Shown here piece by piece: positions 1 through 64,000 of a stretch of DNA of 64,000 nucleotides; positions within the stretch are counted from its first letter, which is position 1; every line of letters starts with the position of its first letter. This stretch comes from Candidatus Multivorans sp. (GTDB lineage Bacteria; Acidobacteriota; Thermoanaerobaculia; Multivoradales; Multivoraceae): the NCBI GenBank assembly GCA_965222875.1, contig CBDCVC010000002.1, positions 1,574,583 to 1,638,582 of the forward strand. The letters run 5' to 3'. A model generated the notes under the pieces. It saw nothing but the letters and a program-made list of their open reading frames with translations. It searched no databases and was not told the origin of the DNA. Made by a program: the position numbers and the translations under genes.

Positions 1-744
1 ACCGCCGTCCAGAACGTAGGTGGTCGCGGTCGCAAACCTTCCTGCCTGAGTCGCCAGGGTCAACACCAGGGCCGCGATATCCTCCGGCTCTCCGATGCGG
101 CCCATCGGGTTGATGGCGATGTTGTTTTTCTCGACCATCTCGATCAGGCCCGCAGCCAGTTCAGTCCGGCACAGACCGGGAGCGATGGCAACCGTGCGGA
201 TGCCGTCCTTCGCCCACTCCTTGCCGATCATCTCGGTGAAGTTGATCAACGCCGCCTTGGACGGCGGGTAGATGCCCAGTCCCGGCGACGCCCGGAGGCC
301 CTCGTTCGACGCGATGTTGATGATCATGCCGCCGCCGCGCTCTTGCATCGTGGTCCGGCACAACTGCGACAGTCTGATCGGTCCCCACAGGTTGGTTGCC
401 ATGACCCGCCGGAAGACGTCCTCCTTCAGCTTGGAGATCGGGCCACCGCCGCCCCTGGCTGCGTTGTTGACCAGGATGTCTATGCCACCGAGCTCGGCGA
501 CCACCTGCTCGTAGAGGTCCTCGACTGCTTCGGTGCTGCCGACGTCGGCGGAAATTGCAACGACGCGGCGGCCGAACTCTCGCAGCTCGCCGGAGGTGGT
601 CTCGAGTGCCTCGAGACCTCGAGCGGCAATCGCGATATCGGCGCCGTTCTCGGCAAACGCGAGGGCGATGGCGCGACCGATGCCCTTGGAGCCCCCGGTG
701 ACCAGTGCCACCTTGCCGTCCATGGAATGATCGACGATCGGCAT
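1..744 (-). CDS. Short-chain dehydrogenase/reductase (SDR) family oxidoreductase, 5'-partial at window edge
   Basis: The reverse-strand translation reads MPIVDHSMDGKVALVTGGSKGIGRAIA...NAA...YPPSKAAL. This carries the classic SDR TGGxxGIG Rossmann motif and YxxxK active site. The ORF runs off the window start and is missing from the ORF track because it has no stop within the window. Confidence 0.7.
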   Translation of the reverse strand, partial: MPIVDHSMDGKVALVTGGSKGIGRAIALAFAENGADIAIAARGLEALETTSGELREFGRRVVAISADVGSTEAVEDLYEQVVAELGGIDILVNNAARGGGGPISKLKEDVFRRVMATNLWGPIRLSQLCRTTMQERGGGMIINIASNEGLRASPGLGIYPPSKAALINFTEMIGKEWAKDGIRTVAIAPGLCRTELAAGLIEMVEKNNIAINPMGRIGEPEDIAALVLTLATQAGRFATATTYVLDGG

Positions 745-819
745 GATGGCCTCCGTTCCGGATCTTGAGAGTGCAGCACCTCTGGCGGGCACTGCCTGCG
801 GCGGATGGGACGATACACC

Positions 820-2382
820 CTACGGCATATACGGCGTCGGACCGGGTCCGAGTTGGGTCTCGAGAACCGCCTGGGCGGCGTCGACGAACTCGCAGACCAT
901 CGGTCGGGTCTCGCGGGGATCGATGATCTCTTCGATGTTGAACGCCTCGGCGGTGCGAAACGGCGACGCCAGGGCCTCGAGGCGGTCCTCGATCTCCTTC
1001 TGCTTGGCCGCGGGGTCGTCGGACTCCCGGATGATGCGCCGATAGGCGGCGGTCACGCCGCCGGAGATGTGCATGGACCCCCAGTGGGCGGACGGCCACG
1101 CCACTCGCCTGAACATGCCGCTCGGGCGATCGTGGCACTGGCCGGCGACGCCGTAGAGCTGCCGGATGATGATGGTCAACCACGGCATGCGGGTTCTAAG
1201 CGTCGCGCACAGCATCTTGGCGCCGGCGCGGACGATCCCCTGGCGCTGTTGCTCGGGGCCGACCATGAATCCGGGCTCGTCGCCGAAATAGACCATCGGT
1301 AGGTGGAAGGTGTCGCACAACTGCAGGAAGCGAATCACCTTGGTGCCGGCGGCGACGTTCATCGAGCCGCCGAGATGGGCCGGGTTGTTGATCATCGTGC
1401 CGACGGGATAGCCGTTGACGCGGGCGAGTCCGACGATTCGAGAGCGTCCGTAGAACGGCGTGATCTCGAAGAACGAGTCGCGGTCGAGAACCGCGTCGAG
1501 GATCTCTATCGGGTCGTAGGCCTTGTTCTTCTCGCGTGGGATGGCGGACAGGAGCGACGGCTCACGGCGCCCCGGGTCGTCGTGGGTGTCGCCGCGCGGC
1601 GCCATCTGCCAGACGCTGTCCGGCAGATAGCTCAGGAACCGCTTGAGCTGTGCTGCGGCCTCCTCCTCGGAGTCGACGAGATTGTCGATGACGCCGCTCC
1701 CGTAGACCTGCGTGCGCTCGTCGCCGAGATCTTCCTTCGTGATGTCGATGCCGAGTGCGGCCTTGACGACCGGAGGCCCACCCGGGAACACCTGGCTCGT
1801 GCCCTTGACCATGACGTTGAAGTGGGCGAGGCACGACTCGACCGCCGGCAGTCCGGCCACCGAGCCGAGCACGGCCGCGACGACCGGGACGGTGCAGAGC
1901 AGGTCCTCGACGCCCGGGGTAGCGGCGTTGGTCGGGATGTAGGTGCGTCCGATCTTCTCGAAGGTCTTCACGCTGCCGCCGGTGGAGTCGAGCAGCCGGA
2001 CGTAGGGCAAACGCCAGCCGAGCGCCAGCTTCTGGGCGTGACCGCTCTTGTCGCCGATCGACGCGTCGGAGGCGCCGCCGCGCACGGTGAAGTCGCCGCC
2101 GTTCAGAACCGCGCGGCGGCCGTCCAGGCGGGCGAGCCCGATGACCCTGTTCGAGGGTCGGACGTCCTGGAGTTCGTTGCCGTCGTAGGTGGCCACTCCG
2201 GCAAGCTCACCGATCTCCCGGAACGAGCCCTCGTCGGCGAACAACTCGAGACGCTCCCGGATCGTCAGCTTGCCGCGACGGTGCTGCTCCGCGATGCCGG
2301 CCTCGCCGCCCATCTGTTGGGCGAACTCGCGGCGCCGCTTCAGCTCCTCGATCTCTCGCTCCCAGACCATTGGCGCTGGCAA
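820..2382 (-). CDS. pccB: Acyl-CoA carboxylase carboxyltransferase (beta) subunit, propionyl-CoA carboxylase-like
   Basis: The 520-aa ORF has the typical carboxyltransferase N and C domains, with motifs such as GGxxxxRGGASDASIGDKSGHAQK, AVLGSVAGLPA and VIRFLQLCDTFHLPMVYFGDEPGF. Confidence 0.85.
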   Translation of the reverse strand: MPAPMVWEREIEELKRRREFAQQMGGEAGIAEQHRRGKLTIRERLELFADEGSFREIGELAGVATYDGNELQDVRPSNRVIGLARLDGRRAVLNGGDFTVRGGASDASIGDKSGHAQKLALGWRLPYVRLLDSTGGSVKTFEKIGRTYIPTNAATPGVEDLLCTVPVVAAVLGSVAGLPAVESCLAHFNVMVKGTSQVFPGGPPVVKAALGIDITKEDLGDERTQVYGSGVIDNLVDSEEEAAAQLKRFLSYLPDSVWQMAPRGDTHDDPGRREPSLLSAIPREKNKAYDPIEILDAVLDRDSFFEITPFYGRSRIVGLARVNGYPVGTMINNPAHLGGSMNVAAGTKVIRFLQLCDTFHLPMVYFGDEPGFMVGPEQQRQGIVRAGAKMLCATLRTRMPWLTIIIRQLYGVAGQCHDRPSGMFRRVAWPSAHWGSMHISGGVTAAYRRIIRESDDPAAKQKEIEDRLEALASPFRTAEAFNIEEIIDPRETRPMVCEFVDAAQAVLETQLGPGPTPYMP

Positions 2383-2389
2383 GAGTACC

Positions 2390-2421
2390 CCGGCCGGCTG
2401 CTAGACTGCGCAGCCGGCCGG
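2390..2421. promoter_or_regulatory. Perfect 12-bp-stem inverted repeat (ccggccggctgc-N8-gcagccggccgg) in the divergent pccB/sat intergenic region
   Basis: Read directly from the sequence. It sits between two divergent start codons, so it is not a terminator and is more likely an operator or 5'-UTR structure. Confidence 0.3.
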
Positions 2422-2460
2422 CGCTGCTGGGCCGCACTACGACCACGTCGACGGAGCAGA

Positions 2461-4184
2461 TGATGACCGAGCCGCAGGTGGCGCGGCGCGGCGGATCGCC
2501 GCAGCCGCTGATTGCCGTCCCGGAACGCCTGAACGAACTGCGGGAGGGATCGCGCGAGTGGCCCTCCTGGACGCTGACGCCGCGCCAGACCTGCGACCTG
2601 GAGCTGCTTCTCTGCGGCGGATTCGCGCCGCTCGGCGGGTTCATGAACCGGGCCGCGTTCGACAGCGTCTGCGAGGCGATGCGCCTGCCCTCCGGCGGGC
2701 TGTGGCCGATTCCGATCACCCTCGACATCACGCCGGAAGCGGCCGGCGGATTGGAGGCGGGTTCCCCCCTGGTCCTGCGCGACCCGGAAGGGCAGATGCT
2801 GGCGGTGCTCACGGTGGAGGACGTCTGGGAACACGACCGGAAGAAGGAGGCCGAGCTCGTATACGGCACGCTCGACCAGGCTCATCCCGGCGTCGCCCAT
2901 CTCTACCAGCGGACGAACACCGTGTCCGTGGGCGGGAGGATCGAGGGAGTGCAACTGCCGCGGCACTACGACTTTCCTGGATTGCGGAAGACGCCCGAGC
3001 AGTTGCGGCGTCGCTTCGCGCAACTCGGATGGAAGACGACGGTCGCTTTCCAGACCCGCAACCCCATGCACCGGGCGCACTTCGAGCTGACCCTGAGAGC
3101 GGCCCGGGAGCTGGAAGCGAACCTCCTGATCCACCCGGTCGTGGGCATGACGAAGCCGGGCGACCTGGATCACTACACGCGCGTCCGCTGCTACCGCAAG
3201 GTCCTGAGCCACTATCCGCGCCACACCGCGGAGCTTGCGCTGCTGCCTCTCGCCATGCGCATGGCGGGACCGCGCGAGGCGCTCTGGCATGCGCTGATCC
3301 GCAAGAACTACGGCTGCACCCACCTGATCGTCGGCCGCGACCACGCGGGCCCTGGCGTGGACTCAAGGGGCCGGCCCTTCTACGGCCCGTACGACGCGCA
3401 GGAACTGATGGTCGAGCACGAGGCCGAGCTCGGCGTGAAGATGGTCCCCTTCCGGATGATGGTCTACGTCGAGGACCGTGATTCCTACGAGCCGGTGGAC
3501 GCCGTGCAGGAGGGCGAACGGACGCTGTCGATCTCGGGCAGCGACCTCCGCCGCCGGCTGCGCCGAGGCCTTCCGATCCCGGAGTGGTTCACCTTTCCGG
3601 AAGTGGCCGGCGAGTTGCGCCGTAGCCATCCGGCGCGCAGCAACCAGGGTCTCACGGTGTTCTTCACCGGCCTTTCCGGCGCCGGCAAGTCGACCATCGC
3701 CAATGTTCTTCTGGTCAAGTTCCTTGAAGCCGGCGGCCGTCCCGTGACGCTGCTCGACGGCGACATCGTGCGCACCAACCTGTCCTCCGAACTCGGGTTC
3801 TCCCGGGAGCACCGCAACATCAACATCCGGCGCATCGGGTTTGTCGCCTCCGAGGTCACGAAGAACGGCGGCGTGGCGATCTGCGCTCCGATCGCTCCCT
3901 ACGAGAGCGTCCGCCAGGACGTGCGGGAGATCATCGAGGATGTCGGCGGCTTCATCCTGATCCACGTGGCGACGCCGCTCGACGTGTGCGAGCAGCGCGA
4001 CGTCAAGGGGCTCTACGCCAAGGCCAGGGCGGGACTGATCGACGCTTTCACCGGCATATCGGATCCCTATGAGGCGCCGGAGAACCCGGACCTGATCATC
4101 GACACGACGGATATCACCGCCGAGGAAGCCGCCCAACGGGTCATCCTCCACCTGGAGAAGGAGGGGTTCGTCGGACCCCGCTGA
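2461..4184 (+). CDS. Bifunctional sulfate adenylyltransferase (ATP sulfurylase) / adenylylsulfate (APS) kinase
   Basis: The N-terminal part matches ATP sulfurylase (QTRNPMHRAHFEL, GRDHAGPG). The C-terminal ~180 aa match APS kinase, with a GLSGAGKST P-loop. I prefer the ATG at 2461 (MMTEPQ) as start over the earlier GTG/TTG of the tracked ORF. Confidence 0.85.
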
Positions 4185-4200
4185 TTCCTCCCCGCGGCGC

Positions 4201-4638
4201 TTGGCGCTCAAGTGGCGATGGCTCTCTGTCGGCGTCGCCGGCGCTGTCGCGTTGTTCCTGCTCCTGCCGGCGCCCGCGTTCGCCGGCGCCTTCGAGCGCG
4301 CCCTGCGGTGGCTTGCGGGCCTTCTCGGGGGCGATACGCGCCGGATGGCGGTCGAACTGCCCTGGGACCAGATCGTCCACGCGGTTCTGTTCGCTCTGCT
4401 GGCCTGGGTCTGGTGCCGGCCGCCGGCGCGCGCCGGCCGGGTCCGCGGCGTGCTTCTCGCGGCGGTGGCGGCGGTGGCCTACGGCGGTGCGATCGAGATC
4501 TGCCAGATGCTGCTCGGTTACCGGTCTGGCGAGTGGATGGACCTGGTCGCCGATGCGGTCGGTGTCGCGTTCGGCGCACTGCTCGCCTCGCGGCTGGTCC
4601 CGCGACGGCGGGGCTTCGTCGCGGCCCGTTCCGGCTGA
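4201..4638 (+). CDS. VanZ-like family membrane protein
   Basis: Small hydrophobic protein with 4 predicted transmembrane segments and a VanZ-like C-terminus (IEICQMLLGYRSGEWMDLVADAVGVAFGALLA). Confidence 0.45.
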   Translation: MALKWRWLSVGVAGAVALFLLLPAPAFAGAFERALRWLAGLLGGDTRRMAVELPWDQIVHAVLFALLAWVWCRPPARAGRVRGVLLAAVAAVAYGGAIEICQMLLGYRSGEWMDLVADAVGVAFGALLASRLVPRRRGFVAARSG

Positions 4639-4688
4639 CGCTGCTAGCGTCGCGGCCCGGCTGACGGATCAGCCGGGGCAAGTGTGGA

Positions 4689-8202
<3,514 letters not shown>

Positions 8203-8230
8203 AGGGTTGGTCGACTTGTCGCCCGGCGGC

Positions 8231-8301
8231 CGAGCTGGCCGCGCACGAAACCGATCGGCTCGCCGGGGCAGCAGTCCCAGAACCAACTCTCGACGGTCTT
8301 G
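8231..8301. repeat. 71-bp degenerate copy (~93% identical) of an internal segment of the ABC-F gene (9453..9523)
   Basis: Direct comparison: ccgagctggccgcgcacgaaaccgatcggctcgccggggcagcagtcccagaaccaactctcgacggtctt versus the ABC-F coding segment. The six-frame peptide VESWFWDCCPGEPIGFVRGQLG matches ABC-F's KKTVESWLWDCCPGEPIGFVRGQLG. Confidence 0.6.
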
Positions 8302-8362
8302 CCCTCGGCCCTCACCTGACACCGGCAGACCCCCGCGCCGCCTTCGCAGACGCAAGTGCTCC

Positions 8363-8380
8363 AACTTGACAACTTGACAG
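8363..8380 (+). promoter_or_regulatory. Tandem direct repeat aacttgaca ×2 (two TTGACA -35-like hexamers) immediately upstream of the antitoxin start
   Basis: Seen in the sequence 22-39 bp upstream of the ATG at 8402. It could be a promoter -35 element or antitoxin operator repeats. No convincing -10 hexamer was found. Confidence 0.3.
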
Positions 8381-8401
8381 GTTGGCTGCCAGAGTCGGCT
8401 C

Positions 8402-8641
8402 ATGAGAGCGCTTCCGGTGGCCGAGTTCAAGGCCGGGTTCTCGAAGATCCTCGCCGACGTGCGTCGTGGCGAGCGCATCGGCGTCCTGTACGGGAGATCG
8501 AAGACGCCGGTCGCCATGATCGTTCCGTATGAACCGGCGCTTGCCGGCAAGCGCGAACTCGGATTCCTCGACGGGGAGGTCACGATCGAGTTCACCGATG
8601 ACTTCGAGATGACCGAAGAGGAGTTCCTGGGCGGCGCGTGA
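8402..8641 (+). CDS. Type II antitoxin, Phd/YefM family
   Basis: 79-aa protein directly upstream of the PIN toxin and overlapping it by 4 bp (ATGA). The N-terminal region (AEFKAGFSKILADVRRGERIGV) is typical of Phd/YefM antitoxins. Confidence 0.7.
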   Translation: MRALPVAEFKAGFSKILADVRRGERIGVLYGRSKTPVAMIVPYEPALAGKRELGFLDGEVTIEFTDDFEMTEEEFLGGA

Positions 8642-9039
8642 CGTACCTGCTGGACACCCACGTCCTGCTGTGGGCCATCGGCAGATCGACCAGGCTGTCC
8701 GTTCCCGCTCGCGAGATCGTTGAAGACTCGCGCAATCGAGTACTGGTGAGTACCGTGTCCCTATGGGAGGCGTCGCTGAAGTACGGGTTGGGGAAGCTGA
8801 AGCTCGAGCCGCTGGTTCCGGACGAGATTCCCGACCACTGCCGCCGGCTCGGCTTCGAGATCCTCCCGCTGGAAAGCGGCGACGCGGCGAGCTACCACAT
8901 CCTGCCGCGGGTGGATGCGCATCGTGATCCGTTCGACCGGATGCTCGTTCACCAGTGCATTCGCGGCAATTTGATTCTGGTCAGCCGCGATGGTCGGATG
9001 AGGAGCTATCGATCCCACGGGTTGCGGCAGGTCTGGTAG
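8638..9039 (+). CDS. vapC: PIN-domain ribonuclease toxin VapC
   Basis: 133 aa. MTYLLDTHVLLW… is the first acidic PIN motif. Further conserved D/E residues are present (SLWE, DPFDRMLVHQC). Confidence 0.8.
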   Translation: MTYLLDTHVLLWAIGRSTRLSVPAREIVEDSRNRVLVSTVSLWEASLKYGLGKLKLEPLVPDEIPDHCRRLGFEILPLESGDAASYHILPRVDAHRDPFDRMLVHQCIRGNLILVSRDGRMRSYRSHGLRQVW

Positions 9040-10729
9040 GGCGTGTCGCGAGCCCTGGTCTCTTCGCCGTCTCTCGCATCTCTCGCTTGTCCCGCTTGGC
9101 CCGCACCAGGGCCGCGGCGCGGTCGAGGTGGTCGTCCCCCAGGCGGTCGAGGTACTCGTCGTAGCTGCCGACGAAGTCGTTGACGCCTTCGGCCGAGATC
9201 TCGATGATCCGGGTGGCGAGTTGGCTCACGAACCAGCGGTCGTGGGAAACGAGGAGCAGGGTGCCGGGGTAGTCCAGGAGCCCGTGGATCAGCGCCTGGA
9301 TCGCCTCCAGGTCGAGGTGGTTGGTGGGCTCGTCGAGGACCAGGACGTTGGGCTTGAGCACGACGTGGCGGCAGAACAGGAGGCGCGCCGCTTCGCCGCC
9401 TGAGAGGCTGCCGATTCGCTTCGCCGCTTCGTCCTTGGAGAACAGGACGGCGCCGAGCTGGCCGCGCACGAAGCCGATCGGCTCGCCGGGGCAGCAGTCC
9501 CAGAGCCAGCTCTCCACCGTCTTCTTCTCGGCGCCCTTGGAGTCGAGCAACTGCTGCCGGTGGTCCTGGGCGAAGTAGCCGGGGTGGGTCTCGTACCCCC
9601 AGTCGATCTGGCCGCAGTCGGCGCCGACCTCGCCGATCGCGATCTTGAGCAGGGTCGACTTGCCGATGCCGTTCGGCCCGATCACGGCCACCCGCTCGCC
9701 GCGGCCGATCTCCAGCGACACGTCGTCGAGGACCTCGTTGTCGCCGTAGCTCTTGGAGATGCCTTCGAGGGTCAGCACCCGCTTGCCGGATGGTCGGCGC
9801 GACTGGAAGCGGAACAGCGGATAGCGGCGCGAACTCCGGGGCAGTTGCTCGATCGAGATCCGGTTGATCAGTTTCACACGGCTCTGGGCCTGCCGCGCCT
9901 TGGTGGCCTTGTAGCGGAAGCGGTCGACGAACTTCTGGTGGTGGTCGATCTCCTGCTGCCGCTGCGCGATTTCGGCCTCTCGCCGGGCCCGTTCCTCGAC
10001 CTTCTTCTGCTCGAAGTTGGAGTACGAGCCCGGGTAGGCGGTGAGGGCTTCGTAGTCGATGTCGAGAATCTGGGTGCAGACGTTGTCGAGGAACCGGTGG
10101 TCGTGGGAGACGACGACTACGACGCCCTTGAACTCGGACAGGAACTTCTCGAGCCAGCGGATGGAGAGGATATCCAGGTGGTTCGTCGGCTCGTCGAGCA
10201 GCAGCGCGTCGGGGTACGCGGCCAGGGTCTGCGCCAGCAGCACGCGGAGCTTGAAGCCGCCGGAGAGGATCGACAGCGGCTCGCGGTGGACCTCCGTTTC
10301 TATCCCCAGCCCCTCCAGGATCTCGGCCGCCCGGGACTCGAGGGAGTAGCCGTCCCAGCGCATGACGACCTCCTCCAGAGCGGCGTAGCGGTCGCCGTCG
10401 AAGTGCTCGTCGGCCCGCTCCAGCAGCCGGTCCTTCTGGACCATCGCCTGCCACAGCTCGGCGTTGCCCATCATCACGACATCGAGGATCGAATCCTGTT
10501 CGTACTGGAAGTGATCCTGCTTCAGCACCCCCAGCCGGCAGCGCTTCGGCACCGAGATCGAGCCTTCGCTGGGCGGCTCGTCGCCTGTCAGCATGCGCAG
10601 GAGGGTCGACTTGCCCGAACCGTTCGAGCCCACAAGGCCGTACCGTTGCCCTGAGGCGAAACGCACGCTCGCGCCCGCGAACAGGGTCTGTTCGCCGAAG
10701 CTCTTGCTGAGGTTGGAGATCGAGATCAT
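8981..10729 (-). CDS. ABC-F family ATPase (tandem ABC ATP-binding domains, no membrane domain), YbiT/Uup-like
   Basis: Two Walker A motifs (GSNGSGKSTLL, GPNGIGKSTLL), two LSGG signature motifs and two Walker B motifs (LLLDEPTNHLD, LVLDEPTNHLD). The start is set at MISISNLSKSFGE (10729). The upstream in-frame extension to 11455 is R/P-rich and unlikely to be coding. Confidence 0.85.
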   Translation of the reverse strand: MISISNLSKSFGEQTLFAGASVRFASGQRYGLVGSNGSGKSTLLRMLTGDEPPSEGSISVPKRCRLGVLKQDHFQYEQDSILDVVMMGNAELWQAMVQKDRLLERADEHFDGDRYAALEEVVMRWDGYSLESRAAEILEGLGIETEVHREPLSILSGGFKLRVLLAQTLAAYPDALLLDEPTNHLDILSIRWLEKFLSEFKGVVVVVSHDHRFLDNVCTQILDIDYEALTAYPGSYSNFEQKKVEERARREAEIAQRQQEIDHHQKFVDRFRYKATKARQAQSRVKLINRISIEQLPRSSRRYPLFRFQSRRPSGKRVLTLEGISKSYGDNEVLDDVSLEIGRGERVAVIGPNGIGKSTLLKIAIGEVGADCGQIDWGYETHPGYFAQDHRQQLLDSKGAEKKTVESWLWDCCPGEPIGFVRGQLGAVLFSKDEAAKRIGSLSGGEAARLLFCRHVVLKPNVLVLDEPTNHLDLEAIQALIHGLLDYPGTLLLVSHDRWFVSQLATRIIEISAEGVNDFVGSYDEYLDRLGDDHLDRAAALVRAKRDKREMRETAKRPGLATRPTRPAATRGIDSSSSDHRG

Positions 10730-10834
10730 CGAGTAGGCTGCGCGGTTGGAATGTGGCGCGCAAGGCCGAGGCGCGCGGCGCGGCGGAGAGTCAGGATAAC
10801 AACGGGATGAGCGGCAGACGGATGACAGCGAGCC

Positions 10835-11887
10835 ATGCTGGGTAAGGCCCGCAGGCAGACCCGCGCGGCGGCGCCGGGCGATCGCTCCGAGCTTGCGCTG
10901 AGCGTGGTGGGATGGGCCGGCGGCGCCTTCCTCGGCGCGGTCCTGGTGTTCGGCGCGGCAGTCAAGGCGCTCGACCCCCAAGGCTTCGTGAACCAGATCG
11001 AGATCGAGGGTCTGGACTTCCTGCTGCCTGCGGCGGTGGTGACCGTGATCGCGCTGGCGCTCGAGGTCGGGCTCGGCGGCGCGCTGATCCTCGGCCTGCG
11101 CCGGATGTGGGTGCTGGGGCCTTCGGCTCTGCTCGTTGCCTTCTTCCTGTTTCTCACCGGACGCGCCTACTACCGTGATCTGCGCGGCATCGCCGTAGAG
11201 GACGAGGCCGGCTGCGGCTGCTTCGGCAACCTGGTCGAACGCACGCCGGCGGAGGCCTTCTGGCAGGACCTGGCGCTGATGGTCCCGGCCCTGGCGCTGG
11301 CGTTCCTGGGCCGGCGTGTAGTGGAAGGCGTGCCGTGGATCAGGCTCGCCGTCGTCGGCACCTTGACCGTGGGCCTGCTGGCCTTCGCTCGCGCGGCGCC
11401 CGACCTGCCGCTCGACAACCTGGCGACCCGGCTCAAGCCGGACCGCACGATCCACGAGATCTGCAGCGGCGAAGGGGACAGTCTCCTATGCCTTTCCACC
11501 ATCGTGCCGGAGTTGGAGGAGGGCGAGCACTGGCTGGTCATCGCCGACCTCGACGAGGATCTCGGCAAGGCCCTCGACAGCCTGAACCAGCACGTCTTCG
11601 GCGGCGGCCGGATGTGGGTCCTGAGCTCGTTCACCCCGGACGAGTACCACACCTTCTTCTGGTCCTACGGCCCCGCCTTTGAGATCCGCGAGGCGCCGCC
11701 GACGTTCCTGAGTCCGCTGTACCGGACGCTGCCGCGTTCGTTCCGGGTCAAGGACGGGGTGGTGGTCGAGACGGTATCGGGGCTGCCGCAGCAGCAGAAT
11801 TCCGGCGAGGCACACGCCTTTTCGCCGGGCAACGTCGAGCTGGTACTCAACGTGCTCGATGGCCGTTGGTTCAACGACTCGTGGTGA
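10835..11887 (+). CDS. MauE/DoxX-like membrane protein with a soluble C-terminal domain; last ~30 codons derive from a duplicated LRR-gene fragment
   Basis: The N-terminal half has about 5 transmembrane helices and a GCGCFG motif, as in the MauE family. The 3' end (AFSPGNVELVLNVLDGRWFNDSW*) is the ~89%-identical copy of 15091..15187 and ends with TGG→TGA. Confidence 0.5.
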   Translation: MLGKARRQTRAAAPGDRSELALSVVGWAGGAFLGAVLVFGAAVKALDPQGFVNQIEIEGLDFLLPAAVVTVIALALEVGLGGALILGLRRMWVLGPSALLVAFFLFLTGRAYYRDLRGIAVEDEAGCGCFGNLVERTPAEAFWQDLALMVPALALAFLGRRVVEGVPWIRLAVVGTLTVGLLAFARAAPDLPLDNLATRLKPDRTIHEICSGEGDSLLCLSTIVPELEEGEHWLVIADLDEDLGKALDSLNQHVFGGGRMWVLSSFTPDEYHTFFWSYGPAFEIREAPPTFLSPLYRTLPRSFRVKDGVVVETVSGLPQQQNSGEAHAFSPGNVELVLNVLDGRWFNDSW

Positions 11888-11915
11888 GACTACGCCAGTG
11901 CGCTGACCGACGTCG
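11819..11915. repeat. 97-bp copy (~89% identical) of the 3' coding region of the LRR protein gene (15091..15187)
   Basis: Direct alignment shows 11 mismatches over 97 nt. One of them converts the TGG codon to TGA, a premature stop. Homology ends abruptly 9 bp before the IS630 left end. Confidence 0.65.
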
Positions 11916-11923
11916 CTTGGAAC

Positions 11924-13146
11924 TAGTGTCATGTCACACGTCCTCTGCCGTATGAATCGTAGTAGGCTCCTTGCCGTTCGACAACGGCAAGGAGTCTGGC
12001 ATGAAGCGGTATGTGGTGGAGTTGGAGGCGCAGGAGCGCGAGGCGTTGGCGACGATGACGCGCAAGGGTTCGCATCGGTCGCAGAAGGTGATCAACGCCT
12101 TGATTCTGCTCAACTGCGACGAGGGCGAGTTCAACGGGCGTCGGCCGACCGGCGAGACGATCGCCGGGGTCTTGCGGATCAGTGCGCGCAGGGTGGATCG
12201 TGTGAAGAAGCGGTTTGTGGAGGACGGTCTGGAGGCGGCGCTCGGCAGTCGGCAGGGGCGTCGTCCGAAGTACCTGCGCAAGGCGGATGGCGAGTTCGAG
12301 GCGCGGCTGGTCGCGCTGAGTTGCGGCGAGCCGCCCGAAGGGCGTTCGCAGTGGTCTCTGCGTCTGTTGGCGGACCGTGCGGTGGAGCTCGGCTATATCG
12401 ACAGCGTCTCGCACGAGACGGTGCGGCGGGTGCTAAAAAAAACGCTCTCAAACCGTGGCGCCGCGTCGGCTGGGTGATTCCGCCGCAATGCAACGCCGAC
12501 TTCGCGGCGAACATGGAGCGGGTGCTCGACGTCTATCGGCGTCCGCACGACGCGAACTTCCCGGTGGTGTGCATGGACGAGACGCCGCGGCAGTTGATCG
12601 CCGAGACACGGGCGCCCATCCCGCAGGCCCCTGGACGGGAGGTCCGCGAAGACTACGAGTACCGACGCTGCGGCACCTGCAACGTGTTCATGGCGACCGA
12701 ACCGCTGGCCGGGCGGCGTCTGACCAAGGTCACCGAGCGCAGGACCAAGACCGACTGGGCGCGTTTCCTGGAAGACATCGCCGGGCAGTATCCCGACGCC
12801 ACCCGAATCACGCTGGTGATGGACAACCTCAACACCCACCGCCCCGGCGCGCTCTACGAGACCTTCGACCCGGCCCGGGCCAAGGCGCTGTGGGACCGCT
12901 TCGAGTTCGTCTATACCCCCAAGCACGGCAGTTGGCTGAACGTCGCCGAGGTCGAACTCAGCGTGATGATCCGCCAGTGCCTCAACCGCCGCATCGACTC
13001 CATCGACATCCTGCGCACCGAAGTCGGCGCCTGGCAGGACGCCAGAGACCGAATCCAAGCCAAGGTCAACTGGCACTTCACCACCGACGACGCTCGCGTC
13101 AAACTCAAGCGCCTCTATCCGACTTTTGACGAGTGACACGGCACTA
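11924..13146 (+). mobile_element. IS630-family insertion sequence (~1.22 kb) with TA target duplication
   Basis: Imperfect terminal inverted repeats: tagtgtcatgtcacacgtc at the left end versus gacgagtgacacggcacta at the right end, matching at 16 of 19 positions. It is flanked by TA at 11924-25 and 13145-46. It encodes an HTH + DDE transposase with an internal A8 slippery run. Confidence 0.8.
12001..13136 (+). CDS. IS630/Tc1-mariner family transposase, produced by programmed -1 frameshift at the A8 run (12435-12442)
   Basis: OrfA (MKRYVVELEAQ…VRRVLKKTLSNRG*) has an HTH domain. OrfB continues as …KKNALKPWRRVGWVIPP… and carries a DDE domain (VCMDETP…, VMDNLNTH…, EFVYTPKHGSWLNVAE). The LKKNxLKPW junction is the hallmark of IS630 transposases. 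Confidence 0.8.
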
Positions 13147-13188
13147 GCTGTAGCTAGAATCTCGCCGACCCGTTCTAGGAGGAGTGAC

Positions 13189-15297
13189 GTGACGTGCACC
13201 TGTTCCTCGCGTTCGCCTCAGCGACACTCCCTTAGCGTTCGTCTCGCGGCTGCGGTGGGTCTGTTGGTGTTGCTGGGCTCGGCCCGAGCGGACGGCCAGG
13301 GTGTCTGCGAGAGGACAGCGGCTGTACGCGATGAGATCCTGAAGAGTCTGGGAAGCACGGACTGCGGGTCAGTCACCGGGGCGCAACTCGCTGGAATCCA
13401 GAGGCTGCGCCCAAGAGGCGTCACACGTCTTCAGCCGAACGATTTTCGAGACCTGGGGAACCTGCAGGAACTGGACCTGGCTGAGAATGAGCTCACGTCT
13501 CTTCCTCCCGGCATCTTCCGGGGGCTGTCTCAGTTGCACGAGCTCAGATTGTCCTTCAACAAGTTGACGGCTCTTCCATCGGACGTCTTTTCAGGCCTTT
13601 CGCGTTTGAAGCTCCTGCTTCTAGGTGTCAACGACTTGACCGTTCTTCCGGGGCGCGTGTTCGCGGGGCTGTCGAGTCTTGAGGGTCTCTACCTGGACCG
13701 GAACAGCCTCAGTGGTTTGCCTGTCGGTCTATTCTCCGACCTTGGCTCCATGCGGACGCTTGATTTGAGCTCAAATGACCTGCAGAGCATCTCTGCCGGG
13801 CTGTTCGACGAGATGCCTGAGCTCAGGTTCCTTCATTTAAGCGGGAATCGCCTCGAGGAACTTCCGTCGGGGCTCTTGTCGGCCCTTTCGAATCTGGAGT
13901 CTCTGGAGGTTTGGGACAATCGTCTCAGTGCCTTTCCGGAAGACCTTCTGGCGGGAATGGCGCGTGTTGAGCGTCTCTACCTGTCGACAAACCGACTGGG
14001 ACAGCTCCCCGCGGGCGCTTTCGCTCGCCTTCCGAGTCTGAAGTACCTGCGAGTTAGAGACAACGGCCTTGAGGAGCTACCGGCGCGGGTGTTCAGGAAC
14101 TCGTACAAGCTGTTGGAGTTGGACTTGCAAGGGAACGACTTGAGAGTGCTTCCTGAGGGCGTTTTCGATCCGTTGCGGTCCCTGGAGACTCTGAGGTTGC
14201 AGGGAAACCCCGGAGTTGGCTTTCCCGTACCGGTTCGATTCGAGCGGACCCGGCTGAAACCGGATGGGTCGATGGACTTGAAGGTACGGAGGATAGCGGC
14301 GGTCAGAATCACGCTGGAAGTGCAGCTCGAGGCTTCGGGGGGTACCTTGAGTGCGCCGACAGTGACGATCCCCTTCAACAAGAAACGGTCGGAAGTCGTT
14401 ACCTGGAAGCCCAACAGCCCATCGGCATCTGTGGTCGCCGAGCCGGAGTTCGTAACGGGCGCCGATTTCTACGCGGACGGTTGGGAAAATACGGAGGGAA
14501 CGATTCGGTTCGATCAACTCCCGCCGGTGACGATCGGATCGTGCGCCGGGCTCGAAGACGACCTGACGGCCGTCTGTGTTCGAGGCGGACGGTTCCTGTT
14601 CAGGGTCGACTGGCGATCGCAGTACGACGGCAGCGAGGGCTCCGGCACGATGCGGCAGTTGACCGAGGAATCGGCGGTCGCGACCTTCTTTGACGAGGAG
14701 AACGTGGAACTGGTGTTCAAGCTCCTCGACGGCAGGGGACTCAACCGGCACTTCTGGGTCTTCTACGGCGCGCTGTCGGACGTGGAGTACACGCTTTCCG
14801 TGACGGACCGGGAGACGGGCGAGTTCAGGGAGTACCGGAATCCCCCGGGTGAGATCTGCGGGCGCGGCGACACGAAGGCGTTCGCGGCGGGGTCAGGCGC
14901 CGCCTCGCTTTCGGCGTCCGATCTCGCGGACCGGGTCGCCGCCTCTCAGAACGGTGACTGTCCTTCCGGCGCCCTTTGTTTGCAGGACGGTCGCTTCCAG
15001 GTGACGGCGACATGGAGCAATCCGGCCAAGGGCGAGACCGGGGTCGGCACTCCGATCCCGGACACGGACAGCGCGGGCTACATGTGGTTCTTCTCACCGG
15101 GCAACATCGAGCTGGTGCTCAAGGTGCTCGACGGCCGATGGTTCAACGACTCGTGGTGGGTCTACGCCAGTGCGCTGACGGACGTCGACTACACGATCAC
15201 CGTGCTGGATTCGCATACGGGAGCGTCGAGGACGTACACGAACAACCCGGCCCGGCCGTTCTGCGGGTTCGGCGACATCGGCGCGTTTCCTGAGTAG
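13189..15297 (+). CDS. Secreted leucine-rich repeat (LRR) protein with two tandem copies of an uncharacterised ~105-aa C-terminal domain
   Basis: AGGAGG ribosome-binding site at 13178-83 and a GTG start at 13189. Signal peptide (…AAAVGLLVLLGSARA|DGQG). About 12 LRRs of 24 aa each (LxxLxLxxNxLxxLPxGxFxGL). The C-terminal domains are repeated at about 14545-14880 and 14960-15294, sharing the motif FFxxxNxELVxKxLDGRxxNxxxWVFxxALxDVxYTxxVxDxxTGxxxxYxNPxxxxCGxGDxxAF. Confidence 0.7.
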   Translation: MTCTCSSRSPQRHSLSVRLAAAVGLLVLLGSARADGQGVCERTAAVRDEILKSLGSTDCGSVTGAQLAGIQRLRPRGVTRLQPNDFRDLGNLQELDLAENELTSLPPGIFRGLSQLHELRLSFNKLTALPSDVFSGLSRLKLLLLGVNDLTVLPGRVFAGLSSLEGLYLDRNSLSGLPVGLFSDLGSMRTLDLSSNDLQSISAGLFDEMPELRFLHLSGNRLEELPSGLLSALSNLESLEVWDNRLSAFPEDLLAGMARVERLYLSTNRLGQLPAGAFARLPSLKYLRVRDNGLEELPARVFRNSYKLLELDLQGNDLRVLPEGVFDPLRSLETLRLQGNPGVGFPVPVRFERTRLKPDGSMDLKVRRIAAVRITLEVQLEASGGTLSAPTVTIPFNKKRSEVVTWKPNSPSASVVAEPEFVTGADFYADGWENTEGTIRFDQLPPVTIGSCAGLEDDLTAVCVRGGRFLFRVDWRSQYDGSEGSGTMRQLTEESAVATFFDEENVELVFKLLDGRGLNRHFWVFYGALSDVEYTLSVTDRETGEFREYRNPPGEICGRGDTKAFAAGSGAASLSASDLADRVAASQNGDCPSGALCLQDGRFQVTATWSNPAKGETGVGTPIPDTDSAGYMWFFSPGNIELVLKVLDGRWFNDSWWVYASALTDVDYTITVLDSHTGASRTYTNNPARPFCGFGDIGAFPE

Positions 15298-15371
15298 CGG
15301 CGGCGTGAGGACTCTCGACAGCTCATGCGGCCCTGGAGTTGCTGCCGGAGCCGCCCGGGAGCCGTGGCGCG

Positions 15372-15764
15372 TCACGCCACAGGTCGCGAGCGCTCCTCCA
15401 GATAGACGGCCACTTGCGCTTTGCCGACGCTGCCGTCGGCGACGCCGAGAACCAGGTCCGCGATCTCGTCCGGATCCGCCACCACCTCGAGATCGTTCAG
15501 CCACAGGAAGGCGAGACACGTGGCGAGTGCCGTGCGCTTGTTCCCGTCCAGGAACGGATGGTTGTTGCACAGATGGAAGAGGTAGGCGGCGGCCATCTCG
15601 AAGAGGTTCGGATGGAGGAACTGGCCGTCGTACGTCGCGGCGGGCATCGCCAGGGCGGACGCCAGGAGGCCGGTGTCGCGTAGGCCTTCCGTTCCGCCGT
15701 AGCACTCGATCTGCTCTGCCTGGATCGCGAGGACTTCGTCGAGCGTGAGGAATACCGGCTCCAC
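15372..15764 (-). CDS. doc: Doc (death-on-curing) Fic-fold toxin
   Basis: 130 aa with the Doc motif HPFLDGNKRTA (HxFx(D/E)GNKR). Confidence 0.8.
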   Translation of the reverse strand: MEPVFLTLDEVLAIQAEQIECYGGTEGLRDTGLLASALAMPAATYDGQFLHPNLFEMAAAYLFHLCNNHPFLDGNKRTALATCLAFLWLNDLEVVADPDEIADLVLGVADGSVGKAQVAVYLEERSRPVA

Positions 15765-15785
15765 TCGCCCCGAAACGCCTCCGCG

Positions 15786-16013
15786 CTACTGCGCCAGCCG
15801 CCGGAAGGCCCCGGCGTAGCGCTCGTGCATGCGATTCAGGCCGCGCTTGAGCTTCGATACGCGATCGTCGCTGCGGATCGGACAGATCAGGATGACGTCG
15901 CCGTCCGTCGAGACCTCCAGAAGCGTGTCGCTGTCAATCCCCGTGGCCTTGAGGATTCCCTTGTCCAACACGATCGCTTGGCTGTTGCCGGTCCTGGTCA
16001 AGCGCTTCTCCAT
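15786..16013 (-). CDS. AbrB/MazE/SpoVT-family antitoxin (cognate of Doc)
   Basis: 75-aa protein 21 bp upstream of doc on the same strand. The N-terminal looped-hinge-helix pattern (GNSQAIVLDKGILKATGI…GDVILICPI) is typical of AbrB-family antitoxins. An 11-bp palindrome, acgaagttcgt, lies in its upstream region (~16060-16070). Confidence 0.7.
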   Translation of the reverse strand: MEKRLTRTGNSQAIVLDKGILKATGIDSDTLLEVSTDGDVILICPIRSDDRVSKLKRGLNRMHERYAGAFRRLAQ

Positions 16014-16087
16014 CGTAAGGACACACTAGCACCGTCGTTCGTACAGAGATAGTGCGCGAAACGAAGTTCGTCATTCAACGGCCCGAG

Positions 16088-17254
16088 TTACCCAGACGTC
16101 TCCGCGAGCTCGGCTGCCAGATCGATGCCGCCGTTGCGCCAGGCAGCATCGGTGGCCTGGAGTTCGCCGGCGGGGGCGAAGCGGGAGACGCCGGCTTGTT
16201 CGAAGGCGCGGCGGACGGTCGCGGGCGTGTGGCCGGCGACGGCGATGCCTTGGATGCGGCCGTTCCAGTCGTAGAGGGTAGGGAACTCGGAGACGGAGTG
16301 GATGCGGACGGTGCGCAGGCCGGGAGAAGGGCTGATCGTGGCGTCGTTCTCGACGATCACGGTACCGGCGTCGAGTGCGTCGCCGGACCAGGCGAGGCCG
16401 CGGAGATCGGCGTCCTCGCGGGCGAGGCGGACGCCGGCCCGGTCGGCGGCGTTGCTGCGGCCGGGCGGCAGTTCGGTGGCCAGTTCGCCTAAAGCCTCGG
16501 CGAGAGCGTCGGCGAAGGGGTCGGCCGCCGTCCGGTCGACGAGCACGGCCTCGACGGAGAGGCAGCCGCGCTGGTCGAAGAGCGCGATGTCGAGGGCCAT
16601 GCCGCGAGCTGCCCGATTCACGTCGGCATCGGGGCCTACCCAGCCGAGGCTCAGCTTGGGGCCGAAGGTGACGAGCTTCCGGGGGCCTGCGGCCGCGATG
16701 GAGGCGATCGTCGACTCGTTTCCGTAGGCGGCGACGAGCCGGGCGCGAGCGCACAGGGGAGCTTCGATCGAGGCGTCGCCGCCGGTCCACGTGGCGGTGG
16801 CGTAGGCATTGCGCAGGATGGGGCGCCGGCGACCCAGGGCGGCAAGGAATGCCGGTGCGAAGAAGGGTTCGGCTCGCGATGACTTGAACAGGACGGGCGC
16901 CCGCGCCGCCAGGGCCGGCAGCAGGGACTGGAGCATCAGCGCCGGAGGGTTTGCCGGCAGCACGACGAGGCTGAAGCCGTCCTGTTGTTGCTTCGGCGCG
17001 CGGCGAAGCGCCGCGGCCGCGGGCTCGCCGGCCATGCCGGTGCCGATGGTCCGGAGGCCGCGGTCGAGGCCGGCGGGGGAGAGGCGGGTTGCGGCCAGCA
17101 GGTCGGGGTCGAGGGCGCGACGTTCGGGGCTGTTGGCGTTGAGGAAGGCGGCCACGGTGTCGTTCCAGGCGGCGAGGAGGTCGTCGTCGAAGATGGCGCG
17201 AAGGGCCGGCGCGGAGGCGGTGAGGCGCTGGGCTGTGATGTCGGGCGCGTTCAT
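16088..17254 (-). CDS. LuxC-family acyl-CoA reductase
   Basis: 388 aa with aldehyde-dehydrogenase-like fold features and a DQRGCLSVEAVLV catalytic-Cys context typical of the LuxC family (PF05893-like). Confidence 0.55.
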   Translation of the reverse strand: MNAPDITAQRLTASAPALRAIFDDDLLAAWNDTVAAFLNANSPERRALDPDLLAATRLSPAGLDRGLRTIGTGMAGEPAAAALRRAPKQQQDGFSLVVLPANPPALMLQSLLPALAARAPVLFKSSRAEPFFAPAFLAALGRRRPILRNAYATATWTGGDASIEAPLCARARLVAAYGNESTIASIAAAGPRKLVTFGPKLSLGWVGPDADVNRAARGMALDIALFDQRGCLSVEAVLVDRTAADPFADALAEALGELATELPPGRSNAADRAGVRLAREDADLRGLAWSGDALDAGTVIVENDATISPSPGLRTVRIHSVSEFPTLYDWNGRIQGIAVAGHTPATVRRAFEQAGVSRFAPAGELQATDAAWRNGGIDLAAELAETSG

Positions 17255-17359
17255 GCCGGACCGGCGCTATGCGCCGGATGCGGGCCAGAAGGCCCGCGCA
17301 CCCAGAGACAGGGCGTCGTTGTGGCGGGGTTCTCTACGGTTCACGATCGGTTGGCCTCT

Positions 17360-18403
17360 TTACGCCGGCCCCAGCTCTTCCGCTGTCAGGGAACAGCCGC
17401 GGAGTTCGGCGCCGCTGGCGCGGCCGAGCAGGCGGAAGGCGCCGCCTTCGGCGACTCCGAGATCCTCGGTCAGCACGTGACAGACGGAACCGAGGTTCGC
17501 GAGGTCGAAGAAGGACAGCAGGCCGGTGCGGCCGTCTTCGGTTTCCTCCAGCGTCTCCGGGTCGAGCACGCGAAACGGCATCCAGGGCGGTGTGCGCAGG
17601 CGCTCGCCGCCGGGACGCGAGTACGCCTGGCTGGTCAGCTCCGTCATCCCGTACTCGCGGACCACAGCTTCCGGGCCCAGGCCGAGCAGGGTGCGGACGC
17701 GACGCCGGACGTCCTCCGGGGTCGTCTTGAGGCGTTGACCCTTGAAGCCGCCGGTCTCGAAGACGCGGCTTCCGGCCGGCAGCCGGAGTGCGTGTCCGGC
17801 GCCGCTTTCCAGGTGGTCGAGAAGGAGGACGAGAGCGAGGGCGGTGGCGAGAACAAGAATTGGCTCGCCGTCGGTGCGCGCCTGCAGCCAGCGGCGTGCC
17901 TGTCCCACGTCGACCCCGCCTGGCGAGACGGCCCAGACGCTGTCCGGGGCGGCGTGGCGCTCGAAGACGTGGTCCGCCATGAAGGACAAGCTCGAGTCGG
18001 GGGCCGCGGCCCGGTCGGGGATGAGCGAGAGGATCGGCACCCGCGCGCGGTCGCCGGGAAGGCAGGCGCCGCCGAAGGATGCGTCGATCACGGTCCGGTA
18101 GAGGTCCGGGTACGGGTGATGGTGGACGCTCCGCCGCTCCGCACCGCGGGTTGTGCCGCTGCTGCGGAAGACCTCCCGGGGCTCGGCGGCGGCGAGGCGC
18201 AGCGACTTGAAGGCGGAGGTCGGCACCGGCGGCGCCGCCCGCCAGTCGTCCAGTGCGTCGACGGTGAGGCCGCGCCGCTCGCACAGGCGGCGGTAGGGCT
18301 CGACGCGCTCGTAGCCGAAGCGTGCGGCCGCCGGGGCGAGTTCCTCGAAGCTGCCTTCACCGGTGCTGACGAAGCGCTCGATGCGATGGAACAGGGCGTT
18401 CAT
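17360..18403 (-). CDS. LuxE-family acyl-protein synthetase (adenylate-forming)
   Basis: 347 aa. It has a FRSSGTTRG adenylation motif, a conserved REYGMTE motif and a C-terminal catalytic Cys context (…GCSLTAEE…), characteristic of LuxE (PF04443-like). Confidence 0.6.
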   Translation of the reverse strand: MNALFHRIERFVSTGEGSFEELAPAAARFGYERVEPYRRLCERRGLTVDALDDWRAAPPVPTSAFKSLRLAAAEPREVFRSSGTTRGAERRSVHHHPYPDLYRTVIDASFGGACLPGDRARVPILSLIPDRAAAPDSSLSFMADHVFERHAAPDSVWAVSPGGVDVGQARRWLQARTDGEPILVLATALALVLLLDHLESGAGHALRLPAGSRVFETGGFKGQRLKTTPEDVRRRVRTLLGLGPEAVVREYGMTELTSQAYSRPGGERLRTPPWMPFRVLDPETLEETEDGRTGLLSFFDLANLGSVCHVLTEDLGVAEGGAFRLLGRASGAELRGCSLTAEELGPA

Positions 18404-18548
18404 GGAGGGTGTCGACGGCGGGCGGATCCGGAATGCGGGCAGGATGCCCGCGTGCCATCCGTGCGCCCGATGACGGGCGCACGGCGTGGTTCGCGGGTGG
18501 CGCGGATCGCGCCACCCGGGTTCCCATGTGCAGCATGCAGGATTCCTT

Positions 18549-20993
18549 TCATCGGCCGAAGAAGGCCGCCGCGGTGGTTGCGGGGTGGCCGGCGAGGTCG
18601 GCGTTCTCCTCCTCGGCGAACTCGGGCCACCACTCGGCCGGCAGGTGCTTCCGGTAGGGCTGTTGCAGGAAGCGGCGGTCGAGGAGCGCGATCACGCCGC
18701 GGTCGTCGGCGGAGCGGATCAGCCGGCCGGCGGCCTGGACCACTCGGGTCATGCCGGGCACCACGAAGGCGTACTCGAAGCCGCGGTCGAAGCGCTCGTC
18801 GTAGTAGGCCTGAAGCAGCTTCTGTTCCATGGTCACGGCGGGCAGGCAGGGGCCGACGACGGCGACCGCGAGCAGCGCGTCACCCGGGTAGTCGACGCCC
18901 TCGGAGAACACGCCGCCGGCCACCGCCAGCAGCAGCGTGTCGCCGGCAAGCGGACTGGTCAGAGCGTCGAGCACCTCCTGGCGCCGCGCTTCGCTGGTCG
19001 TCTGGTGCTGGACCAGCACGTTGCGGCCGCAGTCGGGCAGCCGTTCCTCGACCTCGGCGAGGAAGCGGTAGCTGGGGAAGATGGCCATCGAATTCCCGGG
19101 CACCGAGCGGGCGAACTCGGCCAGCCGTTCGGCGATCGGGCCGTAGTTGTCCTCGCGGGTGCGGTACGTCGTGGCCACCGAGGTGTCGACAACGATCCGG
19201 CGGTTCTCGGCGGGGAAGGCGCTGGGCACCTCGAGGGTCGAGGTCCGCGCCTCGTCGAAGCCGAGCAGGTCGCGGTAGAACTCGAACGGCTGCAGGGTCG
19301 CCGAGAGGCCGATGCAGGAGCGGCAGCGGTTGATCGTCGCCCCCAGGAAGGCGCTCGCGTCCTTGCACAGGAGACTGAAGCTCGGTTCGCCGTCGGTGCG
19401 CCGGAAGAGGAAGCTGAAGGACTCGGCGTGCCTGGGCGAGGAGGCGAGCTGGAGCGTGTTGAGGAACCGGAGCAGCTTGAAGTAGAGATCCACGAAGGCG
19501 TCGCCTTCGGCGAACGACCGGGCGTCGCGGCGAAACTCCAGGTAGTCCACGAAGCCGCGGTCGAAGGCGGGCCGCAGGCGCCAGAGTTCGTCTTCGGGCG
19601 GCGCGCCCTCGGCGACCGCGCTGCGGTCCGGGCGATCGAGCTGCCCGTCGACGCCGGTCCGAATCAGATCTTCGAGCGCGGCGCAGAGTTCGCGCAGGCG
19701 ATTGGTGGGCCCGCCCTCGGCGCCGCGGCCCACCCTGCGCAGGCTCGCCGCGGCGTCCCGGCAGCTCTTCGCGGTCAGTTCCGGGCTGTAGTAGCCGCGG
19801 CCGCGGTCTACCAGGTTGTGGATCTCGTCGACGATCAGGACGGTGCCGGAGAGGTCCGCGTCGCCCTGGAACTCGGTCAGCTTGACGAACGGGTCGAGGG
19901 CGTAGTTGTAGTCGCCGACCACCACCTGGACCTGCCGCCCGAGCTCGAGGCTGATCTCGAACGGGCAGACGCGGGTGCTCTTCGCGGCGGCGTAGATCGC
20001 GTCCGGCTCCAGCAGGCTGTGCTCCTGGAGCAGCCTCGGGATGAGCCGGCTGCGCTGCAGCTTGACGTAGTAGTCGCGGGCGTACTGGCAGTAGTCCTCG
20101 TGGCAGATGATCTCGTCGTTCGCGCACATCCGCGCCTTGGCCCGCAGGTGCAGGGAGTGGAAGGCGCGCTCGCGGTTGAGCAGGTCGATGACCCGGTTCG
20201 CCATCGCTGCCTGAGTGTTCTTGGCGGTGAGGACGAATACCCGCAGGTCGCGGGCGAGCGCCTCGCGCAGGACCGGGAACAGGACTGCCGCCGTCTTGCC
20301 GAGGCCGGTTGGCGCCTGGACCAGCAGGTGCTCGCGCTGCTCGACCGCAAGTCCGGCGCGGTCGACGATCTCCTGCTGGCCCGGCCGGGGCTGGTGGAAG
20401 GGGAACTCGATCCGTTCGGCGGCCAACTCGCGCCGCTGGCGATGTGCGCGGACCGCCTGGTAGTCGTGGACGAGGGCGTTGAGCCGCACCCGGATGCCGG
20501 TCTCGAGTTCCTCCCAGTCGAGCTCGACCTCGAGTCGCTGGATGTCGGCGGTGCCGATCTCGATCAGGACGAGTTCGGCACGCACCGGCAGCGGCGCGGC
20601 GCCCGACCGGTGCAGGATCCAGCCATAGATCGCCGCCTGCCGCCGGTAGGTCTCCAGCAGCCCCGGCGAGGGCTCGGTGTTGGGGCGTACCGACTTGATC
20701 TCCTCGATGGCCAGGACGCCGCCTTTGTCCCGGTAGACGCCGTCGGCGCGGCCGGTCAGGGTCACCTGCCAGCCGCGGTGGTTGAACTCCAGCGACAGTT
20801 CGACTTCCCGCCGGTAGCTCGGCTCGCGCGCCATCGCCTGTTCCTGGTAGCGGCTGTGGATCGCCTGGCCGACCCAGAGCCGCTCGAACCCGCCCCGCTT
20901 GGCGAACCCGAGGTGTCTGGCGGAGCGGTGGTCGAGCAGGTCCGCCACGGACAGCCGGAGCGTCTTCGCGTCGTCGTCGAAGCGCGGCGGCAT
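18549..20993 (-). CDS. DinG/XPD (Rad3)-family ATP-dependent helicase with N-terminal RecB-like PD-(D/E)xK nuclease domain
   Basis: Helicase core: QRPGQQEIV, APTGLGKT, FeS-cluster cysteines (CANDEIICHEDYC…VCPFE), VDEIHN (DEAH-like) and C-terminal Rad3 motifs. The N-terminal ~200 aa contain ADGVYRD…LAIEEIKSV (D…ExK) and RRQAAIYGWIL (a QxxxY RecB-family motif). The start is set at MPPRFDDD (20993). Confidence 0.75.
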   Translation of the reverse strand: MPPRFDDDAKTLRLSVADLLDHRSARHLGFAKRGGFERLWVGQAIHSRYQEQAMAREPSYRREVELSLEFNHRGWQVTLTGRADGVYRDKGGVLAIEEIKSVRPNTEPSPGLLETYRRQAAIYGWILHRSGAAPLPVRAELVLIEIGTADIQRLEVELDWEELETGIRVRLNALVHDYQAVRAHRQRRELAAERIEFPFHQPRPGQQEIVDRAGLAVEQREHLLVQAPTGLGKTAAVLFPVLREALARDLRVFVLTAKNTQAAMANRVIDLLNRERAFHSLHLRAKARMCANDEIICHEDYCQYARDYYVKLQRSRLIPRLLQEHSLLEPDAIYAAAKSTRVCPFEISLELGRQVQVVVGDYNYALDPFVKLTEFQGDADLSGTVLIVDEIHNLVDRGRGYYSPELTAKSCRDAAASLRRVGRGAEGGPTNRLRELCAALEDLIRTGVDGQLDRPDRSAVAEGAPPEDELWRLRPAFDRGFVDYLEFRRDARSFAEGDAFVDLYFKLLRFLNTLQLASSPRHAESFSFLFRRTDGEPSFSLLCKDASAFLGATINRCRSCIGLSATLQPFEFYRDLLGFDEARTSTLEVPSAFPAENRRIVVDTSVATTYRTREDNYGPIAERLAEFARSVPGNSMAIFPSYRFLAEVEERLPDCGRNVLVQHQTTSEARRQEVLDALTSPLAGDTLLLAVAGGVFSEGVDYPGDALLAVAVVGPCLPAVTMEQKLLQAYYDERFDRGFEYAFVVPGMTRVVQAAGRLIRSADDRGVIALLDRRFLQQPYRKHLPAEWWPEFAEEENADLAGHPATTAAAFFGR

Positions 20994-21120
20994 GGCGGCG
21001 AGACTACCGCCTGGACGCGCTGTCGAAGGCGGGGACGGAGGCTTGGTTCTTTGCCGCGGCCGGACGTTTCGGCGCTTCACCGGTTGTTATTCAAGTGGCG
21101 ATGGCATAGCCTCGATTCCC

Positions 21121-22155
21121 ATGGCGGACAACTTCCCGGGCGGCGAGAGCCCGCTCGACCTCCAGAACCTGGCGAAGGTTCTTCGCGAACGGCTCGGAGG
21201 CCTGAAGATCGTCGCGCTGGTCGTGGTGGTGGGGTTGCTCCTCCTCTCCAGCGTCTACACGGTTCAGCCCGAAGAAGTGGGCGTGATTCTGCGGCTCGGC
21301 CGCTACATCGGCCAGACCGAGTCGGGGCTCCACTTCATGATTCCGTTGGTCGACAAGTTGACCAAGGTGCCGGTCAAGCGCCAGTTGAAGGAGGAGTTCG
21401 GTTTCCGCTCCGAGAGCGTGGCGGTGCGCAGTTCCTTCGTGGACAACGCGGACGAGGCGAACATGCTCACCGGCGACCTGAACGCCGCGGTGGTCGAGTG
21501 GGTCGTGCAGTACCGGATCGTCGACCCGTACCAGTACCTGTTCCGGGTCCGCAACATGGACGACACCTTCCGCGACATGAGCGAGGCGGTGATGCGCAAG
21601 GTGGTCGGCGACCGCACGGTGAGCGAAGTCCTGACCGTCGGCCGGGCCGAGATCGAAGTCACGGTCAAGGTCGAACTGCAGGAGCTCTGCGAGCAGTACG
21701 AGACCGGGATTCGGGTCGACCAGGTGGTGCTGCAGAGCAACAACCCGCCGGAGCCGGTCAAGCCGTCGTTCAACGCGGTCAACCAGGCGGAGCAGGAGTT
21801 GGAGCGGCTGATCAACGAAGCCGAGGCGGAGTACAACCGGATCATCCCGCGCGCCGAAGGCCGGGCGCGGCAGGCGATCCAGCAGGCCGAGGGCTACGCG
21901 CTCGATCGGGTCAATCGCGCCCAGGGCGACGCGACCCGCTTTGTCGCCCTCTACGAGGAGTTCCGGAAAGCGCCGGAGGTGACGCGCAAGCGGCTGTTCA
22001 TCGAGACGATGGAGCGTGTGTTGCCGAAGGTGGGCCGGAAGATCGTCGTCGATGAGGACGTCGAGGGTCTGACGCCGATCATGAGCTTCGATGGAGTCAG
22101 CGCGGCCAGGACGCGGCAGGCGGCGGCCCAGCAGGCCGGGGAGGGATCGCCGTGA
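21121..22155 (+). CDS. hflK: HflK (SPFH/band-7 protease modulator)
   Basis: N-terminal transmembrane segment followed by an SPFH domain, immediately followed by hflC. The in-frame upstream extension in the ORF track is non-coding-like. Confidence 0.85.
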   Translation: MADNFPGGESPLDLQNLAKVLRERLGGLKIVALVVVVGLLLLSSVYTVQPEEVGVILRLGRYIGQTESGLHFMIPLVDKLTKVPVKRQLKEEFGFRSESVAVRSSFVDNADEANMLTGDLNAAVVEWVVQYRIVDPYQYLFRVRNMDDTFRDMSEAVMRKVVGDRTVSEVLTVGRAEIEVTVKVELQELCEQYETGIRVDQVVLQSNNPPEPVKPSFNAVNQAEQELERLINEAEAEYNRIIPRAEGRARQAIQQAEGYALDRVNRAQGDATRFVALYEEFRKAPEVTRKRLFIETMERVLPKVGRKIVVDEDVEGLTPIMSFDGVSAARTRQAAAQQAGEGSP

Positions 22156-23081
22156 AGATCGTCGTGGCCCTGTTGGTCCTGGTGCTGCTCCTGCTTCTGG
22201 GCACCTCCCTGTTCGTCGTGCCGGAGGACCGCCAGGCGATCATCACCCAGTTCGGTGCTCCCAAGGGCGACGCAATCGACAAGCCGGGGCTCAAGTTCAA
22301 GCTGCCCTACCAGAAGGCGCAGTACTTCGACCGCCGCTTCCTGGAGTGGCAGGGCTCCGCGGAGGAGCTGCCGACCCGCGACAAGGTGTTCATCTTCGTC
22401 GACACCTACGCCCGCTGGCGGATTTCCGACCCGTTGCTGTTCTTCCAGCGGCTGCGCGACGAGCGCGGCGCCCAGTCGCGGCTCGACGACATCCTCGACG
22501 GCGAGACGCGCAGCGCGATCGCCAACCACGACCTGATCGAGGTGATCCGCAGTTCGAACCGCGAAGCGGCGGCGGACGAATCGAATCTCGACGCCGGCAG
22601 CGGCCTGGAAGAGATCGCGACCGGCCGCGACAAGATCCGCCGGGACATCCTGGCCGCGGCCCAGGCGCGCACCGCGGATCTGGGTATCGATGTGCTGGAC
22701 GTCCAGTTCCGGCGCATCAACTACGGCGAGCAGGTCGAGCCGGACGTGTTCAACCGGATGATCTCGGAGCGGCAGCGGATTGCCGACCGGTTCCGTTCCC
22801 AGGGCCAGGGGCAGGCGTCGGAGATTCTCGGCAACATGGACCGCGACCTGAAGCGCATCGAGTCCGAGGCCTACCGCACGGCGACCGAAATCCGGGGCCG
22901 CGCCGACGCCTCGGCGACCGACATCTACGCCTCGGCCTACAACCAGTCGGCGCAGTCGCGGGACTTCTACGAGTTCCTGCGCACGATGGCGGCCTTCGAG
23001 GAGACCATCGACGCCGACACCTGGCTGGTGCTCTCGACCGACAGCGACTACTTCGGTTTCCTGAAGGCGAGCGGGCCCTAG
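22152..23081 (+). CDS. hflC: HflC (SPFH/band-7 protease modulator)
   Basis: N-terminal transmembrane segment (MKIVVALLVLVLLLLLGTSLFVV) and an SPFH domain. It overlaps the hflK stop by 4 bp. Confidence 0.85.
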   Translation: MKIVVALLVLVLLLLLGTSLFVVPEDRQAIITQFGAPKGDAIDKPGLKFKLPYQKAQYFDRRFLEWQGSAEELPTRDKVFIFVDTYARWRISDPLLFFQRLRDERGAQSRLDDILDGETRSAIANHDLIEVIRSSNREAAADESNLDAGSGLEEIATGRDKIRRDILAAAQARTADLGIDVLDVQFRRINYGEQVEPDVFNRMISERQRIADRFRSQGQGQASEILGNMDRDLKRIESEAYRTATEIRGRADASATDIYASAYNQSAQSRDFYEFLRTMAAFEETIDADTWLVLSTDSDYFGFLKASGP

Positions 23082-23099
23082 CCAATCCGCTCTCTGCCC

Positions 23100-24299
23100 G
23101 TGACCGGCCTGATCGGACTCGTGGTCATCCCGGGCATTGCCTGGGCGCTCTCCACCGACCGGTGGCGGGTGAGGTGGCGCACGGTGCTGGTGGGCACGGC
23201 GATTCAGTTCGTCTTCGCAGTGCTGATTCTGAAGACGCCTTGGGGTCGGGCGTTCTTCCGCGGCGCGAACGACGTCGCGACCGTGTTCCTCGGCTACGCG
23301 GACTTCGGTTCGCTGTTCGTCTTTGGAGAGACCTTCGAGGAGCACCTGTTCGCGTTCAAGGTGCTGCCGACGATCATCTTCTTCTCGGCCGTCGTCGCCG
23401 TGCTGTACCACCTGGGCGTCATTCAACGGGTGGTCAGGGTTTTCGCCGTCGTGATGACGAAGCTGATGGGCACCTCAGGCCCCGAATCGCTGTCCGCTTC
23501 GGCGAACATCTTCGTCGGCCAGACCGAAGCGCCGCTCATCATCCGCTCCTACATCCAGAAGATGACCCGCTCCGAGCTGATGGCGGTGATGACGGCCGGC
23601 TTCGCCACCGTGGCCGGCGGCGTCCTCGCCGCATACGTCGGCCTGGGCATCTCCGCGGGACACCTGATCGCGGCCAGTGTGATGTCGGCGCCGGCCGCCC
23701 TGGTCATGGCCAAGCTGATGATCCCGGAGACGGAAACCGGGCGCGTCTCGGCCGAGTCCGACTTCAAGGTCGAGACGCCGTGGGCCAACATGATCGACGC
23801 GGCCGCGCAGGGCGCCGGCGACGGCCTGAAGCTGGCGCTCAACGTCGGCGCCATGCTGCTCGCCTTCGTTGCCCTGGTGGCGATGTTCAACGGTTTCCTG
23901 GGCCCGGTCGGGGGCTGGATAGGAATCCCCGGACTGAACCTGGAGATGATCCTCGGCTTGCTTTTCCGACCCCTGGCCTGGGTGATGGGCGTGCCCTGGT
24001 CCGAGGCGGATTCGGTGGGAACCTTGCTCGGACTGAAGACCGCGGTGAACGAGTTCGTCGCCTATTCGCGGTTCCAGGACATCTCCGCCGAGAGCCAGTT
24101 GTCGGAACGCTCTCAGGTCATCGCGACATACGCGCTGTGCGGCTTCGCCAACTTCTCGTCGATCGCGATCCAGATCGGCGGCATCGGCGGCATGGCCCCG
24201 GAGCGCAAGAGCGAGCTGGCGAGCCTGGGTCTGCGGGCGATGATCGCCGGCACCCTGGCCTGCCTGCAGACGGCGACGATCGCCGGCCTGCTGGTCTGA
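23100..24299 (+). CDS. nupC: NupC/CNT-family concentrative nucleoside transporter
   Basis: 399-aa polytopic membrane protein. Conserved CNT motifs are present (FVGQTEAPL, GFATVAGGVLAAY, CGFANFSSIAIQIGG). Confidence 0.8.
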   Translation: MTGLIGLVVIPGIAWALSTDRWRVRWRTVLVGTAIQFVFAVLILKTPWGRAFFRGANDVATVFLGYADFGSLFVFGETFEEHLFAFKVLPTIIFFSAVVAVLYHLGVIQRVVRVFAVVMTKLMGTSGPESLSASANIFVGQTEAPLIIRSYIQKMTRSELMAVMTAGFATVAGGVLAAYVGLGISAGHLIAASVMSAPAALVMAKLMIPETETGRVSAESDFKVETPWANMIDAAAQGAGDGLKLALNVGAMLLAFVALVAMFNGFLGPVGGWIGIPGLNLEMILGLLFRPLAWVMGVPWSEADSVGTLLGLKTAVNEFVAYSRFQDISAESQLSERSQVIATYALCGFANFSSIAIQIGGIGGMAPERKSELASLGLRAMIAGTLACLQTATIAGLLV

Positions 24300-24310
24300 G
24301 GCGTAGCCTC

Positions 24311-25153
24311 CTATCCGCCCGCCGCGCCGGCGGCGGAGGGCACGATGATCAACAGTTGAATCGCGTCGAAGACGGTGTGGGCGACGATGGCGGGCCAGAT
24401 GTTGCCTCGCCAGAGAGTGAGATAGCTGAAGGCGACTGAGAGCAAGGCGACGCCCAGGAGCAGGAAGGGCTGTTCGTAGTTCAGGTGCGCGAGCACGAAG
24501 AGGACGTTCGACACGCCGAAGCCGACCCGGGGCATCAGGAAGCCGCGGAAGAAGAGCTCCTCGACGACGCCGGCGGAGAGGCTCACCATGACCCGCAGCA
24601 GGACCGGCAGGCTCCCCATCCAGAGCACCATCTTCGGCGCCTCGCTGGGCAGGTTCTCGGAGCCGCCGGCGAGGCCGACGGCGAGCGCCGCAGTCAGCAC
24701 CACCGCCAGCACGCTCGCCCACAGAACGACGCCCGCCCCGATCCCGAGTCCGACCTCGGCCGGCACGCTCTGCCCGGGTCTGAGGCGCAGTCCGAGCTGG
24801 CCTCGGATCACCGTGCCGGCATCGTGCCCGCAACGCCAGTAGCCGAGCATCAACCACACCGCCAGCGTCACGACCAGCAAGGCGTGCATCTGGAACAGGT
24901 TCAGGGGTGACAGGTTCTCGAAGTCGATCTGGTCCATGCCCGACGGCAGACCGATTTGGCCGATGGCCGCGAACACGCCGACCCAGAGCACAAGGCCCAG
25001 CATCACCATCGCTGCGACGCGGCGGCGAACGCCGCCGGGCGCAGCGGCCGCGAAACGGGGCGGCAGCAGTCCCCGCGCCGAAGTCGACCGGTCGATCCAC
25101 CAGGCGCAGGCGGCGCCGGCAAGAAGTGGCAGCAGGAATCGGATCGGGGTCAC
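24311..25153 (-). CDS. CPBP-family (CAAX/Abi) intramembrane metalloprotease
   Basis: Motif 1 EELFFRGFL and a later FxxxH (…VAHTVFDAI) on a multi-transmembrane scaffold. Confidence 0.7.
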   Translation of the reverse strand: MTPIRFLLPLLAGAACAWWIDRSTSARGLLPPRFAAAAPGGVRRRVAAMVMLGLVLWVGVFAAIGQIGLPSGMDQIDFENLSPLNLFQMHALLVVTLAVWLMLGYWRCGHDAGTVIRGQLGLRLRPGQSVPAEVGLGIGAGVVLWASVLAVVLTAALAVGLAGGSENLPSEAPKMVLWMGSLPVLLRVMVSLSAGVVEELFFRGFLMPRVGFGVSNVLFVLAHLNYEQPFLLLGVALLSVAFSYLTLWRGNIWPAIVAHTVFDAIQLLIIVPSAAGAAGG

Positions 25154-25198
25154 GGGCTGTTAGGGTTCGGCGCTGCCGCAAACACACAGGAGAGAGCC

Positions 25199-26443
25199 TT
25201 GGAGCGATTTCCCGGCGTTGATTTCATGAAGTTCGACTCGCTGCTCAGCGGGGAGGAGCGTCTGATCAGAGATACCGTTCGTCAGTTCGTCGACGAGCGG
25301 GTGAAGCCTATTATCGAGCAGTGCCATCGAGAGGCGCGGGCGCCGATGGAACTCGCGCCCGAGATCGGCGATCTGAACCTGTTCGGGGCGAACTTCAGGG
25401 AGTACGGACTCCCCGGCCTGGGGGATGTCGCGTACGGGCTCGTGATGCAGGAGTTGGAGCGCGGCGATTCCGGCATCCGCAGCATGGTCTCGGTGCAGAG
25501 CTCCCTGGTCATGTACCCGATCCTGACCTTCGGCTCGAAGGAGCAGAAGGACCGCTTCATCCCGGGACTCGCGACCGGGCGCATGATCGGCTGCTTCGGC
25601 CTCACGGAGCCGGACTTCGGCTCGAACCCGTCGGCGATGCGCACCCGCGCGCGCCGCGACGGGGACTGCTGGGTGCTCAACGGCGCCAAGCAGTGGATCA
25701 CCAACGGCAGCGTCGCCGATGTCGCCGTCGTGTGGGCGCGCACGGACGAGGGGATCAGGGGTTTCCTGGTCGAGAAGGGCGCCGAGGGCTTCGTGAGCGC
25801 CGAGCAGCACGGCAAGTTCTCGCTGCGGGCGTCGGTCACCGGTGAACTCTCGTTCCAGAACTGCCGGATTCCGGCCAGCAATATCCTCGAGGGCACACGC
25901 GGCGTCGGCAGTGCGCTCCAGACCCTGAACCAGGCGCGCTACGGCATCTGCTGGGGCGGGCTCGGGTCGGCGATGGAGTGCTACCACACAGCGCTCGAGT
26001 ACGCCCGCCAGCGGGTGCAGTTCGCCGGCCAGCCGATCGCCAGCCACCAACTGGTCCAGGAGAAGCTGGCGTGGATGATCACGGAGATCACGAAGGGCCA
26101 GTTCCTCGTCTACCAGTTGGCGGGGCTGAAGACGGCCGGGACGATGGAGCCGCAGCACGTGTCGATGTGCAAGCGGAACAACGTCTGGGTGGCGCGCGAA
26201 TGCGCCAAGCTGGCGCGCGAAATCCTGGGCGCCAACGGCATCTCCGACGAGTATCCGGTGGTCCGCCACATGCTGAACATCGAGTCGGTCTACACCTATG
26301 AGGGCACGCACGACATCCACGGCCTGGTGATCGGCGCCGCGGTGACCGGTATCCCCTCCTTCAACCCGTCGATGACCCGCACGCAGGCGCGGGAGGCCGC
26401 CGCCCGCCCCGAACTGGCCGCGGTGGCGTCGGGGGGGAACTGA
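25199..26443 (+). CDS. gcdH: Glutaryl-CoA dehydrogenase-like acyl-CoA dehydrogenase
   Basis: Closely resembles glutaryl-CoA dehydrogenase across its length ([72 protein letters not shown]). The start is either the TTG at 25199 (AGGAGA ribosome-binding site 5 nt upstream) or the ATG at 25226. Confidence 0.8.
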
Positions 26444-27417
26444 TGGCGGGCGGCCTGCGCGAGCACGACTTCGTCGCCGTCACCGAGGCGGCCGCGGTTG
26501 CCGCGGCGCAGACCATGGGCTACGGCGACCGTCGCCACTCGGACCACGTTTCGGTGGAGGCGATGCGCGAGTCGCTCGCTGTGATGGCGATCGACGGCCG
26601 GGTCGTGATCGGCGAGGGGGAGCGGGACAAGGCGCCGATGCTCTACGTCGGGGAACGGGTCGGTCGCGGCGCTCCCGGCGACCTGCCGGTGGACTTCGCC
26701 GTCGATCCATTGGAGGGAACGAACCTGTGCGCCACCGGCGCCGCGGACGCGATGGCGGTGCTCGCGGCGTCGGAGCGCGGGGGGCTCCTGCACGCCCCCG
26801 ACATCTACATGGACAAGATCGTGGTCGGCCCGACCGCCCGCGGCGCCGTCGCTCTGGATGCGCCGGTGGAGGACAACCTGAACGCCATCGCCGGCGCCTT
26901 CAACTGCGCGGTCAGCGCCTTGACGATCGTGGTGCTCGACCGGGACCGCCACCGCGGTCTGATCGAGGACATCCGCGGCGCCGGCGCCCGGATCAAGCTG
27001 ATCGGCGACGGCGACCTCTCGACCGGGATTGCCGCGGCCGTGCGAGGCACCGGTGTCCACGCGGTGATCGGCACCGGCGGCGCGCCGGAAGGGGTGATCA
27101 CGGCGGCGGCGATGCGCTGCCTGGGCGGCGAGATCCAGGGCCGGCTGTCCGCCCTTTCCGAAGAGCAGGAGCGCCGGCTCGAGGAGGTCGGGATCGAGGA
27201 CCGGGACCGGATCTACACCACCGACGAGCTGGCGCCCGGCGACGACATCGTGTTCTGCTGCACCGGCGTCACCGGCGGCGACCTGCTCCGCGGCGTCCGG
27301 TTCGAGGGCGACGGGTACCGCACGTCGACGCTGGTCATGTCGCTCGCCGACGGCGTGATCCGATTCGTCGAGACGATTCACCGCGGCGACGACGGCGGCC
27401 CGGTCGTCTTCTACTGA
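26443..27417 (+). CDS. glpX: Class II fructose-1,6-bisphosphatase GlpX
   Basis: 324-aa ORF with GlpX family similarity throughout ([19 protein letters not shown]). Confidence 0.85.
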
Positions 27418-27466
27418 GGAGACGGCCGGTGCGGGAACAGGCGCGGGACCGAGGGGAGGCGCCGGC

Positions 27467-27955
27467 GTGATCAAGCCGGACCACTGGATTCGCGCCTGGG
27501 GCGAGGGCGGCGGGGTGACGCCGTTCGAGCCGACGCAGGTGAACTCCGCGAGCTACGACGTGCGGGTGGGCGACCACTGGATCTGTCCGACCCGCGACCC
27601 GGAGGAGTTCCGGGGAGACAAGGTGAAGCTGTTCCCGAACGAGGTCCTGCTCGCCACGACTCTCGAGTTCGTGCGCATCCCGAGGTCGGTGGCCTGCGAT
27701 CTGAAGCTCAAGTCGACGCTGGGCCGGCTGTGGATCAATCACTCCCTGGCCGGCTGGTGCGACCCGGGCTTCGAAGGCAACATCACGCTCGAGTTGCAGA
27801 ATCTGGGACCGGTGCCGTTCGTGCTCGACGCCGGCCGCCGGATCGCCCAGTTGATCTTCATCGCGATGGAGTCGGAACCTGACGTGGCCTACGGCGAACC
27901 GGGCGCGAAGAGCAAGTACCAGCACCAGGTCGGTGCGACGCGAGCCCGGAACTGA
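27467..27955 (+). CDS. dcd: dCTP deaminase (Dcd/dUTPase superfamily)
   Basis: 162 aa with the SASYDVRVG, LGRLWINHSLAGWCDPGFEGNITLEL and RIAQLIF motifs of the dCTP deaminase family. Confidence 0.75.
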   Translation: MIKPDHWIRAWGEGGGVTPFEPTQVNSASYDVRVGDHWICPTRDPEEFRGDKVKLFPNEVLLATTLEFVRIPRSVACDLKLKSTLGRLWINHSLAGWCDPGFEGNITLELQNLGPVPFVLDAGRRIAQLIFIAMESEPDVAYGEPGAKSKYQHQVGATRARN

Positions 27956-27970
27956 ACGGGACCGGCGATC

Positions 27971-28438
27971 GTGTCAGCACCTGTTCGACAGACCATCCGG
28001 CTCAGGGTAGGCAGCCGGTACGAGAACGTCGAACTGGTGCAGGCGGTTCTGGACGAAGCGCTCGAACCGCTGGAGGTGGACGAGGAGAGCAGCTACTGGA
28101 TGGGCATCGCGCTGCGGGAGGCTGTGACCAACGCGATCAAGCACGGCAACGCGCTGGACGCCGAGAAGAAGGTCGAGGTCGCCTTGGAGGTGAGCGCGGA
28201 CGGGATCGAGATCACGGTGGAGGATGAGGGCAGCGGGTTCGACCCGGCCGCGGTGGAGGATCCACTGGCGCCGGACAACCTGCTGAAGACGGAAGGCCGG
28301 GGAATCTTCTACATGAGGAAGTTCATGGATAAGATCGAGTACGATTTCGGCGCCGGGGGCGGCACGAAGGTCCGGCTTCACAAGAAGTTTGGCGGTCCGT
28401 GCGCCGCTGCCGAAGGAGACCAGGGAGGAGCGGAATGA
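27971..28438 (+). CDS. Anti-sigma regulatory factor, HATPase_c Ser/Thr kinase (RsbW/SpoIIAB-like)
   Basis: N box (EAVTNAIKHG) and G boxes (EDEGSGF…GRGIFYM) of GHKL kinases. Its stop overlaps the start of the downstream STAS gene. Confidence 0.7.
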   Translation: MSAPVRQTIRLRVGSRYENVELVQAVLDEALEPLEVDEESSYWMGIALREAVTNAIKHGNALDAEKKVEVALEVSADGIEITVEDEGSGFDPAAVEDPLAPDNLLKTEGRGIFYMRKFMDKIEYDFGAGGGTKVRLHKKFGGPCAAAEGDQGGAE

Positions 28439-28773
28439 AGATTGACAAGCGCCAACGGGATGGAGCGACGATTCTCGATCTCCAGGGCAAGATCACCATA
28501 GGCGAGGGAGACGTTGCTCTGAGGGAGGCCGTTCACGAAGCGATCGGCGCGGGCGCTCTGAACATTCTGCTCAACATGAGCCGGGTGCGAACGATCGACT
28601 CTTCCGGCGTCGGCGAGTTGATTGCCGCCTACACCACGGTGACCAACCGCGGCGGCAAGCTGGGTCTGTTCGCTCTGCCGCGCCGGGTTCTCGGCGTGCT
28701 GCAGATCACCCAGTTGGTCACCGTGCTCGACATCATGAAGGACGAGGACGAGGCGGTCGCGTCGCTCTCCTGA
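28435..28773 (+). CDS. STAS-domain anti-sigma-factor antagonist (RsbV/SpoIIAA-like)
   Basis: 112 aa with the STAS pattern (ILDLQGKITIGEG…LNMSRVRTIDSSGVGELI). A GGGAGGAG ribosome-binding site precedes the ATG at 28435. Confidence 0.75.
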   Translation: MKIDKRQRDGATILDLQGKITIGEGDVALREAVHEAIGAGALNILLNMSRVRTIDSSGVGELIAAYTTVTNRGGKLGLFALPRRVLGVLQITQLVTVLDIMKDEDEAVASLS

Positions 28774-28780
28774 TGGACCG

Positions 28781-29998
28781 GTGATCGCACTCAGGCAGGG
28801 ACGCGGGCAGGAGCGTCCGCCGGTGGACCGCCGGGCGGGGACATCCGACGGCAACCTGCGCGGCAGGCTGCTGTTCGTCGGCGTGTCGCTGCTCCTCGTC
28901 CTGGGCCTTGCAAGCGGCGCGTGGCTGGGCGCCAGCGACGACGAGCCCGGCACCGACTCGATCTACAAATACATCACGCTGTGGGAGGAGGTCCTGCGGC
29001 TGATCCGCGGCTCGTACGTTGAGGAGGTCGACGGTCGCGGCCTGATGGCGGGCGCGCTGGACGGGGTGAGCGACGCGCTGGATCCGTTCTCGGTCTATGT
29101 GCCGGCGGGCGAGGTGGAGTCGTACCGCGCCGCGCGGGAGATCGGGCGCCGTCACAGCGGCCTCCTGGTGCTGAAGGAGCGCGGGACGGCCTACGTCGCC
29201 GCGGTGGACCGCGGCAGTCCGGCGGATCTGGCGGGGTTTGAACTGCGTGACATCGTCGCCGGCATCAACGGCCGTTCGTCTCGTGAGATGCCGCTGTGGG
29301 AGTTGCGCCGGCAACTCGCGGCGCCCGCCGGTTCCGAGTTGCGGCTCGAACTGGTGCGGCGCGGCGAGAGCATCGAGCAGAGCCTCGTCCTTGCCGAGTA
29401 CGACCTTCTGCCGCCGGAATTCGAGGAGGTTCGCGGCGTCGGCGTGCTGACGATCCCGAGCTTCGGCGCCGACACGGCCGTCCAGGTCGATGCCGCGCTG
29501 GCCGGGTACGAGGGCGCCTTGCTGCTGATCGATCTGCGCGGCGTCGCCGGAGGATCGGTGGCGGATGCGTACGCGGTTGCGGGCCGGTTCGCGCGGGGCG
29601 AGTTGGGCAGCCTGCTCGACCGCGAGGAGCGCGAGCTCCAGAGCTTCGCCGGCGAAGGCGGCTTGTTCGCGGGCGACATCGCGGTGCTGGTCGACCGGAG
29701 TTCTCAGGGCGCCGCCGAAGTCCTCACCGCCGTGCTGCAAGAGGCGGTCGACGCCGAACTGTACGGTGAACCGACGTTCGGCTACGCGGGAGAGGTGGAG
29801 CAGATCGAGCTGCCGAACGACGGCGGCGTGCTGGAGTTGACCTCGGCCTTCTACACCGATCCGGACGGTAAGCGGCTCAACCGCAGGATCCGCGTTGAGC
29901 AGGCCCACCGACTCGGCGCCCTCTTCTTCGCCGAGCCGGAAGACGGGTCGGATCCCGTCCTCGAAGGCGCGATCGACCTGATTTTGAATCTCGGCTAA
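28781..29998 (+). CDS. S41-family peptidase (C-terminal processing protease-like) with PDZ domain
   Basis: N-terminal transmembrane or signal region, a PDZ-like segment (RGSPADLAGFELRDIVAGING) and an S41 tail (LIDLRGVAGGS…SSQGAAEV). Confidence 0.55.
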   Translation: MIALRQGRGQERPPVDRRAGTSDGNLRGRLLFVGVSLLLVLGLASGAWLGASDDEPGTDSIYKYITLWEEVLRLIRGSYVEEVDGRGLMAGALDGVSDALDPFSVYVPAGEVESYRAAREIGRRHSGLLVLKERGTAYVAAVDRGSPADLAGFELRDIVAGINGRSSREMPLWELRRQLAAPAGSELRLELVRRGESIEQSLVLAEYDLLPPEFEEVRGVGVLTIPSFGADTAVQVDAALAGYEGALLLIDLRGVAGGSVADAYAVAGRFARGELGSLLDREERELQSFAGEGGLFAGDIAVLVDRSSQGAAEVLTAVLQEAVDAELYGEPTFGYAGEVEQIELPNDGGVLELTSAFYTDPDGKRLNRRIRVEQAHRLGALFFAEPEDGSDPVLEGAIDLILNLG

Positions 29999-30086
29999 CG
30001 CGAGTTCTTCTGCCGCGTCAGTGGGTCGCTTGGCTATGGTCGCCGCTTCGCGGCGGCGCTCTCTCCCGCGGGTCAGAAGACCCGCG

Positions 30087-30911
30087 TTACACGCGCTCCC
30101 ACAGCCGTTCCATCCGCTCCATCCGGCTGCTGTCCGCTTCGCCGTCGCCGTCGCCGCCGGCGCCGAGTTCCGCCTCCACGACGGCGAAGCGACGGCGGAA
30201 CTTCCGGTTCGCGGCCGCCAGAGCGCGTTCGGGATCCACCTTGAGGTGGCGGGCGAGGTTGGCGATCGCGAAGAGGACGTCGCCCAGCTCTTCCTCGACC
30301 TTCGTGGTCGCTTGCGGCCCGTCTGCCGCCGCGCTCCTTGCCGTCTCCCGGTCGAGTTCCGCAAGCTCCTCGGCCACCTTGGCGCGCACGGCCGCGGGAG
30401 CGTCCCAGTCGAAGCCGACGCCGGCCGCCTTCTGCCCGAGCCGGTAAGCGCCGACCAGAGCCGGCAGCGAAGCGGGTACGCCGTCCAGCGCGGAACGTCC
30501 CGCAGAGCGTTGCTTGCGTTGCTCCCAGAGCGCCGCGACCTCGGCCGCGGACGCGGCCTGGCCTCGATCCTCCTCGTTGTCGAAGACGTGCGGGTGACGG
30601 GCAACCATCTTCTCGATCACCGTTCGGATGGCGTCGCCGACGGGAACGTCCGACAGCTCGGCGCTGGCGAGCCGGGCGACGTAGACCGCCTCGAACAGCA
30701 GATCGCCCAGCTCCTCGCTAATCGCCGCGGTGTCGCGCTCGTCGATCGCGGCGGCGAGTTCGTGCGCTTCCTCGATCAGGTAGGCGCGCAGGTCCTTGAG
30801 GGACAGCTCCCGGTCCCAGGGGCAGTCGACGCGAAGCCGGTCGATCAGCGCCGCGATCGGGGCCAGCGAGGAGGGGTCGGCGGCACCGTCTGCTCTGTTA
30901 CGCTCGTTCAT
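30087..30911 (-). CDS. mazG: Nucleoside triphosphate pyrophosphohydrolase MazG
   Basis: Two tandem MazG EExxE/D repeats (EEAHELAAAID…EELGDLLF and EELAELD…EELGDVLFA). The start is set at MNERNR (30911). The upstream extension in the ORF track is R-rich. Confidence 0.8.
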   Translation of the reverse strand: MNERNRADGAADPSSLAPIAALIDRLRVDCPWDRELSLKDLRAYLIEEAHELAAAIDERDTAAISEELGDLLFEAVYVARLASAELSDVPVGDAIRTVIEKMVARHPHVFDNEEDRGQAASAAEVAALWEQRKQRSAGRSALDGVPASLPALVGAYRLGQKAAGVGFDWDAPAAVRAKVAEELAELDRETARSAAADGPQATTKVEEELGDVLFAIANLARHLKVDPERALAAANRKFRRRFAVVEAELGAGGDGDGEADSSRMERMERLWERV

Positions 30912-30932
30912 TCTTCGGCGGGGAGATCGGAT

Positions 30933-31379
30933 GTGAAGGTCACCGACAAAAGGATGTTCACCGACGACGGCGAACTGCGTGAAGAGTACCGGTTTCTCGA
31001 GCAGCAGAAGGCGACCGCAGAGCCCGCGGCGCCCGCGCCGGATCCGGGCGGCGGAGAAGCGCCGGACACGCCGGCCGTCGCGGCGCCCGACCCCTCGGTC
31101 GACCCCTACGAATCGTCGCCGGCCGGCGCCGGGCGCCCGGCGCCCGGCTTCATGGACCTGGTCGCGATGCTTGCCGAGCCGATTGCCTTTCTGCTGGGCG
31201 ACGCGCAGCTTCCGGATGGCCAGAGCGCGCAGGATCTTCCCCGGGCGCGTCTGCAGATCGACCTGCTGGCGGTGCTGCAGGAGAAGACGCGAGGGAACGT
31301 CAGCGCGGAGGAGAGCGCGATGGTCGAGAACCTGCTCGCTCAGCTCCGCATGCGCTACGTCGAGAAGAGCCGGAACTGA
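30933..31379 (+). CDS. DUF1844-like hypothetical protein
   Basis: About 148 aa. A Pro/Ala-rich linker is followed by a conserved C-terminal region (FMDLVAMLAEPIAFLLGD…ARLQIDLLAVLQEKTRGNVSAEESAMVENLLAQLRMRYV). It is divergent from mazG, with only 21 bp between the two start codons. Confidence 0.45.
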   Translation: MKVTDKRMFTDDGELREEYRFLEQQKATAEPAAPAPDPGGGEAPDTPAVAAPDPSVDPYESSPAGAGRPAPGFMDLVAMLAEPIAFLLGDAQLPDGQSAQDLPRARLQIDLLAVLQEKTRGNVSAEESAMVENLLAQLRMRYVEKSRN

Positions 31380-31481
31380 CGACTTAGCAGCTTGCGCCGC
31401 GCCCACCGGGCTCTTGGGGCGGCCGGACAGGTAGTGGCCGGAACATGAGCGCTTCAGTATCAGATTATTGCTGCTCGGGAC

Positions 31482-31510
31482 TTGACATCGGAACGCTTAG
31501 GTCTTAGGGT
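31482..31510 (+). promoter_or_regulatory. σ70-like promoter candidate upstream of dnaK (TTGACA-N17-TAGGGT)
   Basis: TTGACA at 31482-87, a 17-nt spacer, and TAGGGT at 31505-10. It lies about 115 nt upstream of the dnaK start. A 10-bp palindrome, tagccggcta, at 31527-36 could be an operator. Confidence 0.3.
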
Positions 31511-31625
31511 GTTTGGTGCACTGGGGCTGTAGCCGGCTATCGAATGCTCGGATCGGGCCCCGAAGCGAACCAAGGAAACCAACATCCGTTCGCGCTGCCG
31601 GCGCGGGCGATCAGGAGACGAGGAC

Positions 31626-33557
31626 TTGAGCAAGATCATTGGAATCGACTTGGGGACGACGAACAGCGTCGTCGCCTTGATGGAGGGTTCGGACCCGAAG
31701 GTGGTTCCGAACTCGGAGGGAAGCCGGACGACACCGTCGATCGTCGCGTTCACGGACAAGGGTGAGCGCCTGGTCGGTCAGGTTGCCAAGCGGCAGGCGG
31801 TGACCAATCCGCAGAACACGATCTTCTCGATCAAGCGCTTCATGGGACGGCGCCTGGGCGAGGTTTCGGGGGAGCAGAAGATGGTTCCCTACTCGGTCGC
31901 GAGTTCGGGCGACGACGTCCAGATCGAGGCCGTAGGCAAGAGCTACAGCCCGCCGCAGATCTCGGCCATGGTGCTGCAGAAGCTGAAGCAGGCGGCGGAG
32001 GACTACCTGGGCGGTCCGGTCGACCGGGCGGTGATCACCGTGCCGGCGTACTTCAACGACGCCCAGCGCCAGGCAACGCGCGACGCCGGCCAGATCGCCG
32101 GTCTCACGGTGGAGCGGCTGGTCAACGAGCCCACCGCGGCGGCGCTCGCCTACGGCCTGGACAAGGAGGGGGACCGCACGATCGCCGTGTACGACTTCGG
32201 CGGCGGCACCTTCGATATCTCCATCCTCGAAGTGGGTGAGGGCGTCGTCGAAGTGAAGTCGACGAACGGCGACACCCACCTCGGTGGCGACAACATGGAT
32301 CAGCGGATCATCGACTGGCTGCTGGCGGAGTTCAAGAAGGACCAGGGCATCGACCTGGGTCAGGACCCGATGGCCATGCAGCGCCTCAAGGAAGCGGGCG
32401 AGAAGGCGAAGATCGAGCTCTCCGGCGTGCAGGAGACCGAGCTCAACCTGCCCTTTGTCACCGCCGACGCCTCGGGTCCCAAGCACCTGAACTACAAGCT
32501 GTCCCGGAGCAAGCTGGAGCAGCTCACGGAGGACCTGGTCCGGAGTACGCTCGAGCCCTGCCGGCAGGCGCTGAAGGATGCCGGTTTCTCCACCAGTGAC
32601 ATCGAGGAAGTCGTCATGGTCGGCGGCCAGACCCGGATGCCCGCGGTGCAGAGCGCGGTCAAGGAGTTCTTCGACCGCGAGCCGCACCGCGGCGTGAATC
32701 CGGACGAGGTCGTGGCGATCGGCGCCGCGGTTCAGGGCGGCGTGCTGGCCGGGGACGTCACGGATGTCCTGCTGCTGGATGTCACGCCGCTTTCGCTCGG
32801 CATCGAGACGCTGGGCGGCGTCTTCACCAAGCTGATCGACCGCAACACGACCATTCCCACGCGCAAGAGCGAGACCTTCTCGACCGCCGGGGACAACCAG
32901 ACCTCGGTGGAGGTCCACGTGCTGCAGGGCGAGCGCGAAATGGCGGGTCACAACCGGACCCTCGGGCGCTTCCACCTGGTGGGCATCCCGCCGGCGCCCC
33001 GGGGCCTGCCGCAGATCGAGGTCACCTTCGACATCGACGCGAACGGCATCGTCAACGTCTCGGCCAAGGACAAGGGCACGGCCAAGGAGCAGAAGATCAC
33101 GATCAGCGGCTCCGGCGGCATCGACAAGGACGAGATCGAGCGCATGGTCGCTGACGCCCAGGCGCACAGCGACGAGGACAAGAAGCGCCGGGAGGTCATC
33201 GACGCCCGGAACCAGCTCGACTCCCTGGTCTATGGCGCCGAGAAGAACCTCGCCGAGCACAAGGACAAGCTGGAAGGCAGCGATGTGGCTGAGATCGAAT
33301 CGGCGATCGAGGAAGCCAAGAAGAGCATGGAGGCGGCGGACGCCGCCGCGATGGCGAGCGCCTCGGCCAGCCTGACCCAGGCCTCGCACAAGCTGGCCCA
33401 GGTCATCTACGAGCAGACGAGCGCCCAGGCGCCGCCGGAGGGTGCGCAGGGCGCCGGCGCCGGCCCGGAAGACCAGGCTGCGGGGGACGAGGACGACGTG
33501 ATCGACGCCGACTTCGTCGACGTGGACGACTCCACCGGGGACGAGAAGGCAAACTAG
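31626..33557 (+). CDS. dnaK: Molecular chaperone DnaK (Hsp70)
   Basis: 643 aa with the [18 protein letters not shown] and VGGQTRMP signatures and a C-terminal substrate-binding and lid region. Confidence 0.95.
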
Positions 33558-33639
33558 CGTCGCCATGGTTCAGTCCCGGTCGTCGCGGCAGCGCCGCCCC
33601 CCGTTCCGCCGCCGGCGGGTGGGGGGCGGTCGCTACGTG

Positions 33640-33996
33640 ATGATCAGCAAGGTGGCGGAGCGCTACGACATTCATCCGCAGACCCTTCGCCTCTACGAGC
33701 GAGAGGGACTGCTCCAGCCGCAACGAAGCGACGGCAACACGCGGCTCTACGACGAGGACGCCCTCCACCGCCTGGAGTCGATCCTGACGCTGACCCGCGA
33801 CATGGGCGTCAACCTCGCGGGCGTCGAGGTCATTCTGACCCTCCAGGAGCGGCTGGCGCGGCTGGAGGCGGAGCGGGACCGCCTGCTCGAGATCGTGGAG
33901 CGGGACGTGTCGGACCGGCGCCGCGGAGTACGGCGGCGGCACGCACTGGTCTGGGTGCGAAGCGGCGCCCTGGTCAAGGTCGAGGAAGAGGATTGA
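33640..33996 (+). CDS. hspR: MerR-family heat-shock repressor HspR
   Basis: MerR HTH (MISKVAERYDIHPQTLRLYEREGLL) and a coiled-coil tail, immediately downstream of dnaK as in dnaK-hspR operons. Confidence 0.7.
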   Translation: MISKVAERYDIHPQTLRLYEREGLLQPQRSDGNTRLYDEDALHRLESILTLTRDMGVNLAGVEVILTLQERLARLEAERDRLLEIVERDVSDRRRGVRRRHALVWVRSGALVKVEEED

Positions 33997-34742
33997 ACGA
34001 GACGGGTTGCGAGTTCTGCCAGGGGCGTGGCTGGATCGTCGACGTGGTGACGAACCGCGCGCGACGTTGCAGTTGCTACCAGGCGCGGGTTCGCAGCCGC
34101 CGGCTCGACGACCTCGGGATTCCGCCGAAGTACCAGGGCTGCCGGCTCAGCAACTTCCGCCTCGCCGGCGACGCGAACGACCAACTACGGGCTGCGCGCC
34201 GCAGTTGCGAGCTGTACATCGAGGACTTCCTCGAACTCGATGGCTCCCTGCGCGAGACGGGCCTGGTGTTCGTGGGCCCGAGCGGGCGCGGCAAGACGCA
34301 CCTCGCGGTGGCGGTGCTGATCGAACTCGCCGAGCAGTACGGCGTCCGGGGCCGTTTCGTCGACTTCACGAGCCTGGTCGCGGACATTCAGGCCACGTTC
34401 CAGCAAGACGCCGATCTGAGCCAGGCCGATCTGCTGCGACCGTTGCAGGAGGCGGATGTCGTGGTGGTCGACGAGCTCGGCGCGAGGCGGCCGACGCCCT
34501 TCGTCTCGGACACTCTCTACCTGCTGATCAACCGCCGCTACATGGCCAGGCGGCCGACCCTGTTCACCAGCAACTACTACCTGACGTCCGATGGCGACGG
34601 TGAGGACATTCCCACCGGCCAGACGCTCGCCGGCCGCGTTCCGGCAAGCCTGGTCAGCCGTCTCCACCAGATGGCCAAGCCGATCCCCATCGACGCCGTC
34701 GGCGACTACCGGCACGAACTCCAGGCCCATCAGCACCGGTAA
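33993..34742 (+). CDS. DnaC/IstB-like AAA+ ATPase with N-terminal zinc-ribbon (CxxC…CxC)
   Basis: Walker A (FVGPSGRGKTHLAVAV), Walker B (VVVDELG) and an N-terminal CEFCQGRGW…CSCYQ motif. Its start overlaps the hspR stop. Confidence 0.55.
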   Translation: MNETGCEFCQGRGWIVDVVTNRARRCSCYQARVRSRRLDDLGIPPKYQGCRLSNFRLAGDANDQLRAARRSCELYIEDFLELDGSLRETGLVFVGPSGRGKTHLAVAVLIELAEQYGVRGRFVDFTSLVADIQATFQQDADLSQADLLRPLQEADVVVVDELGARRPTPFVSDTLYLLINRRYMARRPTLFTSNYYLTSDGDGEDIPTGQTLAGRVPASLVSRLHQMAKPIPIDAVGDYRHELQAHQHR

Positions 34743-34835
34743 ACACCTTGGGTGTAGGACGCCGGCGCACCCAGTTCTTGCCGCCCGACCAGGGCGCCGT
34801 TTCGCGTATTTCCAATAACGTATGGAAGTACGCGA

Positions 34836-36697
34836 TGAAGCGACCGACCCGAGAAGAGGTGATGCCGTGGGCGGCCGGCTTCGGTGCGGCCGCGCTGGCC
34901 TGCCTGCTCGTGGCCGCGGCGCGGCCGGCGCCGGCCCCCAACCCGAGTCCGGCGCCCGGACCGATCGCGCTGCCGGCGGAGATCCGGGTAGGAGTCGCTA
35001 CGGACCTGGACCGCCTGGAAGCTCCTTGCTGCGAAACACCCTCCTGGTTGGTGGCCGAGGACGGCGAACGGTACGAGGTCGATGGGAGCTTCAGCGTGCG
35101 GCCGGCGCCGGGGAAGGCGAGTCCCGGCGTACATCGGCTCCAGGTAGCGGCTCTGCGGGATCGGTGGCAGGCAGGGGAGCTTGCCACCCGACTCGCGGGA
35201 CTGTTCGATCAGGAAGCGGACTCGGTCCTCGACGCCGCCACCGGGCTGTACCGGGTTCGGGTCGGGCGCTACGCGAGCCGGGAGCAGGCCGAGGAGGCTC
35301 GTGGTCGACTCCGGGTCGAGGGGTTCGACGACAGTTGGATCGCGATTGAGGGCGCGGTGCTGGAGGATCCCGGGTTCGTCGTCGAGGGCATCGGCGTCGT
35401 CGAGGGCATCGGTTGGATTGCGGGCAGGCGGCTCCGGTTCGAGTCGGTCGGGGACGTCGTTCGCATTCTCGGCCGCCGTTACCGGGGTGCTCTCGAACTG
35501 TTCGTGAACGATCGCGCCGGCCTGAACGTCGTGAACGCGGCGCCGCTCGAGGACTACGTGCGCGCTGTGGTGCCGGTCGAGTTGGGCCCGGACCTGTACC
35601 CCGAGCTCGAAGCGACCAAGGCGCAGGCGGTCGCCGCGCGCACCTACGCGGTGCGGCATCGCGGCGAGTTCGACGACGAGGGCTACGACATCTGCGCAAC
35701 GCCCCTGTGCCAGGTCTATGGCGGACTGGAGGCGGAGCATCCGCGCTCAGACGCGGCGGTGGCGGCTACCCGCGGCGAGATCCTGGTCCGGTCCGGCCAT
35801 GCCCTCGAGGCCCTCTTCACGGCGAGTTGCGGCGGCAGCACGGAACTTGTGGGCAACGTCTTCCCGCGTTTGGCTGGAAACGGTCCGGCCGGCGCCGCGT
35901 GCGTCGAGGGCGGAATCGTGCCGCTGGTCGGGGAAGCCGGAGGAACGCCGGAGCAGCACCTGCTGAAGGCGCTTGGCCTGGGCAGAGTGCGGGAGCGCCG
36001 GCGGAGCGAGCGCCTGCATCGGGCCCGGTCCAGGGGCGCGCTCAAGGTCGTGGCCGGGAACCTGGGGCGGATCGACGGCCGCTGGCTGCAACTGCGCAGG
36101 GATGGCGTGCGGAGATTGGTGCCCCTGGCGCCCGAGGCCGCCCTGTTGACCGCCGAAGCGCCGCCCGGCGCGTCGCCGGCGGACCTGGGCGTCCCGGTCG
36201 GGGCGCTCGCCATGGCGCCCGGGGATCGGGTCAGGGCCTACGTCGTCGGCGGTCGTGCGGCCCTCGTGGTCCACGAGACGCCTGCTGTGGGAGGCCAACC
36301 CATTGCTGTGCCCTGGTCGGTGTGGCGGCCTCACGGCTCGCTGCGGGAGGCGGTCGAGAAGCGCTTTCCCGGCCTGGGGTTGGTTTCGTTGAACGTGCTC
36401 GAGCGGGGGGTCTCGGGCCGGATAGCAAGGCTCGACCTGGTCGGCGAACGGCGCTCGGTCGAGGTTCGGGGCCTGGCCATCCGCTGGCTCCTCGACCTAC
36501 CGGAGAACCTGGTCCGGATGACCGCCGAAATCGGCGCCGGCGATGTCGCGGGCTGGCGGTTCGAGGGCGCGGGCCGTGGACACGGCGTCGGCATGTGCCA
36601 GATCGGCGCCTACCTCATGGCGCAGCGGGGTCTGAGCTACCGCGAGATTCTCTGGCACTACTACGGAGCGGTCGACATCGGTCGCTTTGGATCGTGA
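34836..36697 (+). CDS. SpoIID/LytB-domain protein with SPOR domain
   Basis: Signal peptide and a SPOR-like segment (LQVAALRDRWQAGELATRLAG…YRVRVGRYASREQAEEARGRL). The SpoIID core has its conserved motifs (LEDYVRAVVPVE, AQAVAARTYAV, GYDICATPLCQVY, FTASCGGSTE, GHGVGMCQIGA). Confidence 0.7.
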
Positions 36698-37740
36698 CCG
36701 CGGACGGCGAACGAGAGGTCTGGCTGGACGGACCGCAGCCCTGGCGCCGGACCCGGCGTCTCGCCCGGGCCCTGACCGCGATCGAGAGCGGGGCCGAGGC
36801 CGCCTGGGCAAGGGTCGCGTTCCGGCGTGCGGGCTATGCTGTGACCGTCGGTTTGACGGGCCCGCCCGGAGTTGGAAAGAGCACGCTGACGGCCGCGCTG
36901 GCCCGGGAGCTCCGGAATCGAGGCGAACCGGTGGCGGTGCTGGCGTTCGATCCCACCAGCCCGCTGACCGGCGGCGCGGTGCTCGGCGACCGGGTTCGCA
37001 TGTCCGACCTGGAGACGGACCCGGGCGTGTTCATCCGATCGATGGCCTCGCGCGGCGCTTCCGGCGGCCTGGCGCGGGCCGCCGCCGCCGCCGTCGACCT
37101 GCTCGACGCGGCGGGTTTCCCGTGGATTCTGGTGGAGACGGTGGGCGCGGGGCAGGCTCAGACGGCGATCCGCCGCAACTCCGACCTGGTGGTGCTGGTT
37201 ACAGCACCCGGTCTGGGCGACGGCGTCCAGGCGATGAAGAGCGGCACGATGGAGATCGCGGATGTCTTCGTCGTCAACAAGAGCGACCTGCCCGGCGCCG
37301 GCGCCGCGCGCCGCGCGATCGAGGACGCCGTCGGGCCGGAGCGCGGCGTTGGGGCTGGGCGGCCGCCGGTGGTTTCGACGGTGGCGCGAGCAGGCGAGGG
37401 GGCGGAGGAACTGCTTGATGCGGTCTCCGGGTGCTTCGATGGGCTGAAGGCCGGCGGGGCAATCGCCGCCCGCCGGTCGGCCCGTTTCCGCCGCCGGGTG
37501 CTCGACCTGTACCGGTACTCCGTGCTGCGGCTCGCCATGGACGCCGTCGAAGCCGGCAGCTTCGCCCCGGCAGCGGGGGATCCGGACCGGCCGGCTGCTC
37601 TGGACGGAGCGCCGGAATCGCAACAGAATCGGGCGCCCGCGAACGCCGGACCGCGTAGTGTGGATCCCTACGACCTTGCGGACCGGCTGGTCGCCGAGTT
37701 CGTCGGCGGATTCCGGCGAGACGTAGGAGCACGTTCATGA
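36694..37740 (+). CDS. meaB: Methylmalonyl-CoA mutase-associated GTPase MeaB/ArgK
   Basis: GTG start overlapping the spoIID stop (GTGA). P-loop GPPGVGKST, and switch and base-specificity motifs (DPTSPLTGGAVLGDR, VVNKSDL). Confidence 0.8.
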   Translation: MTADGEREVWLDGPQPWRRTRRLARALTAIESGAEAAWARVAFRRAGYAVTVGLTGPPGVGKSTLTAALARELRNRGEPVAVLAFDPTSPLTGGAVLGDRVRMSDLETDPGVFIRSMASRGASGGLARAAAAAVDLLDAAGFPWILVETVGAGQAQTAIRRNSDLVVLVTAPGLGDGVQAMKSGTMEIADVFVVNKSDLPGAGAARRAIEDAVGPERGVGAGRPPVVSTVARAGEGAEELLDAVSGCFDGLKAGGAIAARRSARFRRRVLDLYRYSVLRLAMDAVEAGSFAPAAGDPDRPAALDGAPESQQNRAPANAGPRSVDPYDLADRLVAEFVGGFRRDVGARS

Positions 37741-37880
37741 TCACCGCTCTGGACCACATCGCGATCGCCGTACCGTCGATTGAAGAGGCGAGGACGTTCT
37801 ACGAGAACCTGGGCCTGTCGGTCGCCGGAATCGAGGAGGTCGAGCACGAGGGCGTGCGGGTCGAGCTCTCCGAGCCGGCG
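37737..37880 (+). pseudogene. Methylmalonyl-CoA epimerase (glyoxalase/VOC family) N-terminal remnant, 47 codons only
   Basis: [49 protein letters not shown] matches the first roughly 45 residues of methylmalonyl-CoA epimerase, whose full length is about 130-150 aa. No continuation is found in any frame. The carA GTG start overlaps its stop. Confidence 0.55.
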
Positions 37881-38953
37881 TCGTGAGCGGCCGCCTCATT
37901 CTCGAGGACGGCGCCGTCTTCCACGGGGAGGCGCTGGTCGAGGGCAGTCGCTTTGCCGAGATCGTCTTCAACACCTCGATGACGGGCTACCAGGAGATCC
38001 TGACCGACCCCTCGTACCGCGGGCAGATCGTGATCATGACCCAGCCCCACATCGGCAACTACGGCGCCTACGACGACGCAGCGGAGTCGCACCGGGTCTG
38101 GGTGGAAGGTTTTGTCGCCCGCGAGTTCACCAGCCGCCGCTCCGGTATGGGGGACACGGACCTGGGCGCCTTTCTGCAGGCGAACGGCGTTCCGACTCTG
38201 GCGGGCATCGACACCCGTGCCGCCGTGCGCCGGCTCCGCGACTTCGGCGCCATGCGCGGCATGATCACGAGTTGCGACCGTCCCGATGCGGAGCTGATCG
38301 AGGAGGTGCGGCGGCAGCCCACGATGGAGGGACGTGCTCTCGCCGATGAAGTCACCTGCGAGGCGCCGTACGAGATGGAGGCGGAAGGCGAGGAGAAGTA
38401 CCGGCTCGCGGTCTACGACTTCGGTGTCAAGCAGAACATTCTGCGTTCCCTGGTCCGGCACGGCGCTCGCGTCACGGTGCTGCCGGCGCGCACGCCGGCC
38501 AGCGAGTGTCTGGCCATGGGCGTCGACGGCGTGGTGCTGTCGAACGGCCCGGGCGATCCGGCGCCGCTGCGCGAGATCGTCCGCGAGGTGCGCGAACTGG
38601 TCGAGGCCAGGGTGCCGGTGTTCGGTATCTGCCTGGGGCACCAACTGCTGGGTCTGGCTCTGGGCGGCAAGACCTTCAAGCTGAAGTTCGGCCACCACGG
38701 CAGCAACCAGCCGGTGCGGGACGAGGAGACCGGCCAGGTCTCGATCACGAGCCAGAACCACGGCTTCGCGCTCAGCGCGGACAGCCTTCCCGACGACTGC
38801 AAGGTGGCGGCGGTCAATCTGAACGACGGCACCGTCGAGGCGTTCAAGGCGATCGGGAGACCGATCTTCTCGGTCCAGTACCACCCGGAGGCGGCGCCGG
38901 GACCGCACGATGCGGCGCGGCTGTTCGGGGAGTTCCTGGAAGTCTGTGGCTGA
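37874..38953 (+). CDS. carA: Carbamoyl-phosphate synthase small (glutaminase) subunit CarA
   Basis: [17 protein letters not shown]…[22 protein letters not shown]…, and a class-I GATase triad region (GICLGHQLL, …QYHPE). Confidence 0.85.
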
Positions 38954-38999
38954 CCCGGACCGGCGGGGCGCGGCGCCCGCGGGTCGCGGTGGGGACGGT

Positions 39000-40199
39000 G
39001 TGGTCTGGTGGATCGCGGCGCGGTATCTGCTCGGCGCGCGCAGCCGGCTGCTGAGCGGTACGGCGCGCTCGGCTCTCGGGTCGACCGCCCTGGGCGTGGC
39101 CGCCATGGTCATCTCCATGGCGCTGATGAGCGGCTACAGCGACAGCGTCCAGAGCCGGCTGCTCGAGGCGGGCCCGCTGATCGTCTCACCGCTCGGTGAC
39201 GCCTCGGTGGACCCGGGCGCCGCGGACCGGATCGCTGAGCGTCTGCGGGCCCTGCCGGGCGCCGGAACGGTCGCCGTGACCGTGGCCGGCCAGGGTTCGC
39301 TCGCGAGCAGCGGCAATCCGGCGGGCGTCGATGTCTTGACGCGCGGCGTGGTACCCGGCGCTTCGTCCTTCGGCGCGACCGAGGGTCAACTCGCCCGTGG
39401 CGATGTGGGGATCGAGGCGATCGTCGTGGGTCGTGAGCTTCAGCGCACCCTTGGCGTGTCGGAAGGGGACCTGGTGCGCCTGACGGCGATCGTGGCCTCG
39501 GGTTCTTCCGGACCCCGATTCGCCTACCGCACGCTCCGCATCGGCGGCGCCTTCGAGACCGGATTCTCCGAGTACGACCGCAGCTATTCCGTGGTCCACC
39601 GGGACACGGCGGTTGCTGTCGGGGGAGGCCGGGTGGTCCTCGAGGTGACCACGGCGCCCGGCGCCTCTGTGTCCGACGTGCAGGAGAACATCGAGGAACT
39701 CGTGGGCGCCGATGCGCTGGTGACCGACTGGCGTCTCAGCAACCGCGACATCTTCGCCGCCTTCCGGCTTCAGAAGTGGGGCCTGTTCCTGATTCTGGGC
39801 CTGATCGTGCTCGTGTCGACGTTCAATATCGCGTCCGCGCTGGTGGTCCTGGTCCGGGAGCGGGGGAGGGACACCGCGGTGCTCGCCGCGCTCGGCCTCG
39901 GTCCGCGGCGCGTGCAACGTGTGTTCCTGCTCGGCGGGATGAGCCTGGGGGCGGTGGGGACGGCCCTCGGCCTTGGTCTCGGCGCCCTGGTCAGCGTGAT
40001 CATCACCCGCTACGAACTCGTGCGGTTCGATCCGGGCGTGGCGGAGATCTACTTCATCAGCAGCGTTCCGTTCGACGTGCGGGCCCTGGACCTGCTGGCG
40101 GTGGCCGGCTTCAGCCTGCTGGTGACGGGGCTCGCCTGCTGGTGGCCGGCGAGGCTGGGGGCGTCGGTCGAGCCGGCACGCGCCCTGCGCTGGGAGTAG
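39000..40199 (+). CDS. FtsX-like ABC transporter permease (LolC/E / MacB-type), inserted between carA and carB
   Basis: N-terminal transmembrane helix (VVWWIAARYLL), a large periplasmic domain, then three C-terminal transmembrane helices with a conserved FtsX region (FNIASALVVLVRERGRDTAVLAALG). The start at the GTG at 39000 is uncertain. Confidence 0.6.
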   Translation: MVWWIAARYLLGARSRLLSGTARSALGSTALGVAAMVISMALMSGYSDSVQSRLLEAGPLIVSPLGDASVDPGAADRIAERLRALPGAGTVAVTVAGQGSLASSGNPAGVDVLTRGVVPGASSFGATEGQLARGDVGIEAIVVGRELQRTLGVSEGDLVRLTAIVASGSSGPRFAYRTLRIGGAFETGFSEYDRSYSVVHRDTAVAVGGGRVVLEVTTAPGASVSDVQENIEELVGADALVTDWRLSNRDIFAAFRLQKWGLFLILGLIVLVSTFNIASALVVLVRERGRDTAVLAALGLGPRRVQRVFLLGGMSLGAVGTALGLGLGALVSVIITRYELVRFDPGVAEIYFISSVPFDVRALDLLAVAGFSLLVTGLACWWPARLGASVEPARALRWE

Positions 40200-40271
40200 C
40201 GGCGCAGCCGTTCGTCTCGCTGCTCTTGGTGCGGTTCCAGCACGGGCTACGAGAGGTAGTTGAGCTGAATT

Positions 40272-40305
40272 GGGAGGAGGGGTTGCTCGAAAGCAACCCC
40301 TCCCT
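40272..40305 (+). terminator. Strong GC-rich hairpin (12-bp stem, gggaggaggggttgc-tcgaaa-gcaacccctccc) 70 bp downstream of the permease gene
   Basis: Perfect stem read in the sequence. There is no downstream T-tract, which is common in high-GC genomes. It lies in a ~400-bp leader before carB. Confidence 0.35.
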
Positions 40306-40597
40306 GGTGTGAATCGCGCGCCGCCGGGTTGGACCCGCCGACGCGGAGGTTTGAAGGTTTGAGGCAGGTCCGGACGGTGTCCGGAGGGTGGGCTGCAGTT
40401 CCTCTGGCCGCGGACGCGGTCCAGTCGCAACCCGGTAGGTGACGACGCAGGAGTCGGGGCTTGATGCCGACGACTCGGTGCCGCCTCTATGAGAACTATA
40501 CGGTAGTCGAGGCCAAAGTGTTTAGCCCGCCGTGACATTTCTGCAGCATTCTTCTCCGTGGACGGGCTGCCGGGTTGCATGTATACTCCGCGCGCTC

Positions 40598-43816
<3,219 letters not shown>

Positions 43817-43822
43817 AGCCTC

Positions 43823-44100
43823 ATGTCCAGCCCTCCTTCATGGCGCGCCAGGCCGACATGGCTTTGTTGGTCGGGCGGAAAGGAATCAGCATGGGCCCTG
43901 CGGGTACTGAGGGCTGGTCCTGCCTGGGATGTCCGGGGCCTGATCGGGCTGGTGAACGAGAGGAACGGCCGGGCGATCCTGCATGGCGTACGCCACACGT
44001 TGCTCGAGCGGCAGGCCGCGGCGGTGGGGCTATCGCTTCGCTTGATCCCGCTCGATTGGACTGCTTCCGGGAGCGAACACGACGCGGCCGTGCGGCGGGG
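43823..44100 (+). pseudogene. Remnant of Dph6-related PP-loop ATP pyrophosphatase (DUF71/MJ0570 family), N-terminal ~90 codons
   Basis: …WLCWSGGKESAWAL…GLIGLVNERNGRAILHGVRHTLLERQAAAVGLSLRLIPLDW… matches the N-terminus of the SGGKDS PP-loop family. Similarity is lost after about residue 95, and no continuation is found in other frames. Confidence 0.4.
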
Positions 44101-44149
44101 TCGCGACACGTCGATGCCACTCCTGGTGCAGGCGCAGTTGGCGAGCAAA

Positions 44150-44511
44150 CTCCTGCATCCGGAACCGACCCATTCCGCCGCTTCGCGCGTTTTGCACGCT
44201 TGCTGCGCTACGTGGACGACCATCTAGCCGACGATCTGGATGTGGATGCCATCGCCAAGGTTGCGGCGATGTCGCCTTGGGGCTTCTCGAAGTACTTCCG
44301 GCAGCATGCCGGGGTGACGTTCGCAAGGTGGTTGGCTCGCCATCGAATCGAACATGCTTGCCGGTTGCTCCGCGAGACCAACTTCGCCGTGGCCAGGGTT
44401 GGAGAGTCCATTGGGTACAACAGCGAACGGACGTTCCGCCGTGCCTTTCAGGAGCATGTCGGTTGCAGCCCGTCGCAGTACAAGAAGGCCTCAATGCAGG
44501 TGGACACGTAG
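44150..44511 (+). pseudogene. AraC-family HTH domain, C-terminal fragment without sensor domain
   Basis: …FARLLRYVDDHLADDLDVDAIAKVAAMSPWGFSKYFRQHAGVTFARWLARHRIEHACRLLRETNFAVARVGESIGYNSERTFRRAFQEHVGCSPSQYKK is a complete dual-HTH AraC C-terminal domain. The in-frame upstream sequence overlaps carB and is non-coding-like. Confidence 0.5.
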
Positions 44512-44753
44512 GGGGCAGCGGCGGATCCAGGATCTGGCGCCAGGCGCCCGGTCGCCGGGAGCAGGTCGCGCCTCTGGATCTGGCCGGTCTCGCGCGAATC
44601 TGACCGATATCGGCCAGTTTGTGACCGGACATCTCTCACATTCGGCTCTAGGCTGGTTGGGCAGATGAAGAAACCCTCGAAGCACTCGGTCGCCTACGGA
44701 TGAGTCGTTTGGCGCCGAGGCTGTAGCACCTACACAAAGGGAGGGTTAGTTCC

Positions 44754-45017
44754 ATGATTCAGAGCCTCAAGAGATCTCGGAGTATGGCGATTTGCGGCGT
44801 GCTTCTGATGTTGCTGTCGCTCAGCGCTTCTTCGTCAGTCTTCGCCAGTTGCCGATCCTGCAACTGGGGAACCGGCGAGTGCATGAATGACGGCAGCGCC
44901 GGTAGCTGCAACAGGACGATCGTGATCGTGTACGACGAGAACGGGAACGTTGAGAGCCGGACAGTCACTTGCGAGGAGGAAGGACGATGTGGTGACTGGG
45001 GGCCACCGGAGTATTGA
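44754..45017 (+). CDS. Small secreted cysteine-rich protein (87 aa; signal peptide + ~57-aa mature part with 6 Cys)
   Basis: GGGAGGG ribosome-binding site 9 nt upstream of the ATG. Signal peptide MIQSLKRSRSMAICGVLLMLLSLSASSSVFA|SC…. GC content is locally lower (~55%). It lies immediately upstream of the IS1634 left end. Confidence 0.5.
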   Translation: MIQSLKRSRSMAICGVLLMLLSLSASSSVFASCRSCNWGTGECMNDGSAGSCNRTIVIVYDENGNVESRTVTCEEEGRCGDWGPPEY

Positions 45018-45070
45018 GGATGGTCAGAAGCGGCCTCACGCAGAAGCGCCATCAGTTCGCCATTGGCGCT

Positions 45071-47057
45071 CTAGTCCGAAGTTCTGAGGCTCCTGGGGCC
45101 TCCTCGTCGTCGAGAGGCGTTGCAGTGCTTGGGTTTTGGGGTGTTGGGCCGCCCATGTTTTCTGCCATTTGTAGCCATGTAAGAATCTCGTGGCATGTAG
45201 ACATCCTGAATGGTTTCGTCTACAATGAGAAGCCATGTACATCGAACGGGTACCCAACCGAAACTCACCACCCGCCGTCCTGCTGAGAGAGTCCTACCGA
45301 CAGGACGGAAAGGTCAAGAAACGCACTCTCGCCAACCTCTCCAAGTGGCCCGACCAACTCGTCGAAGGACTCAGAACCCTGCTCAAGGGAGGAGTCGCCC
45401 TGCCTTCGCTCGAGGCCGCCTTCGAGATCCTGCGCGCCAGACCGCACGGCCATGTCGCCGCCGTCCTCGGCGCGGCCCGAAGCCTCGGCATCGAACGACT
45501 CCTCGACCGACGGCCCTCGCGCGAACGGGCGCTGGCGCTGGCCATGATCGCGGCCCGCATCCTCGAGCCGCGATCCAAGCTCGCCACCGCCCGCGGACTC
45601 GCAAGCGAGACCATGAGCCACACCCTCGGCGAGGAACTCGGCGTGCAGGAGGCCTCGGCCGACGAACTCTACGGCGCCATGGACTGGCTGCTCGAAAGAC
45701 AGCCGCGCATCGAGCGGACTCTTGCCCGGCGGCATCTGGAAGACGGCTCGCTGGTGCTCTGCGACGTGACCTCGGTCTACTTTGAGGGCAGGAAGTGCAC
45801 GCTGGCCAGGCACGGCTACTCCAGGGACAAGAAGAGAGGCAAGGTCCAGATCGTCTTCGGCCTGCTCTGCAGCCGGGACGGATGCCCGGTCGCGGTCGAG
45901 GTATTCGAGGGCAACACGGCCGATCCGACGACCCTGAACGCCCAGGTGCAGAAGCTCCGCGACCGCTTCTCGCTGGAGAGGATCGTGATGGTCTCAGACC
46001 GGGGCCTGATCACCGACGCGCGCATCCGCGAGGACCTCGACCCCGCGGGCCTGTCCTGGATCAGCGCCCTGCGCGCGCCGGCGATCAGGACGCTGGCCCA
46101 GGAAGGCCACCTGCAACTGTCGCTCTTCGACCAGCGGAAGATGGCCGAGATCAGGGTCCCGGAGCTGTACCCCAAGGAGCGCCTCGTGGTGTGCCGGAAC
46201 CCGCTTCTGGCGGAGGAACGCGGCCGCAAGCGAAAGGAGCTTCTCGAATCCACCGAGCGCAAGCTCGACGCCGTCGTTGCGGCGACGCGGCGCAAGAAGA
46301 ACCTCCTGCGCGGCAAGGACGCCATCGCCGTGCGGGCGGACCGCGCCCGGGGCGCCTACAAGGTCGGCAAGCACTTCGAGGTCGAGATCGAAGAGGACGG
46401 CTTCCAATACCGCCGCAACGAGGCGCGCATCGCCGAGGAAGCCGCTCTCGACGGCTTCTACGTCATCCGCACCAACGTCCCCGAAGACGAACTGCCGGCA
46501 GCCGATGCGGTCCGCGCCTACAAGAGCCTCAGCCGCGTCGAACGCGCCTTCCGCTCCTACAAGAGCGTCGACCTCAAAGTGCGCCCCGTCCACCATCGCC
46601 TGGCCTCGAGGGTGCGCGCCCATGTCTTCCTCTGCATGCTCGCCTACTACGTCGAGTGGCACATGCGCCGGACCCTGGCGCCCCTCCTCTTCGACGACCA
46701 ACGCCGCGACGACCAACGCGAGTCGCCCGTCGATCCCGCGCGCAGGTCGCCCGAGGCAATGGCCAAGGCCAACTCCCGGAGGACCCCCGACGGACTCCCC
46801 GTCCACAGCTTCCAGACCTTGCTCGCCGACCTGGCCACGCTGACCCGAAACCGCGTGCGGATGCACGGCAAGGCCGACTCCACCGCCGACGTCCTCGCAC
46901 GGCCCACTCCACTCCAGAACGAAGCCTTCAAACTACTCGGCATCCGCCCCTGAAGCCGACGTACCCAGTACAAGACACCGCCGAACAACTGAAAACGCCC
47001 ACCACTACAGGCGATTTCACGACTTGAAGCTCAGAACTTCGGTCTAGTGCTGACGCG
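45071..47057 (+). mobile_element. IS1634-family (IS4 superfamily) insertion sequence, ~1.99 kb
   Basis: 19-bp terminal inverted repeats matching at 17 of 19 positions, enclosing a 572-aa IS1634-type DDE transposase. Confidence 0.75.
45235..46953 (+). CDS. IS1634-family DDE transposase
   Basis: The N-terminus MYIERVPNRNSPPAVLLRESYRQDGKVKKRTLANLSKWP is the IS1634 family hallmark. DDE region: LCDVTSVYFEG…MVSDRGL…. Confidence 0.85.
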   Translation: MYIERVPNRNSPPAVLLRESYRQDGKVKKRTLANLSKWPDQLVEGLRTLLKGGVALPSLEAAFEILRARPHGHVAAVLGAARSLGIERLLDRRPSRERALALAMIAARILEPRSKLATARGLASETMSHTLGEELGVQEASADELYGAMDWLLERQPRIERTLARRHLEDGSLVLCDVTSVYFEGRKCTLARHGYSRDKKRGKVQIVFGLLCSRDGCPVAVEVFEGNTADPTTLNAQVQKLRDRFSLERIVMVSDRGLITDARIREDLDPAGLSWISALRAPAIRTLAQEGHLQLSLFDQRKMAEIRVPELYPKERLVVCRNPLLAEERGRKRKELLESTERKLDAVVAATRRKKNLLRGKDAIAVRADRARGAYKVGKHFEVEIEEDGFQYRRNEARIAEEAALDGFYVIRTNVPEDELPAADAVRAYKSLSRVERAFRSYKSVDLKVRPVHHRLASRVRAHVFLCMLAYYVEWHMRRTLAPLLFDDQRRDDQRESPVDPARRSPEAMAKANSRRTPDGLPVHSFQTLLADLATLTRNRVRMHGKADSTADVLARPTPLQNEAFKLLGIRP

Positions 47058-49317
47058 CGTGCTGACGATTGCGCTGCCGGCCGAGGGCCAAGTGCCGGAA
47101 ACGGTGCGGTTGGTCGTTCACATCGAGATCAGGGGAACGGTAGACGACCGACTTCCGGCCGACATCGGTTTGGCGTTCCTGGAGGCTGCGACGCAGACGC
47201 CCCTTGCGAGCGTCACCGCCGAGATCGGGAGGGCGTCCACCGTGGACCTTCACGCGGCGGTGCCGCTACCCGCGGTCGGATCGGTCTGGGAGATCGAGAC
47301 GAGGGCCGAGGGGTGGTGGGGGCCCACCTTGCTGCTCTCAACGGATCGAAGAGAGATCGACATTGTTCTGGTTCCGGCTGGAACCGTTCGTCTCGAGGCG
47401 TGGGGCGCCGACCGCGGCGTCGCGATGCTGAACGAAGACACTGTCGGAATCGTCGGCCGAATCTCCAACAGAGCGGGCGCCGTCGCGCCGCTCCTCGACC
47501 CGGGTATCCACCGCGGCACCTGTGAGGTCGAGAGATTCCCGGACGAGCGCCGGGTGGCGGTTAGCTGTCCCTTTGCCCGTGGTTCTACGACGGATCTGGA
47601 GGTCCTGCTAGGACCGTTCCTCCCGCTCCGGAAGTCGACTGTGACCGTTTCGGACGACACGGACCTCGGTGTGGTTGAGACGGTCCGGGGAGGAGTTGTC
47701 ACCGGGCGTTACCAGGGCGAGAGCGGGGAAAGTGCCCACTTCGTTCTGCAACGCAGACATGCACTCTTCGAGTTTGTTCGCGTGGCCTGGACGGATGGCG
47801 CCCACTCCGTTCGTTTTGAGGGCCTCCAGCCCGGCGAGTACGAGTTAAGCCGGGTTGGTTCGCCGGATACACGGACTGCGACCATCGGGGCTCTGCATGA
47901 CGTGGTCGATCTCGGCGACCTTTATCCGGCCGCAAGGACTCGCTTGGCAGTGTCGGTCTTGACACCGTTCTACGTGAGGGGCGACGACCTGAGTCTGAAG
48001 CTGCAATCCGTGACTCGTTCGGAGGACGGCAGCGTGTACCGTCGCGGGCGCGTGATGGAACCGCCGTCGCGCGATTCCGGCGAGTGGATCTGGCGCGACG
48101 TCCCGGCGGGATCCTATGAACTCCAGATAGGCGACCGCTTCGGCAATCGCCTGGGACGCGAGCCGATCGAGTTCTTCACGGCCAACGACCGAGTAGTCGT
48201 TGAGCTGGATGCGATACCCCTGGAAGGGGTGATTCGGCAGGGCAGCGAACCGCTGGAGGACGCGATGGTCTGGTTCGGGGGCGCTTGGGGGAGTGAGCGG
48301 ACGGCCCTGCGCAGCCGGGAAGACGGTCGCTTCAAAGGCTGGCTGCCCCGTAGCGGGCACTGGTTCGTTGAGGTCAGTTCGGCGCCTGACTGCGACCCGT
48401 GTGAAGGCGAATGGGATACCGCCGGTTGGAATGGATTCGCGCCGAATCCCTTGAGCGAGGCTGGAGTCATTGAAGTTGAGCCGGACAGCGACGGCGTTGC
48501 GCGCGTGGAGATCGAGGTGGCTGCTGGAGGCATCGAAGGTCAAGTGTTCCGCATCTCCCCGACGACAGGTGTTTCCGATCTGGTTTCCGGGGCCAATGTC
48601 AGTGTGATGGTGCCGGCTGATGATCAGGGGAAGGAGCGGGACGCCCTTCGGCCTGAGCGCTGGCAGGCAACGTCAGGCACTGACGGAAAGTTCTCAATAC
48701 CAGGAGTTCCCGAAGGGAACTACCAAGTGCGAGCAACTGCTCGAGTTGAGGGCCGCGAGCTTAGGTCCCCCTGGCTTGCGGCGAGAGTGAGCAAGTCCGG
48801 GGAGATGACGGCGGTGGACTTGCATCTGGAGGAACAGAAGCGGATCACGTTGGCCGTCTTCTCGTCCGGTGTTCCGGTGGATAGTGCGCAGGTACTCGCG
48901 AAACCGATTGGGCCGGATCGCGCCATCAGTGGTGGCAAGACGCGGGAAGACGGAACCACGGAACTTTGGCTGCCGCCGGCTGCTCAACTCGTCGACGTTG
49001 TCGTGCGTAGGCGTGGAATGGGGATGGTCGCGTGGCGGTTCGATTTGGACATTGGGCCGATCGAGATCGAACTTCCGGATCTGCGGGGCAGCCTGCGGGC
49101 ACCTGTCACGAGCAGTGGGGCGATCATCTCGCCCGGCGGTGTTCAGTGGGACACGGCACACCTTCTAGCGATAGACGGTGCTTGGCAGATCCGCGTAGAA
49201 GGTAGTGAGTATGTCGTAGGCGAGTTGGCGCCTGGCAGGTGGATGTACTGCCTGTCTGGAGACGATTGTAGACATGTCGATGTAACACCTTGGAGCGAGA
49301 GCCGAGTGTCACAGTAG
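47056..49317 (+). CDS. Large hypothetical protein with repeated CarboxypepD_reg-like / Ig-like β-sandwich domains; 5' end coincides with IS inverted repeat
   Basis: About 750 aa and lower GC. Repeated motifs such as GVVTGRYQGESGESAHF, GSYELQIGDRFGN and TDGKFSIPGVPEGNYQVRATA resemble carboxypeptidase-regulatory-like domains. There is no signal peptide at the annotated N-terminus. The ORF begins inside the inverted-repeat copy at 47039-57. Confidence 0.45.
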   Translation, partial: RVLTIALPAEGQVPETVRLVVHIEIRGTVDDRLPADIGLAFLEAATQTPLASVTAEIGRASTVDLHAAVPLPAVGSVWEIETRAEGWWGPTLLLSTDRREIDIVLVPAGTVRLEAWGADRGVAMLNEDTVGIVGRISNRAGAVAPLLDPGIHRGTCEVERFPDERRVAVSCPFARGSTTDLEVLLGPFLPLRKSTVTVSDDTDLGVVETVRGGVVTGRYQGESGESAHFVLQRRHALFEFVRVAWTDGAHSVRFEGLQPGEYELSRVGSPDTRTATIGALHDVVDLGDLYPAARTRLAVSVLTPFYVRGDDLSLKLQSVTRSEDGSVYRRGRVMEPPSRDSGEWIWRDVPAGSYELQIGDRFGNRLGREPIEFFTANDRVVVELDAIPLEGVIRQGSEPLEDAMVWFGGAWGSERTALRSREDGRFKGWLPRSGHWFVEVSSAPDCDPCEGEWDTAGWNGFAPNPLSEAGVIEVEPDSDGVARVEIEVAAGGIEGQVFRISPTTGVSDLVSGANVSVMVPADDQGKERDALRPERWQATSGTDGKFSIPGVPEGNYQVRATARVEGRELRSPWLAARVSKSGEMTAVDLHLEEQKRITLAVFSSGVPVDSAQVLAKPIGPDRAISGGKTREDGTTELWLPPAAQLVDVVVRRRGMGMVAWRFDLDIGPIEIELPDLRGSLRAPVTSSGAIISPGGVQWDTAHLLAIDGAWQIRVEGSEYVVGELAPGRWMYCLSGDDCRHVDVTPWSESRVSQ

Positions 49318-49338
49318 CGCTCTCCCGGAAAGGAAGCC

Positions 49339-49824
49339 ATGCAAGAAAAATTGAGAGCAGCTGTCGTTGTCGCTGCTGTGTTCGTGGTGCCGTTGATGGC
49401 CGAGGAGCAGATCGCGACCCAGAAGAGGGCGGGCTACATGGGCGTCGGCTTTGCCGTGGATCCCAACAGTGGACAGGTACGAGTGGAACATGTCGTGCCT
49501 CAAGCACCCGCTGCTCGAAGTGGAGTTCAAGCTGGCGATGTTCTGGATACCGTGAATGGCGCGAAGGTCCGGTTCGGGAGCCATGCCGACGTGATCGAGT
49601 TCTTCGAGCGGTCGACATTCGCGAGCGTTCCGGTCGCGATGTCCTACCTGCGAGGATCAGAGGTAGTGAAGGTAGAGGCGACACCAAGTCAGCGGCCAGC
49701 GGAAGTGGTCGAGAGGAACGCCAAGGCCGTTCTATGCAGGGACGGCGTACTGTTTGCCAGCAAACGGCAAGCAGCGAACAGCCTGGTCCCGGCGAGGTCT
49801 CAACCCGTAAAGGACCGCCGGTAG
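49339..49824 (+). CDS. Secreted PDZ-domain protein
   Basis: Signal peptide (MQEKLRAAVVVAAVFVVPLMA) and a PDZ segment (GYMGVGFAVD…VVPQAPAARSGVQAGDVLDTVNGAKV). A GGAAAGGAAG ribosome-binding site 22 bp after the upstream stop suggests co-transcription. Confidence 0.6.
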   Translation: MQEKLRAAVVVAAVFVVPLMAEEQIATQKRAGYMGVGFAVDPNSGQVRVEHVVPQAPAARSGVQAGDVLDTVNGAKVRFGSHADVIEFFERSTFASVPVAMSYLRGSEVVKVEATPSQRPAEVVERNAKAVLCRDGVLFASKRQAANSLVPARSQPVKDRR

Positions 49825-49965
49825 CGGAGTATCCCGACGGGCCGGTTGGGATTGCGGAGCCTCCCCGCTGCGGCTGAGATCGCTGTGTCGCTGGGCCATG
49901 GACCGCGCTTGGGCTGCGGCCAGACGGTTGGAGCCGGCGCGGCTGCTGAGCATCAGAACTTCGCG

Positions 49966-50240
49966 CTAGCTGGCGCCGCGGCGAATGCGCTCGATCTTCG
50001 TCTTCAGCCGTTCCGACAGGCGTCGCTTCTCGGCGCGGTAGTTCTCTTCTTCCTGGAGTCGTTTGGCCGGGTCGGGGGACAGATTCTTGCGGTGGAGGAT
50101 CTCGAGTTCGGCGAGCTTCGCCTGGTGGCGACTCCGTTCGTCCTCGATGCGCCGGCGCTGGTTCTCGTCCAGGGCGTCCCGCTGGGGCGCGGCGATGCCC
50201 CTGCTCTCCAGCTTCTCGAGCGCCCTCTCGTAGGCTGACT

Positions 50241-50245
<5 letters not shown>
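49966..50245 (-). CDS. Hypothetical charged coiled-coil protein, translationally coupled to the mutase gene; stop codon supplied by the IS-like inverted repeat
   Basis: [92 protein letters not shown]. Its GTG start overlaps the mutase stop (GTGA). Its TAG stop lies within the ctag end of the inverted-repeat copy at 49951-69. Confidence 0.3.
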
Positions 50246-51806
<1,561 letters not shown>

Positions 51807-52099
51807 CGCAGGTGAGCTTATCGCTGCCCGGGAATCCGCAGGGTTTAGCGGGCCTCTCCGCAGCTTCTTCCCTGTTTATCGATGAGGCTGCATAGACCGA
51901 TGAGTGCCATATCTTGTACAGTCACCCCTTGACAACCACCACATGTTGGACTAGCAGGGCGAATAGACTGAGCTTCTGACTTCACTGGACGTTCACACGT
52001 CTCAAGCATGGCACTACGCTCACGAGCGGCGCGGAACAGCCCGCGCAGCGTCCGACTGCGTTGACGCCGGAGCTTGAGAACACCGAAGGGAGAGGGACT

Positions 52100-54967
<2,868 letters not shown>

Positions 54968-55027
54968 GGTCCGCGAGCTGTCGGCGCCAGCAGGGCTGAG
55001 CCCTGCAAGGGCTGCTAGGCTGCCCGG

Positions 55028-55561
55028 GTGACAAGAGGTCTTGCAATTGGGCTGCTGGTGGCCCTGGGCGTGGTGGCGGCAGCGTTCGTCGTCTTCGTCG
55101 GGCTCAACGTGGCGACGGCGCCGGATGTCTCGGAACTCGATCCGATCCTGACGAGTTTCCAGCTCGACACCCTGGACGGATCGCGCCTGGGCCCGCCGGA
55201 CTTGCGCGGAGACGTCGTGGTGGTCGACTTCTGGGCGACCTGGTGCAAGCCATGCGACGCCCAGGCGAGGATCCTGGAGGGGCTGCACGCGGAGTACGCC
55301 GACAAGGGGGTGACGTTCCTGGCCCTGAACACGGGCGAGGATCTGGAGACGGTCCAGAAGCACGTCGACGAGAAGCCGTTCGGTTACCCGGTGCTGCTCG
55401 ACCCCGAGAGCGAGGTGATGCGCACCGCGGAGCTTTCCGGTCTGCCCACGCTCCTGGTGCTCAATCCGCTCGGTGAGGTGTCCTACATCGCCATCGGTGT
55501 GACCGGGGCGAGCGTGGTGAGGAGCGCGATCGAGGAAGCGCGCGCGGTCGCATCGGGTTGA
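55028..55561 (+). CDS. TlpA-like thiol-disulfide oxidoreductase (thioredoxin fold, WCKPC)
   Basis: N-terminal transmembrane anchor and a redoxin domain with FWATWCKPC. Confidence 0.7.
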   Translation: MTRGLAIGLLVALGVVAAAFVVFVGLNVATAPDVSELDPILTSFQLDTLDGSRLGPPDLRGDVVVVDFWATWCKPCDAQARILEGLHAEYADKGVTFLALNTGEDLETVQKHVDEKPFGYPVLLDPESEVMRTAELSGLPTLLVLNPLGEVSYIAIGVTGASVVRSAIEEARAVASG

Positions 55562-55613
55562 GGCCGGAGGCCCGGCAGCCCGGTTCTCGCGTCGCAGGAG
55601 GTTCGTTCGCGTC

Positions 55614-55850
55614 GTGATCAACATCCGCAGCCTCTCGATCAAGTGCGGCCACTGCGACAGCTACCAGACACTGTGCGCATACCGCCGCCGGGACGATTGG
55701 AACGTGTACGTCTACGAGTGCGAGAACGACGTGTGCGACCCGGAGTTGAGCCGCACGCTGGTGGAGGTGCCGAGCGAACTGGACGAGTTCGCGAGCCGGG
55801 ATCCGACCTGGGCGCACGGACGGCGCCATAGCGGCGGCCAGGACGAATAG
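55614..55850 (+). CDS. Small hypothetical zinc-ribbon-like protein
   Basis: 78 aa with CGHCDSY…C…YECENDVCDP (4+ Cys). The GTG start makes this a weak call. Confidence 0.3.
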   Translation: MINIRSLSIKCGHCDSYQTLCAYRRRDDWNVYVYECENDVCDPELSRTLVEVPSELDEFASRDPTWAHGRRHSGGQDE

Positions 55851-55913
55851 GTCGATCCCCTGGGACCGCGGAAACAGCCTCTCTCGGCTGAACGGCTGGA
55901 AACCCTCGCCGCG

Positions 55914-57140
55914 TTGGCGGGAATCAGCCGCCTGGAGCTGACAATCGAGAAGGTCGTGCTGGGCGGCGACGGTCTGGCGCGCTGGCGCGATCTGCCGATC
56001 TTCGTGCCGCGGGCTGCGCCGGGCGACGTGGTCGATGTCCGGATCAGTGAACGCCGGCCGAGCTACGCCCGCGCCGAGATCGAACGCGTGATCTCAGCCG
56101 GCCCTCTGCGGCGGGAAGCTCCCTGTCCCTTCTACGCCCGCTGCGGCGGCTGCCAACTTCAGCACATCGAGGACGATGCGCAGTTCGGCCTCAAGGTCGC
56201 CGCAGCGACGGAGACGTTGCGCCGGCTGGGCGGCATCGATCCGGCTCAGCTTGCGAGTTGCCACGTCGAAGAACCGGTCGGGGACCGGCAGTGGGGCTAT
56301 CGCCTGCGGGCCCAGGTCCACGTCGAACAGGACGCGGACGGGTCGACCGGCGTCGGTTTCCGCCGTCGCCGCAGCCATGACCTGGTCCAGGTCGACCGCT
56401 GCCCGGTGCTGGCGCCGGCGCTCGAAGCCCAGTTGGCCGATCTGCCGCGGTTGCTGGACGACGCGGCGCAGGCCGGGCAGGCTCTGCCGGGCCGCCTCAG
56501 CCTGGCCACGGACGGTCTCGACCAAGACAGCCCGGTGGTTGCGGCGCCCCCCTTGGGCGGACTGCCGGGCGGCGAACTGGAGGTCGAGCTGCTGGGGCGT
56601 CGCCTGACCTTCGACGCCCGCTGCTTCTTCCAGGCCCACGGGGGATTGCTGGAGACGGTGGCGCGATCGGCGGTGGGTTCCTTCGAGGGCGAGACGGCGG
56701 TCGACCTCTACGCGGGGGTCGGCTTCTTCACGGTCGGTCTCGCCGACCGCTATGGGTCGGTGACGGCGGTCGAAGGCGAATCGGTCGCCGCGCGCTACGC
56801 GAGGAACAACCTGCGCCTGAACGGCCTGCGTCACTGCCGGGTCGAGCGGGCCGCGGTCGAGAGTTGGGTCGACGGCAAGGCAGGCGGCGAGGGCCTGGCG
56901 CCCGGACTTGATCGCGTTCTGGCCGATCCGCCCCGCGTCGGTTTGTCGTGGAACGTCCGCCGGGCCCTGCTGCGGGCCGCGCCGGCCCGGTTGACCTACG
57001 TGTCCTGCGATCCGGCGACGCTGGCTCGCGATCTCGGCGAGCTGACCCGGGACTTCGACCTGGAGTCGATCACGTTCTTCGACATCTTCCCGCAGACCGC
57101 CCACCTGGAGACGGTGGTCCAGTTGCGGCGACGCGGCTGA
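55914..57140 (+). CDS. rlmD: 23S rRNA (uracil-C5)-methyltransferase RlmD/RumA-like (TRAM + FeS + SAM-MTase)
   Basis: TRAM domain (…LTIEKVVLGGDGLAR…), a 4-Cys cluster (CPFYARCGGCQLQH…C) and a C-terminal class I SAM methyltransferase (DLYAGVGFF, DPPRVG). Confidence 0.7.
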   Translation: MAGISRLELTIEKVVLGGDGLARWRDLPIFVPRAAPGDVVDVRISERRPSYARAEIERVISAGPLRREAPCPFYARCGGCQLQHIEDDAQFGLKVAAATETLRRLGGIDPAQLASCHVEEPVGDRQWGYRLRAQVHVEQDADGSTGVGFRRRRSHDLVQVDRCPVLAPALEAQLADLPRLLDDAAQAGQALPGRLSLATDGLDQDSPVVAAPPLGGLPGGELEVELLGRRLTFDARCFFQAHGGLLETVARSAVGSFEGETAVDLYAGVGFFTVGLADRYGSVTAVEGESVAARYARNNLRLNGLRHCRVERAAVESWVDGKAGGEGLAPGLDRVLADPPRVGLSWNVRRALLRAAPARLTYVSCDPATLARDLGELTRDFDLESITFFDIFPQTAHLETVVQLRRRG

Positions 57141-57223
57141 CGCCGCGGCTGCGGCTGCGGCTGCTCGGCGCCACCCGTCCGCACCGGCGTCCGGAGGGGA
57201 GGTTCCAAGCGGCCGCTCGGCGG

Positions 57224-57712
57224 CTACAGGCTGCGCCGGTAGCTTGCGCCCTGGCCCCGGGTCTCGGTCACCGTGACTTCGACGACCGCTACCCGGTCTC
57301 GAAAGTGCGCCCATCGGTCTCGCAGACGGTGCCACAGCAGCCGCGCCAGCGCCTCGATGGTCACGTTGCCAACCGGCAGCAGGACGACCTCGGACGACGG
57401 AAACTCGTAGCGCCGCGAGCCGAACACCGCCGTCACCGCCTCGCCGTCCCCGGCGAGTTCGAGGTGAGGACAGTCCGCGGGCAACAGGACCTTCTCGTCC
57501 AGGGCGGCGCATTGGGCGCGGATTTCCCGCTTCGCCGTGGCGAGAGGAACCAGGAAGTCCAGTTCGTCGAGCGCGGATCCGCTCAACTCCACCACAACCC
57601 GGTAGTTGTGACCGTGCAGCGGCTCCGCTTCGCCGTCGCTGAAGACGGTGAAGTGGGCGGCGGAGAACTTGAAGTCCTCCTTGCCGAGGCGGAGCGAGAA
57701 TCTGCCGGACAC
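57224..57712 (-). CDS. queD: 6-carboxytetrahydropterin / 6-pyruvoyl-tetrahydropterin synthase (QueD/PTPS family)
   Basis: 162 aa with the FSAAHF…LHGHNY… zinc-binding motif of the PTPS family. Confidence 0.8.
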   Translation of the reverse strand: MSGRFSLRLGKEDFKFSAAHFTVFSDGEAEPLHGHNYRVVVELSGSALDELDFLVPLATAKREIRAQCAALDEKVLLPADCPHLELAGDGEAVTAVFGSRRYEFPSSEVVLLPVGNVTIEALARLLWHRLRDRWAHFRDRVAVVEVTVTETRGQGASYRRSL

Positions 57713-57790
57713 GAGTCGATCGTAGCGTCCGGCTCGGGTCCGCGACCCTGCAGGCCGGGATCCGCCCGCTTGGCGGCCGCTCGTCCGGCG

Positions 57791-58390
57791 CTAGCGCCAG
57801 GGGCGGGACGGCTCCCTGATCCGGCGGATCATCCGGCGCCGGCGATTGGCCGGGTCGCTCGGGTCGTTGGAGAACAGCCGCATCACATCGCCGTCGCGTG
57901 CGAAGCGGTACCGGCGCGCCGGCTTCTTGCCGTTCAGTCCCTTGGCTGTGCTCTTCGGGTAGGTCCAGAGTTCGATGGCCGGGTCATCGATGTCGCGGTG
58001 CTCCTCCCACTCCGTCTTCTCCGGGCCTCCGAACAAGACATAGACCATGCCGCGATCCGTCCGCCGGCCGAGCAGGCCCGATTCCGAGTAGCGCTTGTCG
58101 GCCTCGACAGCCCGCAGCTCGAACTGCCGCTTCAGTGCGCCGTCTCTTCGGCGCCAGAACTGCTCGACGAAGGCTTCCGCCGCCTCGTCCGACTCGATCA
58201 GAAGGAAGAGTGTCCGCTCTTCCTCGTCGGCGAGCTGACCGACCGGTCCCACCATCCAGCGCGTGTAGGCGGGCCCCAGGAAGGGGTTGATCAGGTCGTC
58301 CGGATGAAGCCGCTTGAGACTGTCGGCAGCCGTCGCCGCCGAGGTCGCGCCCAGAACCAGAGTCAGAGCCAGGGCCGCCGGGCGCCGCAC
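57791..58390 (-). CDS. Secreted GWxTD-domain protein
   Basis: Signal peptide (VRRPAALALTLVLGATSAATA|ADS) and a C-terminal …GRRTDRGMVYVLFGGPEK…WTY… resembling the GWxTD family. Its start overlaps the folE stop. Confidence 0.45.
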   Translation of the reverse strand: MRRPAALALTLVLGATSAATAADSLKRLHPDDLINPFLGPAYTRWMVGPVGQLADEEERTLFLLIESDEAAEAFVEQFWRRRDGALKRQFELRAVEADKRYSESGLLGRRTDRGMVYVLFGGPEKTEWEEHRDIDDPAIELWTYPKSTAKGLNGKKPARRYRFARDGDVMRLFSNDPSDPANRRRRMIRRIREPSRPWR

Positions 58391-58392
58391 CG

Positions 58393-59031
58393 TCAACGGC
58401 CCTTCAAGAGATCCAGGAACTCCTCCCGGATCGGCCGTTCGTGGAAGATGCCCCGGAGCGCGGACGTGACCGTCATGGCGCCGGACTTCTCGACGCCGCG
58501 CATCTCGACACAGAGGTGACGGGCCTCGATCACGACCATCGCGCCGGGCGGCCGGAGTTCCTCTTCGAGGAAGCTGACCACCTGCTCGGTGAGCCGCTCC
58601 TGGAGCTGCGGCCGCTTGGCGTAGAACTCGAGAATGCGCGCAAACTTGGACAGCCCCAGGATCTTGTCGCCCGGCACGTAGGCGATGTGCGCGTGGCCGT
58701 AGAAGGGCACCAGGTGATGCGAACACATGGAGTAGAAGGGGATGTCCTTCTCCATGACCATGGCGCGGTAGTTCTCGTCGTTCGGGAAGGTCGTGACGCG
58801 CGGTTGCGACCCTTGGTCGAGACCGCGGAACATCTCCAGGTACATTCTGGCCACCCGCTCGTGGGTGGTGCGCAGATTCGGGTCGTCCAGATCGAGGCCG
58901 AGTTCGACGAGCATGTCCCGAACGCGCTCCGCGAGACGCTTCACCCGCTCGGCGTCCGGGGTCGCCGCCGCAAGCTCCTGCTGCCTCCGCTCGCGTGCCG
59001 CAATCGTCTCGACGGGCTCCAAGACACGCAT
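58393..59031 (-). CDS. folE: GTP cyclohydrolase I FolE
   Basis: 212 aa with the CSHHLVPF, HAHIAYVP and VIEARHLCVEMRGV signatures. Confidence 0.9.
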   Translation of the reverse strand: MRVLEPVETIAARERRQQELAAATPDAERVKRLAERVRDMLVELGLDLDDPNLRTTHERVARMYLEMFRGLDQGSQPRVTTFPNDENYRAMVMEKDIPFYSMCSHHLVPFYGHAHIAYVPGDKILGLSKFARILEFYAKRPQLQERLTEQVVSFLEEELRPPGAMVVIEARHLCVEMRGVEKSGAMTVTSALRGIFHERPIREEFLDLLKGR

Positions 59032-59082
59032 TGGCGCATGCTACCGTAGGCCGCTCCAGACAACTACGGAGCTGAGCTTCAA

Positions 59083-59310
59083 ATGAGCCGAGTCACGATC
59101 GAATACTGCGTGATGTGAAACTACCGCCCCCGAGCCGCCGGTCTGGCGGCTCAGTTGAAGGAGCGGTTCGACCTCGATTCGGAGCTCGTGGACGGCAGCG
59201 GCGGCGTCTTCGAGGTCGCCGTCGACGGCCGGCCCGTGTTCTCGAAGAAGCAGCTTGGCCGCTTCCCCGACAACGGCGAGGTCGAAACCGCGGTCGCGGA
59301 CCTGCTGTAG
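59083..59310 (+). CDS. selW: SelW/Rdx-family selenoprotein (75 aa) with in-frame TGA (Sec) at 59116-59118
   Basis: MSRVTIEYCVM[U]NYRPRAAGLAAQLKERFDLDSELVDGSGGVFEVAVDGRPVFSKKQLGRFPDNGEVETAVADLL*. It has a CxxU redox motif and the Rdx-fold motif GGxFEVxVDG…FSK…GRFP. It is absent from the ORF track because of the TGA. Confidence 0.75.
59132..59152 (+). promoter_or_regulatory. SECIS-like hairpin (gagccgcc-ggtct-ggcggctc) 13 nt downstream of the UGA
   Basis: Perfect 8-bp stem with a GGUCU apical loop at the distance typical of bacterial SECIS elements. Confidence 0.5.
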
Positions 59311-59404
59311 AGCCGCCAACGGCTCTCTTCGTGTCGTTCTGCGGTGCAGCCGACGCCGAAGCGCCAGTCCGAAGACCGGCCGCCGGCCCGCCGGATCCAG
59401 GCCG

Positions 59405-59680
59405 CTAGGCCGATTCGCCGATCGACTCGAAGTCGAGCCGGCCGGCGGGGTCGGCGTCGGCCGGGAAGAGGAAGTCCTTCATGTGGCGGGAGAGGGTCGC
59501 CTGGGCTTCGGGTTCCATGAAGTTCAGGCGCAGTTCGTTGATCACCTTGATCTCCATCGCCATCCATTCGTCCCAGCAGCCGGAGCAGACGCGGGCGGCA
59601 ATGTCCTCGCCGAGGGAACCGGGAAACGGCGGATCGCCCAGGGCTTCGCGTTCCTGGCCGCAGCGTGCGCAGACGATCAT
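59405..59680 (-). CDS. yggX: Fe(II)-trafficking / oxidative-damage protection protein YggX
   Basis: 91 aa. MIVCARCGQEREAL…FPGSLGEDIAARV…EWMAMEIKVINELRLNFMEPEA… matches the YggX family. Confidence 0.8.
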   Translation of the reverse strand: MIVCARCGQEREALGDPPFPGSLGEDIAARVCSGCWDEWMAMEIKVINELRLNFMEPEAQATLSRHMKDFLFPADADPAGRLDFESIGESA

Positions 59681-60837
59681 CGGTCCTCCTCGGACGGTCC
59701 CGACCCGGCGTCCGGGGCCGCGTCCTGTGCGTCCTTGTAGCGCTTCTTGATCCCCGCCTTCTGGCGGTTGCGGACCAGCCAGCGCAGCAGCTTCGATTCG
59801 TTGATGCCGACCACGAGATCGTCGAGCGCCTCGTAGATCGCGGGATCGTTGATCAACTTGGCCGCGGTGCCGTCGCCTTCGGACACCTGCTCAAGCGTGG
59901 AGTTCAGGCGCTTGAGGAGTTGCTCCACCTCGGTTGTCAGCGATTCGCTGAGTTCCTCGTCGTTCAGCAGCCGGGGCAGCAGCCCGTCGGCGTCCCGCAG
60001 GTCCGCGGCGATGGCGCGCAGATCGGCGGCGGCGACCTCCGTGTCGGCCATGGTCGATTCGAACCGGGTCTTCAGTTCGGCGTCGTGGAGCAGCGCCGGC
60101 GCCAGACCGTCACCTTCCCGCAGCAGGGTCAGGGTCTCCTCGATGTGGTCCAGGGACGAAGCGAGCTGGTCGCCCATCTCCTCGTCCGTCAGCAGGCGGC
60201 CGAGCAGTCCGTCGCCTGCCTCGACCTGGTTGGTCAGGCGTTCGACCGATTCCAGGGTACGGATCACCGTGTCGGTGATCCGCTTGTCCTCGCGTTCGGC
60301 GACCAGCTCGCCGAGCAGCCCTTCGCCCCGCTCCATGCGGGCCAGGATGGTCGACAGAGACTGCGCGGTGGAGACCACGTAGTCGACCACGTCGGCGCCA
60401 CTGGCAATCAGGTCGTCGACATCGGTGGGCAGGGCGGCGGGGATCTCTTCGCCCGGGTTGAGGAGCACCGCGCCGGGGGAGCCCGAGGTGATCTCGACGT
60501 ACTTGTCGCCGAGCAGTCCCAGGGTCTTGATCCTGGCCAGGGAGTCGCGGCGCAGCCGATTCGCGTACCGGCGTTCGACGCTGATCCGCACTTCCAGCAA
60601 TTCGCTTTCCGGCCGCTCGCTCAGCAGGATGCGGTCCACCTTTCCGACGGTGACGCCGTTCAACTGGACCGGGTTGTCCTCCGCCAGGCCGGCGGCGGTG
60701 GGGAACATGATGCGGTAGGTGTTGCTGGCACGGAACAGGAAGCTCTGATCGCCGATGGCGAGGATGAAGCCGGCCAGGACGATGAGCGCGCCCAGCACGG
60801 TCAGGCCCACCTTGGCTGTGTTGGAATCACGCTGCAT
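59677..60837 (-). CDS. mlaD: MlaD / MCE-family lipid-transport substrate-binding protein
   Basis: N-terminal transmembrane helix and an MCE domain (LNGVTVGKVDRI…). Long helical C-terminal extension. Confidence 0.8.
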   Translation of the reverse strand: MQRDSNTAKVGLTVLGALIVLAGFILAIGDQSFLFRASNTYRIMFPTAAGLAEDNPVQLNGVTVGKVDRILLSERPESELLEVRISVERRYANRLRRDSLARIKTLGLLGDKYVEITSGSPGAVLLNPGEEIPAALPTDVDDLIASGADVVDYVVSTAQSLSTILARMERGEGLLGELVAEREDKRITDTVIRTLESVERLTNQVEAGDGLLGRLLTDEEMGDQLASSLDHIEETLTLLREGDGLAPALLHDAELKTRFESTMADTEVAAADLRAIAADLRDADGLLPRLLNDEELSESLTTEVEQLLKRLNSTLEQVSEGDGTAAKLINDPAIYEALDDLVVGINESKLLRWLVRNRQKAGIKKRYKDAQDAAPDAGSGPSEEDR

Positions 60838-61627
60838 CGATGTCCTCCTCTGCGGACGGTTGTCGACCTTCCAGGAACGCCCTGAGCGCCGGGTCCGAGC
60901 TTCGTTCGGCCTGCTCCCAGGCGCCGATGAAGCGGAACCGGCCTCCGTCCAAGAGAGCTACCCGGTCGCCCACGTCGCGGGCCAGCCGCAGGTCGTGAGT
61001 CACGACGACGGAAGTGGTGCCGAACTCGCCCTGGGTGTTTCGGATCAGGCTGGAGATCGTCGCCGAGGTGACGGGATCGAGGCCCGCCGTCGGCTCGTCG
61101 AAGAGGACGACCTCGGGTTTCAGGACCAGGGAGCGAGCGAGCGCGACCCGCTTCTTCATGCCGCCGGACAGGGCTGCCGGCATGCGGTCTTCGATCCCGG
61201 ACAAGCCCACCCACGCCAGGGCGCCGGCCACGCGCTCGCGGATCTCCTCCTCGCTCAACCGGTCGTGCTCGCGGAGAGGGAAGGCGACGTTCTCGAGCAC
61301 GTCGATCGAGTCGAAGAGGGCCGCCGACTGGAACAGCATCGCGATCCGGCGCCGCAGCGGGTACAACTGCCGTTCGGTCAACTGGACGAGATCCGTTCCC
61401 TCGAACAGCACCGCGCCGGCCTCGGCGTCGTCGAGTCCGTTGAGCTGCCGCAGGGTGAGGCTCTTGCCGGAACCGGAGCGGCCGAGGACAACCAGACACT
61501 CGCCGCGCATGACCTCGAAATCCAGGTTGTCGATGACGGCGCGGTCGCCGAATCGACGGCAGAGCCCGCGGACGACATAGAGCGCTTGGCCGTGGCTGGG
61601 TTGCGCCCGCTGGTCAGGCGAGGACAT
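60827..61627 (-). CDS. mlaF: MlaF-like ABC transporter ATP-binding protein
   Basis: Walker A GRSGSGKS, signature LSGGMKKRVALAR and Walker B VLFDEPTAGLD. Confidence 0.85.
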   Translation of the reverse strand: MSSPDQRAQPSHGQALYVVRGLCRRFGDRAVIDNLDFEVMRGECLVVLGRSGSGKSLTLRQLNGLDDAEAGAVLFEGTDLVQLTERQLYPLRRRIAMLFQSAALFDSIDVLENVAFPLREHDRLSEEEIRERVAGALAWVGLSGIEDRMPAALSGGMKKRVALARSLVLKPEVVLFDEPTAGLDPVTSATISSLIRNTQGEFGTTSVVVTHDLRLARDVGDRVALLDGGRFRFIGAWEQAERSSDPALRAFLEGRQPSAEEDIDAA

Positions 61628-62393
61628 GAAACAGCTTGGTCAGAAAAAAGTCAGACACCAGCACCATGATCGATGCCCAGACGACGGTTCTGGTGGTGGC
61701 GCGCCCCACCCCAGCGGCGCCGCCGGTAGCGTTCAGGCCGTTGTAGCAGCCGATGACGGCGATGAAACAGGCGAAGAACACCGACTTGCCCAGCCCGTTC
61801 AGGACGTCGCCTAGGGTCAGGGCCTGGAGGACGTCGTTGACGTAGAGGCCGTAGGACAGGTTCAACTGGTTCGTGGCGATGAACAGGCCGCCGAGGATGC
61901 CCAGGAAGTCGCCCAGGATGGTGAGCACGGGCAGCATGATCAGGCTGGCGGCGAGTTTCGGCGCCACCAGTTTCTTGACCGGATCGGCTGCCATGGAGCG
62001 CATCGCGTCGACCTGCTCGGTGACCTTCATCGTGCCCAGTTCCGCGGTCATGCCGGAACCGATCCGACCGCCTACGATGAGCGCGACGAGTACCGGTCCG
62101 AGTTCCCGGGTCAGCGACTTGGAGACCACGCTGCCGATGTAGTACTTGACCCCCAGCTCGGGCAGGCTGTACGCGGTCTGCAGAGCCAATACCATGCCGG
62201 TGAACAGGGTGGTGATCGCGGCCACGCCGAGCGAGCTGACGCCGAGATGTTCCATCTGATGAAGCCATGACCGGAACTCGTAAGGTGGTCTGACCAGGGC
62301 CGTCAGACCTCTGCCGGCCAGCAGCGACACCGCGCCGACATGGCGCAGCGGGGCCGCAAAATCGAACAGAATCTTGTGTGCAACCTGTTGCAT
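61614..62393 (-). CDS. mlaE: MlaE-like ABC transporter permease
   Basis: Polytopic membrane protein with conserved MlaE segments (EQVDAMRSMAADP, GVGRATTRTVV). The start is set at MQQVAHK. Confidence 0.85.
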   Translation of the reverse strand: MQQVAHKILFDFAAPLRHVGAVSLLAGRGLTALVRPPYEFRSWLHQMEHLGVSSLGVAAITTLFTGMVLALQTAYSLPELGVKYYIGSVVSKSLTRELGPVLVALIVGGRIGSGMTAELGTMKVTEQVDAMRSMAADPVKKLVAPKLAASLIMLPVLTILGDFLGILGGLFIATNQLNLSYGLYVNDVLQALTLGDVLNGLGKSVFFACFIAVIGCYNGLNATGGAAGVGRATTRTVVWASIMVLVSDFFLTKLFHVLA

Positions 62394-62470
62394 CAGCCCG
62401 CGGGGCAACTATCTTCGCGCGTGTCGTGCTCGTGGCGCGTGCTTGGTGTTAGCTTCCCCTCCTGACAGCG

Positions 62471-63355
62471 TTGAGCAGAACCTTGTCGAACCGGAATCCT
62501 ACCGCCGCAGGCTCGGAACATGGCCCGAGCTCGTACTTGGGCGAGGCATCGCGCCTGGTGGAGGGGAAGGCCCCTGGGCCGTCGTCGTCGCAGCCGCCGG
62601 TGTGGGCGGTGGCGGTGGCAACCGTTACCGGCAACCTGTACCTGGTCTTCGGCAGCGCCGTGATGGGGGTTGCCACGGCCATCGGCTCCTGGCTGCCAGG
62701 CCGTGACTGGGCTGGATTGATGGCGCGGCTCTGGGCTCGGGGGCTGCTCGTGGCGGGCGGCGTCCGTCTGCGCCTCAACTACGCGGGCGGCGACCACGCG
62801 GCCTGGCGCGCGGCAACCGACGGCCGTCCTCTGGTGTACATGGCAAACCACAGGAGCCTGTACGACGTTGCGGCCCTGCTCGCGATTCTGGACTCGCCGG
62901 TGCGCTTCCTGACCAAGCGCAGCCTGTTCCGGGTTCCGGGTTTCGGCTGGGGTCTCAGGGCGGCGGGATTCGTCCAGGTCGATCGCGACGACCGGAGCCG
63001 CGCCGGCGAAACGTTCGCCGCGGCCTCGAAGTTGCTGGCCGGGGGAATTTCCGTGGCCGTGTTCCCTGAAGAAACCCGTAGTTCCGGTCCCCGGATGAGG
63101 CCGTTCAAGAGCGGCGGGTTCCTGCTGGCTCTCAAGGGGCGGGCCCTGGTCGCTCCGATCGGCATCCGGGGCACCGGGCGCATCCGGCGCAAGGGAGCGC
63201 TGGTCGTGCGGCCGGCCACCGTCGATGTGTCCTTCGACGAGGTGCTCGACCCGGCGAGCGTGGGAGTGCGGGGGCGGCGGACGTTCATGCAGGACGTCGA
63301 GCGGCGCGTTGGCCGGTTGGCGGGTCTTGAGACAGTGGGAGAAGGCGATGGCTGA
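62471..63355 (+). CDS. plsC: 1-acyl-sn-glycerol-3-phosphate acyltransferase (PlsC family)
   Basis: HX4D motif (MANHRSLYD) and FPEETRS / PIGIRG acyltransferase blocks. The exact start is uncertain. Confidence 0.7.
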   Translation: MSRTLSNRNPTAAGSEHGPSSYLGEASRLVEGKAPGPSSSQPPVWAVAVATVTGNLYLVFGSAVMGVATAIGSWLPGRDWAGLMARLWARGLLVAGGVRLRLNYAGGDHAAWRAATDGRPLVYMANHRSLYDVAALLAILDSPVRFLTKRSLFRVPGFGWGLRAAGFVQVDRDDRSRAGETFAAASKLLAGGISVAVFPEETRSSGPRMRPFKSGGFLLALKGRALVAPIGIRGTGRIRRKGALVVRPATVDVSFDEVLDPASVGVRGRRTFMQDVERRVGRLAGLETVGEGDG

Positions 63356-64000
63356 AGCGATCGAGAACAGGGTCCGCGAGTGCCTCCGGACGATCACCTT
63401 CCCGGGCATGAAACGGGACATCGTCTCATTCGGTTTCGTGCAACGGGTCGGCGTGAGCGGTGGCGACGTGGTGGTCGATCTGCGTGTGCCGACCCGTGAC
63501 GCCGGCGCCGCCAGGGAGATCCGGCGCCGCATCGTCGATGCCGTGGGCTCGCTCGACGGCATTGCGAACGTGCAGGTATCGCTGGAAGTGGCGACGGCGC
63601 CCGCGCCGGCTACGGCGCGCGACCCCTCCCTGCTGCCGGGGGTCTCCCACGTCGTGGCGGTGGCGAGCGGGAAGGGCGGCGTCGGCAAATCGACCGTGGC
63701 CACGAACCTGAGCGCGGCGATGGCGGCCGCCGGGCTGCGGGTGGGACTGCTCGACGCGGACATCTACGGTCCCTCCATCCCGTTGATGTTCGGCATCAAC
63801 CGCCGGCCCGAGATCGTCGCCGGCAAGATTCAGCCCTTCGAGCGCCACGGCGTGCGCGTCATGTCGCTCGGCTTCCTCCTCGATCCGGATACGCCGGTGA
63901 TCTGGCGGGGGCCGATGGTGATGAAGGCGCTCGGCCAACTGCTGGGGGACGTGGACTGGGGCGAACTCGACTACCTGCTGCTCGACCTGCCTCCCGGTAC
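63348..64000 (+). CDS. apbC: Mrp/NBP35/ApbC-family Fe-S cluster carrier ATPase with N-terminal MIP18 (DUF59) domain, 3'-partial
   Basis: N-terminal DUF59-like segment, then VAVASGKGGVGKST (a deviant Walker A). The ORF runs off the window end. Confidence 0.85.
   Translation, partial: MAEAIENRVRECLRTITFPGMKRDIVSFGFVQRVGVSGGDVVVDLRVPTRDAGAAREIRRRIVDAVGSLDGIANVQVSLEVATAPAPATARDPSLLPGVSHVVAVASGKGGVGKSTVATNLSAAMAAAGLRVGLLDADIYGPSIPLMFGINRRPEIVAGKIQPFERHGVRVMSLGFLLDPDTPVIWRGPMVMKALGQLLGDVDWGELDYLLLDLPPG

Follow-up and report, generated by a model that had tools for sequence, protein, structure and literature searches.

An IS1634-family element inserted within a probably older gene islet beside carB in Candidatus Multivorans

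Composite transposons and ISEcp1-type one-ended units are transposition units mobilised by insertion sequences (IS), and solo IS ends, known as IS scars, occur as relics in bacterial genomes. Elements of the IS5 group target and duplicate CTAG or YTAR tetranucleotides, with IS5 itself duplicating 4 bp. The family that concerns us most here is IS1634, whose members have a length of 1500-2000 bp, the terminal consensus C-----YT, a target duplication of 5-6 bp and transposases with an incomplete YREK motif (De Palmenaer et al. 2008, PMC2266710). In the literature that we searched, no description was found of adjacent DNA being mobilised by IS1634-family elements.

We analysed a window of 64 kb (the whole stretch of DNA under study) from Ca. 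Multivorans, in which one such element lies close to the carB gene. In our main reading, to which we assign a probability of about 80 %, the locus records two nested and independent events involving one IS lineage, an older insertion of a gene islet and a later insertion of the IS. The history of the locus is one of ordinary genome wear, without any 4.9-kb mobile unit, and nothing in it would surprise a specialist in mobile elements.

The intact IS is 1967 bp long (45076..47042, + strand) and ends in perfect 13-bp terminal inverted repeats, CCGAAGTTCTGAG, at 45076-88 and 47030-42. Its ends were defined by 19 other near-identical copies in Ca. Multivorans genomes (17 full-length ones, 98-99 % identical, and two deletion derivatives), which align exactly over 45076-47042, with homology ending at positions 1 and 1967. 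One transposase ORF of 572 aa (45235..46953, +) fills the element and is full length compared with the other copies. It scored 346 bits over residues 28-571 against the NCBIfam model NF033559 (IS1634 family transposase, cut-off 100) and only 25.5 bits against the IS4 model (cut-off 115), and the Pfam domain DDE_Tnp_1 was recognised with E = 5.7e-14. The transposase stands so far above the NF033559 cut-off that the assignment to the IS1634 family, proposed in the initial annotation, can be upheld. The single DDE ORF, the length and both ends (CCGAAGTT...), which fit C-----YT, also agree with the family.

When the window was scanned with the 19-mer CTAGTCCGAAGTTCTGAGG at up to three mismatches, exactly three sites were recovered, where shuffled sequences predict 0.01: 45071-89 (+, no mismatch), 47029-47 (-, two mismatches) and 49951-69 (-, three mismatches). 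The CTAG at the outer edge of each copy is target-site sequence and lies outside the IS, the true tips being 45076 and 47042. Because the target itself is near-palindromic, the longest inverted repeat gives IS boundaries that are 5 bp too wide at each end. The observations of the initial annotation thus stood in part. It had described three repeat copies, all of which exist, and placed the distal one correctly at 49951-69 with 16 of 19 matching positions, but the cognate internal repeat sits at 47029-47047 and not at 47039-57, and the IS of 1.99 kb is real but has the smaller extent given above.

The element is flanked by a perfect 6-bp duplication, TCTAGT, with identical left (45070..45075) and right (47043..47048) copies, which the initial annotation overlooked. 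Perfect duplications of the form N-[CTAG/TTAG/CTAA]-N are present in 13/20 copies of the IS, against about 10 % (0.10) expected by chance. An active, multi-copy IS1634-family element with a strict N-CTAG-N target is now defined in Ca. Multivorans and the Thermoanaerobaculia, and by its sequence it is a candidate new member of the family in this class of Acidobacteriota. The 6-bp duplication falls within the family range. However, the element prefers N-CTAG-N (YTAR-core) sites in a genome of 68 % GC, whereas the family is described with AT-rich tracts of 5-6 bp. IS1634 and IS1549 themselves are reported to make long duplications of variable length, which this element does not. The tetranucleotide core of the target is shared with the IS5 group, from which the element differs in the family of its transposase (IS1634, not IS5) and in the length of the duplication (6 bp, not 4 bp). 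We counted 24 occurrences of CTAG in the 64 kb, compared to 191 expected. This eightfold depletion in these genomes means that the IS has few and predictable landing sites, and these are often stop-codon contexts or low-GC accessory genes.

The TCTAGT site lies inside a gene. Its 5′ fragment (45014..45075, +, starting at TTG 45014 or ATG 45020), severed by the IS, codes for the n-region of a signal peptide plus half of the h-region, and its 3′ part (47049..49317, +) encodes a CarboxypepD_reg-like secreted protein with Pfam CarboxypepD_reg and SpaA domains. If the IS and one copy of the duplication are removed, the 5′ fragment joins position 47049 in frame (empty-site junction CATTGGCGCTCTAGTGCTGACGCG) and a gene of 776 aa is restored. 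The rebuilt N-terminus, MRMVRSGLTQKRHQFAIGALVLTRVLTIALPAEGQ, is signal-peptide-like and can be aligned gap-free with seven orthologues (775-781 aa), which cover 99-100 % of the rebuilt protein, and invariant residues flank the insertion point, G18 to the left of the IS and L22 to the right. Because IS-free orthologues align with the rebuilt signal peptide, the gene was already resident when the IS split it. The initial annotation had noticed an ORF of ~750 aa starting inside the internal repeat. The GTG start at 47047 does exist, but the 756-aa ORF is a truncation artefact created at the IS junction, and it lacks an export signal and is probably non-functional. The deposited 756-aa protein should be annotated as an IS-truncated fragment of a 776-aa secreted protein.

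This IS insertion is the recent, and probably still polymorphic, event of the two. The active 1967-bp element entered the TCTAGT site within codons 19-21 of the CarboxypepD_reg gene, duplicating 6 bp and cutting the signal peptide in two. Two Logan contigs from run ERR13605531, each 100 % identical to the window, break precisely here: the last base of L085 is 45075 and the first base of L001 is 47043. A second sample shares these contigs. At k = 31, the multi-copy nature of the IS alone would put the contig breaks 30 nt inside the element. The breaks fall exactly at the TCTAGT duplication instead, which points to a second, empty allele alongside the filled one, with the sequence CATTGGCGCTCTAGTGCTGACGCGCG across the site. 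On the evidence of contig end positions rather than reads, we infer that filled and empty alleles coexist.

The split gene is part of a cassette, the first gene of which encodes an 87-aa Cys-rich protein with a signal-peptide-like N-terminus (44754..45017, +) and occupies the same position in relatives. The last one encodes a 161-aa PDZ-domain protein (49339..49824, +; Pfam PDZ_2, PDZ and PDZ_6). The small-protein/CarboxypepD_reg/PDZ cassette is contiguous and IS-free in three other loci (L002, L003 and L004), each with a 75-85-aa counterpart of the 87-aa gene that overlaps the large gene by 4 bp, and in L002 and L003 the large gene is followed by the conserved PDZ gene. These contiguous IS-free cassettes refute the single transposition of 45070-49970 that had been proposed in the initial annotation, in which the intact IS, the cargo genes and the distal repeat form one IS-derived unit with TGGCGC as its target duplication. 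The idea drew on the 16/19 bases of the distal repeat in the correct inverted orientation, on TGGCGC standing one base outside CTAG at either side and on the lower GC of the enclosed genes. However, the true IS tips lie 6 bp further in than TGGCGC, and the IS owns the perfect TCTAGT duplication. The hexamers that actually abut 45076 and 49964 are TCTAGT and GCTAGC, which agree only in the obligatory CTAG core and differ in the informative outer bases. Both TGGCGC hexamers (45064-69 and 49971-76) are present as described, but they are unrelated native coding sequence. The right-hand one is found as native coding sequence in the insertion-free L087, and the hexamer is frequent in the window (74 copies on the + strand, 117 on both strands). 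Moreover, the DNA to the left of the supposed unit encodes the first 20 residues of its cargo protein and the upstream partner gene. We found no empty site joining the two outsides; in orthologues the sequence left of the supposed unit runs on into the cargo gene, and in relatives it is carB that adjoins the right flank. The three cargo proteins were encountered at 0/80 other IS-bearing loci, with flanks of up to 8 kb per side where the contig allowed. We regard such a 4.9-kb unit as practically untenable.

The nested reading places the older insertion elsewhere. In four related genomes (L086, L087, L088 and L089) the mutase gene, a small ORF downstream of it and carB are adjacent, and the interval missing from them is 43817-49964, neither 45070-47057 nor 45070-49970, which were the alternatives considered in the initial annotation. 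This 6.1-kb islet (43817..49964, +; 6148 bp, or 4175 bp without the later IS) contains a regulator pseudogene, the 87-aa gene, the IS-split CarboxypepD_reg gene, the PDZ gene, a further 123 bp of unassigned sequence and an IS-end relic. L086 is collinear with 34239-43813 and 49974-57157 of the window (DNA identity 90-93 %), and no more than 18 bp separate the two segments. The contigs pass both islet junctions without a break. Exact-protein look-ups of the transposase, the mutase, the 756-aa ORF and the small ORF gave no match.

Both neighbours of the islet are intact, contrary to the suggestion that the insertion may have truncated them. On the left, carB (carbamoyl-phosphate synthase large subunit, 40532..43816, +) ends in ...SLAG*, compared to ...VLAG* in L087. 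On the right, the 92-aa small ORF (49966..50244, -; end sequence GCCGCGGCGAATGCGC) has its full length, is collinear with the homologues in L086 and L087 and has the C-terminus RIRRGAS*, exactly as in L087. The carB stop codon falls in the left copy of the islet target, GCTAG (43812..43816), and the small ORF, read on the minus strand, has its native stop in the right copy, GCTAGC (49965..49970). The distal repeat had been credited with supplying this stop, but the codon is native target sequence, present in the IS-free L087. There the junction between carB and the small ORF holds a single GGCTAGC and reads ...GGCTAGCTGGCGCCGCGGCGAATGCG..., while the islet junctions of the window read ...GGCTAG followed by AGCCTCATG... 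on the left and ...CAGAACTTCGC followed by GCTAGCTGGCGCC... on the right. The duplication matches at 5/6 bases (GCTAGA versus GCTAGC) and not at 6/6; the same pair of hexamers also flanks one genuine IS copy (L020).

In the older event, which appears to be fixed in the one sampled population, a block of ~4.2 kb would have entered the palindromic GCTAGC in which the stop codons of the convergent carB and small ORF overlap. The block would have carried the AraC/Diphthami_syn_2 regulator, the 87-aa secreted protein, the CarboxypepD_reg-like secreted protein and the PDZ protein, and the target GCTAG would have been duplicated at 43812-16 and 49965-69. Because the target was duplicated, the native stops of carB and the small ORF were both preserved. 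The intact IS is a later and unrelated passenger inside the islet.

The islet could alternatively be ancestral and have been lost from the relatives by deletion between the GCTAG repeats, and the odd L086 junction, GCTAGgagcgGCTTAG, is readable as a deletion or excision footprint. We consider this very improbable. The islet is missing in four genomes of three lineages (mutase identity 96, 93 and 91 %), the L087 target is clean and single-copy, and three of the four relatives have a different cassette (52-56 % protein identity) at another site, which is empty in the window. The GC3 of the islet is also ~20 points under that of its neighbours (0.66-0.72 in the enclosed genes versus 0.90-0.92 in the flanks), with a GC content of 0.63 in the islet genes versus 0.68-0.69. 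This profile agrees with the lower-GC cargo seen in the initial annotation, but the low-GC block begins at 43817, to the left of the IS. We rejected low GC as proof of recent transfer, because the cassette lies ~5 GC points below its flanks in every relative. We likewise rejected a move of the cassette from the other side of the mutase gene, the site used in L086 to L088, because the cassettes share only ~65 % DNA identity and the flanks 88-93 %.

At the right edge of the islet lies the third repeat, a 17-bp relic of the IS left end (GCGAAGTTCTGATGCTC, 49948..49964, -) that matches the left end of the intact IS at 15/17 bases. Its tip base is mutated from C to G, and GCTAGC adjoins it. When the 123 bp that separate the relic from the PDZ stop were compared with every IS variant fetched, only the 17-bp tip and the target matched. 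The third repeat is a genuine IS-derived end. A chance match without IS ancestry, for which one could cite about ten chance 13-mers that differ from the IS tip at no more than two positions across some 0.45 Mb of related loci and the fact that the CTAG part is native target sequence present in L087, is extremely improbable. Among the chance 13-mers, neither a correctly spaced CTAG nor the four additional bases specific to the left end, GCTC, occurs, and in the ~1.1 Mb examined the relic is, real IS ends aside, the only repeat-like match with CTAG correctly placed. Shuffles predict 0.01 matches to the 19-mer (up to three mismatches) per window, the junctions without insertion in L086, L087 and L089 lack the 17 bases, and the relic is positioned exactly at the insertion boundary. 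The interpretation in the initial annotation was therefore partly supported. Besides the IS family, the third repeat is real and does bound an inserted lower-GC block at its right edge, but the block is 43817-49964 with a GCTAG duplication and not the 4.9-kb unit.

Like other IS scars, the relic is a short and slightly mutated terminal repeat beside a target that can still be recognised, and neither a transposase nor a partner end lies close to it. It differs from them in coinciding exactly with the border of a 6-kb insertion, and it therefore also informs on how the insertion arose. A duplicated N-CTAG-N target abutted by an IS tip is the signature of the IS1634-family transposase found here, from which we infer delivery by an IS. 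The islet is thus probably an older insertion, flanked by duplicated GCTAG and delivered by an IS of the same family as the intact one. The vehicle would have been an IS1634-family element acting as part of a composite or a one-IS transposition unit; the body of the IS would have been lost afterwards, with the right edge of the block keeping the outermost 17 bp of the IS end. As in composite and ISEcp1-type units, a block of genes unrelated to the IS terminates in one of its terminal repeats and sits in its preferred, duplicated target. The islet differs from those units in that it keeps only the 17-bp tip of one end, its other border has no visible IS end, no second copy of it is known, and it encloses an intact IS that does not belong to the unit.

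The search for an IS end at the left islet edge (43817) gave a best match of 9/17, a score reached by 24 % of random positions. Without a recognisable end on this side, two-ended transposition of the block is not directly visible. The 8-mer GAGCCTCA at the left border was considered as an inner part of the IS left end and rejected; we take it as native because its AGCC also stands just upstream of the regulator start codon in L003, the one homologue resembling the window around the 8-mer. An intact IS at the carB/small-ORF site, or this type of cassette beside an intact IS, was found in no genome, and a metagenome scan for the small-ORF/CTAG junction gave no match.

The bare left edge is one argument for an islet that arrived by an IS-unrelated route, such as illegitimate or microhomology recombination at GCTAG, with a separate IS hit at CTAG that decayed to the 17-bp stub. 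The relic could stem from such a separate insertion at the same CTAG hot spot. The cassette occurs in four genomic contexts, and no IS relics were found at its borders in L002, L003, L004, L086 and L087. CTAG is rare (24 in 64 kb) and is the preferred target, so that independent hits on one site are plausible. On the other hand, the ancestral site holds a single GCTAGC, and keeping both stops requires the duplication of at least CTAG, which is exactly the habit of the IS1634-family transposase here. The IS-unrelated route needs a 5-bp microhomology event, an IS insertion and a deletion of the IS body and the left duplication copy that spared the tip, that is three events, compared to two for IS-mediated delivery. 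We judge it unlikely.

Under IS-mediated delivery, a more specific proposal is that the 4.2-kb cassette was mobilised by an IS1634-family element as a transposition unit. One end would have been genuine and would survive as the 17-bp relic, the other would have been a surrogate or would have belonged to a second IS since excised, and the cassette would have been placed precisely in the CTAG palindrome of the two convergent stop codons. We put this forward tentatively, as a possibility that we would not favour at present. If true, it would be the first mobilisation of adjacent genes by the family, and it would explain the presence of the cassette in at least four different chromosomal contexts in Thermoanaerobaculia. 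The cassette is set between two conserved housekeeping genes, neither of which is damaged, and the IS scar is the sole trace of its vehicle. The closest cassette homologue has only 74 % protein identity (82 % DNA), so no donor could be identified. The Diphthami_syn_2/AraC-type regulator gene at the left end of the islet (43823..44511, +) has become a pseudogene through an internal deletion of ~410 bp and a frameshift, and its homologues adjoining the cassette in L003 and L004 are intact, with 364-380 aa.

Nested traces of insertion sequence (IS) activity make up this locus: the scar of an old event together with a fresh insertion. The result has practical value for annotation and mild interest for IS biology, though it is not surprising. 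The ORFs that the initial annotation had described (transposase, CarboxypepD_reg-like, PDZ, mutase and a minus-strand small ORF) are all present as described. The 572-aa DDE transposase does belong to the IS1634 family, with a score of 346 bits against NF033559 (cut-off 100). A scan of the genome collection with the transposase returned 80 loci, among which we found 17 full-length copies with 98-99 % identity and two copies with an internal deletion, all from four Candidatus Multivorans (Thermoanaerobaculia) chromosomes. The alignment of all copies covers window positions 45076-47042 and stops there in every copy, so the element is 1967 bp long. Its tips are 13 bp and perfect, CCGAAGTTCTGAG. 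The 6 bases beyond the tips vary among copies yet agree between the two sides of one copy (e.g. CTTAGC/CTTAGC, TCTAGG/TCTAGG, ACTAGA/ACTAGA), with perfect pairs in 13 of 20 cases, where base usage predicts about 10 %. The core of these flanks is CTAG in 16 copies, TTAG in 3 and CTAA in 1, and no other core occurs. In the window, TCTAGT at 45070-75 is repeated at 47043-48, so the outer CTAG previously counted as part of the repeat is duplicated target. These flanks show that the intact IS arrived by an ordinary simple insertion and made a 6-bp duplication of its own. The length, C-----YT tips and duplication length all conform to the published description of the family (PMC2266710), and the element is a new IS1634-family member with a pronounced preference for CTAG-core targets.

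In 7 of 19 copies (flanks from loci L005-L029, which bear the IS or its relatives) the outer base, position 1 or 6, is unequal between the flanking hexamers, which suggests a variable stagger of 4-6 bp or flank exchange via recombination between copies. The two deleted copies, both on OZ245033.1 at different loci (L028 7842-9247 and L029 7842-9247), are 1406 bp long, lack roughly IS positions 1263-1786 and are bordered by sequences with a CTAG or TTAG core; this derivative resembles a non-autonomous element mobilised in trans. Remoter relatives in Thermoanaerobaculia genomes (L021-L024, L026 and L040; transposase identity 72-80 %) share with the IS a nearly unchanged 13-bp tip and flanks with a CTAG or TTAG core; both the tip and the preferred target are conserved within this IS subgroup.

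The initial annotation had proposed that a 4.9-kb unit, 45070-49970, carrying low-GC cargo genes, moved in a single transposition with TGGCGC as its 6-bp target duplication. This has to be abandoned, as the IS has its own TCTAGT duplication and the cassette (an 87-aa small-protein gene, the CarboxypepD_reg-like gene and the PDZ gene) is contiguous without the IS in three genomes, an outcome that the initial annotation had itself named as counting against the unit. TGGCGC does lie at 45064-69 and 49971-76; the hexamer is, however, frequent in the window (117 occurrences on both strands, 74 on the + strand); the right copy encodes codons G-A-S of the small ORF and the left copy I-G-A of a signal peptide. 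The "cargo" gene, a 756-aa ORF for a CarboxypepD_reg and SpaA protein, is a resident gene split by the IS. When 45076-47048 is removed in silico, an ORF from TTG 45014 (or ATG 45020) runs in frame into it and adds MRMVRSGLTQKRHQFAIGAL ahead of VLTRVLTIALPAEGQ, which together make a typical signal peptide. Orthologues found by protein search are 775-781 aa long, cover 99-100 % of the rebuilt protein, and their N-termini align gap-free over the insertion point with invariant residues on either side. The three IS-free genomes have a gene of 75-85 aa, homologous to window 44754-45017 left of the IS, which overlaps the large gene by 4 bp; the PDZ gene (161 aa in the window) comes next in two of them. 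None of the three cassette proteins was found at any of the 80 IS-bearing loci.

The 19-mer repeat was found three times at up to 3 mismatches, at 45071-89 (+), 47029-47 (-) and 49951-69 (-), against 0.01 expected in the 64-kb window after dinucleotide shuffling; the three copies noticed earlier are thus real, but the internal one had been placed 10 bases off, at 47039-57. With corrected tips the distal copy, read on the minus strand from 49964 down to 49948, is GCGAAGTTCTGATGCTC, which matches the IS left end at 15 of 17 bases and runs on into GCTAGC, a target of the N-CTAG-N type. Related loci do contain chance 13-mers at up to 2 mismatches, but in none of these is CTAG correctly spaced, nor do any have the four further left-end bases, and CTAG is 8-fold depleted in the window (24 observed, 191 expected). 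This makes the distal copy a genuine relic of an IS end; no other IS sequence lies next to it.

The relic bounds an inserted low-GC block, as had been supposed, but the limits of the block are 43817-49964. In all four closest relatives, picked by identity of the methylmalonyl-CoA mutase (L086, 96 %; L087 and L088, 93 %; L089, 91 %), the mutase gene, the minus-strand small ORF and carB are adjacent. L086 aligns collinearly, at 90-93 % DNA identity, with window 34239-43813 and 49974-57157, the two aligned parts separated by 18 bp. The junction in L087 reads GGCTAGCTGGCGCCGCGGCGAATGCG, and its single palindromic CTAG is the carB stop codon on one strand and the small-ORF stop on the other. In the window this sequence is interrupted (...GGCTAG, 6148 bp, GCTAGCTGGCGCC...), so 43817-49964 is an insertion, hereafter the islet, flanked by duplicated GCTAG. 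The two sides differ in the sixth base of the duplication, A against C, and this pair of hexamers is also found around a genuine IS copy (L020). No neighbouring gene was truncated, contrary to the earlier suggestion: carB (...LAG before the stop) and the small ORF (...RIRRGAS before the stop) keep their native C-termini. At the same junction L086 (11831-11848) has GCTAGgagcgGCTTAG in place of the single GCTAGC of L087, with 11 extra bp, a second YTAR motif and a small-ORF C-terminus altered to ...RRGD; speculatively, an insertion at this hot spot that was later lost could have left this footprint.

The islet holds a Diphthami_syn_2/AraC-type regulator pseudogene at its left end (43823-44511), the three-gene cassette, the relic, 123 bp of unassigned DNA and, as a later arrival, the IS. 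The pseudogene has a frameshift and an internal loss of about 410 bp compared with intact homologues of 364-380 aa beside the cassette in L003 and L004, two of the IS-free genomes; the copy in the third, L002, is likewise split. GC is 0.63 in the islet vs 0.68-0.69 in the flanks, and GC3 0.66-0.72 vs 0.90-0.92, but all relatives have a comparably GC-poor cassette, which makes low GC a trait of the cassette and not proof of recent transfer. The nearest cassette has 74 % protein and 82 % DNA identity, and no donor of the islet was identified. A metagenome scan for the carB/small-ORF junction and several exact-protein look-ups of locus proteins gave no match.

The borders show that the older event was an insertion of 6.1 kb, that its CTAG-containing target was duplicated and that one border carries an IS tip. 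This insertion was probably catalysed by a transposase of the IS1634-type family of the intact IS, because the ancestral site was one GCTAGC, keeping both stops needs a duplication such as this transposase makes, and an IS tip forms the right border. The left border lacks an IS end, as the best match there, 9 of 17, does not exceed chance, and homology to regulator genes of other genomes begins within about 6 bp of it. The unit may have been composite, its left IS later excised cleanly and its right IS deleted down to the tip; or one IS and a surrogate end may have served as the unit, with the IS body deleted later. Both routes fit the border facts equally well here. The main alternative, that the islet was inserted independently of any IS and that a separate IS then hit the same hot spot and decayed, requires one event more, and we consider it unlikely.

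Two contigs of run ERR13605531 are 100 % identical to window 43759-45075 and 47043-50050 and their breaks fall precisely on the outer end of the left copy of the duplication and on the outer start of its right copy. In a de Bruijn assembly with k = 31, a multi-copy IS alone would put the breaks 30 nt within the IS; two alleles, filled and empty, are expected to give breaks at the edges of the duplication, and these contig ends, as distinct from reads, point to both at the locus. The IS insertion is recent. The contigs continue unbroken across both islet borders, so the islet is not variable in this population.

Among related Thermoanaerobaculia the cassette, usually with an AraC-type regulator nearby, occurs in at least four chromosomal settings that are unrelated to one another (L002 7747-12031; L003 7771-13765, within a mevalonate-pathway cluster; L004 7747-11440; L086 1-4659; window 43817-49964), with GC about 5 points under the flanks at every site, and behaves like a floating accessory module. 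A different CarboxypepD_reg cassette (protein identity 52-56 %, DNA about 65 %) lies between the tRNA-U5-methyltransferase and PTPS genes in L086, L087 and L088 (L087 896-4666; L086 1-4664), where the window has 64 bp only (57145-57209). In L086 an ISL3-family transposase gene (222-1487) sits between its CarboxypepD_reg and PDZ genes, so the cassette was struck by different IS families in different lineages; the CarboxypepD_reg protein there has 731 aa, shorter than the 783 aa of L087. Eight of the 24 window CTAGs fall within 8 kb around the islet (43000-51000), and in L087 7 of 10 in 21.6 kb fall within the low-GC cassette region; the cassette is therefore a preferred landing zone for the IS.

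Follow-up and report, generated by a model that had tools for sequence, protein, structure and literature searches.

When a TGA interrupts a short reading frame, is it a stop codon, a sign of decay or a codon for selenocysteine (Sec)? This question is raised by positions 59083-59310 of the window, i.e., the whole 64-kb stretch of DNA that was analysed here. An earlier note, made from the letters alone, had proposed that reading through the TGA at 59116-59118 gives a 75-aa SelW-like selenoprotein, and the start (ATG at 59083), the in-frame TGA and the final TAG were verified at these positions in the window sequence. The read-through product has 75 residues, MSRVTIEYCVM-U-NYRPRAAGLAAQLKERFDLDSELVDGSGGVFEVAVDGRPVFSKKQLGRFPDNGEVETAVADLL, and its CVMU motif corresponds to codons 9-12 of the 75-codon ORF. 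The features of this reading frame are as follows:

59083..59310, + strand: predicted complete SelW-like/Rdx-family selenoprotein gene, with 75 codons including one Sec codon and the stop TAG at 59308-59310
59068..59071, + strand: GGAG, a possible Shine-Dalgarno sequence, 11 nt before the ATG
59107..59118, + strand: codons of the CxxU redox motif, TGC GTG ATG TGA (Cys9-Val-Met-Sec12)
59116..59118, + strand: putative UGA selenocysteine codon; TGA is kept in the syntenic loci L001-L006, and homologues have TGA or TGC/TGT in the same column

The ATG at 59083 is the first start codon after the in-frame TAG at 59047-59049, and purine-rich GGA(G) tracts are also found directly 5′ of the ATG in relatives. 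Consensus scans detected no sigma-70 consensus promoter near the gene, and neither a promoter nor a terminator in 58850-59750. The gene is flanked by two ORFs on the opposite strand, a divergent one of 212 aa (58393-59031, -) and a convergent one of 91 aa (59405-59680, -). Their syntenic orthologues carry PF01227 (GTP cyclohydrolase I) and PF04362 (Iron_traffic/YggX), respectively, in agreement with the earlier naming of the flanks as folE and yggX. The divergent pairing with folE persists in loci whose other flank has been rearranged; for instance, the 3′ neighbour is yggX in the window, L001 and L002, and PTPS in L003 and L006. This conserved pairing is the sole contextual hint. An AhpC/redoxin-like gene also lies about 3.5 kb away from the Rdx gene.

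To which family does the read-through product belong? Profile searches were run with U written as C in the 75-residue product, the comparison with Rdx models that had been suggested as a check, and all three profiles scored above their cutoffs. PF10262 (Rdx) aligns from end to end (residues 3-72, with positions 1-73 of the 74-position profile) and scores 71.8 bits, the cutoff being 22.6. NF041051, the NCBIfam equivalog for the “SelT/SelW/SelH family (seleno)protein”, gives 96.6 bits (cutoff, 88), and TIGR02174 gives 64.6 bits (cutoff, 34.2). Additionally, seven solved Rdx-family structures were matched by sequence (2FA8, 3DEX, 2OJL, 2OKA, 2P0G, 2OBK and 2LJK), the best with E = 1.9e-10 over residues 3-75. 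The SelW/Rdx assignment proposed at the outset was borne out by the PF10262 and NF041051 results, and a thioredoxin-like Rdx fold is predicted for the protein from its sequence homology to the seven structures.

The position of the TGA within this family is informative. All sequences of the family alignment share the segment IEYCxx[U/C]NY, which was also found in 121 unique loci among the matches listed, and C9 is invariant in a 16-sequence alignment. In longer relatives, the U position is occupied by Cys (for example in CVVC or CVIC) or by W/G. Once the DNA was fetched, every W entry examined turned out to be a TGA read under another genetic code, and the Cys entries proved to have TGC/TGT at the Sec codon. 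TGC/TGT was found at this codon in P0007, P0010-12, P0015-17 and L007-L014, and TGA in L001-L006 and L015-L020. Thus, the homologues have TGA or Cys codons exactly at the U position of CVMU. A scan of genome contigs with the back-translated pattern IEYCVx[CW][NT]Y recovered eight loci, all of the Cys type, because this pattern cannot match TGA. The gene shows each of the membership features that sequence analysis could assess, none having failed, and thus adds one more, mis-annotated case to the bacterial SelW-like (Rdx) selenoproteins, a well-known family.

Decoding of UGA as Sec in bacteria relies on a SECIS hairpin downstream of the codon, and the earlier note had described such an element as a perfect 8-bp stem with a GGUCU loop, 13 nt after the UGA. 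Its coordinates and fold were verified:

59132..59152, + strand: putative bacterial SECIS hairpin inside the CDS, overlapping the codons for Arg-Ala-Ala-Gly-Leu-Ala-Ala-Gln
59132-59139, + strand: 5′ arm of the hairpin, GAGCCGCC
59140-59144, + strand: apical loop, GGUCU
59145-59152, + strand: 3′ arm of the hairpin, GGCGGCUC

The stem consists of eight perfect Watson-Crick pairs and starts after the 13 nt at 59119-59131. The hairpin alone (59132-59152) folds with -16.1 kcal/mol (z = -4.24), and none of 200 shuffles was as good. The spacing from the UGA to the loop is 21 nt (59119-59139), which places the Gs of the loop 22-23 nt 3′ of the UGA. According to PMC4605307, a SECIS has a stem of 6-8 bp, and the distance from the UGA to its conserved loop G is about 20 nt. 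The bSECIS consensus (PMC13188914) has a loop of 3-9 nt on a stem of 4-16 bp, at least one G at loop position 1 or 2 (with G or U as the usual next base), 16-37 nt between the UGA and the loop, and an MFE of at most -7.5 kcal/mol. The window hairpin agrees with that model in all four respects. The contacts between wobble positions are cgA59133-gcU59151, gcC59136-gcG59148 and gcC59139-cuG59145, and CGA, GGT and GCT, which sit at structural wobble sites, are rare in the window (6.9%, 10.4% and 6.3% of the codons for their amino acids).

How much weight can such a hairpin bear in DNA with a GC content of 67.6%? An equally good compliant hairpin follows 9 of the 1343 TGA triplets of the window (0.67%), and two of these nine are the hairpin at 59132-59152 itself; taken alone, such a hairpin is thus infrequent in the window without being unique. 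The structure of a 66-nt segment gives z = -1.68, and the whole-segment MFE of the window gene gives z = -1.39 against synonymous shuffles; both are moderate values for the window sequence alone. No Rfam family reached its gathering threshold in the window, and in 59000-59400 there were only sub-threshold chance matches. The case for a SECIS draws its strength from the comparison across the family.

For this comparison, metagenome contigs were scanned with the pattern ATHGARTAYTGYNNNNNNTGHAAYTAY, in which the Sec/Cys codon may be TGA, TGC or TGT and which matched at least 120 stretches. Together with the earlier loci, the metagenome matches listed make up a set of at least 121 unique Rdx genes, 116 with TGA and 5 of the Cys type; the five Cys forms all come from the earlier genome scan, and none from the metagenome matches listed. 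When positions are numbered with the U of the UGA as 0, the TGA forms among the matches listed have C23 in 110 of 116 genes, G25 in 113, U26 in 107, U28 in 106 and G29 in 111. Positions 23, 26 and 29 are third-codon positions. In fact, where the loop codon of the listed TGA forms encodes Gly, it is GGU in 38 of 39 cases, versus 18% GGU elsewhere in the same genes.

Whole-segment folding had proved to be a weak discriminator (median z against synonymous shuffles of -0.87 in TGA forms and +0.50 in Cys forms) and was therefore replaced by register-specific counts. In the 116 TGA genes listed, 6.20 of the eight pairs form at the window register, versus 4.86 ± 0.08 after within-gene shuffling of synonymous codons. 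The contiguous stem counted from the loop is 5.41 pairs long, versus 1.63 ± 0.21 in 300 shuffles, none of which exceeded 2.10. The Cys-type homologues, a small control (n = 5), have 0 contiguous pairs at this register. Covariation, computed on an ungapped 45-column alignment (A4), points in the same direction: there were 124 doubly changed cells versus 42.5 ± 5.1, a value reached in none of 500 shuffles, and the covariation score was 0.406 versus 0.166 ± 0.011, falling to 0.136 or less in registers slid by 1-3 columns. The signal is borne by the inner seven pairs, the outermost one (59132-59152) being particular to the clade of the window. Consequently, both the form and the position proposed for the SECIS are sustained, as the hairpin conforms to the bSECIS model and the register is conserved with covariation in the 116 TGA-type genes listed. 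The resulting family rule (IEYCxx-UGA-NY, followed by a stem closed by C23-G29 and a wobble-written N-G-U-N-U loop) could serve as a simple and specific detector.

The next question is which machinery would read this UGA. As had been stated before, selA, selB, selC and selD are absent from the window: Pfam searches on 40 ORFs and tblastn probes found no selA, selB or selD in the 64 kb, and a tRNA search found no tRNA genes there, hence no selC. Linkage of sel genes to the Rdx gene is not expected in this lineage. A word-indexed protein search with a SelA probe returned enterobacterial SelA proteins only. The Sec trait is present in some Acidobacteria (PMC1794560), and from this, together with the selection on the TGA and the SECIS, we infer that the host organism decodes Sec via SelB and tRNA-Sec.

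Other members of the family are more directly associated with this machinery. A tRNA-Sec gene lies on the same strand, -8 to +186 nt after the Rdx stop, in 18 of the 116 TGA-type genes among the matches listed, and it is followed by selD, selA and selB where the locus is long enough. The selD of one such locus (L101) reads SCAG-UGA-ASK and is thus a Sec-type SelD. These sel-linked Rdx copies form a different subfamily, which is 36-56% identical to the window protein and whose loci mostly have 52-59% GC. A selenoprotein gene clustered with selA, selB and selC is known in the case of fdhA (PMC1794560), and a limited literature search found no description of SelW-like genes clustered with sel genes. 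As about one sixth of the TGA-type members listed head an Rdx(U)-tRNA-Sec-SelD(U)-SelA-SelB cluster, SelW-like proteins might be a working part of selenium utilisation rather than generic redox proteins; we regard this as a speculative and rather unlikely reading. Such proteins could, for instance, handle reduced selenium and deliver it to SelD, or report the capacity for Sec decoding. If so, the window copy would be the organism's stand-alone version of the function, and there would be a testable handle on what SelW does. In a less novel reading, by analogy with fdhA (PMC1794560), the linked gene may be a passenger selenoprotein that travels with the sel genes.

These linked loci also bear on whether the UGA could be translated as something other than Sec. 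Residue 12 would be Ser or Cys if an allo-tRNA suppressor, or an opal-decoding tRNA-Cys of the selC*/selB* type together with a SelB-like factor, read the codon. Non-canonical tRNAs that are possible nonsense suppressors have been reported in Acidobacteria, and selC* tRNA-Cys species that mimic tRNA-Sec are known in other phyla (PMC5389517). However, the latter were described in anaerobic Firmicutes, Thermodesulfobacteria, Nitrospirae and Proteobacteria rather than in Acidobacteria (PMC5389517), the hairpin suits the canonical SelB-type SECIS model, and members of the family are physically linked to a canonical tRNA-Sec, selD, selA and selB. Additionally, a general opal suppressor would be costly, as most of the 45 well-supported ORFs of the window end in TGA (28, versus 12 in TAG and 5 in TAA). 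Decoding as Ser or Cys is, consequently, considered very unlikely.

Could the gene instead be a decaying remnant? Under this explanation, which the earlier note had named as the alternative, a Cys-type Rdx gene would have changed its TGC/TGT to TGA, and the hairpin would be a by-product of GC-rich coding for Ala and Gly. There is some ground for it: the codons of the AAGLAA peptide (GCN GCN GGN CUN GCN GCN) by their nature favour self-complementary sequence, shuffling synonymous codons in TGA-type genes leaves the 4.86 of eight pairs mentioned above, and the z-scores from the window alone are modest. The syntenic relatives argue against it. In six folE-adjacent loci (L001-L006), the ATG, the frame on both sides of the TGA, the stop, the CxxU motif (CVMU, but CAAU in L006), the TGA itself and the hairpin are all kept, while differences are found in the 5′ intergenic region and at many third-codon positions. 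Pairwise dN/dS values among the window and these loci, calculated on the ORF minus the TGA, range from 0.10 to 0.41 (0.10-0.19 between the window and each relative), and dS reaches 0.67. Variation at the third position is seen in 5 of the 11 codons 5′ of the TGA, in 2 of the 13 codons of the SECIS zone and in 27 of the 50 in the rest of the gene. This pattern and the dN/dS values imply that the gene is not a nonsense-mutated pseudogene. Moreover, all 116 unique matches listed carry TGA, although the search pattern also permitted TGC/TGT, and these 116 genes show a covarying stem and near-fixed wobble bases (92-96% for C23, U26 and G29). Decay is thus contradicted by the purifying selection that the six syntenic relatives reveal both 5′ and 3′ of the TGA, and we consider it highly improbable.

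A related possibility is that the real gene begins downstream of the TGA. The interval had been described as left without an ORF, which was not accurate, as the mechanical ORF listing gives a shorter ORF in the same frame, starting at TTG 59155:

59155..59310, + strand: 51-aa TTG-initiated ORF, an annotation artefact covering the C-terminal two thirds of the gene

If this were the gene, the upstream 72 nt would be a leader and the hairpin a regulatory element of the 5′-UTR. GenBank and JGI records and gene callers do give 51-55 aa for all close relatives, public pipelines report exactly the same fragment in them, and the 51-aa piece alone passes the Pfam cutoff with 36.5 bits. It covers, however, only positions 34-73 of the Rdx profile and is consequently devoid of three elements that every full-length or solved homologue has, namely the first strand, the CxxU/CxxC redox motif and the first helix. 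The upstream 33 codons, in turn, are conserved in frame with synonymous changes and contribute 35 bits of family-specific score, and Cys-type homologues have an internal Leu codon where the TTG lies. A gene reduced to the 51-aa ORF therefore has a very small probability.

The fragment is better understood as the product of automatic annotation, since callers shorten the gene to 51 residues when its Sec is encoded by a UGA “stop”; SelW-like proteins are known to be missed or shortened in this way (PMC4607533). A search of a large protein collection gave 45 relatives, of which the closest (78-94% identity) are all stored as 51-aa fragments. Their cluster records (51-55 aa) read “Rdx family protein [Acidobacteria bacterium]” or “SelT/SelW/SelH family protein [Holophagales bacterium]”; Holophagales belong to Acidobacteriota, and the proteins of the closest relatives come from Acidobacteriota MAGs. 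The source lineage is therefore probably acidobacterial, judging from synteny and from identities of 84-94% along the 51-aa fragment.

A genome-wide reassignment of TGA to Trp or Gly (code 4 or 25), to which several database homologues stored with W or G at the U position (“CVxW”, “CVVG”) might point, has a negligible probability, as TGA is the commonest true stop in the window, ending 28 of its 45 well-supported genes, so that the genome is not recoded, a scan of the window for ORF pairs joined by a single TGA gave no other convincing case, and the W/G entries belong to a variety of short metagenome contigs. Another selenoprotein candidate, at 15189-15785 (-), was considered and rejected, since this Fic/Doc protein ends at a true TGA stop and its extension looks non-coding.

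We therefore return to a functional Sec-encoding SelW-like gene at 59083-59310 (+), to which we assign a probability of about 0.92. This reading rests on demonstrated family membership, on the Sec/Cys pairing at the motif, on the conservation and covariation of the hairpin and on purifying selection across the TGA. In the mechanism that we propose, the UGA at 59116-59118 would arrive in the A site of the ribosome during translation, SelB carrying Sec-tRNA(Sec) would bind the in-ORF hairpin and Sec12 would be inserted, as in standard bacterial recoding. The hairpin is encoded within the R-A-A-G-L-A-A-Q codons by the use of specific, partly rare, synonymous codons. The Cys9-x-x-Sec12 redox centre would then form on the predicted thioredoxin-like scaffold. 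The protein would presumably have redox activity and a physiological substrate, and would most likely act as a small thiol/selenol oxidoreductase with a reversible selenenylsulfide.

The chief value of this result is the correction of annotation. The gene and all of its close relatives are stored either as fragments of 51-55 aa or with Trp/Gly in place of Sec and, as a consequence, the redox centre is absent from the public record. The gene also flags its lineage, apparently Acidobacteriota, as very probably Sec-decoding, and the genome may thus be worth screening for other selenoprotein genes interrupted by TGA.

How does this gene compare with known systems? Among eukaryotic Rdx proteins (SelW, SelT, SelH, Rdx12 and MIEN1/C17orf37), the position of CxxU/CxxC is the same as in the window protein, which is predicted to share their fold family, and MIEN1 (2LJK) matches it at E = 1.9e-07. 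By contrast, the eukaryotic SECIS (PMC13188914) lies in the 3′-UTR, has another architecture and works with SBP2/eEFSec, whereas the window signal is inside the ORF, directly after the UGA. The solved Cys-type bacterial proteins Atu0228 (2FA8), SAV_2001 (3DEX), 2OJL, 2OKA, 2P0G and 2OBK match over residues 3-75 with E values from 1.9e-10 to 1.4e-06 and have the IxYCxxC motif and the GGxFE/FSK core in common with the window protein. They are, however, about 103-108 aa long, have CxxC and are encoded without a SECIS, while the window protein is shorter and of the Sec type.

With regard to the recoding signal, the canonical bacterial SECIS (the Zhang and Gladyshev model, as relayed by PMC13188914, and E. 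coli fdhF) likewise lies directly 3′ of the UGA, and the window hairpin resembles it with an upper stem of 8 bp, a 5-nt loop beginning with GGU and a spacing of 21 nt. The window hairpin differs in having no bulged U in its upper stem, and its binding by SelB is a prediction. In E. coli fdhF, the loop is also GGUC(U), its G-U being contacted by SelB, and lies one codon nearer to the UGA than the loop of the window hairpin.

The closest parallel is found in the prokaryotic SelW-like (CxxU) proteins, one of the earliest prokaryotic selenoprotein families to be described (PMC1088965, PMC2398784, PMC1794560) and the most abundant one in the Sargasso Sea and GOS datasets (48 genes; in GOS, 427 Sec versus 56 Cys forms) (PMC1088965, PMC2398784). 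Sec forms far outnumber Cys forms both in GOS and among the metagenome matches listed here, where the counts are 116 versus 0. As this is a textbook family, the find is less unusual than first rated, and nothing is changed conceptually, since SelW-like selenoproteins and the in-ORF bacterial SECIS have been known for about twenty years. The window gene shares with these proteins the full-length domain, the N-terminal CxxU, the size of about 70-80 aa and the in-frame UGA followed by a SECIS hairpin within the ORF. Its closest relatives are deposited as fragments only, under Acidobacteria/Holophagales MAG labels, and the window copy stands divergently next to folE and not next to sel genes; in everything essential, it does not differ from the prokaryotic SelW-like selenoproteins.

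Metagenomic contigs were scanned with a DNA pattern for the motif IEYCxx[U/C]NY, in which TGA, TGC or TGT was allowed at the Sec/Cys codon. No Cys form was present among the approximately 110 unique genes in the matches listed (contig loci L021-L140), all of which were TGA forms, in contrast to the Cys-type genome loci L007-L014. Among these matches, the environmental norm for the subfamily that carries this motif is, overwhelmingly, the Sec form.

Some full-length SelW-like proteins in public collections have the motif CVQW, CVVW or CVVG, in which Sec appears as Trp or Gly.

SelW-like database proteins with W or G at the Sec position
P0005, P0009, P0019, P0021 and P0023-P0027; DNA loci L015-L020

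In every W entry for which the DNA was fetched (the G entry, P0023, is not among these), the codon at the W position is TGA; the W residues stem from an incorrect genetic code applied to the contigs behind these entries.

Between folE and the Rdx gene, a 17-nt block, GGCGCATGCTACCGTAG (window 59033-59049, plus strand), adjoins the start codon of folE, which lies on the minus strand, on its upstream side. The syntenic relatives L002-L006 carry an identical block and L001 a nearly identical one, whereas the remaining intergenic sequence diverges; in the window, the one further match to the block has 3 mismatches. The block contains a near-palindrome, CTACCGTAG, with TAnnnT on either strand. folE and the Rdx gene may share this conserved block as a divergent promoter or operator; alternatively, the block may indicate that the folE mRNA is leaderless.

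Perfect, GC-rich hairpins of 8-12 bp are also found 16-37 nt after other TGA triplets of the window.

Other TGA-plus-hairpin sites
4636, 10652, 11953, 18471 and 40261/40266, plus strand
54905, minus strand

Some of these sites (e.g., 4636 and 11953) are the ends of called ORFs, and some of the hairpins may be terminators that follow real stop codons; the consensus terminator scan covered window 58850-59750 only, and the sites from 4636 to 54905 lie outside this range.

Mobile-element and toxin-like genes, listed below at 8402-9039, 11971-12477, 13126-15764, 33993-34742 and 45235-46953, are interspersed with housekeeping genes in the window.

Other genes in the window
2370-4184, plus strand: ATP-sulfurylase/APS-kinase fusion with a PUA-like N-terminal domain
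8402-9039, plus strand: PIN-domain protein and small upstream partner
11971-12477: HTH_32 transposase-like ORF
13126-15764: 723-aa leucine-rich-repeat protein adjoining a Fic/Doc protein
16088-18403, minus strand: adjacent genes for a LuxC-like acyl-CoA reductase and a LuxE-like acyl-protein synthetase
33993-34742: IstB-like ATPase
45235-46953: DDE transposase

The LuxC-like and LuxE-like genes would constitute a fatty-aldehyde-forming pair, near which no further lux genes were seen. ATP sulfurylases can also activate selenate.

In one TGA-type subfamily, Rdx heads a compact cluster ordered Rdx(U), tRNA-Sec, SelD(U), SelA and SelB, where the Sec-site context of SelD(U), as read in L101, is SCAG-UGA-ASK. 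Among the matches listed, tRNA-Sec lies on the same strand, -8 to +186 nt from the Rdx stop codon, in 18 of the 116 unique TGA-type members.

Rdx-sel clusters on metagenomic contigs
L101:79-5010, minus strand
L030:4572-9510, plus strand
Further loci: L100, L028, L034, L134 and 12 shorter loci

A limited literature search found no description of linkage between a SelW-like gene and a sel cluster. The linkage of fdhA with sel genes is a known analogue (PMC1794560).
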